This document shows positions 1-64,000 of a stretch of 64,000 bases of DNA, piece after piece. The DNA is taken from positions 122 to 64,121 of the forward strand of contig BLLT01000001.1 of NCBI GenBank assembly GCA_011958945.1, given 5' to 3'. Numbering within the stretch: position 1 is the stretch's first letter; the number at the start of each line of letters is the position of its first letter. The position numbers were made by a program, and so were the translations under genes. Below the pieces are notes generated by a model. It was given only the letters and a program-made list of their open reading frames with translations. It ran no database searches and was not told the origin of the DNA. The DNA is from Lachnospiraceae bacterium. GTDB lineage: Bacteria; Bacillota; Clostridia; Lachnospirales; Lachnospiraceae.

Positions 1-41
1 AAAAGGCTGCAATCTTAAAAGAGGGGTTAAACGGAGACCAG

Positions 42-935
42 ATGGCGGTGGCACTGGAGTTTTATGAAAAAGGCGTCCCAATGAATACCATAACCGAAGT
101 GCTTTCCAGTGCGGAAAATACGGCATATGCCATGAAACGCCTTTTCTCACAGGTGCTTAGAAAGATCAGGGAGGCGGAACCTGTAAGCGGGCAGGATACG
201 GCATATGCAAAGGAGCTTATGGAGCAGATCCGTGAGGTTGTCGAGAAGATTTCCTGTCAGGAAAAACGCTATGATGCCTTAAATGAGAAGCTGAAAGAGA
301 TTGGTACAGCGGGGCAGGACGTGCAGGTGCAGAGCAATCTTATCGCACAGCTTTCCGAAAAGGACAAAATGCTGGAAAAACAGCAGAATGAACTGAATGA
401 GGCAAGGGTGCAGATTGCAAAGCTGCATGGTGAGATAGAAGCAGTAAGAAAGGAGCGGAAAGCATTGGAGGAACAGGTAAAAAATGCAGTCAGTGCGGAG
501 CCGGATACGGTGGTAGAAAACAAAGAGCCGGAAAAGGAAAAGAAGCAGAAACGGGGAACGCAGGCGGGAGTAAGTGCGTCTGGTATGACAGAATCGGCAC
601 TCTATCCCGGAATTGAATACCATGCTGCGGTTGTGGACAAGGACGGCAATATTATCCGCTTTGTCCCGGTGGAGCGCATGGAGCGGAAAGACAGGGGGAG
701 CGTGATGAGTTCCATGTTCTCACGGCTTTTATTTAAGAAGAAAACGGACATTGTGAAGCTGCTTGCGGAAAAAGACTTATCCCCGGAACAGCTTGTGCAG
801 GTGCGGAGCGCCATTGAGAAAGGGCTGTCAGAGAAGCAGTTGCTTGTGCTGATAAACAATAAAATCCCGGCAGGGCAGATGGAGGAGATCATAAACATTG
901 CAGTCTATGAAAACAGGATGAAGGAGGGGCAGTAA
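42..935 (+). CDS. Hypothetical conjugative-element protein with central coiled-coil (E/K/Q-rich heptad-like stretch)
   Basis: 297-aa ORF. Its stop overlaps the next start (TAATG), so it is part of the operon. No family recognised. Confidence 0.6.
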   Translation: MAVALEFYEKGVPMNTITEVLSSAENTAYAMKRLFSQVLRKIREAEPVSGQDTAYAKELMEQIREVVEKISCQEKRYDALNEKLKEIGTAGQDVQVQSNLIAQLSEKDKMLEKQQNELNEARVQIAKLHGEIEAVRKERKALEEQVKNAVSAEPDTVVENKEPEKEKKQKRGTQAGVSASGMTESALYPGIEYHAAVVDKDGNIIRFVPVERMERKDRGSVMSSMFSRLLFKKKTDIVKLLAEKDLSPEQLVQVRSAIEKGLSEKQLLVLINNKIPAGQMEEIINIAVYENRMKEGQ

Positions 936-1330
936 TGGGACTGGTTGCAGTAACGGAAACGGCGCAGATGTTCCGGCAGAAAAATATTGTCCTGACAGAG
1001 AGGGACAAGGAATTTGTGGTACAGTTTGCTTTCCGGACAAATGACAGGGAACTTACAAACAAGCTGATTGATGAGCTTACGGAGAAAGGCGCAGACAGGG
1101 ATGCCGTATGCAGGAAATATCAGGCACTTACTGGTTTTGCGCCGGACTGGATACTGAGGATAGAAAACCTGCTCGTATCGCTTGAAATGTACCGTGTGCA
1201 GGAAGAACAGGCAGTAAAGACCTTATCGGAACTTCTGTCTGCCTGCGGCATTTCCATGAGCGAGGATGAAATCAGGCGGACGGATACCGCACAGATGCAG
1301 GAGCGGGTTAAAAAAGAGGCAAGTTTATAG
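935..1330 (+). CDS. Hypothetical protein
   Basis: 131-aa ORF translationally coupled to the upstream gene. No motif recognised. Confidence 0.55.
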   Translation: MGLVAVTETAQMFRQKNIVLTERDKEFVVQFAFRTNDRELTNKLIDELTEKGADRDAVCRKYQALTGFAPDWILRIENLLVSLEMYRVQEEQAVKTLSELLSACGISMSEDEIRRTDTAQMQERVKKEASL

Positions 1331-1342
1331 GAGGTGCAGTAT

Positions 1343-1591
1343 ATGAACTTCACGTTGCATGATGATTATATCGTAATAGTTACGCTGCCCACGGACAGTA
1401 AACAGATAGAAATGGGGATACACCAGAAGAACGGCAGCTTTGCCACATGGGAGGTTGCAGACGGGAATTATCAGCAGACACATTATTTTTCAGACAGGGA
1501 CAGTGCAACCGAAGATCTGTGTAGTCGCACACTGGATGAACTGCGTCTGAAAAAGCAGGTACAGAAAAAAGAACAGGAAAGGGGGAGATAG
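1343..1591 (+). CDS. Hypothetical small protein
   Basis: ATG at 1343 lies 8 nt after GGAGG (1330-1334). The ORF-track GTG at 1334 overlaps the SD and is less likely. Confidence 0.5.
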   Translation: MNFTLHDDYIVIVTLPTDSKQIEMGIHQKNGSFATWEVADGNYQQTHYFSDRDSATEDLCSRTLDELRLKKQVQKKEQERGR

Positions 1592-1592
1592 T

Positions 1593-2735
1593 ATGGCGGA
1601 AGAGATACAGGAAGCGGTCCAGATTATCCGTGTCGGCTATGATGGGATAGAGATTGCGATGAAAGTCTGCGGCGGCACGATTGAGGGAATGAAAAAGGCG
1701 ATTGATTTCTTGATTGCGGTCATGGACCATGAAAAAACGATGGGAAAGACAGATATGCGCAGGCTCCTTATGAAAGGCGGGGACTTACAGGTGTTCCAGT
1801 TCCCAACGGAAGACATGAAGAAAGTCGAGAAGATGGCAAAAAAATACGGACTTCTTTATTCCGTGCTGCCCGACATCAATAAAAAGGACGGCATGAGCGA
1901 GATCATCTTCCACACGGAAGCGGTTCCACGGGTAAACATGATGATACAGAAACTGAAATCCGGCAGGATTGCCACGTTTGACGATTACCTGAAAAATGGG
2001 GATGAAAAGGAAATGGATAAGGTGCTTTCCTTCCTGAAAGGGCAGAAAAAGGGAAACGAAAACCTCCACACTGAGGAAGCGGCAAGGGCAGGGGAAGCGC
2101 TTGACGGGCTGATTGAGAAAGTCGGCAGCTATGCGATGGAGAAAAAGAGCATCAGTGTGGAGGAAGTAAAGGAAAATTTCAGCCTTGAAAACGAACAGGC
2201 GGAAAAGGTAGTGGGGCAGCTTGAGCGGATCGGCGTCCTTTCCAAAGAGGAAGGCGGGCAGCGCCGAGTCATTATGGATAAGGATATGTTCCTGAACCGC
2301 ATGAAAGGATACCGGGAGCTTGCGCAGCGTATGCAGGCAGTAGCCGCCGCACAAAATCCTGACCTTACTGACATTACCATTACAAAGAAACTGATAACGG
2401 AGGAAAATGACCATGCCGTAAAGACAAGGATACCGGGAACATGGGGTGAGGATGCAAGGTATGTCTGGATCAGCAAGGACAAGGCAATGGAAATCCATGA
2501 TGGAAAGACAATCCTGACTTTCCTTGACCGTAACAAGGAGTACAAGATTTATTCGGCGGACAACCGTGTGGTCGCAACCATGAAGGGAAAAGACCTGTAT
2601 GAAGGTCATTATGACAGGGTAAGTGCGGAAGTACGGAAACGGTATGCGGACATGGAGCGGAAGGCGAAGGAAAAAGAGAATATGCGGAAGAAAAAGCCTG
2701 CACCGAAAAAAGCGCCTGCGCCGAAAAAGAGGTAG
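1593..2735 (+). CDS. PcfB-like (DUF3801-type) conjugation protein with K/P-rich tail
   Basis: N-terminal ~130 aa (IIRVGYDGIEIAMK..LQVFQFPTEDMKKVEKMAKKYGLLYSVLPD) resembles the PcfB family. Sits directly upstream of the coupling protein, as in pCF10-type loci. Confidence 0.65.
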   Translation: MAEEIQEAVQIIRVGYDGIEIAMKVCGGTIEGMKKAIDFLIAVMDHEKTMGKTDMRRLLMKGGDLQVFQFPTEDMKKVEKMAKKYGLLYSVLPDINKKDGMSEIIFHTEAVPRVNMMIQKLKSGRIATFDDYLKNGDEKEMDKVLSFLKGQKKGNENLHTEEAARAGEALDGLIEKVGSYAMEKKSISVEEVKENFSLENEQAEKVVGQLERIGVLSKEEGGQRRVIMDKDMFLNRMKGYRELAQRMQAVAAAQNPDLTDITITKKLITEENDHAVKTRIPGTWGEDARYVWISKDKAMEIHDGKTILTFLDRNKEYKIYSADNRVVATMKGKDLYEGHYDRVSAEVRKRYADMERKAKEKENMRKKKPAPKKAPAPKKR

Positions 2736-2740
2736 CGCCT

Positions 2741-4963
2741 ATGGTACAGAACAAGAAAAAAGTGTCTTTGTGGTTCATCGTGGCGGGGGCGCTGCTCAGT
2801 GCCTATGCGGGGTATCTCTTAAATGGGGCATGGGAGCCGGGAATGGAAATGAACGCCTTTCTGGAGTCCTTCAACCGTGTGTGCGCCGAACCATTTGCAA
2901 ATTATTATAACGAAACAACCCTAAAAGCGGTAGTGATAGCCTTAATCGTCTATGCTACCGCCCTTTTAATGTACGTCACAAGCCAGCGGAACTTCATGCC
3001 GGGAAAGGAATTTGGAACGGCAAGGTTTGAATCACCGAAGATGGCAAACAAGATACTTGCGGATAAAGACGAGAATTTCAACCGCATTTTGAGCCAGAAC
3101 GTGAAAATGTCGCTGAATTTCAGGCGGCTGAAGCTCAACGGGAACATTCTGATATGCGGCGGTTCCGGTGCGGGAAAGACCTTTTATGAGGTAAAGCCGA
3201 ACCTGATGCAGATGCCGCATAACTGTTCCTTTATCTGTACCGATCCCAAAGGGGAAATCCTGCGGAGCTGCGGGGAGATGTTAAGGAATAACGGATACAG
3301 CGTAAAGGTCATAAACCTCTTGGAAATGGAAAAATCGGACTGTTACAACCCCTTTTCCTATATCCGTGAGGAAACGGACGTTGTGAAGCTGATCACGAAC
3401 CTTATCAGCAATACCACGCCAAAGGGCGCAACTCCTTCTGATCCCTTTTGGGAGAAGGCGGAGGGGCTGTTCTTACAGGCAATCTTCTATTATGTGTGGC
3501 TGGAAGAGCCGCCCGCAAGGAGGAACTTTGAGACAGTCCTGCAGCTTCTTGGTGAAGCGGAAGTGACGGAACAGAACAAACCGTCAAGGCTGGACGTGCG
3601 CATGAAATTCCTTGAGGAAACATCAAAGCTCGGTGCGGCACACCCTGCGGTGAAACAGTACAACAAGTGTATGCGTGGTGCGGGCGATACCGTCCGTTCC
3701 ATTATCATCAGCGCCAACTCCCGGCTTGCGTTTCTGGAAAACAAGCAGGTGTTAAGGCTTCTGTCAAGAGATGATTTAGAACTTGCGGAACTTGGGATCG
3801 GCGTGAACGGGGACGGGGAGACGAAAACGGCGCTGTTCTGTGTCATACCGGATTCCGACAAGTCCTACAACTTTATCATCGGAATGCTTTACACGCAGAT
3901 TTTTCAGGAGCTTTACTATCAGGCGGATTTCAACTGCGGCGGGCGGCTCCCGATCCATGTCACCTTCATGCTTGACGAGTTTGCAAATGTCGCACTGCCG
4001 GATGATTACTGCTCCCTTTTGTCAACCATGCGGTCCAGGGAGATTTCCAGCATCATCATTATCCAGAACTTCGCCCAGTTAAAGGCGCTTTTCAAGGATA
4101 CTTGGGAAACCATACCCGGCAACTGCGACACGTTCATCTATCTCGGCGGCAATGAGCAGAGTACGCACAAATATGTCTCGGAACTGCTCGGCAAAGGCAC
4201 GATTGACAAGAAATCAAGCGGTGAGACAAAGGGCAGGCAGGGGAGTTCCTCACGCAATTACGATGTGCTTGGCAGGGAGCTTTTCACGCCGGACGAAGTG
4301 CGGAAACTGGACAACAAGAAATGCATTATCTTTATCCGTGGCTTTGATCCGATCATGGACAGTAAGTTCATACCGTTCGGGCATCCGGCATTTGACCAGA
4401 CCGCAGATGGTAAAGGAAAACCGTATGTCCATGTTCCGGGAAGCAGCGGGGGCGGGCAGGCGCAGCCTTTCCAACTGCTGACGCCAAAGGCGCTTTCCTA
4501 TTATGAGGAACTGAAAAAGAAAGGCGAAAATGTCTATATCGACAAAATCGACTATAAGGACTTTGAACTTCTCACGGATGCCGGCATGAAGAAACGCTTC
4601 ATCAGCATAGAGGAACAGGAACAGAAGGAACAGCTTTACAGGGAGCAGGACAATGAACTTATGTATGCACAGGAGGAAGAACCTGAAAGTGAACCGGCGC
4701 AGGAGGAGACGGAACCGGAACGGGCAGCGGACAAAGAGGATAAACCGGAAGCCGGAGGGCGCAGTCTTGAAGGCGAAGACACCATTATGAACCGTATGGC
4801 GCAGTGGAAGTATTCCAAAGAGCAGAAAGACGAGTTGCACAGGATGATTGCGCTCGGTATGCCCACAAAGACCATACTGGCGGTATTTTACCCGGAAACG
4901 GATGTCATAAAGATGCGTGAGATCAGAAAGACATTCCAGACTGTGCGGCATTCAGAAAATTAG
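2741..4963 (+). CDS. Type IV coupling protein (VirD4/TraG family ATPase)
   Basis: N-terminal TM segments, Walker A ICGGSGAGKT, Walker B-like HVTFMLDEFAN, acidic C-terminal tail. 740 aa. Confidence 0.9.
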   Translation: MVQNKKKVSLWFIVAGALLSAYAGYLLNGAWEPGMEMNAFLESFNRVCAEPFANYYNETTLKAVVIALIVYATALLMYVTSQRNFMPGKEFGTARFESPKMANKILADKDENFNRILSQNVKMSLNFRRLKLNGNILICGGSGAGKTFYEVKPNLMQMPHNCSFICTDPKGEILRSCGEMLRNNGYSVKVINLLEMEKSDCYNPFSYIREETDVVKLITNLISNTTPKGATPSDPFWEKAEGLFLQAIFYYVWLEEPPARRNFETVLQLLGEAEVTEQNKPSRLDVRMKFLEETSKLGAAHPAVKQYNKCMRGAGDTVRSIIISANSRLAFLENKQVLRLLSRDDLELAELGIGVNGDGETKTALFCVIPDSDKSYNFIIGMLYTQIFQELYYQADFNCGGRLPIHVTFMLDEFANVALPDDYCSLLSTMRSREISSIIIIQNFAQLKALFKDTWETIPGNCDTFIYLGGNEQSTHKYVSELLGKGTIDKKSSGETKGRQGSSSRNYDVLGRELFTPDEVRKLDNKKCIIFIRGFDPIMDSKFIPFGHPAFDQTADGKGKPYVHVPGSSGGGQAQPFQLLTPKALSYYEELKKKGENVYIDKIDYKDFELLTDAGMKKRFISIEEQEQKEQLYREQDNELMYAQEEEPESEPAQEETEPERAADKEDKPEAGGRSLEGEDTIMNRMAQWKYSKEQKDELHRMIALGMPTKTILAVFYPETDVIKMREIRKTFQTVRHSEN

Positions 4964-5114
4964 GGGCAGTTCCCAATGGAAAGGCGGTGGTTAAAGCAGA
5001 AACGCATCGGGGAAAGCCCGATCTGACAGTATTCCGGGGGAAACCCCGTTCAGATAGAGCAGCAGACAACAAATAAAACAATCAAAAATCAAAATAAAAA
5101 AGGAGATCATTATT

Positions 5115-5492
5115 ATGCGTAGAACAGAGAATGTTACAGGAACAAAGGTAGCAGCAGAGGTAAAGGCAGGAAGGGGCGGATTGTCAAGAGTAAAAAAGAC
5201 AGTGGCGGCAGCTTGCGGTGCAGCATATCTTGCGGTCAATGGACTGCCTATGACGGTGTTTGCATCAGGTGCGGGAACAACCGCAATCACACAGCCCCTT
5301 GACAACTTAAAGACGCTTGTGATTGCGGTCATCGGTGCGGTGGGTGTGATTATCCTTGCAAAGAATGTCATGGAGTTTGCACAGGCATACCAGCAGCAGG
5401 ATTCCTCAACCATGAACTCGGCATTAAAGGGTATTGTAGCCGGGGTTATGATGGCGGGCATTTCCACTGTACTTACTTTTCTCGGTTTCTAA
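5115..5492 (+). CDS. Maff2-family small membrane protein (pilin/VirB2-like candidate)
   Basis: Signal-like N-terminus plus two hydrophobic helices. The AYQQQDSSTMNSALKGIVAGV motif resembles Maff2 proteins of clostridial conjugative elements. Strong SD AAGGAG. Confidence 0.65.
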   Translation: MRRTENVTGTKVAAEVKAGRGGLSRVKKTVAAACGAAYLAVNGLPMTVFASGAGTTAITQPLDNLKTLVIAVIGAVGVIILAKNVMEFAQAYQQQDSSTMNSALKGIVAGVMMAGISTVLTFLGF

Positions 5493-5561
5493 GAAAAAGC
5501 AGCAGCCGGGGAGGGCGGGGACAGCCTGCCCTTCCCTGAAAAGGAAAGAGGTGAGGATTAA

Positions 5562-6404
5562 GTGGATATTTTCAAGTTAGGGGATAAGATACTGGCTCTT
5601 CTGGAAATGGTGTTCGGGTTCTGGAACAATCAGGTCAGCCTTGTGTTTGCCCTGTTGGGGCAGTCCCCGGTAAGTTTTAAAGGCGGAGGTCCGTGGGGAC
5701 TTGTGGAAAGCGTGGAACCGATTTTCGTGGCAGTGGGTTCCTCCCTTGTGGTGCTGTTCTTCGTGATCGGGTTCTGCTCGGAAAGCGTGGACGTGCGTGA
5801 GGAAATGCGCTTTGAAGTAATCCTGCGTATGCTGATAAGGCTTGGACTTTCAGAATGGCTCGTGGCAAACAATGTCACAATCATGAAGGCATTTTTTAAT
5901 ACAGTCGGGAACCTTGTGAACGCACTGTCGGCGGGCGGCTACACCACGCTTACCATTGACAGTGCACAGGCAGACGTCATAAAGGATCTTGGTTTCGGCG
6001 AGGGGCTTATCATGCTGATACTGGCAGCGCTGCTTAGCGTCATTGTCATTATCTGTGGCTTTTTTATGATATACACGGTGTACTTCCGGTTTTTAAAGAT
6101 CATGGTCATCGTGCCGATTGGCTCCATTGCCTTTTCCACGCTGGCAGGCAACCGGAACGTGGCGAACACGGCAAGCTCTTACGCCAAATATTTCCTGTCC
6201 GTGGTCTTTGAGGCAGTCACGATGGCGCTTGCGATCATGCTGTGCAATGCCTTCATCAGTGCGGGGCTTCCGTCCTTTACGGGCAGTTACGCAGACTGGG
6301 CAAAAACGCTCATTTACCTGTGTGAGATGACCTTTACGATTGCCCTTACCGTAGGAAGCGTGAAAGGTGCGCAGTCGCTTACAAGCAAGGCATTAGGATT
6401 ATAG
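5562..6404 (+). CDS. Polytopic membrane protein, VirB6/TrbL-like channel component candidate
   Basis: 280 aa with about six hydrophobic spans. GTG start after GAGGTGAGGA. Assignment rests on position between the pilin-like and PrgI-like genes. Confidence 0.55.
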   Translation: MDIFKLGDKILALLEMVFGFWNNQVSLVFALLGQSPVSFKGGGPWGLVESVEPIFVAVGSSLVVLFFVIGFCSESVDVREEMRFEVILRMLIRLGLSEWLVANNVTIMKAFFNTVGNLVNALSAGGYTTLTIDSAQADVIKDLGFGEGLIMLILAALLSVIVIICGFFMIYTVYFRFLKIMVIVPIGSIAFSTLAGNRNVANTASSYAKYFLSVVFEAVTMALAIMLCNAFISAGLPSFTGSYADWAKTLIYLCEMTFTIALTVGSVKGAQSLTSKALGL

Positions 6405-6413
6405 GAGGGCTGT

Positions 6414-7508
6414 ATGGAAATAAGACCATTGACACAGGCAGAACAAAAGTATGCCTATGAACAGAGTATGCAGATCAGTATGCAGACAGGAAGCATTGGC
6501 GTCATGCATGGGGGTTATAAGAGTGACAGGGAATTTTATTCCAGATTCCATGACTTAAATGAACGGTGGAAAACAGGGGAATTTGAGGAAGGACTGGAAA
6601 ACTTCCTGAATATCGTGAGTTCCGACAAAGACGGGTTTATGCGGAATCTGGATACGATGCGGGAATATACATCCTGTCATCCGCAGAACGCATTTCCGGG
6701 GAAAGACGGAATGGAGTACGGTTTCCGTGCAGATACGGAAAAGTATGCTTATGTGATGCGCTGTAACCCTGCAAAAGAAAATGATAATGTTGAAATCCAC
6801 TGTTATGTGAAGGAATGGCTGGATCACCATATCAGGGAGGCAGAGAAAGGCATCCGGTTCATTGACAGCAGGTATAGAGAACTTTTCCATATTGCAGACG
6901 GCGAAAAAATAGTGATTACAGATACAAGGAGAGAAAAAACAGAGTATGTCTGCCGCTATATTGATGAATACCATACGGAAGTCGGCAGCCATCTGTACCA
7001 TATCTGCCAGTTTGCAGAAATCATGGAGCGGAATGGCTCGGAATATGCACCAGTGGAACCGGAACCAGTACAGACGGAGGAAAAAGAACAGGGGCAGGAA
7101 GAAAAAAAGGAAGGGACACTGGAACTGAAAACCCGGTTTGGGACTACGGAGAATGTAACGCTGACAGTCAACACCTATGTAGACAACAACAGCCTTTATG
7201 TAGGAATGACAACAATGGGGGACGGGTTCCCGGAACCTTACGGCGATGTGACGGTAAACCTGCTTACTTCTGTGCCGCCTTACTGTGCCTTTGTGGATAC
7301 CAACAATATGCCGGAGCTTGAGAACTTCCTTGTAAAAAACGGGATTGCGGAGTTTACCGGGATGATGCAACAGAGCGGCTATTGTAGTTATCCTCTTTAT
7401 CTGTTCAGTGGGGAAAAGATGCGTGGACTCTGCCCGGACGGAATGGCAGCATATGAGCAGGTAAACGGACTGGACAAGAAACAGGAGAGGAAAGAAGTGA
7501 GCAGATAA
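6414..7508 (+). CDS. Conjugative-element protein of unknown function (polyvalent-protein-associated-type N domain, DUF4313-like C domain)
   Basis: 364-aa ORF with good SD. N-terminus TQAEQKYAYEQSMQI..GSIG and C-terminal YVGMTTMGDGFPEPYGDVTVNL..FVDTNN resemble domains common in clostridial ICEs (from memory, not verified). Confidence 0.55.
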   Translation: MEIRPLTQAEQKYAYEQSMQISMQTGSIGVMHGGYKSDREFYSRFHDLNERWKTGEFEEGLENFLNIVSSDKDGFMRNLDTMREYTSCHPQNAFPGKDGMEYGFRADTEKYAYVMRCNPAKENDNVEIHCYVKEWLDHHIREAEKGIRFIDSRYRELFHIADGEKIVITDTRREKTEYVCRYIDEYHTEVGSHLYHICQFAEIMERNGSEYAPVEPEPVQTEEKEQGQEEKKEGTLELKTRFGTTENVTLTVNTYVDNNSLYVGMTTMGDGFPEPYGDVTVNLLTSVPPYCAFVDTNNMPELENFLVKNGIAEFTGMMQQSGYCSYPLYLFSGEKMRGLCPDGMAAYEQVNGLDKKQERKEVSR

Positions 7509-7529
7509 GAGCAGACAGGAGGTGTAAAG

Positions 7530-7952
7530 ATGGTAATTGAAATCAACAAGGATATAGACCGTTATAAGGAATCGGTTGTCATGGGGCTGACGGCAAAACA
7601 GCTTATCTTCTCTGTGGCATCGGTTGCGGCGGGCGGCGGGATCGTGCTGCTGTTGTACCGCTATATCGGTCTTACCCCCAGTGTGTATGTGGCAATCCCG
7701 GTTGCCGCCCCGATAGCACTTGGAGGGTTCTATTCATTCAACGGAATGGGGTTTTACGAGTATATGGGAAGAAAGATGCGTATGCTCTTTGCCAACCGCC
7801 CGCTTGCCTATTCGTCTACCGAAGGGGAGGAAACAATCCGTGAGATCCGCATGGAAGAAGAAGCGGGGAAAAAGACGGATAAAAAGAAAGGCGCAGATAA
7901 AGGCAGCGGGAAAAAGAAAAGCAACAAAAAGAATAAGAAAGGCAGGAAATGA
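7530..7952 (+). CDS. PrgI-family (VirB3-like) T4SS membrane protein with K-rich tail
   Basis: GLTAKQLIF plus two TM helices is typical of the PrgI family. Lies upstream of the VirB4 gene. Confidence 0.65.
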   Translation: MVIEINKDIDRYKESVVMGLTAKQLIFSVASVAAGGGIVLLLYRYIGLTPSVYVAIPVAAPIALGGFYSFNGMGFYEYMGRKMRMLFANRPLAYSSTEGEETIREIRMEEEAGKKTDKKKGADKGSGKKKSNKKNKKGRK

Positions 7953-8047
7953 GAGTGAAAAAGAAAACAGTGAAAGCAGTAGCAGGGATCATCGCAGTTG
8001 TAGTGACAGCCGTTATCGGCATGGTCATTTACAGGGCAAAGCATTAA
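7949..8047 (+). CDS. Mini-ORF, 32-aa single-pass membrane peptide (MRVKKKTVKAVAGIIAVVVTAVIGMVIYRAKH)
   Basis: ATG overlaps the PrgI-like stop (ATGA). Basic N-terminus, ~20 hydrophobic residues, YRAKH end. Paralogous to the next mini-ORF. Confidence 0.4.
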   Translation: MRVKKKTVKAVAGIIAVVVTAVIGMVIYRAKH

Positions 8048-8080
8048 GGGAACGCATAAAAAAGGAAAGGAGGCAGGCAC

Positions 8081-8167
8081 ATGAAAAAGAGGACAGGGAA
8101 AATCGTGGCAGTTGTTGCAGTCATCGCAGCCGCAGTCGGCGTGATCGTGTACAGAATCAGGCATTAG
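8081..8167 (+). CDS. Mini-ORF, 28-aa single-pass membrane peptide (MKKRTGKIVAVVAVIAAAVGVIVYRIRH)
   Basis: AGGAGG (8068-8073) lies 7 nt upstream of the ATG. Same architecture and YRxxH end as the preceding peptide. Confidence 0.4.
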   Translation: MKKRTGKIVAVVAVIAAAVGVIVYRIRH

Positions 8168-8178
8168 GAGGAAATCCA

Positions 8179-8694
8179 TTGATTAAAAGTATGGGGGAAA
8201 TGCTGGCAGCCGGGTGGTCTGATGGAATGAACATTCTGGAAGAGATAAGCCGGGAACTGGCAGAGAGACTGGTCAACAACAGACAGCCGTTTGTTCTGGT
8301 CCATGTGGAAAGCGATGGGGATGTGAGTTTTGAAGGGATTGCAGAATATGACTCTTCTGAACTCATACTGAACCTGTCAGACAGGTATGGGACACTCACG
8401 GAAGAAATGAAGGATATGGGCATAGACGATGTATTCTATCATGACGATTTTGCTAATGACGGAGGTCTTGTTTATCTGGAAGAGGGTACGGAGCTTACCC
8501 TGTATGAACAGGTTGACAATGAGGTAAATTTATCCGCTTTCCATTGTTATCTGTGTTCGGGGAAGAATATGGGAGATGTGTCAAAACTTCCTGCCGGAAG
8601 CTATCTCATGATTGATTGTGGCGAAACCATGCGCAAGGTCAGGGAACAGCTAAAGGAGGAGCGGGAGAAACAGCAGCGTACAGAACAGCGGTAA
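8179..8694 (+). CDS. Hypothetical protein
   Basis: 3-prime part of ORF 7720..8694. TTG at 8179 lies 6 nt after AGGAGGA (8166-8172); alternative ATG at 8191. The upstream part of the long ORF is an out-of-frame K/R-rich artefact. Confidence 0.55.
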   Translation: MIKSMGEMLAAGWSDGMNILEEISRELAERLVNNRQPFVLVHVESDGDVSFEGIAEYDSSELILNLSDRYGTLTEEMKDMGIDDVFYHDDFANDGGLVYLEEGTELTLYEQVDNEVNLSAFHCYLCSGKNMGDVSKLPAGSYLMIDCGETMRKVREQLKEEREKQQRTEQR

Positions 8695-8819
8695 AAAGTA
8701 ACTATAAATGGAATAACTGACCTTTATTGGTCGGAAAGTTCCGGTATCATGCAGCCGGGACTTTCCGGCTGCAATGCCTTATGGCAATGCTGAAAACAGC
8801 ATAGAAAGGAAGGTCGGAT

Positions 8820-11195
8820 TTGGGATTATTCGCAGACGGATTCAGGGAGCTGAAAAAAGCAAGTGAACCGCTTTACAAGGCGCCAAAATCCATACAACAG
8901 ACTATTGAGATCATGAAGGTGGCGGAAAACGGCATTTTTGAGGTGGCAAAAAACCGCTTTTCCAAGTGTTACCGTTTTCAGGACATCAATTACACCACTA
9001 CAAATGAGACAGAGCAGATTGACATTTTTGAGAGGTACTGCAAGTTTTTAAATTCTCTGGATGTGAGTTTCAAGATTACAATCAACAATAAAAACAAGGA
9101 CATGGAGCAGGTCAGGGACTATGTATTCTTACAGCGGAAGGATGACGGCTATGACGGTTTCCGCAGTATTTACAATAACATCATGGAACAGAAGATCCAT
9201 GAGGGCAGGCAGGGGATTGAGCAGGAGCGCTACCTTACCATTACCATTGAGCGAAAAAACTTTGAAGAAGCAAAGGCGCAGTTTGCAACCATTGAGGCAT
9301 CGGTGCATAAGGCGTTTGGGGAGCTTGGCGCAGAGATTGTGCCGCTGTCCGGCAATGAGAGGATCAAAGTGCTGTATGACTATTACCATCTGGGTGACGA
9401 AAACAGCTTTGACTTTGACATCAGGGAGGCAAGGAAAGTCGGGGCAGACTTCCGCAATGACCTGTGCAACGGCATGATACAGTTTTACCCTGATTATTTC
9501 AAGGATGAAAAGAAAGTTTGCCGTGCATTGTTCATCAAGAAATACCCGTCCAGTCTTTCAGACCGCTTTTTAAATGAGATCACAAGCCTTCCAGTACATT
9601 CAATCACAAGCATTGATGTTGTTCCTATCCCAAAGGATATGACAACGAAGGTCCTGCAGAAGAAATACCTCGGCATTGAATCGGACATCATCAAGCAGCA
9701 GCGTGTGAGGAACAAGAACAACGATTTTTCATCGGAAATCTCATACAACAAGCGGATTGAGAAGAAAGAGATTGAGGAAATCATGGACGATGTAAGGGAA
9801 AATGACCAGTGCCTTTATTATGTGTCCGTAACAATTATCCTTATGGCAGATACGAAAGAGGAACTTGACAGCATGACGGAGACGGTGGAAACCATAGGCA
9901 AGCGCAACTCCGTAACGATAGAGGAACATTATCTGAAGCAGAGAGAGTCCTTAAATACCGCACTGCCGATTGGTGTAAGACAGGTGGAAACCATGCGTAC
10001 CATGCTGACACAGAGCCTTGCGGTGCTTATGCCGTTCAACGTGCAGGAACTGAACGACAAACAGGGCTGTTATTACGGCATCAATCAGGTGTCAAAGAAC
10101 ATCAATATCGGCAACCGCAAAAAGCTGATTAACGGCAACGGCTTTGTGTTCGGTGTTCCCGGTTCGGGCAAGTCGTTCTTCTGTAAAATGGAAATGGGCA
10201 ATGTGTTCTTATCCGGCAATGATGAGATTATCGTCATTGATCCGATGAATGAATACTTTGACATTGCAGAGACTTACGGCGGAACAGTGGTAAATATGTC
10301 AACCTATACGGATAACTATGTCAATCCGCTTGACATGGATGTATGGAGTCTTGACCTTAACGACAGCAAGGGCATGATAAGGGAAAAAGGCGAATTTATG
10401 CTCGGACTGTGTGAACAGTGCATGGGGGAAAGCCTTAATTCAAGGCAGAAGTCTATTATTGACCGCTGTGTGCGCAAACTCTACATTGAGATAGCAAGGA
10501 ACAGGGAAAAATATGTGCCGATCATGTCCGATTTCTATGAAATACTGATGAACCAGCCGGAGGACGAGGCAAAGGATATAGCGTTGTCACTGGAACTGTT
10601 TGTCAACGGTTCGCTGAATATCTTCAATCATCAGACGAATGTGGACGTGGATAACCGCTTTACGGTGTACGGAATCCGTGATCTGGGTACGGAACTTTCG
10701 CCTATCACAATGCTTGTAATGATGGAGAGCATACAGAACCGTATCATTGCAAACGGCAAGAGGGGCATTGCAACATGGCTCTATATTGACGAGTTCCATG
10801 TGCTGTTAAATTCGGAGTATTCCGCTAAGTATTTACAGCAGTTATGGAAGAAAGTAAGAAAACAGGGCGGCTTGTGTACCGGGATTACGCAGAATGTCGT
10901 TGACCTGCTGCAAAATTATACGGCAACAACCATGCTTGCCAACTCGGAGTTTGTGGCACTCTTAAAACAGGCGAATACGGACAGTTCACGCATGGCGGAG
11001 GTCATTGGCGTGTCAGAAGCGCAGCTTCGGTTTGTAACCAACTCGTCAAGCGGTATGGGGCTTATGAAGTGCGGAAATGTGGTAATCCCCTTTGACAATA
11101 CCATTGAGAAGGGGACAGACCTCTACAATCTGTATAATACTAATATCCATGAGAAAATTGCAATGGAGAAGAAAAAGAATGGTGAACTGCAATAG
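8820..11195 (+). CDS. VirB4-family T4SS ATPase
   Basis: 791 aa. Walker A GVPGSGKSF, Walker B-like LYIDEFHVL, typical size and position. Confidence 0.9.
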   Translation: MGLFADGFRELKKASEPLYKAPKSIQQTIEIMKVAENGIFEVAKNRFSKCYRFQDINYTTTNETEQIDIFERYCKFLNSLDVSFKITINNKNKDMEQVRDYVFLQRKDDGYDGFRSIYNNIMEQKIHEGRQGIEQERYLTITIERKNFEEAKAQFATIEASVHKAFGELGAEIVPLSGNERIKVLYDYYHLGDENSFDFDIREARKVGADFRNDLCNGMIQFYPDYFKDEKKVCRALFIKKYPSSLSDRFLNEITSLPVHSITSIDVVPIPKDMTTKVLQKKYLGIESDIIKQQRVRNKNNDFSSEISYNKRIEKKEIEEIMDDVRENDQCLYYVSVTIILMADTKEELDSMTETVETIGKRNSVTIEEHYLKQRESLNTALPIGVRQVETMRTMLTQSLAVLMPFNVQELNDKQGCYYGINQVSKNINIGNRKKLINGNGFVFGVPGSGKSFFCKMEMGNVFLSGNDEIIVIDPMNEYFDIAETYGGTVVNMSTYTDNYVNPLDMDVWSLDLNDSKGMIREKGEFMLGLCEQCMGESLNSRQKSIIDRCVRKLYIEIARNREKYVPIMSDFYEILMNQPEDEAKDIALSLELFVNGSLNIFNHQTNVDVDNRFTVYGIRDLGTELSPITMLVMMESIQNRIIANGKRGIATWLYIDEFHVLLNSEYSAKYLQQLWKKVRKQGGLCTGITQNVVDLLQNYTATTMLANSEFVALLKQANTDSSRMAEVIGVSEAQLRFVTNSSSGMGLMKCGNVVIPFDNTIEKGTDLYNLYNTNIHEKIAMEKKKNGELQ

Positions 11196-11266
11196 ATAGT
11201 CACACTTTGACAATACAGGGTTAAGGACAGGGCTTGTGGCTCTGTCCTTGCAGATTGGAGGCTGTT

Positions 11267-11881
11267 ATGAATATTACGGATATAATCCTTGTGACGGAAA
11301 ACCGCAAAGGGAGCGAGACAAATTCAATTATGGATTTACTTGATTTCATTGATTTTGCAGAGAAAGAGAGCTGGCTGTCATTGAAAGAACTTGCGGAGGA
11401 TATGGCGGCACTTGGAATAACGTGCGGGGGAAAAGAAAAGTGGATGGAGAGTTGTTTTGCGGAGAACACAACACTTTTTGCAAGGTACTGTGCAGATGAA
11501 AAGCAACTGGAAACATTTTTGCAGGGAGGCTATAACACGGATAAGGAATGGAAATTTGATGAACAGAGATGTTCCGAAAATTGTCTTGACTTCCTGAAAG
11601 AGTTGGGTATCAGCACGGATAAAAGGTCAGGGCAGGATCATGGAACGCATGGGCAGATGAAGAAACTGGACGAACACCATTCCCGTCTGCAAAAACAGTT
11701 CAATCTTTTCTATACGCTGTCCCAGAATGAGCTTGCAACCGACAGTATTAAAAATGAAGCGATAAAGGCAATGTATGAAGAATTTGGAACAGGCAGGCGG
11801 GAAGTATTCCAGAAAAATCTTGAGAGCGGAAAGTACGATTCGGGCTTTGCCCATGAGGAAAAGCAGAAGAGGGCAAGGTAA
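11267..11881 (+). CDS. Hypothetical protein, paralogue of 14645..15562
   Basis: ATG 11267 after GGAGG. N-terminus MNITDIILVTENRKGSE matches MKLEDMILVVENRKGTE, and the two C-terminal ends also match. Confidence 0.6.
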   Translation: MNITDIILVTENRKGSETNSIMDLLDFIDFAEKESWLSLKELAEDMAALGITCGGKEKWMESCFAENTTLFARYCADEKQLETFLQGGYNTDKEWKFDEQRCSENCLDFLKELGISTDKRSGQDHGTHGQMKKLDEHHSRLQKQFNLFYTLSQNELATDSIKNEAIKAMYEEFGTGRREVFQKNLESGKYDSGFAHEEKQKRAR

Positions 11882-11885
11882 TATG

Positions 11886-11932
11886 ACAGCATTTGCGGCA
11901 TCTAAGCCATATGGTTTAGGTGCTGTTTTTTT
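11886..11932 (+). terminator. Candidate intrinsic terminator/attenuator inside the conjugation operon
   Basis: ACAGCA..TGCTGT stem enclosing a near-palindrome CTAAGCCATATGGTTTAG, followed by a run of 7 T. Confidence 0.5.
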
Positions 11933-11956
11933 GCCCTGAAACGGAGGTGGTGCAGA

Positions 11957-13996
11957 TTGAACATCAAAAAAGTGGATGACAAGCCAATGGTGATCCACAC
12001 AAAGGAAAAGCCTAAAGTCCATGTAAAGGGAGCGCCTGCAACAAAAATCAAGGGCAGGAATATCCTTACCGTACAGCACGGTCCGAAGATTGCCGGAAGT
12101 ACGGCAGAGAAAAGAGTGGCGGCAGACGGGAAGATAAAGTTAAAAAGGAGTTCTCTCAATGTCACAGATAAAAGGAAAACGGTGCAGACAAAAACAGCTA
12201 CTGACGGCATGGAATATAGGGGCAGAAACGGCGGAAGCGCACAGGGCAGAGACGGGGACAGGAACACGCAGGGCAGACAGGGAAAAGAACAGGAAGTGCG
12301 GCAGTCCGTGAACAAAGAAAACCGTATGTATGCCCAGTACCGTATAGCGAAAGCAGAAAAAGAGGCGGCAATTAAAAAGAAGTCTGCACTTCCTTCCGGT
12401 ATTGCTTCCGTGGCGGCTAGGACTGCATTAGATGAAATGGAAGGCGGTAACGAAGTCCATGATGCATACATGACAGCTTACACGCTGGCAAAGCCTGCCA
12501 CAAGCGCCGTGGATGCGGGCAGGAATCTTTACCGTTCAAAGGCGGCAAAAACAAAACAGGATAAAATCAGGAAAAAACAGTTAAAAAGCTGTATCAAGGA
12601 AAAGGCGGTAAAGGAAAGTGCGGTAAAGACAGCAAGGAAAACCGCACAGGCAGCGGCAAAGGAAACGGCAAAAGAGACAGGGAAGAAAGCGGCGAAAGAA
12701 ACGACAAAAGCTGCGGCAAAGACGGCAGCAGCAACGGCAGGAACAGGGGTAGGCGGTGTACTTGCCGGAATTGCGGCAGGCGAAGCCGTAGGGATCGCTA
12801 TGGATAAGCGTGATGTGAAAAATTCCACAAGAAACCGCATGATAAAGCTGTTTGTGGCAAAGCTGCGGCAGGAAGATAATCAGGACAGCTTAGGAAAAGC
12901 CTTAAAGGATATTGTCCTGATGCGCTTTTCCATGATGGCAAAGTATATCGTGCGGTATGTGGGGCTGTTCCTGCTTGCGCTGTTTGCGGTAGTGGCGCTC
13001 ATCGCACTCCCGATCATTGCGGTCATAGCAGTTATTTACAATTCGCCGTTTGCGGTATTCTTCCCGTCCATATCATCGGGGGAGACGACACAGGAAGTCT
13101 TATCGGCATATGTGTCGGAATTTAACGATGAGGTCAATGCGGAACTTGCAGACTATTCAGGGTATGACACAAGCGAGAAAATCTACGTCAATTTTGAAGG
13201 CTCCGGCACACCGGACAATTTCTGCGACATACTCATGGTCTACATGGTAAAGTACGGGGACGGCGACACGGCAACGGATATGACGGATAAGGCAAAGCAG
13301 AACTTAAAAGCCGTCTTTGACGATATGTGCAGCTACACCATTACCAGCAGGACAGACACGGAAACCGATGATGAGGGCAATACGACAACCACGACTGTCA
13401 AAGAGGTTAATGTGGAACTGAAAACGTGTTATGACATGATTTCCGTCTATGGGTTCAATGCGGAAGAACAGGAAATGCTTGCCGATCTGATGAAGCCGGA
13501 ATATCTTGCAATGATCGGCTACACTGGCGGGGGCGGCGATCCGGGGGAAACGGTTTCGCCTGAACAGTATCAGGCAATCGTGGATGCCATTTCTGACGAA
13601 AACGGAAGGAAGGTCGTGGCGTTTGCTCTGTCAAAGGTAGGATACCCGTACAGTCAGGCATACCGTGACAGCGGGAACTATTACGATTGCAGCTCCCTAG
13701 CCTACTATGCATGGCGCAGTGCGGGGGTAAGCATCATGTATGAGGGTTCCAATACGGCGGCAAGTGAGGGGAAATACTGCTATGACAACAACCTGCTTGT
13801 GAACTATGACGAGATGCAGCCGGGGGACCTGATATTTTACAGTTATGACAGGAACGGGCGCTTTATGAACATTACGCATGTGGCGATTTATGTTGGCAAT
13901 GGAAAGGTAGTTGAGGCGGCAAATGCACGGCTTGGGGTAGTATACAGACCAGTGCAGGGGCGTTCTTCCATTGTATTCATAGGCAGACCGAGATAG
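11957..13996 (+). CDS. T4SS-associated cell-wall hydrolase (K/A-rich N region, TM segments, C-terminal NlpC/P60 domain)
   Basis: C-terminus has YYDCSSLAYYAW (catalytic Cys) and ITHVAIYVGNG (His). TTG start 7 nt after GGAGGTGG. Confidence 0.85.
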   Translation: MNIKKVDDKPMVIHTKEKPKVHVKGAPATKIKGRNILTVQHGPKIAGSTAEKRVAADGKIKLKRSSLNVTDKRKTVQTKTATDGMEYRGRNGGSAQGRDGDRNTQGRQGKEQEVRQSVNKENRMYAQYRIAKAEKEAAIKKKSALPSGIASVAARTALDEMEGGNEVHDAYMTAYTLAKPATSAVDAGRNLYRSKAAKTKQDKIRKKQLKSCIKEKAVKESAVKTARKTAQAAAKETAKETGKKAAKETTKAAAKTAAATAGTGVGGVLAGIAAGEAVGIAMDKRDVKNSTRNRMIKLFVAKLRQEDNQDSLGKALKDIVLMRFSMMAKYIVRYVGLFLLALFAVVALIALPIIAVIAVIYNSPFAVFFPSISSGETTQEVLSAYVSEFNDEVNAELADYSGYDTSEKIYVNFEGSGTPDNFCDILMVYMVKYGDGDTATDMTDKAKQNLKAVFDDMCSYTITSRTDTETDDEGNTTTTTVKEVNVELKTCYDMISVYGFNAEEQEMLADLMKPEYLAMIGYTGGGGDPGETVSPEQYQAIVDAISDENGRKVVAFALSKVGYPYSQAYRDSGNYYDCSSLAYYAWRSAGVSIMYEGSNTAASEGKYCYDNNLLVNYDEMQPGDLIFYSYDRNGRFMNITHVAIYVGNGKVVEAANARLGVVYRPVQGRSSIVFIGRPR

Positions 13997-14005
13997 GCGG
14001 TGTGT

Positions 14006-14611
14006 ATGGCAAAGAAGAAAGAGAAAGAAAACCTTATGGAAGAACTGGCAAAATCCTTTGAACGGTGGGAATATTTGCGGGATCATGGCGGCAGCGATCC
14101 CTTTTATGCAGACGGTGGCAGCATGAACCTTGTGAGAAACCACATCATGTATCATAAACAGAAGATGGTGGAACAGTATGGCTCGGATTATGAAAAATAC
14201 CCGGAAATTTTCTACCGGGAAGTGCCGCCGAAAGTACATGATGATTATATGGCAAGGGCGGGGGAGATAAAGAACGGTGCGGCGCAGGCGCTGGAATATT
14301 ATCTGTCTGATCCCAATTTCCATTATCTCCTTGCAAATAAGGATATGCTGACAGAGAAAGAGGCAAAGCAGATAAGCCTTTATAACGTGCTTGGGTATGC
14401 CTCCGGGCTTGCGAGAGCCATAAAGGATGGGGATTTGATTGCAATGCGCCGTCATGCGGGCAGACCGGAGGGTTATCTGGAGTCCTTTGCCCAGTGTGCC
14501 ACACGGATGATGAAAGTAATAGATAGTAAGAAAAAAGAGCCGGAACAGGTACAGGGAAGCGGACAGCTTTCTTTGTTCCAGTTTGGCATGGAGACAGGGC
14601 AGTGCCGATAG
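14006..14611 (+). CDS. Hypothetical conjugative-element protein
   Basis: 201-aa ORF from ATG 14006 (the track starts at GTG 14000). No motif recognised. Confidence 0.55.
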   Translation: MAKKKEKENLMEELAKSFERWEYLRDHGGSDPFYADGGSMNLVRNHIMYHKQKMVEQYGSDYEKYPEIFYREVPPKVHDDYMARAGEIKNGAAQALEYYLSDPNFHYLLANKDMLTEKEAKQISLYNVLGYASGLARAIKDGDLIAMRRHAGRPEGYLESFAQCATRMMKVIDSKKKEPEQVQGSGQLSLFQFGMETGQCR

Positions 14612-14644
14612 GTGCTGCCTTTTGTGCGGATATAAGGAGGGAAC

Positions 14645-15562
14645 ATGAAGTTAGAGGATATGATTTTGGTGGTGGAAAACCGGAAAGGGACGGAAAACAA
14701 TTTTTTACTGGACCTGACGGATTATATGGGGGATGTATTAGGGCTGTGGGATGATGGTTATGTAGTGGAGAATATTGCCGGAAGAATAAGCGAACTGTAT
14801 GGAACAAAAAAGGAAAAGGCAGACTGGAGCGATCTGTATATTGCGGCAAACAAGAGTATCCATGCATCATTCTGCAGGAGCGAATCGCAGTTAAGGGGGT
14901 TTCTTGCGGGACATTTCAATGACGGCGAATGGTCGTTTGATACGGAACGCTGCTCTAAGGACTGTCTTGATGTCCTGCGGATATATAACATGCAGCCGGA
15001 CGGAAAGCAGGTGTTCCCGTACCTGCACTATGAGCGTGTAGAGCATACTTTCCATGCCGGGGAGGTGCTTCGCAACATGAATGGGAGCGATTACCGTGTG
15101 CTTGCGGCATTAAGCCCCCAAAACCTGCTGTTAATGAGCGAGCCGGACGGACAGATCATAGTAGGGAGAGGCGTAAACCTTTATGAGAGATACCCCAAAG
15201 GGGAACGTCCTGACAGCGACAGCGTGGTTACGGGCATAGAGTGGGATCACGGCGTTTATCTTGGAAATGACATTACAAGGATTGACTTTGACATTCTGAA
15301 ACAGGAATACGGGGAGCCTGACAGGGCAGAGAATGTCTCAGACCTGCGGAATGTGGTACGGCGGGATTTCTGGATGCAGAAGAACGTGGAACAGAAAGAG
15401 CGGATGCCGCACAGGGTAAGAAATGCAGCAAGGGACTGTCTGGAAAATACTTTTGGGACAAGTGAGCCGGAGGTATTCGACAAGATGCTCGACAAGGGAA
15501 TATATGACGGAATGTACCATGCAAAGGAAGAACAGAAACAAATATCAGGGCAGCAACGCTAA
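14645..15562 (+). CDS. Hypothetical protein, longer paralogue of 11267..11881
   Basis: Strong SD AAGGAGGG. Shares N- and C-terminal segments with 11267..11881 and has an extra central ~100 aa. Confidence 0.6.
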   Translation: MKLEDMILVVENRKGTENNFLLDLTDYMGDVLGLWDDGYVVENIAGRISELYGTKKEKADWSDLYIAANKSIHASFCRSESQLRGFLAGHFNDGEWSFDTERCSKDCLDVLRIYNMQPDGKQVFPYLHYERVEHTFHAGEVLRNMNGSDYRVLAALSPQNLLLMSEPDGQIIVGRGVNLYERYPKGERPDSDSVVTGIEWDHGVYLGNDITRIDFDILKQEYGEPDRAENVSDLRNVVRRDFWMQKNVEQKERMPHRVRNAARDCLENTFGTSEPEVFDKMLDKGIYDGMYHAKEEQKQISGQQR

Positions 15563-15579
15563 AAAAGGGGGAAAATCAT

Positions 15580-15951
15580 ATGGAAAGAATGGCAGGAAAA
15601 GAAACGGTTAAGAACATGGAGCATCTGGTAAAGCTGCTGCATAAGGAGTGGGAGCGTTCCGGCAGGACAAAGGCAGAGGTGTCCATAGACATCACGGACA
15701 AAAAGGAAGTCGGGGCAAAACTTACGGCGGAGATTCAGGAAAGGCAGGAGCAGCTTGAAGCGGTGGAAACGGACTTTAAGGAGTGCATGGAGCTTTCCAG
15801 AGAGAATTTCGTACTCCTGCGCCTTGCAAGGAAGATAAAGAAAGCAGCGGACAGGGCAGAGCGCCGGGAAGAGTCTGTTTCCTTTACCGTGGAAATGGAT
15901 AAGGAAGAATATAAGCTGTTTTCCACGCTGATCAGGGTACAGGAGGCATAG
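15580..15951 (+). CDS. Hypothetical coiled-coil protein
   Basis: 123-aa ORF with SD GGGGGA. E/K-rich. Confidence 0.5.
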   Translation: MERMAGKETVKNMEHLVKLLHKEWERSGRTKAEVSIDITDKKEVGAKLTAEIQERQEQLEAVETDFKECMELSRENFVLLRLARKIKKAADRAERREESVSFTVEMDKEEYKLFSTLIRVQEA

Positions 15952-15957
15952 GGCATA

Positions 15958-16521
15958 TTGGGAAAGAAATATAACATCATTTATGCCGATCCCCCGTGGC
16001 AGTATAAAGTGTATTCCAAAAAGGGGGAAGGGCGAAGTGCAGAAAACCATTACCATACAATGAACATTGAGGATATAAAGTCACTGCCTGTTGAAAGGAT
16101 AGCCGATGACGACTGTATCCTTTTTTTATGGATTACTTTCCCCTGTCTGCTGGAAGGAATCTCTGTCATGGAGGCATGGGGGTTTACCTATAAGACCTGC
16201 GGGTTCAACTGGGTAAAACGGAATAAAAAAGCTGATACATTCTTTATGGGACTCGGATTCTGGACACGCTCCAATTCGGAAATCTGTATTCTTGGAACAA
16301 AGGGCAGACCAAAGAGGGTATCAAAAGCTGTTCCGCAGGTGTGTGACGCACGGATCATGGAACACAGCAGAAAGCCGGACGAGATACGGGATCGGATTGT
16401 GGAACTGTGCGGGGACCTGCCACGGATAGAACTGTTTGCAAGGCAGAGATTTGAAGGATGGGACTGTCTTGGGGACGAGATAGACGGCAGGGACATCAGG
16501 AAAGCAATATTGGAGGTATAA
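15958..16521 (+). CDS. MT-A70-family N6-adenine DNA methyltransferase (orphan)
   Basis: DPPW catalytic motif (IIYADPPWQY) and LWITFP motif. No adjacent restriction endonuclease. Confidence 0.8.
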   Translation: MGKKYNIIYADPPWQYKVYSKKGEGRSAENHYHTMNIEDIKSLPVERIADDDCILFLWITFPCLLEGISVMEAWGFTYKTCGFNWVKRNKKADTFFMGLGFWTRSNSEICILGTKGRPKRVSKAVPQVCDARIMEHSRKPDEIRDRIVELCGDLPRIELFARQRFEGWDCLGDEIDGRDIRKAILEV

Positions 16522-16524
16522 CGA

Positions 16525-19500
16525 ATGAGCGCAGATACAAAAACATCAAAGCTGTATGATGCCGCCATAGATGAAGTGACCGCAAGCGGGCAGGCATGGA
16601 AAAGCATATGCAGGCTTACGGGGCGGCTCTACCGCTATGAGTTTGACAATATCCTCATGGTCTACAAGCAAAGACCGAGGGCAACGCTGATTGCGGATTT
16701 CGACACATGGAAAATGGTAGGGCGGTATGTAAGGCGTGGCAGCAAGGGCATCGCAATCTTCCCTTCAAGAGCCTTAAAGCCGGGTATGCGGTATGTTTTC
16801 GACATATCCGATACCGGGGGCAGGGAAAGCCGCCTCACATGGGAGCTTGACCGGAACACCATGAAAGCGTATGCGGGGTGGTTACGGGACAAAGAGGGCA
16901 TTGTCCCGATGGAGAAAGAGGGTGCTGCCCTGCCCGAAGGAAAAGAATCTGATAAATCTTTCTTAAAAGACTTTACAGAAAGGCAGATCGGAGTCATAAT
17001 GGACTCAGAATTTGGTGAACGCATTACCGAGTTCGTGAATCTGGCTGGAAACAAACAGATAACAGAAAATGGCAGAGCGCAAGAGATTACGGCAGGGGAA
17101 GCGTTAAAAAGAAGCGTCATGTATGCGGTATTTACAAGATGCGGCTTTGACCTTTCCACTGAAAAACAGGATTTCTCCTTTATTACCGCATTTACAACAG
17201 AGGAGGAAGTCTACCGTTTAGGATCTCTGCTCAGCGATATATCCTGTGAAGTGCTGAGAGGCATTGCAAATGATTTAAAGCAGATGGAAGAAAGGAGTAT
17301 TGCAGATGGCAGAGATAACATTGACGTATCACGAGGGAGCGGACGGGATGCTGTACCCGGACCTCACGGCACCGGAGGAAACGGTGAGCATGACGAACTT
17401 AGGGAAATTCGCAGTGAGGGCGATGGAGTACCTGAAGGAGAACCACAACAGCAGATACCGGACGCTGCAGAGGTTCGGGAAACTGGCGGAGAAGATGCAG
17501 GAAGTGGAGGACGAGGCGAACCGGATGATGGACGAGCTGGAGGGCAGCTACTTGAAGAACAACCCGCCGAAGGACAAAAACTCGACAATGGAGATGTGGC
17601 AGCTACGCCAGCAGGCGAGGATGCAGGCAGAGGAGATCGTGATGAACGAAATCGTGATGAAGTTCCATTAGAGGAAAGCGGACAGCAGACAGAGGACAGT
17701 GAACAGCAGAATATAAGGAAAACAGAACTTGACCGGGAAATCGAGCAGGAACTGAATGAGATCAATTCTTTAGGGAGTTCTGATACGCAGAAAGGAAGCT
17801 ATGAACAGGCTTCCTTTTTGATTGCCCAAAACGGGGATATGAAACTGCCGGAAGAATATTCCTACCAGAAGCCGGAACAGGCGCTTACCGTTCCGCATGA
17901 GTATGTAAAACAGGTGCTTATGCGTGGCGGCGTGTATTCAGGGAGCAAAAAACGCATTTATGCGGCATTTCAGGATATTTCCGATCCAGGAGAACGGGTA
18001 AAGGCAATCCGCAGGGAATACGGACAGGGCGGTGCAGGCTGGCCCCTTGAAGGGGACGGGCTGCACGGATATGACACCTTTTCTTCAAAAGGACTCCGCT
18101 TCCAGTGGCGTGAGGGCGGAATGGAAAAGGAGGGCTATGTCAACTGGAAAGCCATAGAGCGTGAACTGGGTGCGCTGATCATGACAGGGGAATATTATAT
18201 CCCGCCAAAGGCATTTGATCCCGACAAGGTATCGGCGGCGGTATGGCAGGAGGTCATGGATGAATTTTTCCAGAACAGCTTCTGGAGTCCGATCCCGAAC
18301 ATGCTGTTATATGAGGTGTTCACGAAAGACCTGCCCATGAGTGACAAAGCGCAGTTCATTGAAAGGATGTTCTGCAAAAGCCCTTATGCAGCCAGCATAT
18401 CAAACAACTTTGAAAATGAATACGGCAGATGCAATATTGAGCAGACAAACGAAGGCATTTTCATTGAATATTTTGACGGGGAAGGCACGAAATGGAAAAC
18501 GGAGCTTGACTGGTGGGACTGTGCGGCTTATGTGGAGAGCATGATAGCCGATGGCGTATATCAGATAGAAGCACCTTATTCTGAAATCGACAGTATGTTG
18601 AAAGAAAATTCTGCTGTATCGTGGATAGAGATTTTAAAAGAAGATACGGACAAATATCTTTCGGAGGATGCAGGGCGGCATCAGCAGAACCGCCTGGACA
18701 CGATACAGGAAGTCCTCGAAGCCAAAGGTCTGCAGGAGCGGTTGGAAGTAACATGGGATGATGCCTATGATGAAATTATTGCAAGCGACGGGGAAACCGT
18801 ATGGCACGGCAGGCAGTTTTACGACTATCTGTTTGAGGAAGTGCTTGAGTTTGGTGAAATCCGCAGGGATAGCAAGCTTACGTTTCAGGTACAGATGCAG
18901 CTTGAGCATGACAGATATTCAAGCCATAATCCGGAAAAGACAGAATCTATCCTGCGGAAAACCTCTGGTTTGGCAGAGCCTGCCGCCGAAGAAGCTGAAA
19001 AACAGGAAGAAAACCTGTGGCTGGAACCGTTAAAGGGCTACTTCAATAAGGAAATCCAGTATATATCCGTAAAGACGCTGATCTATGACATTTTTACCAC
19101 AAATCTGAACATGGAAAGCAAGGCGGGGTTCCTTGCAAGTGTGTACGGTGAACAGTGGGAAGGCTTTTTTATGTCGGAGTACACGGATAATCCCTATGGC
19201 AAATGTAAAATCAGCAGGGATAAGGACGGCATTGAAATCTCTTATCCACGGGCAGACGGCGGGGAAGGTAAAAAGCGGGTGGATTACCGATACTGCGCTG
19301 ACCTGATCCTGCACATGATAGAGGAAAACGACTATCTGACAGAGGGAATATTTGAGCGGTTCAAAGAAGCCCCAAAAGCATTTACCGCAATGCCGTGGTT
19401 CATGGAAATCTACCATGAATATAAGGAACGTATGCTGCAGGAGCCGGACTTTGTGGCGGTCAGCATTGACGGGCAGGAGGAAGAAAGACAGGAAGGACAG

Positions 19501-22500
19501 GAGCCGGAGACAGCAGCGGAAGAAATATCGGAAACACTGCAGACGGTGGAAAACGGACAGGAAGAAATACCGGAAACATGGCAGACGGAGGAAAACGGGC
19601 AGGAGGAGATACCGGAAGCATGGCAGACGGAAGAAAGCGGGCATGAAGAAACAGCAGAAACACGGCAGGAACAGGAAGATACGCAGGAAACGGCAGAACG
19701 TGTGGAGGGGGAGATATTAAACTCTGACGGGAGCGTGGCAAAGCCCGTTGCGGGCAGTCTGTTCCCGGAAGCTCTGCGGCAGGTAGAGGCAATGGACGAG
19801 GATCTGCGTGATGCGCTGGAAATCTATCTGACAAAATGTTCCGCAGTCGTGCCGTACCAGCCGTTTTTGGTTATGGTAGCAGAAAGCAGCCTGCCAAAAG
19901 AGGATAAGCTGTATTTCTTAAACCGCACCATAAACCATATGGAGGATAAGGAGCAGACAAAGGCATACCATAACAATGCCTACGGTTTGGTGGAGTATAT
20001 CCAGAGCAAAGATGCTTTCATGGCGGATCTCAAGACACGGGACGGGGAGAGGAAGAAGTTTTCTGCAACCTATGAACAGCTTTATTCCATAATGGAATAC
20101 CTGATCCGGGCGAAATCGTTTGTCATACAGCGGAACATCAATGAATATGTGGCGGAATATGCCAGAACGCCTTATGAGAAAAAATCCGCCTTAGAAAAAC
20201 AGTTTGAGGACAAGGTTCAAAACCTCAAAAACAGGCAGCGCAAAGGAAACTTCCATTTTGGGGACGAAGAACTGCCAAAAGGCGGGCAGAAAACGAGATA
20301 CCAGTGGAATGTGGAGGCAATCCGGCTGTTAAAGCAGATAGAGCGTGAGGACAGGACTGCCACGCCGGAAGAACAGACGGTGCTTGCCCGGTATGTGGGA
20401 TGGGGCGGCATAGCGCAGGCTTTTGACGAAAGGAATGAGGGCTGGCAGAAGGAGTATGCGGAACTGAAAGAGCTTCTTTCCACGTCGGAATATGCGGACG
20501 CAAGGGAGACAGTCAACACGGCATTTTACACTTCCCCCGTCATCACGCAGGCAGTTTACGGTGCATTGGAAAAATTCGGTTTCAAAAAAGGGACCATATT
20601 AGAGCCGGCGCTTGGCGTCGGTCATTTTTTTGGAACGCTGCCAGAATCCATGCAGGAAAGCAGGCTCTATGGCGTGGAAAAGGACGACATCAGCGGGCGG
20701 ATCGCAAAGCTGCTGTACCCGAAAGCACAGATAAAAGTAAGGGGGTTTGAGGAAACACAATACCCTGACAACTTTTTCGATGTTGCGGTGGGCAACGTGC
20801 CTTTCGGGGATTACAAGCTGTATGATGCGAAGTACGCAAAGCATAATTTCCGCATCCACGATTACTTTTTCGCAAAGGCGCTGGATAAGGTCAGACCGGG
20901 CGGCATTGTGGCGTTCATCACAAGCAAGGGAACGCTTGACAAGGCGAACCCTGCGGTAAGGAAGTACCTTGCGGAACGGGCGGAGCTGCTCGGCGCAATC
21001 CGCCTGCCCAACACGGCTTTCAGGGACAGTGCGGGAACCGATGTCACAAGCGACATCATATTCCTGCAGAAGAGGGAGCGCAAGATTGTGACGGAGCCGG
21101 ACTGGGTGCATCTTGGCAGGACGGAGGACGGCATTGCGGTCAATTCCTATTTTGCGGAACACCCGGAAATGATGCTCGGAACAATGGAGTACGATACACG
21201 CATGTTCGGCAATGGCAGCAAATACACAAGCTGCATCAACCATGACGAAAACTTTGACCTGAAATCCGCACTTGAAACGGCAGTAGGGCAGCTTTCCGGC
21301 AGGATAACCGACGTGGCGGAGCTTGCGGCGGAAGAGGAAAAAACGGAGGACATCATTGAAGCAGATCCCGACGTGAAGAATTATACTTATACCTTTGTGG
21401 ACGGAAAACTCTATTACCGTGAAAATTCTGTCATGTACCGAAAGGAAGTATCGGCAACGGCGGAAGAACGAATACGGGGCATGGACGAAATCCGCACGGT
21501 CACAAGACAGCTTATCTTCATACAGACGGAAGGGTGCAGCAGTGAGGAACTGGCGGCACAGCAGAAATTACTCAATGAAAAGTACGATGCCTATGTGAAA
21601 AAATACGGACCGCTGACCGGAAGGGGGAGCCAGCAGGCATTCCGTGACGATGCGGATTATCCGCTTCTGTGTTCCCTTGAGGTCGTGGACGAGGACGGAA
21701 GGGTGGAAAAAGCGGATATGTTCTACAAACAGACGATCCGTGCGAAGAATCAGGTGGAGCGTGTGGAAACGGCGGTGGAGGCGCTGAACGTGTCCGTCAA
21801 TGAGTTTGGGACGGTCAATATCCCGTTCATGTTAAGCATTTATGAGCCTGACATCAGCAAAGAGATGGAAAGCCTGCCGGAAGGCAGCACACTCTCACCA
21901 GATGCGGAAGCGGAAGTAAAGAGGGCGGTACTCTTAAAAGACCTTGAGGGGCTTGTGTATCTGGAACCAACGGAATACAACCCTGACAACCTGAACACGG
22001 GATGGAAAACGGCGGATGAATACCTGTCCGGCAACGTGCGTGACAAGTTAAGGATTGCGGAAGTGTACCAGAAAGAGAACCCGGAATTATTCGGTATCAA
22101 TGCGGAAGCACTGAAAAATGTGCAGCCGGAACGCCTCGATGCGTCGGAAATCGACGTGCGTATCGGAACCACATGGATCGAACCGCAGGATTATGAGCAG
22201 TTCATCTATGAGCTTTTGAAAACACCGCCCAGAGCAAGGGCTATGCGGACGGAATGGAGCAGCACGGGCATACAGGTAAAACTCAACACCTACAACATGA
22301 ACTGGTTCATTGATGGGAAACGGCATGACAACCATTCCATCGCCGCAACGGAGACTTACGGCACGAAGCGGATTGATGCCTATTCCATTTTTGAGGAAAC
22401 CTTAAACCTGCGCACGGTTACAGTCCGTGACAGGATAGATGACGGGGGCGGGAAGTACCACTATGAGGTAAATAAGAAGGAAACCATGCTTGCAAGGGAA

Positions 22501-25209
22501 AAGCAGAACCAGATGAAGGAGGCGTTCAAAAGCTGGATATTCAAGGATCAGGAACGGCGGCAGAAATATGTGGATTATTACAATGAGACATTCAACAATA
22601 TCCGCCTGCGGGAATATGACGGCTCACACCTGACATTCCCCGGCATGAACCCGGAAATCAAGCTGCGTGACCACCAGAAAAACGCAATCGCAAGAGTCCT
22701 TCTCGGAGGCAACACCCTGTTAGCGCACTGTGTAGGGGCAGGGAAAACATTTACCATGATGGCGGCATGTATGGAACAGCGGCGGCTCGGTCTTGCCAGC
22801 AAGAATGTCATCGTAGTGCCGAAGTCCATCGTGGGGCAGACAGCGGGGGAGTTCATGCGGCTGTACCCGTCCGCAAATATCCTTGTGGCAACGGAGCGTG
22901 ACTTTGAGAAGAGCAGGAGGAAGCAGTTTGTGTCCCGTATCGCAACCGGGGACTATGACTGCATCATCATGTCCCACTCGCAGTTTGAGAAGATACCAAT
23001 TTCAAAGGAACGGAAAGAGCGTATGCTGCAGGCGCAGATACAGGAAATCTCTTATGCGATTGATGAAATCAAGGCGGAAAAGGGGGAGCAGTGGACCATC
23101 AAGCAGATGGAGGCACAGAAGAAAAAACTGGACGAACAGCTAAAGGAACTGACGGAGGAAAGCCGCAAGGATGACCTGATCACGTTTGAAGAACTGGGCA
23201 TTGATTCTGTCATGGTGGACGAGGCGCATCATTTTAAAAACTTGTCGATTTTCTCCAAAATCAACAATGTATCGGGCATATCCAGCACTGGTTCCAAAAA
23301 GGCAATGGACATGTACCTGAAATGCCAGTACCTCGATGAGATTAATGATGGCAGGGGCATTGTGTTCGCAACCGGAACCCCGGTAAGCAATACCATGTGC
23401 GAACTGTATGTCATGCAGCTTTATCTTCAGAAGAGGACGCTGGAGCGCATGGGAATTTACCATTTTGATTCATGGGCGGCGAATTTCGGTGAAGTGACAA
23501 CCGCACTGGAACTGACCGTGGAAGGCAGCGGGTTCCGCTTTAAGAGCCGTTTCAACAAGTTTACAAACGTGCCGGAGCTTATGACTTCATTCCGTGAGGT
23601 GGCGGACGTGCAGACTTCCGATATGTTAAACCTTCCGGTTCCCGCATTGAGGAGCGGCAAGCCGATCATCGTGGAAAGCGAGCCGGACTGGTATGTGAAG
23701 CAGGTCATGGAAGAATTTGCGAAACGTGCGGAAAGGATACATGGCGGCGGCGTTGATCCGAAAGAGGACAATTTCTTAAAGATAACGGGGGAGGCAAGGC
23801 TTTTAGGAACGGACGCAAGGCTTCTGGAACTGGATGCGCCGAATAACCCGGACGGGAAACTGAATAAGGTAGCAGCAAACGTGGCAGCCGAATATTTTGC
23901 CGGGAATAAGGACGGTAAGATCGGCTGCCAGCTTATTTTCTCGGACATCGGCACACCGAAAACGGCATGGACGCCGGACTGGGCGGAGTGCATAAAGAAC
24001 GGCGGGCAGTTTGACATTTACAATTACCTGAAAACCGAACTGGTAAAACAGGGCATCCCGGCAGAGGAGATTGCTTTCATACACGACGCAAAAACTGACG
24101 CACAGCGGGAGGCGCTTTTCAAGGATATGAGGAGCGGAAAAAAGAAGATACTGATTGGTTCCACGGATCAGTGTGGGACGGGCGTAAACGTGCAGGCGCA
24201 CATCACGGCAATGCACCACGTAGACTGCCCGTGGAAGCCCTCATGTATAGAACAGCGTGAGGGGCGTGGCGTAAGGCAGGGCAACGAGAATGATGAGGTG
24301 GCAATCTACCGCTATGTTACAAAAGGGACATTTGACGCATATTCATGGTCGTTGGTGGAAAACAAGCAGCGTTTCATTTCGCAGGTTATGACAAGCAAGG
24401 CTGTGTCAAGAACCTGTGAGGACATTGACGAGGCAACCCTTTCCTATGCGGAGATAAAAGCCGTAGCGACGGGCAATCCGCTGATAAAAGAAAAAATGCA
24501 GCTTGAAAACGATGTGCAGCGGCTGAAAATGCTGAAAAGCAGTTATGACAGCCAGAGGTATTCCCTGCAGGACAACTTCATGATCCGTTACCCGAAGTTA
24601 ATAAAGGCGGCAACAGAGAAACTAGACTGTGTGCGTGAGGACACAAAGACAGCAGAGGCGGCGCTCATTGCGGAACCGGATTTTGCGATTACCGTGGACG
24701 TTGCCGGAAAAAGCACAAAATTCACGGAGCGCACGGACGGCGGGACATTCATGCTGCAGGCGGTCAGCCAGTGCAAAACCGGGGAAATAACCCATATCGG
24801 AAGTTTTAAAGGGTTTGAGCTTCTTGTGGAGAAGAACTTCATCGGGGTAAACAACATGGTGCTGCGGGGAAAGACCGACTACAAGACGGAGCTTTCCACA
24901 AGCCCCGTGGGTAACATGGTAAAGCTGGAAAATCTTTGCCACGGCATACAGGTCAATATCCCGGAACTGGAAAAGCGCATCGAGCAGTACCAGCGTGACA
25001 TGGAGCAGTCAAAGCAGGAATACGAAAAGCCTTTTACACAGGAAGAGGAACTGAACGAGAAAGTGGCACGGTTAAACGAACTGAACGTGCAGTTAGACTT
25101 GGAGAACGGAAAGACCGAAGATGTAGATCTCTGCGAAACACAGGACAATGCAAGGGTAGCGGAACCGGGAAATTACCACTGTGTTCCGCCCGGAAAGGAG
25201 GGAAGATGA
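16525..25209 (+). CDS. Polyvalent conjugative-element protein: ArdC-like N domain, disordered linker, several helical domains, N6-adenine methyltransferase domain, SNF2/DEAD-type helicase
   Basis: 2,894-aa uninterrupted ORF. Methylase motif VGNVPFG (~20787), helicase Walker [11 protein letters not shown] (~22717), DEAHHFKN (23218), helicase-C QCGTGVNVQ (~24170). Confidence 0.9.
17306..17671 (+). CDS. Embedded +1-frame ORF encoding a TnpV-like small protein (121 aa)
   Basis: AAAGGAG (17291-17297) lies 8 nt before ATG 17306. Product pattern [25 protein letters not shown] resembles TnpV of clostridial transposons. G/C-ending codons dominate in this frame. Confidence 0.5.
19519..19686 (+). repeat. 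42-bp (14-codon) in-frame tandem repeat, 3 good copies plus 1 degenerate copy, inside the polyvalent ORF
   Basis: Units at 19519, 19561, 19603 and 19645. They encode EEI(S/P)E(T/A)(L/W)QT(V/E)ENGQ-type acidic repeats. Confidence 0.85.
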
Positions 25210-25838
25210 TACGGAAAATCTTGGCGGCAATATTTATTACGGCGGGACTGGCGGCTATGTCAGTCCCCCTTTTCTATCATTTCTACGGGAGTCATAAAAC
25301 CGACAGGCTGATAGAGCAGTTTGAGCAGAGCGTGGGACAGGAGCATATGGAGGATGATGAAAAAGAGGAAGAAAGAAAAACGGAGACGGCGGCGGATACC
25401 CAAGCCCCCATTAGTGAAGAGGATGCAGCCCTGCTTTCGTCCGGGGACGTGATCGGTCTGATCGAGATAGAAGCCTTAGACCTGAAATATCCCATCGTGG
25501 AAGGGGCAGACAGTAAACAGCTTGCTTATGGGATCGGGCATATCCCTGACACGGCGGCAGCCGGCAGCAAGGGGAACTGTGTGCTTGCCGGACACAGGGG
25601 GAGCAGGTACGGAACTTATTTCAAATACCTTAACAGGCTTGCGGAGGGCGATGTGGTAAGGATTACGGATAAAGAGGGAAACGTGCATCTGTATGAAGCC
25701 GTTTCATGGGAAGTCGTGGGACCGTATGACAATTCCGTGAAAGCACAGGGGGAAGAAAGGTCGCTTACCCTGCTGACCTGTGAGAACAGCGGGACAATGC
25801 GGCTGATTTACCACTGTATCTACAAGGAGGGCGAATAG
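25206..25838 (+). CDS. Sortase-family transpeptidase
   Basis: N-terminal TM anchor, VLAGHRG (His) and LTLLTC (TLxTC Cys) motifs. ATGA overlap with the upstream stop. Confidence 0.8.
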
Positions 25839-25839
25839 C

Positions 25840-26307
25840 ATGGAAGAAAGCAGCAGGAAGTACCAGTTTGGCATGGTGGAGGATATTCTGCGGGAATGTG
25901 AAGCCGAGCCAATGGAACCGGACAGGCAGACGGAAATAGACGGCGGCATACTGCTGACCAGCGGTATCCATGTCTACCTGCCACGCTATGGGGTTAACGT
26001 GCATGAAGGTTTTTTCTGCCACATGGAAGAGGGGCGGATTGTACCGCAAAATATGCTGACTGTCATTTATGACAGGACAGATAAGGAATATCTGTATGAT
26101 GCGGAAGAAAACTTCGTAGATACGGTATATGAATGGATTGACGGGCAATGCACACCGGAACAGTTGGAACAGGAGCCTTGCGAAGTAAAAGGGATCAGGA
26201 AGGAAATCGTCTATGGAAAAGGCATACAGACTGGGGGAAGTGGAAGAAACCCTTGCGGAGATGGAACAGCTTGCAGAAGTACCGGACGACATCATGGAAA
26301 GCGATGA
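25840..26307 (+). CDS. Hypothetical protein, paralogue of 26213..26602
   Basis: Shares (V/I)H(V/I)..P..G(V/L)N(V/L)HEG(F/I)(F/Y)C and flanking segments with the next ORF. The last ~30 aa overlap that ORF and look low-complexity, so the true 3-prime end is uncertain. Confidence 0.5.
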   Translation: MEESSRKYQFGMVEDILRECEAEPMEPDRQTEIDGGILLTSGIHVYLPRYGVNVHEGFFCHMEEGRIVPQNMLTVIYDRTDKEYLYDAEENFVDTVYEWIDGQCTPEQLEQEPCEVKGIRKEIVYGKGIQTGGSGRNPCGDGTACRSTGRHHGKR

Positions 26308-26602
26308 GGATTACCAGATCGTCATCAGCGGATGGCAGGTGCATATCCCAGAACTGGGGCTGAACCTGCATGAAGGCATCTATTGCAATTATGACGAGGA
26401 GAAGGGCGGCTATCTGCCCGACTTTGCGGTAACCGTCGTGAAAGAGGAAGGGCAGGACGAATGGCTTTACTATGAGCAGGACGGTTTTCTGATAACCCTT
26501 GCGAATTTTCTGCATGGAAAAACAGATTTGGATTTAGGGCAGTTGGGACAATTATCCTGTTTTATCCGTATGCCGGATGGAAGCCTGCCAGCGGAAGAAT
26601 GA
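26213..26602 (+). CDS. Hypothetical protein, paralogue of 25840..26307
   Basis: 129-aa ORF with SD-like AGGAAGGA ~9 nt upstream. Confidence 0.5.
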   Translation: MEKAYRLGEVEETLAEMEQLAEVPDDIMESDEDYQIVISGWQVHIPELGLNLHEGIYCNYDEEKGGYLPDFAVTVVKEEGQDEWLYYEQDGFLITLANFLHGKTDLDLGQLGQLSCFIRMPDGSLPAEE

Positions 26603-26687
26603 ACCTGCCCTGCATTTTGACAGAAAAGGCAGTTCAGATAACAAAATAACATTTTATTGTCCGGAAAGGACAGAAAAGGAGGAACTT

Positions 26688-27356
26688 ATGGAGTATTCAA
26701 TCCAGTTAAACGCAGTAAACAACCCGGATAAGAATGTGAGGGCGTTTGCAACCCTCGTGTTCGGGGACAGCTTCAAGGTCACGAATGTAGCAGTGATTGA
26801 GGGCAGCAAGGGCAATTTTGTATCCATGCCCAGTTTCCGCACAAAGGAGAGGGACGAGTACAACAACCCGGTCTATAAGGACGTGTGCAACCCAATCACG
26901 AAGGAGTTCCGTGAGGAATTGTACGGGGACATCTTAAAGCTCTATGAGGAAATGGAGCAGACAGGCAAGGCAGAGGTCAAAATGGAGGCAGAGGAGCCGG
27001 AAGAACCGGAGTTCACGGTAAGGGTAACGCCTTTTGAGCGTGAGGGCAGCAACATGGTAGGTCTTGCGAGCATCGTGCTGAATGACAGCTTTGCGGTAGG
27101 CAATTTGAGCGTGGTGCAGGGCAAAAACGGAATGTTCGTGGCAATGCCGTCCTACAAGGCTGGCAACAAGTACAGGGATGTATGTTTTCCAATCACAAAA
27201 GAGTTCCGGGAAAGGCTCAATGATGCGGTTCTGGATACTTACCAGCAGGCAAAAGAACAGGCGATGCAGGAGGGACAGGAACGTGCCACGCAGCAGATGC
27301 AGACCGATGACAGGGGATTTATGAAAGTCAGCGGAGAGCCGCTTCCGTTCCGCTAA
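26688..27356 (+). CDS. Tandem double SpoVG-domain protein
   Basis: ATG 26688 after AGGAGG. Two copies of the SpoVG-like pattern: (A/S)..VF/VLxDSFxVxNxxVxxGxxGxFVxMPS..RDVCxPITKEFRE. Confidence 0.8.
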   Translation: MEYSIQLNAVNNPDKNVRAFATLVFGDSFKVTNVAVIEGSKGNFVSMPSFRTKERDEYNNPVYKDVCNPITKEFREELYGDILKLYEEMEQTGKAEVKMEAEEPEEPEFTVRVTPFEREGSNMVGLASIVLNDSFAVGNLSVVQGKNGMFVAMPSYKAGNKYRDVCFPITKEFRERLNDAVLDTYQQAKEQAMQEGQERATQQMQTDDRGFMKVSGEPLPFR

Positions 27357-27417
27357 ACAGCAGAAATCATCTGAAAGGGCAGGGCGGGAAACCGCCCTGC
27401 AGAAAGGGGAAAGAAAA

Positions 27418-28311
27418 ATGGAAATGACAGAAAATGTGCAGCTTACAAAGGAACAGAATGTCATGGAACTGCTTGAACTGCTCCGCAAAAATAATATGAA
27501 AGAGGCTGCAAACAGTATCTTTGAGATGGCAGCGTATGTCGATGTGATGGAGAATAAGATGGATTCCGTCTTGGAGGAACTTGTGACGGTCAAAGACCAG
27601 CTTCATAAAATGGAGGAACGGGAGGCGGAAAAAGGGCTGAAACAGTCACTTAAAAGGGCGGTAAGCAAGCTGGAAGAGGATTGTCAAGCTATAAAAGAAA
27701 AGCTGTCAGAAGTCAAGGCAGAAATCAAGGCAAAGGCAGGGGAGATTGTAACGGCGGCAAAGCAGAAAGGGAAAGCCGCATTGAACAGGGTGTCGGAGTT
27801 TCTTGGGATTAAGAAGAAACTGGAAAATATCCGCCAGAATGTGCAGGAGTCCATAGAGGATGTAGATAAGAGCATTGGGAAGATTGATGCTTTCGGCAAG
27901 GGAATGAGGGAAGCCGGACAGAAGATTGCTAATACTTTCCGTACCTTTGCGGATAAACCGGAAAAGGAATACGGGGAAAAGAAGTTCTCAAAGACGGAAC
28001 TGATTAAGAAGCCTTTTCAGGCAAAGAGAAAACTGCTGTCCGGTATACTAAATTGCGCAGATGCCGCAATACAAAAGACGGAACGGCTTGCCGCAGAGGT
28101 AAAACAGTACCAGACGGATAAGGAAGGACAGAAGTGTGAGAATGTTGGCAGTGCGGAGCCTGTAAACCCTTTGGAGCTTGCAAGTGTGGCAGAGCCGGAG
28201 TTCCAATATGGGGCAGAGGCTTTTGAGGTACACCAGCAGAAGGCAGAGATAACAGCGACTAAGGATAAAGTAACAAAGAATGAGCCTGTAAAGAGTGGAA
28301 AAAGCCGATAG
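27418..28311 (+). CDS. Hypothetical coiled-coil protein
   Basis: 297-aa ORF, K/E-rich helical sequence. Last gene before a strong terminator. Confidence 0.55.
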   Translation: MEMTENVQLTKEQNVMELLELLRKNNMKEAANSIFEMAAYVDVMENKMDSVLEELVTVKDQLHKMEEREAEKGLKQSLKRAVSKLEEDCQAIKEKLSEVKAEIKAKAGEIVTAAKQKGKAALNRVSEFLGIKKKLENIRQNVQESIEDVDKSIGKIDAFGKGMREAGQKIANTFRTFADKPEKEYGEKKFSKTELIKKPFQAKRKLLSGILNCADAAIQKTERLAAEVKQYQTDKEGQKCENVGSAEPVNPLELASVAEPEFQYGAEAFEVHQQKAEITATKDKVTKNEPVKSGKSR

Positions 28312-28319
28312 AGAAAAGT

Positions 28320-28361
28320 CCTCTTGAATTGACTTAGGTTTGATTCAAGGGGATTTTTTTA
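28320..28361 (+). terminator. Rho-independent terminator closing the conjugation/accessory operon
   Basis: CCTCTTGAAT..ATTCAAGGGG stem followed by a run of 7 T. Base composition becomes visibly AT-rich downstream. Confidence 0.7.
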
Positions 28362-28447
28362 ATACGATAGAGTTGTTTTAATGACTATTATAATAAATAC
28401 TCCAAATTTTGCCGATTTGTTGTATAATAGCAAGAGGAGGAGCAGAG

Positions 28448-29503
28448 ATGGGAAAGGAAAAAAATGACAGTCCTTTTTTGGAAAAATTCATGCTGCCGCC
28501 AGACGACTATGAAATATTCAAATTTGGCGGAAGCTCCCTAAAGGACGAAGAACGTGGTATTAAAACCATGTTAAAGTATTTTTCTTCCTATTTTACGGAA
28601 GAACAGCTAAAAGAGAATATGGTAAGATACAATTTGCAGACAATGTTTGATATAGTCAAAAGGTACTTTGCAAAGGAATATGGTTATACCGGAACAGAAA
28701 TTGAATTGAGCAACTTATATCAAAGCTCAATTAACAGTTATATTTATAATGACAGGGTAAATCCGGCATTCGTACATATTGATGAGTTGTTTGAGTCAAC
28801 TGTAATGGGGTTCCTGCTGGCAATGTTTAAATGGTCTAAGGATTTTGAGAATCTGGAGACATATGGAGAGTGTTTTAAATATGTATTATTCTTAATGAAT
28901 GATGTGTGCATATTTGGGGAAATGCAGGGCATGGATGCGAATCATGCGTTAATGGATACCTTAAATGGAGATATTCAGATACTTCAGCTTGCTGAGGACT
29001 GCTATTGGACAATCGTTGTATTCAGCCTGGCACATGAGATTGCACATGCATATCTGGCATCTATTGGCAGGAGATATGCCAAAGAGCATCCTGAAAAGGA
29101 AGAATATGATGCCGATATGATAGCTTACCATATTGTATTGAAGATTATCATGGAAGAAAAAGGTTCAGATACTATTCTTGAAGAATATACTTATCTGGCA
29201 CCGATGATATATATGGACTTTTTTGATCTGTATTACTATACAGACAGGGTATTGTATAAGACAGTTTTCCATGACTGGCAGCATCCGGCACCAGTAAAGC
29301 GAAAGAATCGGTTATTTGCAGTTGCTGATAAAGATGATTATGATTTTGATACCGTAGATGGAAACCATTTGTATAGTGGTTTTCTGGATGTATATGATGA
29401 ATTTAAAGATCAGCTTCTTATGAAAATGGAGAGGGGAAAACTGGATAAGATTCTGTGGACAGAAAAGAGAGAACTTATGAGGAGGAGAGCTGAGAATGAC
29501 TAG
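28448..29503 (+). CDS. HExxH-motif protein, putative zinc metallopeptidase-like (ImmA/IrrE-like motif spacing)
   Basis: ATG 28448 after AGAGGAGGAG, with TATAAT at 28423-28428. Motif LAHEIAHAY followed ~20 aa later by EEYDADMIAY. Confidence 0.55.
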   Translation: MGKEKNDSPFLEKFMLPPDDYEIFKFGGSSLKDEERGIKTMLKYFSSYFTEEQLKENMVRYNLQTMFDIVKRYFAKEYGYTGTEIELSNLYQSSINSYIYNDRVNPAFVHIDELFESTVMGFLLAMFKWSKDFENLETYGECFKYVLFLMNDVCIFGEMQGMDANHALMDTLNGDIQILQLAEDCYWTIVVFSLAHEIAHAYLASIGRRYAKEHPEKEEYDADMIAYHIVLKIIMEEKGSDTILEEYTYLAPMIYMDFFDLYYYTDRVLYKTVFHDWQHPAPVKRKNRLFAVADKDDYDFDTVDGNHLYSGFLDVYDEFKDQLLMKMERGKLDKILWTEKRELMRRRAEND

Positions 29504-30065
29504 AAAAGAGGCAATGGAATACAATGACAGCTTGAAAAAGGAATTAGAGCAGACTGCATTGAAGTGTGGCTTAGAGAAAACAGCGGGCACTTACATAGTG
29601 GACAATTATATTACCGTGCTACCGGAAGATGCAAGAAAAGGCATGATATTCTTGGGAGAAGACTCTGCATCTTATAAGATGGGTAATATAAAAATTGATT
29701 TGAAGAAAGCGGTCATAGCCGGATTAGAATTTGCAGCATCTATCAGCAAACCGGAGAGTGTATTCAATTATATCCAACTGATAATTGTTTCTGTATTTTT
29801 TATTGAGAATTCTACAAAACATGAATTAAGCAGGCTGGAAGCTTATGTTATTTATCTATTGCATGAGAAAGGCGCATATAATACCGGAGTCGAAGAGGAA
29901 CGGTTTATCAGAGAAGCGCAGGAATGGTATCAACAGAAGGAAGGAAAGGCTGTTGCGCGGGAAGAGGTTGTAGATGCCATAAATAATATGTATGAGATAA
30001 AAGCGGCGGATGTTGATAGTGGAAATATTTGTCTGAAAGAGCATGTATGGGGAACGGTAGAATAA
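29496..30065 (+). CDS. Hypothetical protein (possible C-terminal winged-helix-like region)
   Basis: 189-aa ORF overlapping the upstream gene by 8 nt, with AGGAGGAGAG upstream. No family recognised. Confidence 0.5.
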   Translation: MTRKEAMEYNDSLKKELEQTALKCGLEKTAGTYIVDNYITVLPEDARKGMIFLGEDSASYKMGNIKIDLKKAVIAGLEFAASISKPESVFNYIQLIIVSVFFIENSTKHELSRLEAYVIYLLHEKGAYNTGVEEERFIREAQEWYQQKEGKAVAREEVVDAINNMYEIKAADVDSGNICLKEHVWGTVE

Positions 30066-30098
30066 TGCTTTCAGTTTGAGTGGAAATGGAGTGGTTGT

Positions 30099-30791
30099 AT
30101 GAACAGACTAACACAGTGGATAGCTGATAATCCGGTAATAACAACATGGATTACCCTGATTTCTTTGATTGGCGTGGTGATAACAGTAATCGCTTTGATT
30201 ATGCAGATAAGAGATAAAAAGAGGAAGATAATTTGTTTTATAAAAAATTCTAATGTACTACTGGATAATACCATTTCATGCATTGATGGAATAAAAGTAT
30301 TTTTCCATCAAGATGAGGTCAATACAATAGCAGTTACAACGATTAAGATATGGAACGGAGGCAATGTAATTATTGAAATGTCAGATTTTTATCCAGAAAA
30401 AGAATTAAAGGTAATGGTTCCTGACACAGAGAAAATGTTGGCAGCAAATGTTGTAGACCAGACAGAGGATACCTGTAAAGCAGACATCTCATTAGTAAAG
30501 GAAAATGAAGCTGTTTTTACGTTTTATTGTTTAGAGCCAGGACAAGGGGCAACGATCAATTTATACCATACGAACATAGAAGAGGAAAAAACAAAGGTAG
30601 ACGGCAAGATGAAAGGCGGTAAGATAGTAAACAAGACGCTTGAAATACTTACTGAAAATGGTGAGTTGATTGTTTCAAATGGAAAATTTAGAGTGTATTT
30701 GGACGGCGGGGTTATGGGGATTGGTTTTAATTTTTACAGAAACATATTGAGGATTTTAGGGATTACTGTTAAAAAGAGAGACAAGAGTTGA
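30099..30791 (+). CDS. Hypothetical N-terminally anchored membrane protein
   Basis: One clear TM helix (ITTWITLISLIGVVITVIALIM), then a beta-rich-looking ~190-aa domain. Third gene of the AT-rich cassette. Confidence 0.5.
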   Translation: MNRLTQWIADNPVITTWITLISLIGVVITVIALIMQIRDKKRKIICFIKNSNVLLDNTISCIDGIKVFFHQDEVNTIAVTTIKIWNGGNVIIEMSDFYPEKELKVMVPDTEKMLAANVVDQTEDTCKADISLVKENEAVFTFYCLEPGQGATINLYHTNIEEEKTKVDGKMKGGKIVNKTLEILTENGELIVSNGKFRVYLDGGVMGIGFNFYRNILRILGITVKKRDKS

Positions 30792-31174
30792 AATTCCGAT
30801 AAAAAATAAGGTATTGCGAAAAGAGTATCATCTAAAGTCTTGCAATATTCAGGTCGTGCATTTGAATTAACTGTTGAAAAGCCGGTTGCTTGGGAATATC
30901 TTTTGTTTGCGGCAGCATTAAAAGATAATCTGGATAAATTAGACAATTTGAGATATGATATGAAATACGGAATTACATTCAAAAATGCAATTTTATATGA
31001 TGCACCAAAAGAAATCATTGATTTTATTTCAGATTATGATAAAAGAATAAATGAAGCAGTTTAAGGTGTAGATGAAGAGTCAGAAAAGAAAACATTATCC
31101 TTTTCGCTTATATTTAAGAGGTCTTGATGTTACAAAACTTGAATCTGGGATAAAAAAATAAGGAATTTGTTACT

Positions 31175-31333
31175 ATGAAAAAGAGAAAAGGCAAAGCAGT
31201 TAAAAAAGCAATGAAATTTGCAGAACGAAAAGCAAAGGCAGAAAAGTGGGTATCAGAATATGACGGTGCGCCTTATGGAGTTACTTGGGAAGAAATGGGA
31301 ATGCGACCTGACATGGATGGGATAGATGATTAA
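31175..31333 (+). CDS. Possible 52-aa basic/acidic small protein
   Basis: Mini-ORF MKKRKGKAVKKAMKFAERKAKAEKWVSEYDG.. ends 19 nt before the YaiI gene. Weak SD (AAGGA, 11-nt spacer). Confidence 0.3.
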   Translation: MKKRKGKAVKKAMKFAERKAKAEKWVSEYDGAPYGVTWEEMGMRPDMDGIDD

Positions 31334-31351
31334 GGAGTGGAAGCTGGATAG

Positions 31352-31798
31352 ATGAAAATATATGTAGATGCAGATGCCTGTCCGATAATATCCATTGTAG
31401 AGCAGGTGGCAGAAAAAAACAATATTGGAGTTATGCTATTGTGTGATACGAATCATGTATTGCACTCTGATTATAGTGAAGTGAAGATAGTTGGAGCTGG
31501 GACAGATGCCGTAGATTTTACTTTGATAAACCTTTGCAAAAAGAATGATATTGTTGTAACGCAGGATTATGGCGTGGCGGCAATGGCTCTTGGAAAGGGC
31601 GCATATGCGATACACCAGTCTGGAAAATGGTACACGGATGAAAATATAGACCATATGCTTATGGAGCGGCATTTAGGGAAAAAAGCAAGAAGGGCTTCTG
31701 GAAAGAATCATTTAAAAGGACCGAAAAAACGCACTGAGGAAGATAATACGAGATTCCGAAAATCCTTTGAAAAATTGCTTATGACGGCTATAAATTAG
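31352..31798 (+). CDS. YaiI/YqxD-family protein (UPF0178/DUF188)
   Basis: MKIYVDADACP N-terminus and overall pattern are typical of the family. Confidence 0.8.
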   Translation: MKIYVDADACPIISIVEQVAEKNNIGVMLLCDTNHVLHSDYSEVKIVGAGTDAVDFTLINLCKKNDIVVTQDYGVAAMALGKGAYAIHQSGKWYTDENIDHMLMERHLGKKARRASGKNHLKGPKKRTEEDNTRFRKSFEKLLMTAIN

Positions 31799-31809
31799 GT
31801 AAAAAGAAA

Positions 31810-31854
31810 AATACTTCTGAATCAAATGAATAGTTTGATTCAGAAGTATTTTTA
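31810..31854 (+). terminator. Rho-independent terminator
   Basis: Perfect 17-bp stem AATACTTCTGAATCAAA / TTTGATTCAGAAGTATT, 7-nt loop, then a T run. Confidence 0.8.
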
Positions 31855-31939
31855 TAGTAACTATATATTTTTATAGTAACTTGAAAAGATATAGTATATG
31901 TTTTATAATTGTAAATAAGAAAGACAGGAGGCAAAGGTT

Positions 31940-32317
31940 ATGCGTCAACGAAAAGAAAGTGAAGATATCCGGTGTCCATTGGAGTATGGACTCAAAATAT
32001 TCGGTGGTAGATGGAATGCCAGAATTATTTGCGTGTTGTCTGAAAAAGAGGTTCTGCGGTATAGCGAACTTCGTAAGGAAATAGGAAATATTACGGATGC
32101 TGTATTAGCAGCTTCGCTAAAAAATCTGATTGAAAATGAAATTGTGGTGAGGCAGTCTTACGATGAAATTCCGCCTCATGTGGAATATTCATTGTCGGAA
32201 AAAGGAATATCTGTTGTTCCAATCATACAAAGTATCTGTAAATGGTCTGGGGGTTCTTATAAAGAAGATAAAGAAAATATAGATGTGCATTGTCAAAGAT
32301 GCAATTTCCATCAATAG
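31940..32317 (+). CDS. HxlR-family winged-helix transcriptional regulator
   Basis: CPLEYGLKIFGGRWNARIICVL..YSELRKEI..VEYSLSEKG pattern. Confidence 0.85.
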   Translation: MRQRKESEDIRCPLEYGLKIFGGRWNARIICVLSEKEVLRYSELRKEIGNITDAVLAASLKNLIENEIVVRQSYDEIPPHVEYSLSEKGISVVPIIQSICKWSGGSYKEDKENIDVHCQRCNFHQ

Positions 32318-32485
32318 AAGCAGTTGATTACATGCTTTAGCTAATGAAAAGATAGGCTATTCCTATGTTAAAGCATAGTTTATTTATATCTTTATCTGTT
32401 GGAAAATATGGTAAAATTAAGCATGGAACATGATGAAAAAGTGCCAATTATCATATAAAACGAACACTAGAATCAGGAGGTGACT

Positions 32486-32851
32486 ATGGAACTTAAAAAG
32501 TTAGATTTTTCTTTGACTGTCTGTAAAGTGGCGTCAGAATGTGATATTGACTTGAATAAGGAGTTTTATTTCATTGGAAAAACAGATGAAGAATATTCTT
32601 TGGTGTGCATTACGGAAGATACCCCCGCAAATACATTGGAACGGGATGACGGGTGGAAAGGGTTTAGAATACAGGGGAAATTAGACTTTTCAATGATTGG
32701 TATTCTTTCCCGGCTAACTGGTATTCTTGCAGAGAACAAAATCGTAATATTTGCTGTTTCAACTTTTAACACAGACTATATTTTGGTGAAAGAAGAAAAT
32801 TTTGACAGAGCCTTAAAAACATTATCTTTGGCTGGATATGATATAGTCTGA
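32486..32851 (+). CDS. ACT-domain protein (ACT_7 type)
   Basis: GWKGFRIQGKLDFSMIGILSRLTGILAENKIVIFAVSTFNTDYILVK matches the ACT_7 pattern. ATG 32486 lies 5 nt after AGGAGG. Confidence 0.75.
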   Translation: MELKKLDFSLTVCKVASECDIDLNKEFYFIGKTDEEYSLVCITEDTPANTLERDDGWKGFRIQGKLDFSMIGILSRLTGILAENKIVIFAVSTFNTDYILVKEENFDRALKTLSLAGYDIV

Positions 32852-32912
32852 TGCAAACAGTTTTATAATCTTAAATGTATCATAATATTGTCAAGGTTAG
32901 ATTGGAGGAAGT

Positions 32913-33815
32913 ATGACATTACAACAATTAAAATATATAATAATCGTTGCGGAAAGGGGTTCTATTACAGAGGCGGCAAAAGAATTGTATATTTCTCAGC
33001 CAAGTCTTTCCGGGGCTATTAAAGAAGTAGAAAAGGAATCTGGAATAGCAATTTTTAGCCGCTGTCGGGCAGGAGTGGCATTAACAAAGGAGGGCATGGA
33101 GTTTTTAGGATATGCAAGGCAGGTCGTTCAGCAAATGGAACTTCTGGAATCAAAATATATTGATAAAAAGCCTGCAAAGCAGAGATTTTGTGTGTCTACA
33201 CAGCATTACACTTTTACGACAAATGCGTTTGTGGAACTGATACAACATTTTGGGCAGGAAAGGTTTGAGTTTATTCTGAATGAAACGCAGACACACCAGA
33301 TTGTGGAAGATGTGCGGAATAGGTTTAGTGATTTGGGAATCCTGTATCTTTGTAACAGTAATGAAAATGTGTTGAGAAAGCTGTTTGAAGAGTATAATTT
33401 GAATTTTTATGAATTATTTACGGCAACGCCTCATATTTTTATTGGCAAAGATCATCCATTGGCAAAATGTACATCTGTGAAGTTAGATGATTTGAAACCA
33501 TACCCCAGGCTTAGCTTTGTGCAGGGAACCTATGAATCTTCCAATTTTTCAGAGGAACTATTCAGCAATGAACCTGTGGAACGGAGTATTAAGGTCAGTG
33601 ACCGTGCGGCTATTGTAAACCTGATGATTGGATTAGATGGGTATACAATTTCAAGTGGTATTTTTCCGAAATATTTACAGGGTGAATCGATTGTGTCCAT
33701 TCCGCTTGAGGAAGATGAAGAGATGCACATTGGATACATACTGAACAAGGATAAAGAGCTATCAGAGCTAGGAGAGATTTATGTTGAGGCTTTAAGACAG
33801 TACCAGAAAAAATGA
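32913..33815 (+). CDS. LysR-family transcriptional regulator
   Basis: N-terminal HTH MTLQQLKYIIIVAERGSITEAAKELYISQPSLS plus a ~200-aa substrate-binding-like domain. Confidence 0.9.
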   Translation: MTLQQLKYIIIVAERGSITEAAKELYISQPSLSGAIKEVEKESGIAIFSRCRAGVALTKEGMEFLGYARQVVQQMELLESKYIDKKPAKQRFCVSTQHYTFTTNAFVELIQHFGQERFEFILNETQTHQIVEDVRNRFSDLGILYLCNSNENVLRKLFEEYNLNFYELFTATPHIFIGKDHPLAKCTSVKLDDLKPYPRLSFVQGTYESSNFSEELFSNEPVERSIKVSDRAAIVNLMIGLDGYTISSGIFPKYLQGESIVSIPLEEDEEMHIGYILNKDKELSELGEIYVEALRQYQKK

Positions 33816-33952
33816 AACATAGGATGATTCTATGTAATAACATAAAAAACAGATATTACCTATTACATAATGTTCCGTGCTAAGATATTGAAACGGAAAG
33901 CAGACATCAAAAATGTCGGGTTATGTATTAGGTAATTTTTTTCTGTTAGTAA
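33811..33952 (+). repeat. Copy A of duplicated leader/operator region (includes decayed 5-prime end of the exporter gene)
   Basis: Near-identical by eye to 35570..35699. It retains ATGTCGGGTTATGTATTAGGTAATTTTTTT (versus ATGCCGGG.. in copy B) but has lost the AGGAGG SD and terminates after 23 codons. Confidence 0.85.
33818..33834 (+). promoter_or_regulatory. Candidate LysR-type operator (T-N11-A palindrome CATAGgatgattCTATG)
   Basis: Dyad with 5-bp arms immediately after the lysR-family stop codon, upstream of the synthase gene. Confidence 0.4.
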
Positions 33953-34048
33953 TGTTTTTATTTCCCAATGGTAGAATGCCTTGACATCTAATGTAGTACC
34001 AATTTTGGATATTGATAGGGGAGTAGGATATAAATGAGGTAAGAAAAG

Positions 34049-35497
34049 ATGTGCAAAATAAAGGAGATGGGTTGCATAATGAAAGATAATACCATATATT
34101 TTGAAAACCGTCCGGTTACGATGAACGAACATAACAACCTGTTACAGATTGAGGAACATATGTATCAACTGCAGGATGTAGAAAAACCCAATGCATTCAG
34201 GAATATGTTTCCATATGATGAGATACCGAAAATACCATTTAATGACAGAGTAGTACCACACAATATACCAAAAGAAATCTGGATTACAGATACGACTTTT
34301 CGTGACGGACAGCAGTCTAGAGCGCCATATAGTACAGAACAGATTGTGACTATTTATGATTATCTGCATAAGCTCGGCGGTCCAAACGGCATGATACGTC
34401 AAAGTGAGTTCTTTTTATATAGCAAGAAGGATAGAGATGCCGTGTATAAGTGTATGGAACGTGGTTATCAGTTCCCGGAAGTCACTTCATGGATTCGGGC
34501 AAGCAAGGAAGATTTTAAGCTTGTTAAGGATATTGGAATGAAGCAGACGGGAATCCTTGTGAGCTGTTCCGATTATCATATTTTTATGAAGTTAAAAATG
34601 ACAAGAAGACAGGCAATGAATAAATATCTTTCTGTCGTTAAGGAATGTCTTGACGAGGGTATCAGCGTGAGATGTCATTTGGAGGACATTACAAGGGCGG
34701 ATATTTATGGATATGTCGTACCGTTTTGTAAGGAATTGATGAAACTGTCAGAACAGTATAAGCTGCCGATTGTTGTGCGTGCCTGTGATACAATGGGGTA
34801 TGGTGTCAATTATCCCGGTGCGGTTATTCCAAGAAGCGTTCAGGGAATTATTTATGCGATTCATACACACGCAGGAGTACCGCATGAGTGGATTGAATGG
34901 CATGGTCACAATGACTTTTATAAAGCAGTTACAAATTCAACAACGGCATGGCTTTATGGTTGTGCAGGCGTCAATACGTCACTTTTTGGTATCGGAGAAC
35001 GCACAGGTAATACACCGCTTGAGGCGATGGTATTTGAATATGCGCAGTTGCGTGGAACATTAAACGGTATGGATACTACTGTGATTACAGAACTTGCAGA
35101 ATATTACGAAAAAGAAATCGGATATCGGATTCCGCCTAGAACACCGTTTGTTGGGAAAAATTTTAATGTTACAAGGGCAGGTATTCATGCGGACGGCTTG
35201 TTAAAGAATGAGGAAATTTATAATATCTTTGATACTGAGAAGTTCCTGCGTAGACCAGTGCTTTGCGCTGTTTCAAATACTTCCGGTCTTGCGGGTATTG
35301 CACATTGGATCAATACCTATTTTAAACTTGCGGATGAGGAAAAATTTGAAAAGACTTCCGATCTTGTAGCTTATGTTAAGACATGGGTAGATGCAGAGTA
35401 TGAGAGTGGTCGTGTTACTGTCCTTACGGACGACGAACTCTTGGCGGTTATTGATGAGGGATGTAGGACGCTTGGTATCACATTCAACAAAGGATAA
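34049..35497 (+). CDS. HMGL-like 2-oxoacid/acetyl-CoA condensing enzyme (isopropylmalate / homocitrate / Re-citrate synthase family)
   Basis: ITDTTFRDGQQS, WHGHNDF and GIGERTGN motifs. 482 aa. In-frame alternative starts at 34067 and 34079. Confidence 0.8.
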   Translation: MCKIKEMGCIMKDNTIYFENRPVTMNEHNNLLQIEEHMYQLQDVEKPNAFRNMFPYDEIPKIPFNDRVVPHNIPKEIWITDTTFRDGQQSRAPYSTEQIVTIYDYLHKLGGPNGMIRQSEFFLYSKKDRDAVYKCMERGYQFPEVTSWIRASKEDFKLVKDIGMKQTGILVSCSDYHIFMKLKMTRRQAMNKYLSVVKECLDEGISVRCHLEDITRADIYGYVVPFCKELMKLSEQYKLPIVVRACDTMGYGVNYPGAVIPRSVQGIIYAIHTHAGVPHEWIEWHGHNDFYKAVTNSTTAWLYGCAGVNTSLFGIGERTGNTPLEAMVFEYAQLRGTLNGMDTTVITELAEYYEKEIGYRIPPRTPFVGKNFNVTRAGIHADGLLKNEEIYNIFDTEKFLRRPVLCAVSNTSGLAGIAHWINTYFKLADEEKFEKTSDLVAYVKTWVDAEYESGRVTVLTDDELLAVIDEGCRTLGITFNKG

Positions 35498-35569
35498 GTG
35501 AATTTAAATTATATTATTCCTTGATGTTTGTAGTATAAGTCTGTTTTTCATAGAAATAGCGTCAGAAAT

Positions 35570-35699
35570 AATGAAACATAGGATTAACCTATGCAAAAGC
35601 ATAAAAAACACATATTACCTATTACATGATGTTCCGTGCTAAGATATAGAAACGGAAAGGAGGCAAAATATGCCGGGTTATGTATTAGGTAATTTTTTT
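35570..35699 (+). repeat. Copy B of duplicated leader/operator region (functional leader of exporter operon)
   Basis: Matches 33811..33952. Contains AGGAGG and the true start of the LysE-family gene. Confidence 0.85.
35577..35593 (+). promoter_or_regulatory. Candidate LysR-type operator (CATAGGattaaCCTATG)
   Basis: Perfect 6-bp-arm dyad of T-N11-A type, ~75 nt upstream of the exporter start. Confidence 0.4.
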
Positions 35700-36254
35700 A
35701 TCTATTCTGTCATCAATGCTTTTACGCCGGGACCGGGGAATATTCTGGCGTTAAATACTGTAACAAATTATGGATATAAAAAAGGGAAACCACTTTTTTG
35801 GGGAATTTTTGCAGGCTACTATGTGGTACAGATTATATGTGCAGTTTTTGTATTTGGGGTGAGTACCTTTTTACCGAATGTACTTGGTATTATGAAATAT
35901 ATAGGAGCTGCTTATATTTTATGGCTGGCAGTCCACATTGCGTTAAGCAAACCAACTACAGATACTGTCGAAAAATCGGCATCATTCATAAAAGGATTTC
36001 TGTTACAGTTTGTCAATGTAAAAATATATTTATTCGGAATTACTGCATTGACAGGATATGTTACGGATTACAGCACTTCCTTATGGGTTTTGCTGCTGTT
36101 TGAACTTATGATTGCAACAATCGGAACAGTTGCGACACTCACATGGGTTGGATTGGGAGTTCTGATACAAAAGGCATATCAAAAGCATTACAGGGTGATA
36201 AACATAATTCTTGCCCTGACCTTATTAGAGTGTGTATATAGTATGTTGAAATGA
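35670..36254 (+). CDS. LysE/RhtB-family amino-acid exporter
   Basis: 194 aa, ~6 TM helices, N-terminal NAFTPGPGNILALN motif. Confidence 0.85.
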   Translation: MPGYVLGNFFIYSVINAFTPGPGNILALNTVTNYGYKKGKPLFWGIFAGYYVVQIICAVFVFGVSTFLPNVLGIMKYIGAAYILWLAVHIALSKPTTDTVEKSASFIKGFLLQFVNVKIYLFGITALTGYVTDYSTSLWVLLLFELMIATIGTVATLTWVGLGVLIQKAYQKHYRVINIILALTLLECVYSMLK

Positions 36255-36273
36255 CGAAAGGGGTGTTGCGAAC

Positions 36274-37404
36274 ATGCAGATAAAAAGAAATGTTCTTTTA
36301 AATCCCGGTCCTGCGACAACAACAGATACCGTAAAAATGGCGCAGGTTGTACCAGATATTTGTCCACGTGAAAAAGATTTTTCATCAATGATGAAACGGA
36401 TGCGTGAAGATTTAGTTCGGATTGTACATGGCGATCTCAATAAATATACTTCTGTACTTTTTTGTGGTTCAGGCACGATGATGATGGATGTGTGTATCAA
36501 TTCGCTTTTACCAAGAGCAAAAAAGATACTGATTATTAATAATGGATCTTACAGCATGAGGGCAGTAGAAATCTGTGAAAATTATAATCTTCCGTTTATC
36601 AATTTTGAATGTCCGATTGACGAATTACCGGATTTGGATAAGATAGAGCAGATATTAAAGGAAAATCAGGATATTGCGCTTGTTTATACAACACATAATG
36701 AAACCGGAACAGGTATTTTGAATCCGGTAAGGGAAATTGGTTTACTTGTACACAAATATAACGCTGTTTTTATAGTAGACACGATTTCCACTTATGCGAT
36801 GCGTCCGATTGACATTGAAAGGGATCATATTGACTTTTGTATGGCATCTGCACAAAAAGGATTGATGGCAATGACAGGGCTTTCTTTTGTCATTGGCAAT
36901 ATAGAAATAATTAAAAAGTCGGCAGAATATCCGAAACGTTCTTATTATTGCAATCTGTATATGCAGTATCATTTTTTTGAAACAACAGGCAAGATGCATT
37001 TCACACCGCCCGTCCAGACTATTTATGCCGCCCGGCAAGCGCTCGATGAGTATTTTGCGGAGGGAGAGGAAGCAAAATGGAAAAGACATTTGGAAGTATT
37101 TGAGGCAATCCATGCAGGGCTTGATAAACTTGGCTTCAAGGATATTATCAGAAGAGAAATACAGGCAGGTCTTGGGGTTACGGTGAAATACCCGGATGAT
37201 GAAAACTGGAGTTTTGAAAAGATACATGATTATTGCTATGAGCGTGGATTTACAATATATCCCGGAAAGACAGCAGCGCAGAACACATTTCGACTTTGTG
37301 CGCTTGGAGCCATCACGAAGGAAGATATTAAAGATTTTTTTATTGTTCTGTATGAGGCACTCAAAGTAAACAATATTCAGATACCGATTCATTATAATGC
37401 TTAA
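36274..37404 (+). CDS. Class V aminotransferase, 2-aminoethylphosphonate:pyruvate transaminase (PhnW)-like
   Basis: LLNPGPATTTDTVK N-terminus, HNETGTGILNP, SAQKGL (PLP Lys) and FTIYPGK. Collinear with PhnW-type sequences recalled from memory. Confidence 0.75.
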   Translation: MQIKRNVLLNPGPATTTDTVKMAQVVPDICPREKDFSSMMKRMREDLVRIVHGDLNKYTSVLFCGSGTMMMDVCINSLLPRAKKILIINNGSYSMRAVEICENYNLPFINFECPIDELPDLDKIEQILKENQDIALVYTTHNETGTGILNPVREIGLLVHKYNAVFIVDTISTYAMRPIDIERDHIDFCMASAQKGLMAMTGLSFVIGNIEIIKKSAEYPKRSYYCNLYMQYHFFETTGKMHFTPPVQTIYAARQALDEYFAEGEEAKWKRHLEVFEAIHAGLDKLGFKDIIRREIQAGLGVTVKYPDDENWSFEKIHDYCYERGFTIYPGKTAAQNTFRLCALGAITKEDIKDFFIVLYEALKVNNIQIPIHYNA

Positions 37405-37453
37405 CAGCCTGTTTCATACCAAAAAACAGGGAAAATTTTTAGGAGGAATTGAT

Positions 37454-38716
37454 TTGAAAGACGAAACAAAATGCTTACATGCAGGTTATCACCCTAAAAA
37501 CGCAGAGCCACGGGTTATGCCGATTGTGCAAAGTACCACATATGTTTATGATTCTACGGAAGAAGTTGCAGCAGTGTTTGATGATCCGATGAAGTCATTG
37601 ATTTATTCCAGATTTGGAAATCCGACAGTAATGGCGGTTGAGGATAAGATTGCAGAGCTTGAAGGCGGTATTGGAGCGATGTGTACCACATCAGGTCAGG
37701 CGGCAGTGTTATTGTCGTTGCTCAATATCTGTAATGCGGGAGACAGTTTTATCAGTACGACAGAAATTTATGGTGGTTCTGTCAATCTGTTTTCACATAC
37801 ACTCAGACGGTTAGGAATTGAGTGCATTTATATTGATAAAAATGCAACGGATGAAGAAATAGGGGCTGCATTTCAACCAAATACAAAGGCGGTATTTGGA
37901 GAAACGATTGCGAACCCGGCATTGACAGTTTTGGATATAGAACGGTTTGCGGCTATTGCACATCAGCATGGTGTTCCTTTGATTGTAGATAATACGTTTG
38001 CAACGCCTGTCTTGTGCAAACCCTTTGAGTTTGGGGCAGATATAATCGTTCACTCCACATCAAAATATATGGATGGTCATGCGGTACAGGTAGGAGGGGC
38101 GATTGTAGACAGTGGAAATTTTGACTGGACAAATGGCAGGTTCCCGGATTTGACAGAGCCGGATGAATCCTATCATGGGATTTCCTATACAAAGACATAT
38201 GGGAAAAAGGCATATATTGTAAAGGCAAGGATGCAGCTCATGCGTGATTTTGGTGTTTACCCTGCCGCACATTCCGCATTTTTGCTGAATCTTGGACTGG
38301 AAACATTGGCAGTGAGAATGAAGCAGTATTGTGAAAATGCTATGACAGTAGCGGAATATTTAGAGCAGTCAGACAAAGTGGAAAAGGTAAATTATCCGGG
38401 ATTACAAAGTGATGAAAATTATGGATTGGCTGAAAAGTATCTGAATGGGTGCAGCGGCGTTACGTCTTTTGTCATCAAAGGGGGCAAAGAAGCAGCGGTA
38501 AAATTTATGAATAAGTTGCAGCTTGCATCTAATGAAGTTCATGTTTCAGATATACGAACCTGTGTCTTACACCCTGCAAGCGAAACACACAGGCAGTTGA
38601 CCGATGAACAGTTAGTTGCAGCAGGGATTGAGCAGGGACTGGTTCGTCTTTCTGTTGGATTGGAAAATGTGGAGGACATTATTGCAGATCTGGAACAGGC
38701 ATTTTCTGAACTGTGA
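37454..38716 (+). CDS. Cys/Met-metabolism PLP enzyme, O-acetylhomoserine sulfhydrylase (MetY)-like
   Basis: TTG 37454 lies 6 nt after AGGAGGA (the ORF-track ATG 37397 is less likely). YSRFGNPT and HSTSKYMDGH motifs. Confidence 0.85.
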   Translation: MKDETKCLHAGYHPKNAEPRVMPIVQSTTYVYDSTEEVAAVFDDPMKSLIYSRFGNPTVMAVEDKIAELEGGIGAMCTTSGQAAVLLSLLNICNAGDSFISTTEIYGGSVNLFSHTLRRLGIECIYIDKNATDEEIGAAFQPNTKAVFGETIANPALTVLDIERFAAIAHQHGVPLIVDNTFATPVLCKPFEFGADIIVHSTSKYMDGHAVQVGGAIVDSGNFDWTNGRFPDLTEPDESYHGISYTKTYGKKAYIVKARMQLMRDFGVYPAAHSAFLLNLGLETLAVRMKQYCENAMTVAEYLEQSDKVEKVNYPGLQSDENYGLAEKYLNGCSGVTSFVIKGGKEAAVKFMNKLQLASNEVHVSDIRTCVLHPASETHRQLTDEQLVAAGIEQGLVRLSVGLENVEDIIADLEQAFSEL

Positions 38717-38759
38717 ATTTAAGATACTAAAATTTGTTTTTGAAAGGAAAAGTAGAAGG

Positions 38760-39548
38760 ATGATATTGCATAATATTTATTTTAGCGCAAAGGGTACAAC
38801 GGAGATATGTGCAGGCTGTATAGGTCAGGAATTAAATTTACAGATGAAACCTTATAACTGGTTTGAAAAACCATGCAATGAGTTGTTGGAAATTTCCTGC
38901 GAAGATGTATTGTTGTTCAGTATGCCAGTGTATGGTGGGTTTATTCCGCAGTTATGCGCTAAAATGGCAAAAAATTTGAAGGGCAACAATACTCCGGCTG
39001 TTATTGCCGCAGTATATGGAAATCGACATTATGATGATGCATTGCTGCAGATGAAGGATATTTTAACGGAGCAGGGATTTTATGTAATAGCGGCAGGGGC
39101 ATTTATAGCGGAACATTCTGTTTTTCCGAGTGTGGCATCAGGACGCCCGGATGATAAAGATAAAGCGGCGATGAAAGCGTTTGCTGCAAAGTGTTGCCAG
39201 CTTTTGAGTATTCGCAATTTGAAAAATTGTAAAGAAATCAGCCTGCCGGGAACACAGGGATATGATGGGTTCTCTTATGAGGGAGTACCGTTCAAACCGG
39301 ACGGTGATGATAAGTGTGTTGCCTGTGGGGAATGTAAAAGAATTTGCCCTCAGAATGCAATTAGTGAGGGGGATTTTAGAAAGACAGATAATGACAAGTG
39401 TATTGCCTGTGGTGCCTGTATAAAAGTGTGTCCTGTTGGGGCAAGAAACTATCACAGCGAGGTTTATGAACAGGTTCGAGGTGATTTTGAAAAGATGTGT
39501 GCAGAATACAGAGAGCCGGAAATGTTTTATGTAGAGGAGGCAGAATGA
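38760..39548 (+). CDS. Flavodoxin-like / 2x[4Fe-4S] ferredoxin-domain protein
   Basis: ATG 38760. Flavodoxin-like N-terminal half, C-terminal CVACGECKRICP and CIACGACIKVCP. Confidence 0.7.
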   Translation: MILHNIYFSAKGTTEICAGCIGQELNLQMKPYNWFEKPCNELLEISCEDVLLFSMPVYGGFIPQLCAKMAKNLKGNNTPAVIAAVYGNRHYDDALLQMKDILTEQGFYVIAAGAFIAEHSVFPSVASGRPDDKDKAAMKAFAAKCCQLLSIRNLKNCKEISLPGTQGYDGFSYEGVPFKPDGDDKCVACGECKRICPQNAISEGDFRKTDNDKCIACGACIKVCPVGARNYHSEVYEQVRGDFEKMCAEYREPEMFYVEEAE

Positions 39549-40675
39549 TGAAGAAAGTTCTTTTAGCGACTCCTACCATGCATACGGAGGAGCAGCAGTA
39601 TATTCAGAAAGCATTTGATATGAACTGGATTTCACCGTTAGGACCGAATGTGGATGAATTTGAGGATAAAGTGGCAGCTTATGTGGGAGTATCTTCTTCC
39701 GCTGCGCTTTCCTCCGGAACTGCGGCATTGCATCTTTCCGTTATTTTAGCGGGTGTAAAGGAAAATGATATTGTGTTTGTCCCTTCCCTGACCTTTGCAG
39801 CAAGCGTCAATCCGGTCAGGTATGAGAAAGCAGTCCCCGTCTTTATTGACTCGGAGCGAGACACATGGAATATGGACGCAGCGGCACTCCGAAAAGCATT
39901 TGAAAAATATCCGCACCCGAAGGCTGTCATGGCTGTACATTTGTATGGCACATCAGCAAATATGGACGAAATATGCGCTCTTTGTAAGGAGCATAACGTC
40001 TCTTTGATTGAAGATGCGGCTGAATCGTTAGGTACGACATATAAAGGGAAAATGACAGGTACTTTCGGGGATTATGGAATTTACTCATTTAATGGGAACA
40101 AGATTATCACAACTTCGGGCGGAGGCATACTGGTTGCGCAGCAGGAAAAAGATGTGGATAAAGCCCGGTTTTTATCAAGACAGGCGCGAGATCCTGCAAG
40201 ACATTACCAGCATTCTACGATTGGCTACAATTACAGGATGTCAAATGTTGTTGCCGGGATCGGATGCGGGCAGATGCTGCATATTGATGAGCATATACAG
40301 AAAAAGCACGAAATTTATAAAACGTATCAGGAAGCCTTTTCGGATATAGAAGAAATAAAAATGAATCCATTGAATAAGGATGCGATTGACAATAACTGGC
40401 TTTCCTGCATGACAATATCGCCAGACAGCAATGTAACGCCAACACAGGTTATGGATGCCTTAGAAGCGGAAGGCATTGAAACAAGACCGATATGGAAACC
40501 GATGCATTTGCAGCCTGTATTTGAGGAATATGATTTTATTCAGGTAGAAGATGGGATAAGTGTAAGTGAAGATATTTTTAACAGAGGGCTTTGTCTGCCA
40601 AGCGATATTAAAAATACAAAAGAGGATATGGAACGTATTATAGGAATTGTGAGGAAACAATTCCGGCAATCGTAA
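39545..40675 (+). CDS. DegT/DnrJ/EryC1/StrS-family PLP aminotransferase
   Basis: ATGA overlap with the upstream stop. SSGTAALHL and SFNGNKIITTSGGG (PLP Lys) motifs. Confidence 0.85.
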   Translation: MMKKVLLATPTMHTEEQQYIQKAFDMNWISPLGPNVDEFEDKVAAYVGVSSSAALSSGTAALHLSVILAGVKENDIVFVPSLTFAASVNPVRYEKAVPVFIDSERDTWNMDAAALRKAFEKYPHPKAVMAVHLYGTSANMDEICALCKEHNVSLIEDAAESLGTTYKGKMTGTFGDYGIYSFNGNKIITTSGGGILVAQQEKDVDKARFLSRQARDPARHYQHSTIGYNYRMSNVVAGIGCGQMLHIDEHIQKKHEIYKTYQEAFSDIEEIKMNPLNKDAIDNNWLSCMTISPDSNVTPTQVMDALEAEGIETRPIWKPMHLQPVFEEYDFIQVEDGISVSEDIFNRGLCLPSDIKNTKEDMERIIGIVRKQFRQS

Positions 40676-40715
40676 AATTACTGTTGCGGACAGTATAGAA
40701 GTGTAGGAGGTTTTT

Positions 40716-41810
40716 ATGAGAAAGGTATATAATTTTTCGGCAGGTCCGGCTGTTTTGCCGGAATCTGTATTACAGGAAGCAGCAGATGAAATGTTGGATT
40801 ATAAGGGCTGCGGTATGTCCGTTATGGAAATGAGCCACCGTTCGTCCTTATTCCAGTCCATTATTGACGAAACAGAGCAGGATTTACGCACACTTATGAA
40901 TATTCCCGACGATTATGTGGTTTTGTTTCTGCAAGGCGGGACTTCCCTGCAATTTTCCATGATACCAATGAATTTTATGCGGAATGGAAAAGCAGATTAC
41001 ATTCTGACCGGATATTGGGCAAAAAAGGCATATGAGGAAGCAAAACGATACGGAAAGATTAACATTGCAGCATCTTCGGAAGGGGACAATTTTTCATATA
41101 TCCCGGATTGCAGTGATTTGGAGATCTCTCAGGATTCGGACTATGTATATATGTGTGAAAATAATACAATCTATGGAACCAAATTTCACTGCTGTCCGAA
41201 TAGCCACGGGAAGGTGCTTGTGAACGATATATCTTCCAGTTTCTTATCGGAGCCGATGAAAGTTTCAGATTATGGTATGCTTTTTGGCGGTGTACAAAAG
41301 AATCTGGCACCTGCAGGACTGGTTATCGCAATCATGCACAAAGACCTGATTTCGGAAACAGTTTTACCGAATACACCGACTATGCTGCAATACAAAATCC
41401 ATGCGGATAAAAAGTCACTGTATAATACTCCGCCCACCTATAACATTTATATAGTGGGCAAGGTAGTTAAATGGATTCAGTCATTAGGCGGCTTAGGGAA
41501 GATGAAGGAAATCAATGAAAGAAAGGCAGCGCTTTTATATGATTACCTAGATTCCAGCTCATTGTTTTATGGTTTGGCAAAAGCAGACAGCAGATCGCTT
41601 ATGAATGTGACTTTCCGTACAAAGTCGGATGCGATTGATGCAGAATTTATAAAGCAGGCTGAAAAACATGGAATTATCAGCATAAAGGGGCATCGTGCGA
41701 TTGGCGGAATGAGGGCAAGTTTATATAATGCCATGCCGATAGAGGGTGTACAGCATCTGGTTGATTTTATGCGTGAATTTGAAAATAGTGGTGATTATTA
41801 TGCAAAATAG
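40716..41810 (+). CDS. serC: Phosphoserine aminotransferase
   Basis: YNFSAGPAVLPESVL..GMSVMEMSHRS..FLQGGTSLQF is collinear with SerC. Confidence 0.85.
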   Translation: MRKVYNFSAGPAVLPESVLQEAADEMLDYKGCGMSVMEMSHRSSLFQSIIDETEQDLRTLMNIPDDYVVLFLQGGTSLQFSMIPMNFMRNGKADYILTGYWAKKAYEEAKRYGKINIAASSEGDNFSYIPDCSDLEISQDSDYVYMCENNTIYGTKFHCCPNSHGKVLVNDISSSFLSEPMKVSDYGMLFGGVQKNLAPAGLVIAIMHKDLISETVLPNTPTMLQYKIHADKKSLYNTPPTYNIYIVGKVVKWIQSLGGLGKMKEINERKAALLYDYLDSSSLFYGLAKADSRSLMNVTFRTKSDAIDAEFIKQAEKHGIISIKGHRAIGGMRASLYNAMPIEGVQHLVDFMREFENSGDYYAK

Positions 41811-42981
41811 TGATGTTTTTGAGAAAGACCGGGAGTATATTGCACATACCTATCGTCGTTTTTCGGCAGCGATAAAGAATGGGCATGGAGCGCAGGCAGA
41901 AGATTATGAGGGAAAAAAGTATATAGACTTTGGCAGTGGGATTGGAACAAATTCTTTGGGATTTTGCAATGATAAATGGGTTCAGGCTGTTGTTTCTCAG
42001 GTAAAGCAATTACAGCATACCTCTAATTTGTTTTATACCCTGCCGGACAGCCTGTTGGCGGAACGTTTGTGCAAAGTAACCAGATATTCTAAAGTTTTCT
42101 TTGGAAATTCCGGTGCTGAAGCCAATGAGGGGGCAATAAAAATTGCAAGGAAATATGGCATGGAGGTCAAAGGAGAGCATTGTAATCGTATTATTACACT
42201 GGAAAATTCTTTTCATGGTAGGACGATAACAACGCTTTCTGCTACGGAACAGGATATATTCCACCAGAAATTTTTTCCTTTTACAGAAGGATTCTGTTAT
42301 GTTCCGGCAAATGATATTTCGGCATTCCATGAAGCTGTGGATAATACTGTGTGTGCGGTTATGCTTGAACTGGTGCAGGGTGAGAGTGGCGTGAATGTAC
42401 TGGAAAAGGAATATGTGAAGAATGTTGAGCAAGTATGCAGAGAGAAAGGTATTCTGCTTATTGTGGATGAAGTGCAGACAGGGGTAGGCAGGACAGGTAC
42501 ATTTTTATGCAGCGAACAGTATGGGATATATCCGAATGTGGTTACTTTGGCAAAGGGACTTGGGGCAGGACTTCCAATCGGAGCAGTCCTTATGGATAAG
42601 CTGACTGAAAATGTTTTTCAGGAAGGGGATCATGGCTCAACTTTTGGAGGAAATCCAGTTGCTTGTGCAGGTGCAGTTGAAGTGGTAAATCAGATTGCCA
42701 ATGCAGAGTTTCTTGCTGATGTCAGTTCCAAATCCAATTATATGCGTGAAAAATTATTATCTTTGCCCCATATTACCAATGTATCAGGTATGGGATTGAT
42801 GTTTGGTTTGGCTTTAGAAAAGGATATTAAGGCAGGAAAAGTTGCGGAGAAGTGTGTGGAAAAGGGACTTTTGATTTTGACTGCAAAAGAAAAACTTCGG
42901 ATTATGCCGCCGCTGAATATTTCAAGAGAAGAAATAGATGCAGGTCTTACAATTCTTCAAGATTGTTTACGGGAAGCATAA
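41800..42981 (+). CDS. Class III aminotransferase (acetylornithine/omega-amino acid aminotransferase-like)
   Basis: ATG 41800 overlaps serC by 11 nt. FGNSGAEANEGAIK, LIVDEVQTGVGRTG and TFGGNP motifs. Confidence 0.85.
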   Translation: MQNSDVFEKDREYIAHTYRRFSAAIKNGHGAQAEDYEGKKYIDFGSGIGTNSLGFCNDKWVQAVVSQVKQLQHTSNLFYTLPDSLLAERLCKVTRYSKVFFGNSGAEANEGAIKIARKYGMEVKGEHCNRIITLENSFHGRTITTLSATEQDIFHQKFFPFTEGFCYVPANDISAFHEAVDNTVCAVMLELVQGESGVNVLEKEYVKNVEQVCREKGILLIVDEVQTGVGRTGTFLCSEQYGIYPNVVTLAKGLGAGLPIGAVLMDKLTENVFQEGDHGSTFGGNPVACAGAVEVVNQIANAEFLADVSSKSNYMREKLLSLPHITNVSGMGLMFGLALEKDIKAGKVAEKCVEKGLLILTAKEKLRIMPPLNISREEIDAGLTILQDCLREA

Positions 42982-43061
42982 TTGTGTTTTAGATTGTGAA
43001 ACAATACCGAGAAAAATTGAACATTTACACTATGAAAGGGATTAAATATAGGTAATTTGCT

Positions 43062-43664
43062 ATGGCTGATATTTTATACCGTTATAAAGAGCGGGTTTAT
43101 TTAAATATTACAAACAAATGTTGTTGTAACTGCACCTTCTGCCTCCGAAATCATCAAGAACAGTACGGAGAAGCGGAAAATCTTTGGTTTGACAAGGAAC
43201 CTTTAATGGAAGAAATCATTGAATCCATTGCCGCTTATGATTTTGGAGATTGCAAAGAAGTTGTATTCTGCGGCTTTGGAGAACCGACAATGGAACTGGA
43301 AAAATTACTTGTTGTTAGTAGATATATGCGTTCGCGTTATATGTTCCGTATCCGTCTTAATACAAATGGTCTTTCTGATTTAATTTACAATCGCTCTACA
43401 GCGCAGGAAATATGTAATGCTGTTGATAGTATATCTATCAGTTTAAATATGCCGGATGCTGAATCATATACAGAAGTTGTGCGTCCTGTGTATGGTGAAA
43501 ATGCATTTGAAGCAATGCTGCAGTTTGCGAAAGACTGTAAAAAGTATTTGAATGGCAATGTTCGTTTCAGTGTTGTTGATGTAATTGGAAAAGAGAACAT
43601 AGAAAAATGCAGATTACTTGCGGAATTACTCGAAATTCCTTTACATATAAGAGCGTATTCATAA
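43062..43664 (+). CDS. Small radical SAM protein
   Basis: CCCNCTFC provides CxxxCxxC, and a GFGEP motif follows. 200 aa. Confidence 0.75.
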   Translation: MADILYRYKERVYLNITNKCCCNCTFCLRNHQEQYGEAENLWFDKEPLMEEIIESIAAYDFGDCKEVVFCGFGEPTMELEKLLVVSRYMRSRYMFRIRLNTNGLSDLIYNRSTAQEICNAVDSISISLNMPDAESYTEVVRPVYGENAFEAMLQFAKDCKKYLNGNVRFSVVDVIGKENIEKCRLLAELLEIPLHIRAYS

Positions 43665-43783
43665 ATGACAGATTTTGCGAAAGCTGTAAAAGTATTATCT
43701 TGGTAGCTGGTATTTGGTAGCGAAAAACAAAATATTAGGATATACGAAAGATTAGTTTTGTTAAAAAATACGAATGGAAAAAA

Positions 43784-43813
43784 GCGGATGACATATATTG
43801 TGTCATTCGTTTT
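43784..43813 (+). terminator. Candidate intrinsic terminator after the cargo operon
   Basis: CGGATGACA / TGTCATTCG stem (one G-U pair), 7-nt loop, then TTTTC. Confidence 0.5.
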
Positions 43814-43941
43814 CTGGTTTATAGAGGGGTATTAAAAAATAACCGAATTACGGTTAGAAAATACATAGTGTTGGGTTGTTTTATATTCTGTATATTTTGC
43901 GGTCACGTTGGTATGATTTTATACAAATGGAGGTTCAAAAT

Positions 43942-44277
43942 ATGGAGAATTACAGGAAAAATGCAAATATACAGATTGGAAAAAGATTGAGGGAAGCAAG
44001 AAATAATTTGGGACGTACACAGGCAGAAATTGCAGCATCTTTTGGAGTGTCAGAAGAACATTATCGTAAATACGAGTCGGGAGCTACCGGGTTATCGGCG
44101 GATAAGATATTGATTTTGTATCATGAGTATGGAGTTGATCCGACATACTTGATAACAGGTTCTTGCCTTAAAAACGATTTTGACGTGGATTATTACATAG
44201 CAAATTGTAGTAAAGAACAAAAGGATGCTTTTGTGGACAGAGTTCTTGCCTTTATATCCCGAATGGTAAAAAAATAA
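43942..44277 (+). CDS. XRE-family HTH regulator with C-terminal helical extension
   Basis: IGKRLREARNNLGRTQAEIAASFGVSEEHYRKYESG. ATG 43942 lies 8 nt after GGAGG; alternative start at 43927. Confidence 0.75.
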   Translation: MENYRKNANIQIGKRLREARNNLGRTQAEIAASFGVSEEHYRKYESGATGLSADKILILYHEYGVDPTYLITGSCLKNDFDVDYYIANCSKEQKDAFVDRVLAFISRMVKK

Positions 44278-44357
44278 TGGCAGTTTCATATTCTACTTGG
44301 GCATTTTGCAATAGTAAAGAAATGGAGGAGGTATGAAAGGCTAGAAAGGATACTGCA

Positions 44358-44699
44358 ATGCGTTATGAAGAAAATATATATTTAATCATTGCTGAAAATA
44401 TAAGAAAAGAGCGAAAAAGGCTGTGCTTGTCACAATCACGGCTTGCAGAACGTGCGGATGTATCGATTGATACTATTAAAAGTATCGAGAGAGGAAAAAG
44501 GGCAATGAGCCTTGATACATACTTACGCATTGTACAAGCATTGGAGACAACACCATTAGCACTTATGAACAAAGAGCAATCTGAAGAATATATAGAGCGC
44601 TTCTTTTTTCTGGTTTCAAAACATAACGAAAGAGAAATAGAGTTTGCCCTACATATGGTAGAGCAGCTTCTAAAAGGGCAAGACTGTTATCTGCACTAG
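44358..44699 (+). CDS. XRE-family HTH regulator with C-terminal helical extension
   Basis: IAENIRKERKRLCLSQSRLAERADVSIDTIKSIERGKR. Confidence 0.75.
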   Translation: MRYEENIYLIIAENIRKERKRLCLSQSRLAERADVSIDTIKSIERGKRAMSLDTYLRIVQALETTPLALMNKEQSEEYIERFFFLVSKHNEREIEFALHMVEQLLKGQDCYLH

Positions 44700-44725
44700 T
44701 AACAGCCTTGCCTTAATTGTATAAT

Positions 44726-44959
44726 CTATTTTTGAGTGGATATTTGAGTAGCTATATAGTCAATAATTTCTTCTATCGTAGGAGCATCTCCGTCGCAGGG
44801 AATATCCTTCCAGAAAGCTTGTATATGTGGATCGTTGCTTTTAAGAGCAAGAGAAACAGCAAGTGCGATTTCATTTCTGACATCATCTTCCGAAATACCT
44901 TCTTTTTTCGCAATCACTTTTAAGTATTCTGAAATAGTTTCTTTTTTATTTTGGTTCAT
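44726..44959 (-). CDS. Small helical protein, possibly Spo0A-C-terminal-domain-like
   Basis: Only convincing minus-strand gene in the ICE. 77 aa with SD AGGAAAGGA. The family call is from memory of similar small clostridial proteins. Confidence 0.5.
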   Translation of the reverse strand: MNQNKKETISEYLKVIAKKEGISEDDVRNEIALAVSLALKSNDPHIQAFWKDIPCDGDAPTIEEIIDYIATQISTQK

Positions 44960-45091
44960 AATTTCCTTTCCTATCTGTCAAATTGTGTAAGAAGTCTGAC
45001 AAGATTAAATAGAACTTATTTTTCTATTCTACCAACGGTACACTAAATATGTCAAATATAAAAAACCTATAATATATTTAGGAGGTAGCGC

Positions 45092-45322
45092 ATGGAGGAA
45101 TACGGAACCGTCCGAATTAAGCTGAATGAACTGATTGCACAGGCTGGAATCAGCAAAAACAAATTGAGTCATAAAGCAGAAATGCAGCGATCCCAAATAA
45201 ACAATTATTGTAATAACCGGATTACCCGGTTGGATATTGATGTATTAGCCAGAATCTGTACGGTCTTAAATTGCTCGATCAGTGATTTATTGGAGTTTGT
45301 ACCACCACAGGATAAGGACTGA
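45092..45322 (+). CDS. XRE-family HTH regulator (76 aa)
   Basis: RIKLNELIAQAGISKNKLSHKAEMQRSQINNYCNN. Strong SD AGGAGG. Confidence 0.8.
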   Translation: MEEYGTVRIKLNELIAQAGISKNKLSHKAEMQRSQINNYCNNRITRLDIDVLARICTVLNCSISDLLEFVPPQDKD

Positions 45323-45346
45323 GATTATCGTACAACATTAGAGTGA

Positions 45347-45386
45347 CCTTGTAAGTGATTTCTATACTTACAGGGTTATTTTTTTG
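45347..45386 (+). terminator. Rho-independent terminator
   Basis: CCTTGTAAGT / ACTTACAGGG stem followed by TTATTTTTTT. Confidence 0.7.
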
Positions 45387-45514
45387 TTATGCCGATGAGA
45401 AGGTGTACAATATTCCACCGGAAATAGCTGGTATAGTCACTCTGCGATATCTGCCTTTTCACTTATAATAATAGCAGCTTAAGCAAATAAAAGGACGTCG
45501 GAAATGAGAAAAAT

Positions 45515-45838
45515 GTGTATTATGATATAGTAAAAAGCGGAATGCGGATTAAGGAACTGCGTAAGGCGTCAGTAATAACAAGACAGAACCTTGCAGAGCA
45601 GGTGGGAATATCAGTGGATGCTCTTCGTAAAATTGAACAGGGAATCAACGGAGCAAAAATTGATACCTTAGTAGCAATAGCAGAAATTTTTCATGTATCT
45701 TTGGATTATCTGATATGCGGCAGTAGCAAGGAGATGGGAATTGAAAGGATTGTAGCAGGACTGAATGAAGCAGAAAGGCAGTTTATCCGCAGGATGGTTC
45801 TTAATGCGGTAGAAAATATGGAACTGCTAAGAAAGTAA
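45515..45838 (+). CDS. XRE-family HTH regulator with C-terminal helical extension
   Basis: MRIKELRKASVITRQNLAEQVGISVDALRKIEQG. Start uncertain (GTG 45515 or ATG 45542). Confidence 0.7.
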   Translation: MYYDIVKSGMRIKELRKASVITRQNLAEQVGISVDALRKIEQGINGAKIDTLVAIAEIFHVSLDYLICGSSKEMGIERIVAGLNEAERQFIRRMVLNAVENMELLRK

Positions 45839-46559
45839 TGAAATGCCGGATTGTAGAAATACAGTCTGGCTTTTTTTATGTAAAAAATTTGTGCTGCATA
45901 GGAGAAAAGGTGAGAGAACTGCTCCTATTAAATCAGAGTGCAGGTTACTTCAGAAGAAAGAGGGTGTCATCTATACTTTAAACAGGTTCTAAAGAAGAGC
46001 CACAAATTAAATAGGACACGCATACACCTGATTTTATTTTCGCCTTTATCTGTATTGTATTTTACTTTCAGGTAGGGGTGGCAGAAACCCGTTTCGTGCG
46101 ATGAAGTTCCTCGGTATGAATTGCCTTCAGCAGATAAGTCTTTGATTTATTTGGCGGATATGGTGGTTTTGCACCGTGCCTGTGAAGGTTCTAAGCAGAG
46201 GTTTGTGCCTACCGGAGTGGCAGCCGGAGATAATGAGATAAAACAGCACCGGAATTTCAGCGAAAAGCATTTTCCGGGAGTGGCTCCCTGTGGATTTCGT
46301 CTGGTTGGGCATGATGGAGACGCAGTGCGGGATGAAGCCGTCCCAGTGTATGTTACCCGGTTCGGGGATCAGTGAGAACGTATCTGATATTTTCAGATGG
46401 AACAGAGAGGTAATGTGGCGGAAACGCCACGTTATCCTCTGATACAGGCAAGCCTTGCAGTTATCAGATAACAGCAGACAAGGCTTTCCTGTATGAGAGG
46501 ATAATGCCGGCAAAAACTTCTCTTTTGTTCCAGTCAACGAAAAATAGAAGAAAGTATAG

Positions 46560-46997
46560 GTGATTATCATGTGCAGTAATGTGAAAAGTTTTAATGTCGG
46601 CTCTCTTGTGCATCCGGCAATCATGTTTATGAACTCCAACAAGTCAGAAAGCAATATACGCCAGACCATTCAGCAGAACCGCTTAAAATGCAGCGTGGCA
46701 GGGATAGCGCTAATGAATGAAGCTATCATTAACAAGGGACCGAACCGGGATATTGACCGTGATGCGGTAAATATGCTGATTACACAACTGATCAGCGGGC
46801 AGTATGATACGGTTGTCGTGGAAAACATGGCTGACATAACAGCGGACAAGTCTGATCTGGAGGAATTTATGCACGATGCCGCCAACATCGGCGTAGGCTT
46901 TTTTGAACTTTCCACCATGCAGTACCATATATATGACACAGCAAAGTGTCCTGACGATAAGGAAAGACCGATATGGGATGGAGGCGCAGGCTGCTGA
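46560..46997 (+). CDS. Degenerate serine-recombinase (resolvase) catalytic-domain-like protein; candidate partner of MazF
   Basis: YDTVVVENMADITADKSDLEEFMHDAANIGVGFFEL parallels the resolvase D.V.V...DRL.R.......L...GV.F pattern, but the S/R catalytic positions appear substituted and no HTH is present. Its stop overlaps the MazF ATG (TGATG). Confidence 0.45.
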   Translation: MIIMCSNVKSFNVGSLVHPAIMFMNSNKSESNIRQTIQQNRLKCSVAGIALMNEAIINKGPNRDIDRDAVNMLITQLISGQYDTVVVENMADITADKSDLEEFMHDAANIGVGFFELSTMQYHIYDTAKCPDDKERPIWDGGAGC

Positions 46998-47362
46998 TGA
47001 AGATAAAGAGAGGCGACATACTGTATGTGGACTTGGGCGTACAGTATCAGGGAAGTATGCAGGGCGGTATGCGTCCGGTGGTGGTAGTCAGCAACAACAG
47101 GGCAAACAAACACAGCACTGTCATTACGGTTGTTCCGCTGTCTACTAAGATTTACAAGAAAAGAAGCCTGCCCACTCATGTATTTATATCTGCGTATAAG
47201 ACGGAAGGACTGGATCAGCACAGCATAGCACTTTGCGAACAGGTAACAGCGCTGAATTTTGACCGCATCATAGAACACATTGGAAAGGTTGACGAAGAAA
47301 CGCTTGACAGGATCACGGAGGGCGTACAGGTGCAGGTGGGAGTGTTTGACAGGTACAATTAA
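46997..47362 (+). CDS. MazF/PemK-family type II toxin (mRNA interferase)
   Basis: KRGDILYVDL..GMRPVVVVSNN..VITVVPLST pattern. Alternative in-frame start at 46973. Confidence 0.85.
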   Translation: MKIKRGDILYVDLGVQYQGSMQGGMRPVVVVSNNRANKHSTVITVVPLSTKIYKKRSLPTHVFISAYKTEGLDQHSIALCEQVTALNFDRIIEHIGKVDEETLDRITEGVQVQVGVFDRYN

Positions 47363-47388
47363 GAAAGGACATAACATCATATCTTTTG

Positions 47389-47415
47389 GAAGCCGGGCAG
47401 ACGTCCGGCTTTTTA
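47389..47415 (+). terminator. Rho-independent terminator
   Basis: AGCCGG..CCGGCT stem followed by TTTTT. A second small hairpin ACATACAGaagCTGTATGT follows. Confidence 0.7.
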
Positions 47416-47481
47416 CATACAGAAGCTGTATGTCATAGGACAATCTGATAGAAGAATAAATATAGTAAGGAATGGTGCAGG

Positions 47482-47766
47482 ATGGGGATTGCAATGCTTG
47501 ATATAACGGATGAAGAGCTGGATGCAATGGAAAATGTGGATGTGCGGACAGTGGATATCAATACCCTGACAGACATCAGGGATATAAAGATTGATACAAA
47601 ACTTCCAGTTGAAAAAAAGCTGGCACTCTTTGCGGAACAAACAAACAACCTTTTTGTTCACCGTATAGGAGATTATGTGGTAAAGGTTCAGTTTCAAAAG
47701 GAGGGACCAACCATAGATGATAAGATGGAAGAATATTTAAGGCATTTAGCAGAAATTCATATTTGA
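47482..47766 (+). CDS. Hypothetical protein commonly seen upstream of clostridial serine recombinases
   Basis: 94-aa ORF (alternative ATG 47494). No catalytic motif. Confidence 0.5.
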   Translation: MGIAMLDITDEELDAMENVDVRTVDINTLTDIRDIKIDTKLPVEKKLALFAEQTNNLFVHRIGDYVVKVQFQKEGPTIDDKMEEYLRHLAEIHI

Positions 47767-47886
47767 ATCTATAAAGAGCCTTGAAAGAATCGAAAAGTTA
47801 TGTTAATCTAAAATCAGGACAAATCAGTGGTTGCTTTTGATTTACGGTTAATATTAGCTGAATAATCGTAAGTCAGGAGTGATAGA

Positions 47887-49569
47887 ATGAATAGTAAACA
47901 ATTTCTAACAGCTATGTACCTCCGTCTTTCAAGGGACGATAGTGATGTCGGGGATGTGACAGACAGAGAGGGTAATCTGAAATCCGAGAGCAACAGTATC
48001 GGAAACCAGAGGGAGCTGATCAGAGCCTTTATCCATGAGCAGCAGGATATGGAACTTTATGATATCTATGTTGATGATGGATTTTCGGGCAGTAATTTCG
48101 ACAGACCAGAATTTAAAAGAATGATAAGCGATATCGAAGCAGGAAAGGTAAACTGTGTCATTGTGAAGGATCTTTCCCGTTTTGGACGTGATTATATTGA
48201 ATCCGGGAGGTATATACAGAAAATCTTTCCGGCTCTTTCCGTGCGTTTTATTGCCCTTACAGACCATTATGACAGCTTTCAGGCGGACACATCGGAAAGC
48301 GGCATCGTTCTTCCAGTTAAAAATTTTATCAATGATTCTTATTGCAGGGATATTTCTACGAAAGTAAAAAGCCAGTTTGAGGTAAAGAGGAAGAATGGGG
48401 AATGCATTGCCCCATTTGCCCTTTACGGATATAGGAAAGACGAAAATAACAAAAGCCATCTTGTACCAGATGAATATGCAGCGGATATTGTCAGAAAAGT
48501 ATTTGCATGGAAGATAGAAGGAATGGCTGTTTCAGCGATTGCGGAAAAGCTAAACGGACTGGGTATCCTTTCCCCGAAAGAGTATAAAAAATCAACGGGG
48601 AACTATAAAGGCGGATTTTCCGGAGCGGCAAAATCACAGTGGAGCAGTTCCACCGTGAAAAGGATACTGACCAATGAAACCTATTTGGGACATATGGTAC
48701 AGGGCAAAAGAGAGAAGATCAATTATAAGCTGAAAAAAAGTGTAGATAAACCGCAGGAAGAATGGATAAAAGTGGAGAATACCCACGAACCAATTATATC
48801 GGTGGATCAATTCCAGATTGTTCAGAACTTATTGAAGACAGACGGCAGGGTAAGTGTGGCAACAGAAGAAAGCAGTCTGTTTACAGGGATTTTATTCTGT
48901 GGGGACTGTGGAGAACAGATGATCCGGCGTATAAACCGTTATAAAGATACTTGCAGAATCTATTATATCTGTTCCACAAAGAATCGTGGCGATGGCTGCA
49001 CAAGACACAGCATAGAAGAAGAACAGTTAAAAGGGATGGTTGCGGAACTGATCCGGCATTATGCAAACTGTTTTTTGGAAGAAAAGCAGATGTTTGAAAA
49101 GGCGCTGGAAATGGAAACTAATTTTGAGTCAATCGTCCGTTATGACACAGAGATTGCAAGGCTGAAAGAAGAGCAGGATAAGTATTATTCCCTTTGTTCC
49201 GGTCTGTATGAGGATTTGCGGCAGGGAGTTATTACGAAAGAAGAATTTGAAAGGCTGCATGGGGATTTTAAGCGGAAAGCCTCAGAATTTGAGGAGGCAC
49301 AGAAAAAGCAGGAGGGAATGATAAAGGAACTGTTTAAAAACGGTGTCATATCTGCGGCACGGTTAAAGGCGATGCAGGAAAGTTCAGAGCTGAAAGAGAT
49401 AGACCGTCATACGCTTTGCAGCATGGTAAAATCCATTACAGTATTTGAGAATAAAAGGCTGGAAGTTGAATTTTATTATATGAACCAGTACCGCATCATG
49501 CAGGAAGTAAATAAGAAGGTAAAAGAGCAGAAAACAGAATACAACAGGAATAAGGAAAGGAGTGCGTAG
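47887..49569 (+). CDS. Large serine recombinase 1
   Basis: AMYLRLSRDD (catalytic Ser), VIVKDLSRFGRDY, recombinase domain, Cys-rich zinc ribbon (CGDCG..C..C), coiled coil, C-terminal SITVFENKRLEVEF. Confidence 0.9.
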   Translation: MNSKQFLTAMYLRLSRDDSDVGDVTDREGNLKSESNSIGNQRELIRAFIHEQQDMELYDIYVDDGFSGSNFDRPEFKRMISDIEAGKVNCVIVKDLSRFGRDYIESGRYIQKIFPALSVRFIALTDHYDSFQADTSESGIVLPVKNFINDSYCRDISTKVKSQFEVKRKNGECIAPFALYGYRKDENNKSHLVPDEYAADIVRKVFAWKIEGMAVSAIAEKLNGLGILSPKEYKKSTGNYKGGFSGAAKSQWSSSTVKRILTNETYLGHMVQGKREKINYKLKKSVDKPQEEWIKVENTHEPIISVDQFQIVQNLLKTDGRVSVATEESSLFTGILFCGDCGEQMIRRINRYKDTCRIYYICSTKNRGDGCTRHSIEEEQLKGMVAELIRHYANCFLEEKQMFEKALEMETNFESIVRYDTEIARLKEEQDKYYSLCSGLYEDLRQGVITKEEFERLHGDFKRKASEFEEAQKKQEGMIKELFKNGVISAARLKAMQESSELKEIDRHTLCSMVKSITVFENKRLEVEFYYMNQYRIMQEVNKKVKEQKTEYNRNKERSA

Positions 49570-49571
49570 GA

Positions 49572-51272
49572 ATGGGCAGAGTCTCCAAAAGAAAAGCGTC
49601 AAGGCAGCAGACAGAAGCAAGGCGTGATGAACTAAGATATAAGGCAGGGATATACGCAAGACTTTCATCGGATCAGGATATCAAGAAGAATGAATCTGTT
49701 GATGTTCAGATAGAGATAGTAAAGAAATTTGTGGAAGAGTTTAACGGACAGAAAAAAGGGGAAGCGATTGATGTTGTGGAATGTTATACGGATTTGGGAA
49801 AAACAGGAAGCAACTTTGAAAGGGAAGGTTTTCTGCGGCTGTTGCAGGATATAAGGCTCGGAGAAGTCAACTGTGTTATTGTAAAGGACTTGTCAAGGTT
49901 TGGCAGAAACTATCTGGAAGCAGGAAATTATATTGAAAAAATTTTTCCTTTTTTGGGAGTGAGGTTTATCGCAGTTGCAGATGGTTTTGATACCGGGAAA
50001 GAGGGAAATGAAAATAAGCAGATGGCTTCTGAAATCAAAAACCTTGTAAATGATATGTATGCAAAGGATTTTTCCAAAAAGGCGAAGCTACATTTAAAGC
50101 AGAGAAGAGAGGAAGGTTCCTATGTAGGCGGTCCGCCGCCATATGGGTATAAGGCAGAGTGGAAAGGAAAGCGCAGGGTGTTGCTGCCTGACGAAAATAC
50201 GGAAGGTATTGTAAAGTTCATTTATGAGAAATTTGTTGAAACAGAAAGCTACACTGCGGTTGCCGATGAACTGAACCGCAGGCGTATCAACCCACCGTAC
50301 CAGTATAAGAAAACAAAGGAAGTGTATCATGCAGACGATGCCATCAGTTATAAGGGGTGGGACAAAGGTGCGGTGGAGAGAATTGTGAAAAGTGAAACCT
50401 ATGCAGGGACATTGATACAGGGAAAGACGAGCATTACTGCAAGGAATGAGAAAAACCGCATTCGCAAGCCCGAAGATGATTGGGTGGTTACAGAAAACGC
50501 ACATGAACCTTTAATCGGGGAAGAATTGTACAGAAGTGCGGTGGAAGCGGGCAGGAGAATAAAAATAAGGACAGAGGCACACAGGCATCCCACAAAGGGT
50601 TATCCGATAGAGGAAAATATCTTTGACAATGTGCTGTATTGTGGAGTATGCGGCAGGAAAATGACACGAAGCAGCTATGTGAAGCAGTATGCAAATGGGG
50701 AGAAAGCAAGACTTGACGGATATTTCTGTCTGAATGGCGGACAGACAAAAGTTACGGTATGCCCAGAATCGAATCGCATATCAAAAAATGAACTTTTGGA
50801 TATATTACTGCCCCTTATCCGTATTGAATTTGAGGTTTTTCTGAGTAAACCAAAGCGTTACATGGAATATGGAAAGGAAAGGATAGCAGAGGCGGTAAAA
50901 AAGAGAGAACAAAAGTTAAGTGAGACAGAAGGAAAGATCAGACGTTTCCGTGAAGAGGAAGGCAGCGTATATATGGAATACCGTGCCGGGAAAATGTCTC
51001 AGAGGGATTATGTGTCTTTTAAAATGAAGCAGGAGGACAGACTGGAGGAATTGAGAAAACAGCAGCAGGAATGGGAAAAAGAAAAAAAGGCATTGGAAAA
51101 ACTGGAGACAAAGTATTTGGCAGCCATAAAAGCGCTTATAAAGCTAAAAAACGCAAAAGATTTGACAAAAGATGTAGTGGAGGCTTTTATTGCAAAAATA
51201 TATGTTTATCCGGGAAAACGGATAGAAGTTTTGTTTACGGTTACGGCTGACAGCATGGAGGGAGTGAGGTAA
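49572..51272 (+). CDS. Large serine recombinase 2
   Basis: GIYARLSSDQD, VIVKDLSRFGRNY, CGVCGRKM..C zinc ribbon, coiled coil, C-terminal KIYVYPGKRIEVLF. Confidence 0.9.
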   Translation: MGRVSKRKASRQQTEARRDELRYKAGIYARLSSDQDIKKNESVDVQIEIVKKFVEEFNGQKKGEAIDVVECYTDLGKTGSNFEREGFLRLLQDIRLGEVNCVIVKDLSRFGRNYLEAGNYIEKIFPFLGVRFIAVADGFDTGKEGNENKQMASEIKNLVNDMYAKDFSKKAKLHLKQRREEGSYVGGPPPYGYKAEWKGKRRVLLPDENTEGIVKFIYEKFVETESYTAVADELNRRRINPPYQYKKTKEVYHADDAISYKGWDKGAVERIVKSETYAGTLIQGKTSITARNEKNRIRKPEDDWVVTENAHEPLIGEELYRSAVEAGRRIKIRTEAHRHPTKGYPIEENIFDNVLYCGVCGRKMTRSSYVKQYANGEKARLDGYFCLNGGQTKVTVCPESNRISKNELLDILLPLIRIEFEVFLSKPKRYMEYGKERIAEAVKKREQKLSETEGKIRRFREEEGSVYMEYRAGKMSQRDYVSFKMKQEDRLEELRKQQQEWEKEKKALEKLETKYLAAIKALIKLKNAKDLTKDVVEAFIAKIYVYPGKRIEVLFTVTADSMEGVR

Positions 51273-52837
51273 TGGATAGGCTGGCAATGTATTTACGCTT
51301 ATCTTTAGAGGACAAAAGAGCCATAGAAGATGGCGGTTTTACTCAGGACGAGAGTAATAGTATCGGAAACCAGAGAAAGCAGATTTTAGAATACATACAT
51401 CACGATTCTGAACTTTCAAAGTATGAAGTCATGGAATTTAGTGATGATGGCTACTCCGGCACGAATATGGAAAGACCGGGTATGCAGAAACTATTGAAGG
51501 AGGTAAAGGGAAATAGTATACGCTGTATCATTGTAAAAGATATGTCCCGGTTTTCAAGGGATTATATCGAAATGGGAACCTATCTGAACCAGATCTTCCC
51601 TTTTATGGGTATCCGTTTTATAGCTCTGAATGACCATTATGACAGCAGAGAGCATCAGGGAAGTACCATAGAGATTGATACGGCGTTTCAGACACTTTTA
51701 TATGATCTATACAGCAAAGATGTGTCCGTCAAGGTAAAAACTTCTTTTGAAAATAAGTGTGCGAATGGCGAATATGTTTTCGGACAGGTTCCCTTCGGAT
51801 ATGAGAAAAGCAGGGAAGTAAAAAATACGGTTGCAGTGAATGAGAAAGAGGCAAAAATTGTACGGTATATTTTTTCCCTTGCCGTACAGGGCAAAAGCAG
51901 TACGCAGATTGCGAAACAGCTTTATGAGGAAGATATACCAACAATCACGCAGATCCGTAAGCCCAATAAAGCGGTATTGGATGGAAAACTTCATACATGG
52001 AGCGCTCAGGCAGTCAGAAATATCTTAAATAACCGTTTTTATCTTGGGGAAATGGCATATGGGAAATCTGTCAGGAAGTCAGTAGGAAGCAAGGATGGTA
52101 TAGCTGTGCCGAGGGAAGACTGGAAAGTGATAACTGACCACCATGAAGCGCTGATTTCAGAGGAAATCTTTGAGCAGGTTTCAGCGTTCAGACCGGAAAA
52201 CTCTACGAAGCGTAACAGGGAGAAGCATCCGCTGACCGGGAAACTGTACTGCGGCGGCTGTGGATATTCCCTCAATTATAAGCCAATCCGGGGAAAAAAT
52301 AAATACAGGCGCTTTGAGTGCAGAAAACATTCCCTGCTTCAGATACCGGAGTGCTGTACTTATATGAATGCCGATCTGCTGGAAGAAACGGTGCTTTTGA
52401 TGTTAAATAAGGAACTGATGCTCCGTGGAAATGCCATGAAACAGAAGGAAAATCTGTTTTCCTTTCAAAAAGCGGCTATCCATGCATTAAAGAAGAAACT
52501 GGACGGATACAGGCAGGAGAAAAAGCAGGCACAGGCAGAGAAAGATGCGCTGTATGAGAAGTATGCGCTTGCACAACTTTCAGTTGGAGAATATCAAAGA
52601 AAGGCAAAGGAACTGACAGAGCGGTTATCTTCTTTATCTGTGTTGGAAGAAGAAGCTAAAGAAAGGCTCAGCAGGTTAGAGAACGAATGCCAAAAGGCAG
52701 AGGAAGATATGAAGCAGATTATCCGCTATTCTCATATCGAAGAACTGACACAGGAGGTTGTTGATACTTTCATTAAAAAAGTATATGCTTATAAGGACAA
52801 GAGGGTTGAAATCGAGTGGAACTTCCGTGTGGATTAA
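51272..52837 (+). CDS. Large serine recombinase 3
   Basis: AMYLRLSLEDK, IIVKDMSRFSRDY, CGGCGYSL..C zinc ribbon, coiled coil, C-terminal KVYAYKDKRVEIEW. TAATG overlap with recombinase 2. Confidence 0.9.
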   Translation: MDRLAMYLRLSLEDKRAIEDGGFTQDESNSIGNQRKQILEYIHHDSELSKYEVMEFSDDGYSGTNMERPGMQKLLKEVKGNSIRCIIVKDMSRFSRDYIEMGTYLNQIFPFMGIRFIALNDHYDSREHQGSTIEIDTAFQTLLYDLYSKDVSVKVKTSFENKCANGEYVFGQVPFGYEKSREVKNTVAVNEKEAKIVRYIFSLAVQGKSSTQIAKQLYEEDIPTITQIRKPNKAVLDGKLHTWSAQAVRNILNNRFYLGEMAYGKSVRKSVGSKDGIAVPREDWKVITDHHEALISEEIFEQVSAFRPENSTKRNREKHPLTGKLYCGGCGYSLNYKPIRGKNKYRRFECRKHSLLQIPECCTYMNADLLEETVLLMLNKELMLRGNAMKQKENLFSFQKAAIHALKKKLDGYRQEKKQAQAEKDALYEKYALAQLSVGEYQRKAKELTERLSSLSVLEEEAKERLSRLENECQKAEEDMKQIIRYSHIEELTQEVVDTFIKKVYAYKDKRVEIEWNFRVD

Positions 52838-52877
52838 GGGAAGTGCCAGGCAAAAACAACTTAGCAATAACTTCCCA

Positions 52878-53106
52878 TCAATTTTCATGGTACTTAGCAA
52901 TTATTTACCATCAGCGGAACGGAGTTATGCGGGTTCGCGGACTTTTGGTTAGAAAAAAAGTGAAAAAAGTTCGTGACAATAACTTGACATCAACGGGGTA
53001 TGGGGCGATTTGTGTCGAAAATAGTCTGCCGAGGTAGAAAGGAGTAGGTTTTTGGGGAAATAAGCACTTTATTTTGTGGTATATTGTGTCGAATAAAGTG
53101 CTTATT
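52878..53106. repeat. Direct repeat copy 1 (junction-like sequence right after the recombinase module)
   Basis: Core 52923..53106 aligns with 58556..58737 with few mismatches by eye; similarity is weaker from 52878. Ends in a 15-bp-stem hairpin AATAAGCACTTTATT..AATAAAGTGCTTATT. Confidence 0.85.
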
Positions 53107-53487
53107 ATGCATAAATTTGGAATAAACGTATTCAACCATCTCACATTTGCTAGAGACGTTTGAACAAGTTTTACACAAAATGACAAAATCTTTGTGTATC
53201 GTATCTCCGATTTATTCAGATTATGGATAGGAAATGGGCGGCAATGAATAGGATAAAACATATCTATAAGTGCGATTGATATGTTACTATATCAGTGGGT
53301 AATTTTGAAGCAGTGAATGAAAGGGCAGGAGACTTGGAAGTTAAGATTTCTATTGCGCATTTAGTAATATTGTAAGCACAGTCAGTAATGTTCACTTAGA
53401 AGTAAAAATGTAAATTGTATTTTAAATGTAGTTGTGTATGCAATGCGAAAATGATATGATAGTAATAAGAAATACGGAGGATTGTTT

Positions 53488-54417
53488 ATGGGAAATATAT
53501 ATGATGGGGCATTCCGTACAATCTTAAATGATTGCCGACAAATGATCATCCCGGTAATCAATGAGATTTTCAAGGAAGACTATACAGGGAATGAAAAGAT
53601 TGAGTTTCATCCTAATGAACATTTTATTGGCCAACAGGATGTGGCAGACAAGGAAAGAATAACAGACACTAATTTTGTAATCTATGGGAGGAAAAAGAAA
53701 AAATACCATCTGGAATGTGAAAGTAGCCTTCCGGATGGGCGGATGACAATCAGATTGTTTGAATATGATGCTCAGATCGCTTTAGATGAAGGGGAAGTCA
53801 CTAATGAAACATTGACAGTGACATTTCCAAATACGGCAGTTCTATATCTAAGGAATTATAAAAAGACACCTGACAAAATGCGGTATGTAATAAAAACGCC
53901 GGGCGGCACTGTAGAGTATGATGTGCCGATAATGAAGGTGCAGGAATATACTCTGGAGGATATTTTTTCAAAAGGCTTGTTACTGTTAATTCCGTTTTAT
54001 ATTTTTTCACATGAAAAGAACTTTAAGGTGTATAATAGTAATGAACAGAGATTAGCGGATTTGAAAGAAGAGTACCAAAATATCTTGGAGAGACTTGATA
54101 AACTGGAGCAGGAAGGGATTATCGGAGCGTTTGATAAACGTACAATTATAGAACTTTCTGGTGATGTAATCGAAGAAATCGCACAAAAGTATGAGAATGT
54201 GCAGAAAGGGATAGGTGGAATGATGAGTGGAGCGTTAATTGAGACAGAAGCAAGGGCAATCTTGAATAAAGGTATAGATAAGGGAATAGATAAAACTAAA
54301 AAAGAGACAGCGCTTAGAATGCTTCAAGATGGAGAATTGCCAATTGATAAGGTTGCGAAATATTCAGGACTTGATATTGCAGAGGTAGAGTTGCTTGTAG
54401 GACTTCAGACAGTGTAA
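53488..54417 (+). CDS. Rpn/YhgA-like PD-(D/E)xK nuclease-family protein (recombination-promoting nuclease / putative transposase family)
   Basis: ATG 53488 lies 6 nt after GGAGGA. N-terminal half has the DTNF..YHLECES..RMT.RLFEY pattern recalled for this family, plus a C-terminal helical tail. Confidence 0.6.
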   Translation: MGNIYDGAFRTILNDCRQMIIPVINEIFKEDYTGNEKIEFHPNEHFIGQQDVADKERITDTNFVIYGRKKKKYHLECESSLPDGRMTIRLFEYDAQIALDEGEVTNETLTVTFPNTAVLYLRNYKKTPDKMRYVIKTPGGTVEYDVPIMKVQEYTLEDIFSKGLLLLIPFYIFSHEKNFKVYNSNEQRLADLKEEYQNILERLDKLEQEGIIGAFDKRTIIELSGDVIEEIAQKYENVQKGIGGMMSGALIETEARAILNKGIDKGIDKTKKETALRMLQDGELPIDKVAKYSGLDIAEVELLVGLQTV

Positions 54418-54605
54418 AAGGAGTTCAGACATTTGTATTATGATCATAAATCAAGGAAATGGCTTATTTATAGTTTAAAAGCATTTTCCTGATTTTGTGT
54501 ATGTAGCTGATATTATAATTTTTTAGAGGTAGTTTATATACAATGATATAGTATCTATTAAAAGGATGTACAAAAGAATCCTGACTGTTAGAGAAAGGGA
54601 AAATT

Positions 54606-56675
54606 ATGTTTCTAAAAAAAATACATATAGAAAATTTTAGATTACTAATGGACTATGATGTAGATTTCGATGAAGAATTGACGCTTTTTGTTGGAAAGAA
54701 TAATGCCGGAAAGACATCACTTATGAATTTGATGGATATGGTTGTTAGTGGCAGTAATTTAGTTTTTGATGATTATCCTATTCAATGCCGTAAGAACATC
54801 TATCATGCATTCACTAATTTTTGGAGCGGCAGGATTTCATTTGAGGATTGTGTAGATATGATTCCTACCACAATGATACGTATGTATATTGATTATTCTA
54901 AAGAATCGGAAACGGACTACCTTGGAGGATTATCTCCGTTTATTATAGATCTGGATGAAAAGGTTACAGAAGCAGTAATTGTGGCAAGATATTCATTTTC
55001 AGCAACAGACAATATTTTGTATGAGTTGAAAAAGAACTATGAAAATATGAAACAAAGTATTGAAAATATTGGGGAAGAAGAAACTGTAGGATACGATATT
55101 GAGATTTTGGCAAAAATTATAGAGCAAAATTTTTCGAGTTTATTTTCGCTACATATAATAGCAGTAAATCCAACGGACATAAGTAATACGCAGGAAAAAA
55201 CAAAAAAGGAGATTAGAGATTTATTTGTATTGACTACTATCAGTGCAGAAAGAAGTTTAGATGAAGCTGATAATGTGAAAGAGAAACCGTTAAGTACAGT
55301 GATGAATCGAATATTTAAAAGTGATGTATCTGAGATTGAAGAGGAAATTGCTACTCAAACACAATCATTAAAGGAATTTGTCGATAAGCAAAGTCTGAAC
55401 GCAGAAAATAGGGTAAACGAGATATTATCTGATATTGTAAGTAATATGGCACCTTTCGGTTATCCAACAGCAGAGGATATGCAATTATATGCGAAAACAC
55501 AATTTTCAATGAAGAATGATATTATTAACAATACGGATTTGACTTATGTGACAGCAGGTACTGGGGAGGCATTACCCAGTTCGCATAACGGTTTAGGATA
55601 TAAGAACCTAATTAAAATTACACTGTTGTTGAAGGAATTTGCCAGAAATGTAAAGCAGAATGCTAAGAGCGCAATTCCGATATTGTTTTTGGAGGAACCA
55701 GAAGCACATATGCACCCTCAGTTGCAAGAGGTGTTTGTTGAACATTTGAAAGATGTGCTATCAGAATTTTCGGGTAATCCGATTCAAATTGTGATGAGTA
55801 CGCATTCCCCACATATTGCAAATACAGTCCCATTTAAAAATATACGGTATTTACGAAGAAAAGCAGATCAGGTTATCTGCAAAAATTTAAATAAATTCAG
55901 CGAGAAAGAAGGTAAAGCAAAGGAAGAACATAAAGAAAATATGGAATTTTTAAGAAAGTATCTAACATTAAGTCGGTGTGATTTGTACTTTTGCGATAAA
56001 GCCATTTTAGTGGAAGGGGCTGCAGAACGTCTGTTGATTCCGGATATGATTAAAAAATGTGAAAGATATGGAAAATTTAAAGGGAATGTTCCATCGTTGT
56101 CGTCTCAATATTGTTCTATCATTGAAGTTGGGGGTGCATATGCGCATCGTTTTTTTGGATTCGTTGATTTTTTAGAAATACCTACACTGATTTTAACAGA
56201 TATTGATTTTGTAGATGAAGATCAAAATAAATCATTGCACAAAGATGCCACAGATACATCGAATGCTACAATAAAAAGGTGGTGTCATGATGTATTTGAT
56301 ATCGCGGTGACGAAAAAAATTGAATTGAAACAAATACTTGAATTAACAGAGCAACAGAAAACGAATGGGCTTAGACATTTGGAGTTCCAGATGGAAGAAA
56401 ATGGAACTTATCCACGTAGTTTAGAAGAAGCACTTATGAATGTAAACCGTGAATATTATGAGATAGATGAAGAGGAAACAAGTATTAATTTTGATGAAAC
56501 GGAAGGGAAAAAGACAGATTTTGCTTTAGATTTAATTTTTGGAGAAATAGCAGATAATTATAGTATACCTTCATATATTGAAAACGGACTTCTATGGTTA
56601 AATGAACAATCTAAGTTTCCCGCAGCTATAGAAACAAGGAGAAAGTTTAAACGGACTTATATTAAGAAAAAGTAA
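54606..56675 (+). CDS. OLD-family ATPase-TOPRIM nuclease (class 2 OLD, GajA-like)
   Basis: IENFRLL, Walker A GKNNAGKTS, LFLEEPEAHMHPQLQ, TOPRIM ILVEGAAERLLIP and LTDIDFVDED. 689 aa. Confidence 0.85.
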   Translation: MFLKKIHIENFRLLMDYDVDFDEELTLFVGKNNAGKTSLMNLMDMVVSGSNLVFDDYPIQCRKNIYHAFTNFWSGRISFEDCVDMIPTTMIRMYIDYSKESETDYLGGLSPFIIDLDEKVTEAVIVARYSFSATDNILYELKKNYENMKQSIENIGEEETVGYDIEILAKIIEQNFSSLFSLHIIAVNPTDISNTQEKTKKEIRDLFVLTTISAERSLDEADNVKEKPLSTVMNRIFKSDVSEIEEEIATQTQSLKEFVDKQSLNAENRVNEILSDIVSNMAPFGYPTAEDMQLYAKTQFSMKNDIINNTDLTYVTAGTGEALPSSHNGLGYKNLIKITLLLKEFARNVKQNAKSAIPILFLEEPEAHMHPQLQEVFVEHLKDVLSEFSGNPIQIVMSTHSPHIANTVPFKNIRYLRRKADQVICKNLNKFSEKEGKAKEEHKENMEFLRKYLTLSRCDLYFCDKAILVEGAAERLLIPDMIKKCERYGKFKGNVPSLSSQYCSIIEVGGAYAHRFFGFVDFLEIPTLILTDIDFVDEDQNKSLHKDATDTSNATIKRWCHDVFDIAVTKKIELKQILELTEQQKTNGLRHLEFQMEENGTYPRSLEEALMNVNREYYEIDEEETSINFDETEGKKTDFALDLIFGEIADNYSIPSYIENGLLWLNEQSKFPAAIETRRKFKRTYIKKK

Positions 56676-56703
56676 GAAAAAAGAAGAAAGAAGGAAAACA
56701 ATT

Positions 56704-58422
56704 GTGGCATTGGGCAAATATGAGATTGCGAAACTGAGGTCAAATGAAATAGATGCTTGTATTATAAAAACTTTGCAATCAGGACAAAGTTTTAGGGTTG
56801 AAGCTGGTGCTGGTTCTGGAAAAACTTATTCCCTGAATAAAGTGATTGATTGGATACAGGATAATTATTGGCAGTCATTGAATTTGAAGAAACAAAAAGT
56901 TGCCTGTATTACATATACGAATGCAGGTGTAGATGTTATAGCTTCAAGACTTCGGATGGAGAGTTTTATTGAGCCAATGACAATCCATACGTTTGCATGG
57001 GGTCTTATTAAGCAATTTGAGCATGAATTGAAGAAGAAAGTAGTTGAAGAAAATCTGTTACCAGATGGGATAAAAGGTGATGATTTTGATATGGTGCATT
57101 ATGAAATAGGGGCAAGGTATGTGGAAAACAGAGTTTTATATTTGCACCATAATGATGTCATTTTGTTGTTTGCCAGATTTATGGACAATAAAAAATTTCG
57201 TCAACTCATGACAGTGCAATATCCAATTGTATTGATTGATGAATATCAGGATTCATTGAAAGCTATTATTGATCAATTCTTAAATTGGTTTATAGATATG
57301 AAAGAGGGACCACAGTTTGGGTTTTTTGGTGATGCATGGCAAACTATATATGAAAAGAGTTCGTGCGGTATAATTGATTCTGCCAATATTGCTGTTATTG
57401 GTAAAGAAGCAAATTTTCGTTCCCAACAGGTAATTGTTGATGTATTAAATGAAATGAGACCTGAATTACCACAGATTTGTGCTACAGATGAAAATGATGG
57501 ATTTGTCAAAGTAATTACATGCAATGATTTTTGCGGGGATCGGCAGAAAGGGTACTATAAAGGTGAACTTCCCAATGACATTTTGATAGAGCGCATAGAT
57601 AATTTGCAGGAAAAACTTGATAAGGATTATCAATGGAATGATGAACATATTACATTGATGATTACACATAAAATGTTGGCAAAACAACAAAGTTATGTTA
57701 ATCTTCTGGAAATGCTAGATGAACGTTTAAAAGATGGGGATGATCCTTATCTTGAATTTTTCTCAGAAGTAGTTGAACCTTTGTATTCAGCATTAGAGGA
57801 AAAACGGCTTACGCGGATTTTTGATGTATTAGGAAGCAGAGGGTATCCAATAGAGTATAAAGGGCAGAAACGAATTTGGAGCGAGTTTGAAAAACGGCTT
57901 GAGGAGGGGCGGAAGAGGACTATTGGAGATGTAATGAAGGTACTATTTGAATTACAAGGAATTCAGATACCAATACCGCCTAAAGTGCAGGAAAGTCATA
58001 AAAAATATTTGGATGATCCTGAAAACCAATACGGAAGAAGTACAATAGGTCATCTCTATGGCATTTCATATTCTGAGGTGTTAAACACACTTGAGTTTTT
58101 AAGTCCGAATGCTGAGTATTCGACAGATCATGGAGTAAAGGGAGAAGAATATCAAAATGTACTTTTTGTGGTTGGACGTGGTTGGAATAACTATCAATTT
58201 GATAAATATATGGGGTGTGATTCAAGTAAATTAAAAGGAAATGAATACGATGCATATGTGAGAAACAGGAATTTATTTTATGTATGTTGTTCTAGACCTA
58301 GAAAGAGACTTGTTCTGTTTATAACTGTCCCTGTAGAGGGCGATTTTATGGTATATTTGAAAAAGTTATTTGGAGTCGAAAATATATGTACATATAGTGA
58401 ATTTATGAGCGAGGATAAATAA
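56704..58422 (+). CDS. UvrD/PcrA/Rep-family SF1 helicase (GajB-like)
   Basis: Walker A GAGSGKTYS, LIDEYQD, C-terminal HGVKGEEY and YVCCSRPRKRL. GTG start 29 nt after the OLD gene. Confidence 0.85.
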   Translation: MALGKYEIAKLRSNEIDACIIKTLQSGQSFRVEAGAGSGKTYSLNKVIDWIQDNYWQSLNLKKQKVACITYTNAGVDVIASRLRMESFIEPMTIHTFAWGLIKQFEHELKKKVVEENLLPDGIKGDDFDMVHYEIGARYVENRVLYLHHNDVILLFARFMDNKKFRQLMTVQYPIVLIDEYQDSLKAIIDQFLNWFIDMKEGPQFGFFGDAWQTIYEKSSCGIIDSANIAVIGKEANFRSQQVIVDVLNEMRPELPQICATDENDGFVKVITCNDFCGDRQKGYYKGELPNDILIERIDNLQEKLDKDYQWNDEHITLMITHKMLAKQQSYVNLLEMLDERLKDGDDPYLEFFSEVVEPLYSALEEKRLTRIFDVLGSRGYPIEYKGQKRIWSEFEKRLEEGRKRTIGDVMKVLFELQGIQIPIPPKVQESHKKYLDDPENQYGRSTIGHLYGISYSEVLNTLEFLSPNAEYSTDHGVKGEEYQNVLFVVGRGWNNYQFDKYMGCDSSKLKGNEYDAYVRNRNLFYVCCSRPRKRLVLFITVPVEGDFMVYLKKLFGVENICTYSEFMSEDK

Positions 58423-58510
58423 AGAATATTTAAATGGATATTTGGATTGTGGATATTAGCATAGCAAAATAGAGTTTTATTTGGTATTCCAACTTGACAC
58501 TAATTCACCG

Positions 58511-58737
58511 TCAATTTTGCCCTAACTTAGCATTAGCGAACCATACGCCCCACGAAGTTATGCGGGTTTCAGCGATTTTCGCGTGGGAAAAGTGAAAAAA
58601 GTTTGTGACATTAACTTGACATACGCGGGGTATGGGGCGATTTGTGTCGAAAATAGTCTGCCAGGGTAGAATGGAGTAGGTTTTTGAGGAATAAGCACTT
58701 TATTCTGTGGCGTATGGTGTCGAATAAAGTGCTTATT
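58511..58737. repeat. Direct repeat copy 2
   Basis: See copy 1. Same terminal hairpin AATAAGCACTTTATT..AATAAAGTGCTTATT. Confidence 0.85.
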
Positions 58738-59461
58738 TGTTAGAAACTGATTCTGTTTCCAATTGATGAGCTTATCATTAATTCGAGAAATGAACCCACA
58801 GCTCCGCTACGTAACAAACTTTTCTGAAAAGTAGAACATGCGGTATACTATCGGAAAAAGGGAAAGGGAATTATGGAGGAAGCTGTATATAGTCAGGCGT
58901 AAGAAGGCATCCTGAAATTGGGAATAAGACTCTGTCTGTAATTCCTTTACGAAATCAGGCGTACAAAGTTCCATGTTATGTAGGGTGTCGAGCCACTGCT
59001 TCTTATGGAGCAGGAACCACTCCTGGTTTTCAATCAGAAAAGGTAACAAGGCTGCACCCATAGCTGCCCTTTCTGCGGCCTGTATTCTATAACGAAAAAA
59101 GCGTGCAGTAAGAAACGGCGCACTTGAGTAACTGTTATTTTCACTTTGCGAGTCTAATCTGTGGTAAAGCTGCGGTAGACAGGTACTTTATTTCGCGGCA
59201 GGACAATATATGGAAGTTTCTGCCGTCTGTGGAAAGCACCGAACAGCCTGCCGGATTCAGGGTCGGAGGTTAGAGACAATTCAAAATTACATTTGTGAAC
59301 AGGAAGAAAATGACAAACTGGGGGTTACTAATTTGAGAACATCAAATGTAAAATTATGTGTTATACTATTCTTCACAGGGACGGATTTTTAAGGGCGGAT
59401 TAAATGAGCTTTAAAGAACTCAGGATGATAAAGAAGTGTAAAGGATGAATGGGGGTATCTT

Positions 59462-62400
59462 ATGACCGCCAGAAAAGCGTACATAGATCGGATTATCCGG
59501 GAATTGGCAATTGCGCAAACCGAAATTGAATATCAGTGCAGGCTGGGGATTTATGATGACGTCCATTACTGGGAAGAAATCGCAAAGGGGTTGCTCAATC
59601 GGTGCTATGGATTTCATCTGGTAAACCTGAATGAAGAGAAAAAGAATTTTCCGGGAATCGATTTGGGAGACAGAGGGCGTGGAATCGGGGTACAGGTGAC
59701 AGCGGAAAAGGGAAGCGCCAAGCTCAATGATACGATTCAGACTATGATCGGGAAAAAGGTTTATGAAGAGTTTCCGCATCTAATTTTTTTTGTTCTGGGC
59801 AGGAAGCAGAAAAAGTATACTGTGACTCAGAATGTACAGACTCTCTTGGATTTTGATGCGGAGAAAGATATTCTGGATTTTGGGGATATCATGGAAAAAT
59901 GTCAGACACTGGAATGGGAGGATCTGAAACAGGCTGCGGAATTTTTGGCAGGAGAGATATCTCAGGGAGGGAATTTTGGAGTCGGGAGTGCTGAAAAGGA
60001 AGAAGCCTACCGTAAGCATTTGTCGTCCTGTTCAGACAGCATTTCCATTATAGGTATGGCGAAGAAGCTTCCGATTGAAATGGCATGGATACAGCTGAGG
60101 CTTATGGATGAGGAAGCACTGCAGGACCTGAAGGAAAAAGGAACGGGGAGCATGCCCTATCAAGAGGAAATACGGCGGACAGAACGGAAGTTTGATATTG
60201 AATCTATCTGGACCTCCGTAGAAAATATGGTAATTCTGGCAGGACCGGGGGCGGGAAAGAGTACCCTGTTAAAAAAGCTGGTTCAGACAGCCCTTCATCG
60301 AGAGCAAAAAGTAATATGGCTGTCGCTGATGGCGGTAGCGGGATTGCTTGGACAGGGGAAGACCTTTGATCAGGCAATGCGGGAGACGATGACGGCGTCC
60401 CTGTCATTTGAGGTGAGCAAGGCAGAGTTTGAGTACAGGCTTCAGTATCTGTTTCTGGACGGCCTTGATGAATGTGGTAGCATACGAAGAAAAATCGGTG
60501 CAGAGATTGCAAGCTGGGCAGCGGCTCATCCCTGGGTCAGGGTGGTAGTCACCAGCAGACCTCTGGGGTATGATGCAGCGGCACTGTCTGATTTTAGACA
60601 TATGGCAATTTTACCTATGGATTTTGAGGAGTGCAAAAACTACGTTGGAAAACTGCTGGAAAAACTTGTGCCGGAGGATGCCAGGCAGTGCGCAGACTGG
60701 TTTGAGAAGCACACAGAAAACCGGAACATTGTGGAACTAGCCAGCAAAAGCCCATTGCTGATGGGATTTTTGCTGCAGCTCTCCATCAAGCGAATTGACT
60801 TTGGAAACAGCCGGATAGAGTTGTATAGCCGCGTGATGCAGGAATGGCTGCAGGGCTCCAGCCGGCAGAATGAAATGAAAATAAGCGAGGTGGAACTTAT
60901 GTGCGGCATCGAAGCCGTGGCATATTACATGACGAATGCCATGGAGCGCGTTCATGAAGGTGCATGGAAAAAAGAGAAGATTCTTTCCGCGGTGACGCCA
61001 TGGCTACAGCGAGAGTTGAATTGTTCCAGGATGGCGGCGGGGCGGAAGGCAGAATATATGCTGAAATTCTGGGATGAGCGTGGAATTTTGGAAAAGAATT
61101 ATCTGGAGAACGGGATACAGTACCGCTTCCTCCACTTAAATATCGGGGAATATCTGACCGGAAAGTATATCAGTGAAATGGAGCCTGACGAGGCAGAAAA
61201 ATGGGTACTGGCGCGTTCCGGGAGTGCAAAGTGGCATGAGACGATCCGTATGGCTGTGGCCTGTGATGACAGCGGATTTCTGGCGGCGTCTTTAGGTAAA
61301 CACGAAGAAGCGGCGGAACTGCCGACAGGAGAAGTTTTTCTGGCGGCGGAGGGGCTTGCAGACCGGCAGACAGGGGCGGAGGCACAGAATATCTACAAAA
61401 GCCTTTTACGATTCGTCGTATCAGATAATGAGGAGCTTGTGAAACGAGCGGTGTCTGCCATACAGGGAATGCGTGCGTTGATACGCGAATGGGATACAGA
61501 GTATCTGCTTGAACTTATGAAAAGCCCAAAACGACGGATCGCGGATGCGGCTTATGGCGTATACCTTTGCATGCAGCGGGAGGAAATGGATCAGAGTATA
61601 TTAAGGCAGCATTTTCTGGATTATAAAGGGCGGGCGGAGCATGCATTTGGACAGCGCTCCTATCAAAATATGGTAGAGACGGTCAAATACCTGCAGCGTA
61701 ATCCAAAGGACCGTGAAGTGATTGAAACAGCAAAATACTATTATGGAAATCACTGTTCTATGCATGACATGGAAATTTTAGGGGAGTTTCTGTATGAGGT
61801 AGGAGAACAGGAATGGAAAAAAGAATGGGATAAAAGATATTTCTCAGTTTTTGACAATGAGACAATGCAAAAAGCGTTTCAGCGCATAAATGCGGTGAAT
61901 GATGCACTGTTAAATGTAATGATTGAAATTTACGGCATGGACGTGCCCATAAAACAGGAGGATGCAAAGTCGGAAGAATGTCTGGAGTGCTCCAAACTGG
62001 CACAGGGATTACAATATATGCAGGCCACAATTCCGGAGCTGTATGCGTTTGGCGTTGATTTGAAACAGCCTTACTGTAAGAATGTCATAGGGGCAGTCGG
62101 CGTTGCTGTGGGAGTAGATGCCGGGCGGATCAAAAATGAGTTGTCCTATCTGCACCGGAAGTGTCAGGAAAATCCGGAATTTCGCCTATATCGGTATATG
62201 AAAGACGTCATTGTGAGCAGTGACTGGTCAAAAGCGGCAGAGGGAATCGATGAAGAAACCCTTTTAAAGGGGATTGCGGCATATTCGGAAATCGTCGCAT
62301 TGCCCTGCATGAATATGCTGGTGCAGCAGGATGGGAAAGAGGAAACGAAACAGGCATTGCTTAAGATGCTGTACGCAGAGAACGAAGATGTCATAGAGCG

Positions 62401-63220
62401 CATCGGGATGATGGCACCATATATCTGGAAAGAAAAATCCGCGGAAATCATTTTAAATAGGCTGCTTCATGAAAGTCCGGATGTATGCGCTGGGTTGTAC
62501 CGGTTTTTTCCGGAATCATATGGCAAATTTCGCATAAAGGACTGGATGGAAGCGATGCTGTGGGGAGTTTCGAATGACAACATTGTGTTGGTGCAAAATG
62601 CCTGTATCTGTATAAAATGCGGACTGCAGCAGGAATATCTGGATGGGGAAGCGAAGGAAGAATTGTTATCATTCTGCAAAGAACAGTTTGAAACATGGCT
62701 GCAGCGAAAAGTAAAATGCACCAACTGTGATGCCGGAGCATATCTGGATGAAAGTGGCTTTTGTCCGGAATGCCATGTGGGAGGCAATCTGCCTTATCGA
62801 GCATTTATGGAACTGTTGATCAATAACCGGCGTCTGGATTATCAGGAACTGATCCGATATGGCGGACATCGCTCATCGGATATCAGCGGAGTGGCATACG
62901 AAGGCATTAAAAGCTTTTGGGAGGAGAATCCGCAAGGCATAGGAGAAATACTGGAACAAATAAAGGAGGATAAGTGCCCGAAGTATCTGTTTGGATGGCT
63001 GCTTACCATGCCGGAAAATGTGATTGGCGGATACCAGAAACAGATTGTAGACGTGGCGGAGAAAGAGAGCCGGGAGCTGCAGCTCGTATTTCTGGAGAAA
63101 ATGAATGGTCTGGAGTGGCTTCCGGTAAAGGAAAAGCGAGAATATTTAAAAAAGATGATGTGCAGCGCGGATGCAGAAGTGAAAGCCAGGGCGACGAAGG
63201 TGTGGCTTGTTTTGGAATAA
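59462..63220 (+). CDS. STAND NTPase: SMEK-like N domain, NACHT P-loop module, long helical-repeat region, zinc ribbon
   Basis: N-terminus ..LLNRCYGFHLVNLNEEKKNFPGIDLGD..IGVQVTAEKGSAKL (SMEK-like). Walker A GPGAGKST (60242), Walker B LFLDGLDE (60449), CTNC..CPEC (62717-62776). 1,252 aa. Confidence 0.8.
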   Translation: MTARKAYIDRIIRELAIAQTEIEYQCRLGIYDDVHYWEEIAKGLLNRCYGFHLVNLNEEKKNFPGIDLGDRGRGIGVQVTAEKGSAKLNDTIQTMIGKKVYEEFPHLIFFVLGRKQKKYTVTQNVQTLLDFDAEKDILDFGDIMEKCQTLEWEDLKQAAEFLAGEISQGGNFGVGSAEKEEAYRKHLSSCSDSISIIGMAKKLPIEMAWIQLRLMDEEALQDLKEKGTGSMPYQEEIRRTERKFDIESIWTSVENMVILAGPGAGKSTLLKKLVQTALHREQKVIWLSLMAVAGLLGQGKTFDQAMRETMTASLSFEVSKAEFEYRLQYLFLDGLDECGSIRRKIGAEIASWAAAHPWVRVVVTSRPLGYDAAALSDFRHMAILPMDFEECKNYVGKLLEKLVPEDARQCADWFEKHTENRNIVELASKSPLLMGFLLQLSIKRIDFGNSRIELYSRVMQEWLQGSSRQNEMKISEVELMCGIEAVAYYMTNAMERVHEGAWKKEKILSAVTPWLQRELNCSRMAAGRKAEYMLKFWDERGILEKNYLENGIQYRFLHLNIGEYLTGKYISEMEPDEAEKWVLARSGSAKWHETIRMAVACDDSGFLAASLGKHEEAAELPTGEVFLAAEGLADRQTGAEAQNIYKSLLRFVVSDNEELVKRAVSAIQGMRALIREWDTEYLLELMKSPKRRIADAAYGVYLCMQREEMDQSILRQHFLDYKGRAEHAFGQRSYQNMVETVKYLQRNPKDREVIETAKYYYGNHCSMHDMEILGEFLYEVGEQEWKKEWDKRYFSVFDNETMQKAFQRINAVNDALLNVMIEIYGMDVPIKQEDAKSEECLECSKLAQGLQYMQATIPELYAFGVDLKQPYCKNVIGAVGVAVGVDAGRIKNELSYLHRKCQENPEFRLYRYMKDVIVSSDWSKAAEGIDEETLLKGIAAYSEIVALPCMNMLVQQDGKEETKQALLKMLYAENEDVIERIGMMAPYIWKEKSAEIILNRLLHESPDVCAGLYRFFPESYGKFRIKDWMEAMLWGVSNDNIVLVQNACICIKCGLQQEYLDGEAKEELLSFCKEQFETWLQRKVKCTNCDAGAYLDESGFCPECHVGGNLPYRAFMELLINNRRLDYQELIRYGGHRSSDISGVAYEGIKSFWEENPQGIGEILEQIKEDKCPKYLFGWLLTMPENVIGGYQKQIVDVAEKESRELQLVFLEKMNGLEWLPVKEKREYLKKMMCSADAEVKARATKVWLVLE

Positions 63221-63419
63221 TAATGGAAAATGAAGCCGCCGTTTCACAAATTTAGTCGACAGCACCATTTTTGCGGGTCATCGAAAGAACAAATTTTGAA
63301 ATATATTAACTACATGGCTTTCAGCCACTTTCACAGTTTCGCCGCGAATAATTAAGGTTAATGAAAAACTTCAAAAGAAAACTATAAAGACGCAGAAAAA
63401 GTTGAGATGGGGTGATATT

Positions 63420-64000
63420 TTGGAAATAATTAATTTTAATGATTTTCAGCAAAATCAAAGAATGTATGGTGGAACCGCCGGTCGAAAAATGGGAATTACT
63501 TATAATGGGAAAGATTATCTTTTGAAATTTCCGGGTAATTTAAAAGAACAGAAGATGAAAAATATTAATCTTAGTTATTCCAATAGTCCTGTTTGCGAAT
63601 ATATTGGTTCAAAGATATATGAATTAGTCAGATTACCTGTTCATAATACAATTCTGGGAACAAGAAATGGAAAAACTGTAGTAGCTTGTGAAGATTTCTT
63701 GCAAGATGGAGACAGGCTCTATGAGTTTGATAAGATAAAAGTCACTTTTGAGCCCCATTTTTTAGATTCGAATGGAAATGAGACCAATGGTGTTGGGGTA
63801 GACCTGTATGAAATTATGATGACGATACAGGAACATCCATTTTTGCAAGATGTTCCGGGCGTAAAAGAGCATTTTTGGAATATGTTTATAATGGATGCAC
63901 TGATTGGCAATACAGATCGTAATAACAGCAATTGGGGAATCATTTTAAGAAAGGATGGTTCGAAAGAGATTGCGCCTATTTATGATAATGGCAATTGTTT
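63420..64000 (+). CDS. HipA-like Ser/Thr kinase-family protein, truncated by the window end
   Basis: Open frame from TTG 63420 (GGGGTGA upstream) to the window end, absent from the ORF track. FIMDALIGNTDRNNSNWG matches the HipA catalytic-loop pattern. Confidence 0.7.
   Translation, partial: MEIINFNDFQQNQRMYGGTAGRKMGITYNGKDYLLKFPGNLKEQKMKNINLSYSNSPVCEYIGSKIYELVRLPVHNTILGTRNGKTVVACEDFLQDGDRLYEFDKIKVTFEPHFLDSNGNETNGVGVDLYEIMMTIQEHPFLQDVPGVKEHFWNMFIMDALIGNTDRNNSNWGIILRKDGSKEIAPIYDNGNC

Follow-up and report, generated by a model that had tools for sequence, protein, structure and literature searches.

A tnpV-family gene nested out of frame within a giant polyvalent gene of conjugative elements, with sequence evidence for dual coding

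The window, which is the whole stretch of 64,000 nucleotides analysed here from a contig of a Lachnospiraceae bacterium, constitutes an ICE that encodes a T4SS and serine recombinases, the three genes of the latter being located at 47887-52834. A giant ORF (Table 1) is flanked in this element by genes for a T4CP, a VirB4-like ATPase, NlpC/P60 and sortase, the conjugation/T4SS neighbourhood by which polyvalent proteins are recognised, and its product joins several unrelated effector domains (ArdC-N, DNA methylase, SNF2/helicase) in a single giant polypeptide, of which the ArdC-N part is weak in Pfam (ArdcN, E 0.022, below the cut-off). A tblastn search with this N-terminal domain matched 357 plasmid records, and several of the matched proteins are annotated as "ArdC-like ssDNA-binding domain-containing protein" or "ArdC family protein"; among 69 homologues, residues 41-100 and 201-260 of the giant protein are well conserved.

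Table 1. Position of the giant gene, its domains and the nested gene in the window.
Feature	Coordinates	Strand	Remarks
Giant polyvalent ORF, host frame of the overlap	16525..25209	+	2,894 aa; Pfam domains; within conjugative element
ArdC-N-like (ssDNA-binding type) N-terminal domain	16525..17289	+	aa 1-255; weak Pfam ArdcN; tblastn
Shine-Dalgarno (SD) AAAGGAG of nested gene	17291..17297	+	8 nt before nested ATG
Host-frame linker, acidic/Gly-rich/low-complexity	17305..17724	+	~aa 261-400; first ~122 codons are the alternative frame of tnpV
Nested tnpV-family gene	17306..17671	+	121 codons + TAG, +1 frame of giant ORF; Pfam PF14198
Eco57I-type N6-adenine methyltransferase motif region	20755..20991	+	aa 1411-1489; Pfam
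ResIII/SNF2/DEAD helicase ATPase core	22654..23268	+	aa 2044-2248; Pfam
Helicase_C domain	24061..24282	+	aa 2513-2586; Pfam

A complete second ORF lies inside this coding sequence, sharing its strand but not its frame: its ATG is at 17306 and its TAG stop at 17669-17671, it encodes a product of 121 aa, and its offset relative to the ORF 16525-25209 is +1, since (17306-16525) mod 3 = 1. An original prediction, made by reading the sequence alone, had proposed a TnpV-like gene at this place, and its coordinates, +1 frame, SD spacing and 121-aa translation were all reproduced exactly when recomputed, as were its count of 102 codons ending in G/C among 121 (GC3 0.843, vs 0.58 in the giant ORF overall) and the low-complexity peptide that it quoted for the host frame over the overlap. 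The GC content of host codon position 1 reaches 0.94 at 17425-17574. The family assignment is borne out, far beyond chance, by the profile search that had been suggested, in which the nested product matches PF14198 (TnpV) over its full length (E 7.3e-25, 87.5 bits, Pfam cut-off 27), residues 12-117 being aligned with profile positions 5-111 of 111; 73 protein homologues were collected, the NCBIfam scan of the product gave no match, and in PHROGs the only match is a functionally uncharacterised family. In its alternative frames the giant ORF has five other open stretches of 80 codons or more, all devoid of Pfam matches. The +1 stretch at 19340-19720 was rejected as a second nested gene, being an R/K-rich by-product of a 42-bp acidic tandem repeat, and the four further stretches were also discarded for lack of a Pfam match.

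The nested gene corresponds to a small (~110-125 aa) TnpV protein encoded on a mobile element, with initiation signals and a TAG stop of its own. It shares with TnpV of Tn4451/Tn4453 the family PF14198, a similar size (~115-125 aa), the N-terminal TY-x-E/G-DG-x-L-x-P motif and the C-terminal AEE-x-V helix, and both Tn4451-type elements and the element of the window are Firmicutes mobile elements using large serine recombinases (PMC3158075). In Tn4451-like elements (L093, L098) tnpV is free-standing directly after tnpX, its alternative frame contains stops and its T3 is normal, whereas in the window the gene does not stand free beside a TnpX-type large serine recombinase but lies within the giant ORF, the recombinases being some 30 kb away; this adjacency is a feature of the Tn4451 archetype and not a requirement of the Pfam family. 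An AF2 model of the protein (pLDDT 81.5) consists of a beta-hairpin and four helices. Foldseek with this model returned nothing significant in the PDB (best E 0.7) or in BFVD (best E 0.25), and a profile search of PDB sequences gave nothing meaningful. A role of TnpV in excision, similar to that of Xis, has been postulated (PMC3158075).

We collected about 85 related loci from genome collections, with 100-55% TnpV identity, and a distant set of 14 giant genes on plasmids of diverse Bacillota (Clostridium, Enterococcus, Listeria, Bacillus, Virgibacillus, Cohnella, Monoglobus and Anaerococcus). The +1 ORF, with its SD, ATG and stop, is kept in 84/85 full-length homologous loci; one MAG locus (L025) has a premature TGA in TnpV, and its host frame is still open. 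Across TnpV the host frame contains no stop in the window and in the 83 loci with an uninterrupted TnpV ORF, whereas the third frame contains 7-18, and the spanning ORF starts roughly 750-900 nt upstream where the contig allows, most of these ORFs running for 2,100-2,900 codons. In the 14 distant plasmid giants the nested ORF is always in the +1 frame and always 620-790 nt into the host gene, and the host frame is again open across TnpV, with 11-20 stops in the third frame where these were counted; the nested ORF of Anaerococcus is just a marginal TnpV match. Among the giants of this class that were examined, none was found without a nested ORF. The original prediction had left a choice between a genuine overlapping pair and a stowaway insertion keeping the host frame open: the former description is the one supported, and a stowaway does not appear to fit the window, since the arrangement is an old one that every examined giant of the class shares.

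The inner gene has its own initiation signals, SD and ATG. A motif of the AGGAG type, with a few variants, is kept 6-8 nt before the ATG in 71/71 distinct homologous sequences despite diverging flanks, the ATG itself is invariant in all 71, and comparable SD motifs are present in the distant plasmid lineages. The nested start region is, if anything, less structured than shuffled controls, and RNAalifold detected no conserved consensus structure at the nested RBS (mean z +0.64), on which ground translational coupling by unfolding at this site was rejected. A promoter/terminator scan for tnpV yielded one sigma-70-like site (16972-17000), not above shuffle expectation, and no terminator.

Frameshifting is also known to be stimulated by SD-like elements located within coding sequences, as in prfB and dnaX, and the TnpV frame of the window is open for 9 codons upstream of the ATG, so that programmed +1 ribosomal frameshifting, with the internal SD as stimulator as in prfB, could in principle yield an ArdC-N-TnpV fusion as a short alternative product. 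Against this stand the invariant ATG and its canonical 6-8 nt SD spacing, the lack of any conserved slippery or hungry-codon motif, and the presence in C. perfringens, B. cereus and Cohnella of a TnpV-frame stop directly 5' of the nested ATG, which therefore allows no upstream entry into the TnpV frame; a conserved shift-prone site with continuity of the upstream frame is not found, and frameshifting would leave the openness of the host frame through the whole overlap unexplained. We consider this explanation extremely unlikely.

The openness of the host frame was evaluated against a null in which the synonymous codons of TnpV were resampled with the codon usage of the same giant ORF. In 68 distinct sequences 4-11 host-frame stops are expected and none is observed, with P(open) between 7e-9 and 7e-3 for each, and in 12 deep plasmid lineages 3.5-14.5 stops are expected and 0 observed (summed log10 P = -82). 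Over all tested sequences P(open) ranges from 2e-2 to 7e-9, values that are not fully independent because homologous sequences are phylogenetically related, yet more than 12 lineages share less than 45% TnpV identity. Free-standing TnpV genes served as controls: four of them have 2, 4, 14 and 7 stops in the equivalent frame, with T3 of 14-38%, and a fifth copy (L098, Tn4451-like and near-identical to L093) has 4 stops and T3 of 16%. In the nested genes T3 is 11% even where no stop could arise, vs a background of 28%; T3 depletion accompanies nesting and is absent from the free-standing genes.

These data bear on the view that three ordinary adjacent genes (ArdC-N-like, tnpV and a downstream methylase/helicase) are present and that the 2,894-codon ORF is an artefact of a GC3-rich tnpV whose alternative frame is stop-free by chance. 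High GC3 alone does lower the frequency of alternative-frame stops, and PGAP annotates TnpV together with a shortened downstream gene at one locus (L001; 2,279 aa from 10837) and with an SNF2-related protein from 11265 in Monoglobus (L096). No stop ending an N-domain gene is seen, however, in any of about 100 loci, openness is reached in so small a fraction of the synonymous resamplings of each sequence, T3 depletion follows nesting, and the composition of the host peptide, described below, is selected beyond mere openness; the three-gene view has in our judgement very little chance of being correct.

Selection is detected on both reading frames. At ~56% identity the differences at TnpV positions 1, 2 and 3 are 0.351, 0.225 and 0.475, and the host frame retains 35% amino-acid identity in sequences whose TnpV identity is 56%; from the substitution order 3 > 1 > 2 and from host identity below that of TnpV it follows that purifying selection tracks the embedded frame, which agrees with the proposal that the interior gene is the primary coding frame. 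None of the outcomes that the original prediction had named as its refutation was obtained. Codon usage is near normal in the TnpV frame (z -1.3) and aberrant in the host frame of the overlap (z -6.1), TnpV being the frame closer to normal usage in 53/63 sequences. The host peptide, in turn, is more acidic and Gly-rich than TnpV synonymous resampling allows: its hydrophobic residues amount to 12.8%, vs 19.3% expected (z < -2 in 67/69 sequences), F, Y, W and C occur 4-100 fold less often than conditionally expected, and E and D are enriched 1.5-1.7 fold. Over the overlap neither stops nor indels occur in 69 homologues, and a hypervariable, gappy tail begins directly after the tnpV stop. At the level of sequence, comparison of the homologues demonstrates that both frames, the SD and ATG, and the codon signatures are conserved by selection. 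The host stretch is probably a disordered linker, with the composition to be expected of one, and the reading of the giant ORF as passing through the nested gene in this form is in keeping with a host frame that is always open and poor in aromatic residues and Cys.

The same observations can be set against the opposite possibility, that the TnpV-like ORF is not expressed and persists as a relic or as a compositional ghost, only the giant frame being translated with a nearly neutral linker. About 2 other alternative-frame open stretches of at least 80 codons are found per giant gene, the plasmid gene tables of nine giants (L087-L092, L099-L101) give the giant gene alone, without TnpV, and the nonsense codon of the MAG locus mentioned above would also agree with a relic. 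The other stretches, however, lack Pfam matches and are at most patchily conserved in position (58 giants), while the nested product has a full-length Pfam match, a confident AF2 model and homologues that include autonomous genes; the ORF is preserved together with its SD, ATG and stop position over identities from 100% to ~25%, and the fewest substitutions fall on TnpV position 2, which corresponds to host position 3, whereas coding by the host frame alone predicts the reverse. A relic is thus very unlikely.

Annotation pipelines include just one of the two genes, or shorten or omit the giant one. Some MAG loci (e.g. L004, L003, L046 and L079) carry frameshifts in the giant gene, and an assembly or sequencing frameshift that wrongly joined ORFs in the window could be suspected on this ground; the same frame relation recurs in isolate genomes and in independently sequenced complete circular plasmids, which makes such an error barely conceivable.

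We conclude that 17306-17671 is very probably a true dual-coding segment, a genuine nested gene pair read in two frames, as judged from the comparative evidence given above. Ribosomes starting at the giant ATG (16525) would read on in frame 0 and produce an acidic, Gly-rich and probably disordered tether of ~125 residues, joining the ArdC-N-like N-terminal domain to the remaining methylase/SNF2-helicase protein, while other ribosomes would start at the nested SD and ATG and translate the +1 frame into a separate, folded TnpV-family protein of 121 aa. Constraint at the amino-acid level is carried by the TnpV frame and the host frame is accommodated through TnpV synonymous sites: (i) the observed avoidance of T-ending TnpV codons eliminates host stops (T followed by AA, AG or GA) and T-initial host codons (Phe, Tyr, Trp and Cys); (ii) preference for G-ending TnpV codons generates host Gly, Glu, Asp and Ala. 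We infer that both products are synthesised, that the pair is co-transcribed with the conjugation operon and that nesting serves the co-inheritance and co-expression of TnpV with the polyvalent protein.

Of the two frames, that of TnpV seems to be the older, to judge from its codon usage and from the existence of free-standing homologues, neither of which is decisive. Read-through across tnpV probably gave rise to the giant gene, or has long been maintained by it, and a small autonomous gene would thereby have become an interdomain linker of a polyvalent gene. More tentatively, and with the chances somewhat against it, the giant gene may have engulfed a pre-existing autonomous tnpV whose alternative frame has been its linker since, TnpV acting as a dedicated partner (chaperone, regulator or co-effector) in transfer or establishment. 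If this were true, no other nested gene pair known in bacteria would be as long or reach as deep in phylogeny, and annotation pipelines would systematically miss or mishandle this one.

Several known systems can be compared with this arrangement. Phage overlaps such as lambda Rz/Rz1 and those of the phiX174 type are also +1-frame genes of mobile elements that lie entirely inside another gene and carry their own RBS, and there too the overprinted partner tends to disorder or compositional bias. They are, as is generally known, phage lysis or structural genes whose products act together, whereas the window pair lies in a conjugative element, within a polyvalent host of ~2,100-2,900 aa, and has no known functional link between its products. 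The B. subtilis gene comS, which encodes 46 aa, is likewise a small gene wholly inside a giant multidomain gene (srfAB of srfA), on the same strand, out of frame and with its own start; its distribution is confined to the B. subtilis group and its overlap is with an enzymatic domain of an NRPS, while the nested gene of the window, of 121 codons, is a member of a Pfam family that also includes free-standing genes, occurs in Clostridia, Bacilli and Tissierellia, and overlaps a disordered linker that is apparently the younger frame. GndA in gnd of E. coli and other internal out-of-frame sORFs share the same-strand frameshifted ORF with conserved SD and start inside a CDS (PMC11230408), but GndA, a microprotein of 36 aa, has a limited distribution and presumably originated de novo within the enzyme gene, whereas in the window constraint is stronger on the nested frame, which is probably ancestral. 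Same-strand nested bacterial genes are few and are mostly microproteins of 30-50 aa with narrow distribution, and of the nested ORFs in bacteria only two, comS among them, are said to have been characterised before 2019 (PMC11230408). The giant polypeptide of the window, encoded in a conjugation cluster and combining a domain of the ArdC-N type with a DNA methylase and an SNF2 helicase, corresponds to the polyvalent proteins described by Iyer, Burroughs, Anand, de Souza and Aravind (2017), in whose main text the terms TnpV, overlapping, frameshift and out-of-frame are absent, the nested gene being a layer beyond that description. In the literature on TnpV, polyvalent proteins and overlapping genes in conjugative elements we found no description of tnpV nesting, and the pair is unusually long and widely conserved for bacteria, and apparently undescribed.

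The rarity of the case lies in the fact that a 121-codon member of a recognised family is maintained in dual coding across Clostridia, Bacilli and Tissierellia. Its free-standing relatives act as "release" controls and make it exceptionally well suited to the study of sequence sharing between two frames, one for a folded protein and the other for a disordered tether; it would also be testable in cultivable carriers (plasmids of E. faecalis, C. perfringens and B. cereus), since either frame can be destroyed by a point mutation that leaves the protein of the other unchanged. The locus also exposes a systematic fault of annotation, in which TnpV is dropped or the giant gene is truncated or dropped. 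Finally, nesting ties the TnpV family physically to polyvalent anti-defence/establishment proteins, and this suggests where the function of TnpV should be sought.

Judged from sequence comparison, the region in which the TnpV frame overlaps the giant ORF (16525-25209, 2,894 codons) is a genuine nested gene pair that selection has conserved, and the original reading as overlapping genes is supported. The ribosome-binding site, start, stop, +1 frame and codon count first described match the sequence exactly. The translated product has 121 residues and ends in NEIVMKFH; 102 of the 121 codons end in G or C, GC at codon position 3 (GC3) is 0.843 as against 0.58 for the giant ORF, and in mid-overlap GC reaches up to 94% at host codon position 1. 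An antisense ORF of 133 codons (17364-17765, minus strand) mirrors the overlap region and is probably a by-product of this extreme position-specific GC bias.

Features of the window and of the free-standing TnpV controls
Feature	Position	Strand	Remarks
MT-A70 methyltransferase gene	15958-16521	+	ends 4 nt before the ATG of the giant ORF
Shine-Dalgarno AAAGGAG	17291-17297	+	read from sequence
Nested TnpV-family ORF	17306-17671	+	ATG 17306, TAG 17669-17671; 121 codons
Sortase gene	25206-25838	+	start forms ATGA overlap with the giant ORF stop
Three tandem large serine recombinase genes	47887-52834		Resolvase + Recombinase + Zn_ribbon_recom
OLD/GajA-like protein	54606-56672		AAA_15 + TOPRIM
572-aa ORF	56704-58422		after the OLD/GajA-like gene
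SMEK/NACHT protein	59462-63217
L086, free-standing TnpV			between divergent HTH genes; 2 stops in equivalent frame
L093, free-standing TnpV			Tn4451-like, after serine recombinase; 4 stops
L094, free-standing TnpV			Klebsiella IncHI2 plasmid; 14 stops
L095, free-standing TnpV	2492-2878		H. coagulans pMSR0, 6.8-kb plasmid; 7 stops, T at codon position 3 30%

The proposed membership in the TnpV family was borne out by hmmscan against Pfam, in which the nested product matches TnpV (PF14198) with an E-value of 7.3e-25 and 87.5 bits (cut-off 27) over nearly the whole profile (positions 5-111 of 111). Among 5.8 billion proteins searched, 73 homologues were found, all with PF14198 and several named 'TnpV protein' by NCBI; the nearest lie almost exclusively on contigs no longer than a few kb, which fits gene callers listing TnpV only where a contig end cuts the giant ORF. 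The AlphaFold2 model, computed from a 22-sequence alignment, is confident (pLDDT 81.5) and consists of an N-terminal beta-hairpin and four helices. Neither PDB nor BFVD contains a fold that matches it significantly, no relative was found among PDB sequences, and the sole PHROG match is to a group of unknown function. For the TnpV of Tn4451 an Xis-like role is postulated in the literature (PMC3158075).

The giant ORF encodes an Eco57I-type N6 methylase region, a ResIII/SNF2/DEAD core and a Helicase_C domain (Pfam), and its residues 1-255 are ArdC-N-like; the Pfam match of this region is weak (E 0.022), but a tblastn search with it matched 357 plasmid records, some annotated as ArdC-like ssDNA-binding proteins. 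Because methylase and helicase domains are joined to an ArdC-N-like N-terminus, the predicted product is polyvalent as Iyer et al. 2017 define the term. Same-strand neighbours encode a T4SS coupling protein, a VirB4-like ATPase, an NlpC/P60 hydrolase, an MT-A70 methylase and a sortase, and by its sequence the window is assigned to an integrative conjugative element (ICE), with two different types of adenine methylase. The junctions with the MT-A70 and sortase genes indicate that the giant gene is tightly packed in an operon. The serine recombinase trio probably marks the ICE integration module; archetypal TnpV genes lie beside large serine recombinases, whereas that of the window is about 30 kb distant. 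Beyond the recombinases, defence-like genes lie within 54606-63217.

Elsewhere in the giant gene, a 42-bp tandem repeat (3.6 copies, 19518-19689) encodes a second acidic linker and creates a 126-codon open stretch in the +1 frame (19340-19720). Its R/K-rich translation has no Pfam match, and of 58 homologous giants only 18 have a similar stretch at the same offset; it was rejected as a second nested gene and regarded as a compositional by-product.

The nested arrangement is conserved. A scan with the TnpV alignment, using one genome per GTDB species, recovered 80 loci at 100-55% TnpV identity, to which contig look-ups added five. Across TnpV, the host frame is free of stops in the window and in each of the 83 loci whose TnpV ORF is complete and uninterrupted, where the third frame has 7-18; where the contig permits, the spanning ORF starts about 750-900 nt upstream, and most such ORFs are 2,100-2,900 codons long. 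The exceptions are L057, truncated by a contig end, and L025 (10001-10366), a Lachnoclostridium MAG with an open host frame and a premature in-frame TGA at TnpV codon 37 (RFA*RA), the sole interrupted TnpV among about 100 loci; the gene may have been lost recently, or the stop may be a sequencing error. In an Acetatifactor-like MAG (L004, 4784-5518 / 5431-9150) a frameshift separates the N-domain from the remainder of the giant ORF; the frame is continuous in another contig (L002) with an identical TnpV, and the frameshift probably stems from misassembly or marks a recent pseudogene.

Moreover, tblastn against PLSDB plasmids found TnpV matches at 28-42% identity under giant genes annotated 'SNF2-related' or 'helicase-related' in C. 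perfringens, C. botulinum, E. faecalis, Listeria seeligeri, B. cereus/thuringiensis and Virgibacillus. Fourteen plasmid-type giants were inspected, including those of Monoglobus, Cohnella, B. wiedmannii, L. monocytogenes, a second E. faecalis type and Anaerococcus prevotii, which were found via the N-domain or a custom-built HMM. All 14 have a host frame without stops and a nested +1 ORF with Shine-Dalgarno and ATG, starting 620-790 nt into the host gene; it is recognisably TnpV-like in 13 (112-139 codons), and in A. prevotii a 144-codon ORF at the same place matches TnpV marginally (E 1.5).

An open host frame is not expected by chance. Any T-ending TnpV codon followed by one that starts with AA, AG or GA yields a host stop, and the many Glu, Asp, Lys and Asn residues of TnpV make such contexts common. 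When synonymous TnpV codons were resampled with the codon frequencies of each sequence's own giant ORF, 4-11 host stops were expected in 68 distinct Lachnospiraceae-type sequences, with a probability of a stop-free frame of 7e-9 to 7e-3 per sequence; for 12 deep plasmid lineages the values were 3.5-14.5 stops and 2e-2 to 2e-12 (summed log10, -82). T at TnpV position 3 (T3) is 7.8% against a background of 28%, and GC3 rises by about 0.24 in every lineage irrespective of host GC. The free-standing controls all have stops in the equivalent frame, with T3 of 14-38% in the four tabulated; a fifth (L098), nearly identical to L093, has 4 stops and a T3 of 16%.

Selection can be read in each frame. 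At about 56% TnpV identity, pairwise differences at TnpV positions 1, 2 and 3 are 0.351, 0.225 and 0.475, host-frame amino acid identity is just 35%, and the least variable site is host position 3, that is TnpV position 2. This order (3 > 1 > 2) is what coding in the TnpV frame classically produces, and it contradicts purifying selection in the host frame only. The host peptide was compared with exactly sampled synonymous TnpV sequences, conditional on zero host stops. FILMVWYC make up 12.8% against 19.3% expected, and 67 of the 69 sequences have z < -2; depletion is 4- to 100-fold for F, Y, W and C and about 2.4-fold for Lys, and there is 1.5-1.7 times as much Glu and Asp as expected. Even in contexts unable to form a stop, T3 is down to 11%. 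When 69 host proteins are aligned, the overlap is without indels, and the 20 residues directly after the TnpV stop have 52% gaps. Bias and indel-free alignment together indicate that the host product is selected as an acidic, Gly-rich, non-sticky tether, in keeping with the disordered linker first proposed, its composition being biased beyond mere openness.

TnpV carries its own initiation signals. In 71 of 71 distinct sequences an AGGAG-type Shine-Dalgarno (with a few variants), 6-8 nt and an ATG are kept within divergent flanks, and the stop after ...KFH is likewise conserved. Entry into the TnpV frame by upstream frameshifting is excluded by a TnpV-frame stop directly before the ATG in C. 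perfringens, B. cereus and Cohnella. No conserved RNA structure was found at the start region, which folds less stably than shuffles (mean z +0.64); weak folding is typical of accessible initiation sites. A promoter search for tnpV gave no signal above chance, so that co-transcription with the giant gene would be the default.

Annotations show one of the two genes or shorten the giant one. The plasmid tables show the giant gene alone under the TnpV match in nine giants (L087-L092, L099-L101), and a truncated ArdC-like gene alone in L102. The annotations of Monoglobus (L096) and a MAG (L001) include TnpV and start the SNF2 gene late, at a downstream Met; without that cut the open frames are 2,559 (8154-15833) and 2,818 codons (9220-17676) long. 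In Cohnella (L097, 8115-14375) TnpV is listed and the 2,086-codon ORF is absent, meaning absent from that table, as PLSDB tables omit pseudogenes. We found no description of this nesting in the literature on TnpV, polyvalent proteins or overlapping genes in conjugative elements; the main text of Iyer et al. 2017, the defining paper on polyvalent proteins, does not contain the terms TnpV, overlapping, frameshift or out-of-frame. Compared with known same-strand nested genes, such as comS in srfA, GndA in gnd and rpmH in Thermus (PMC11230408), the TnpV pair is longer and spread across much of Bacillota, its nested gene belongs to a recognised protein family, and the large gene is the apparent overprinting partner.

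TnpV identities define two subfamilies, in both of which nested and free-standing genes are interleaved, indicating more than one transition between these states. For instance, the free-standing pMSR0 copy (L095) shares 48% identity with the nested copy of Virgibacillus (L092, 9001-9351) and looks like one released from, or never under, dual-coding constraint, and the nearest relatives of the nested Monoglobus and Cohnella copies are free-standing Tn4451-like copies. Codon usage, the usual criterion for telling the older from the derived frame in overprinting, is near normal for the gene in the TnpV frame (z -1.3) and strongly aberrant in the host frame of the overlap (z -6.1), TnpV being the closer frame in 53 of 63 sequences. 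This suggests that the TnpV frame is the older and the linker derived, and the likeliest scenario would be that of a giant gene that came to read across a pre-existing small gene.
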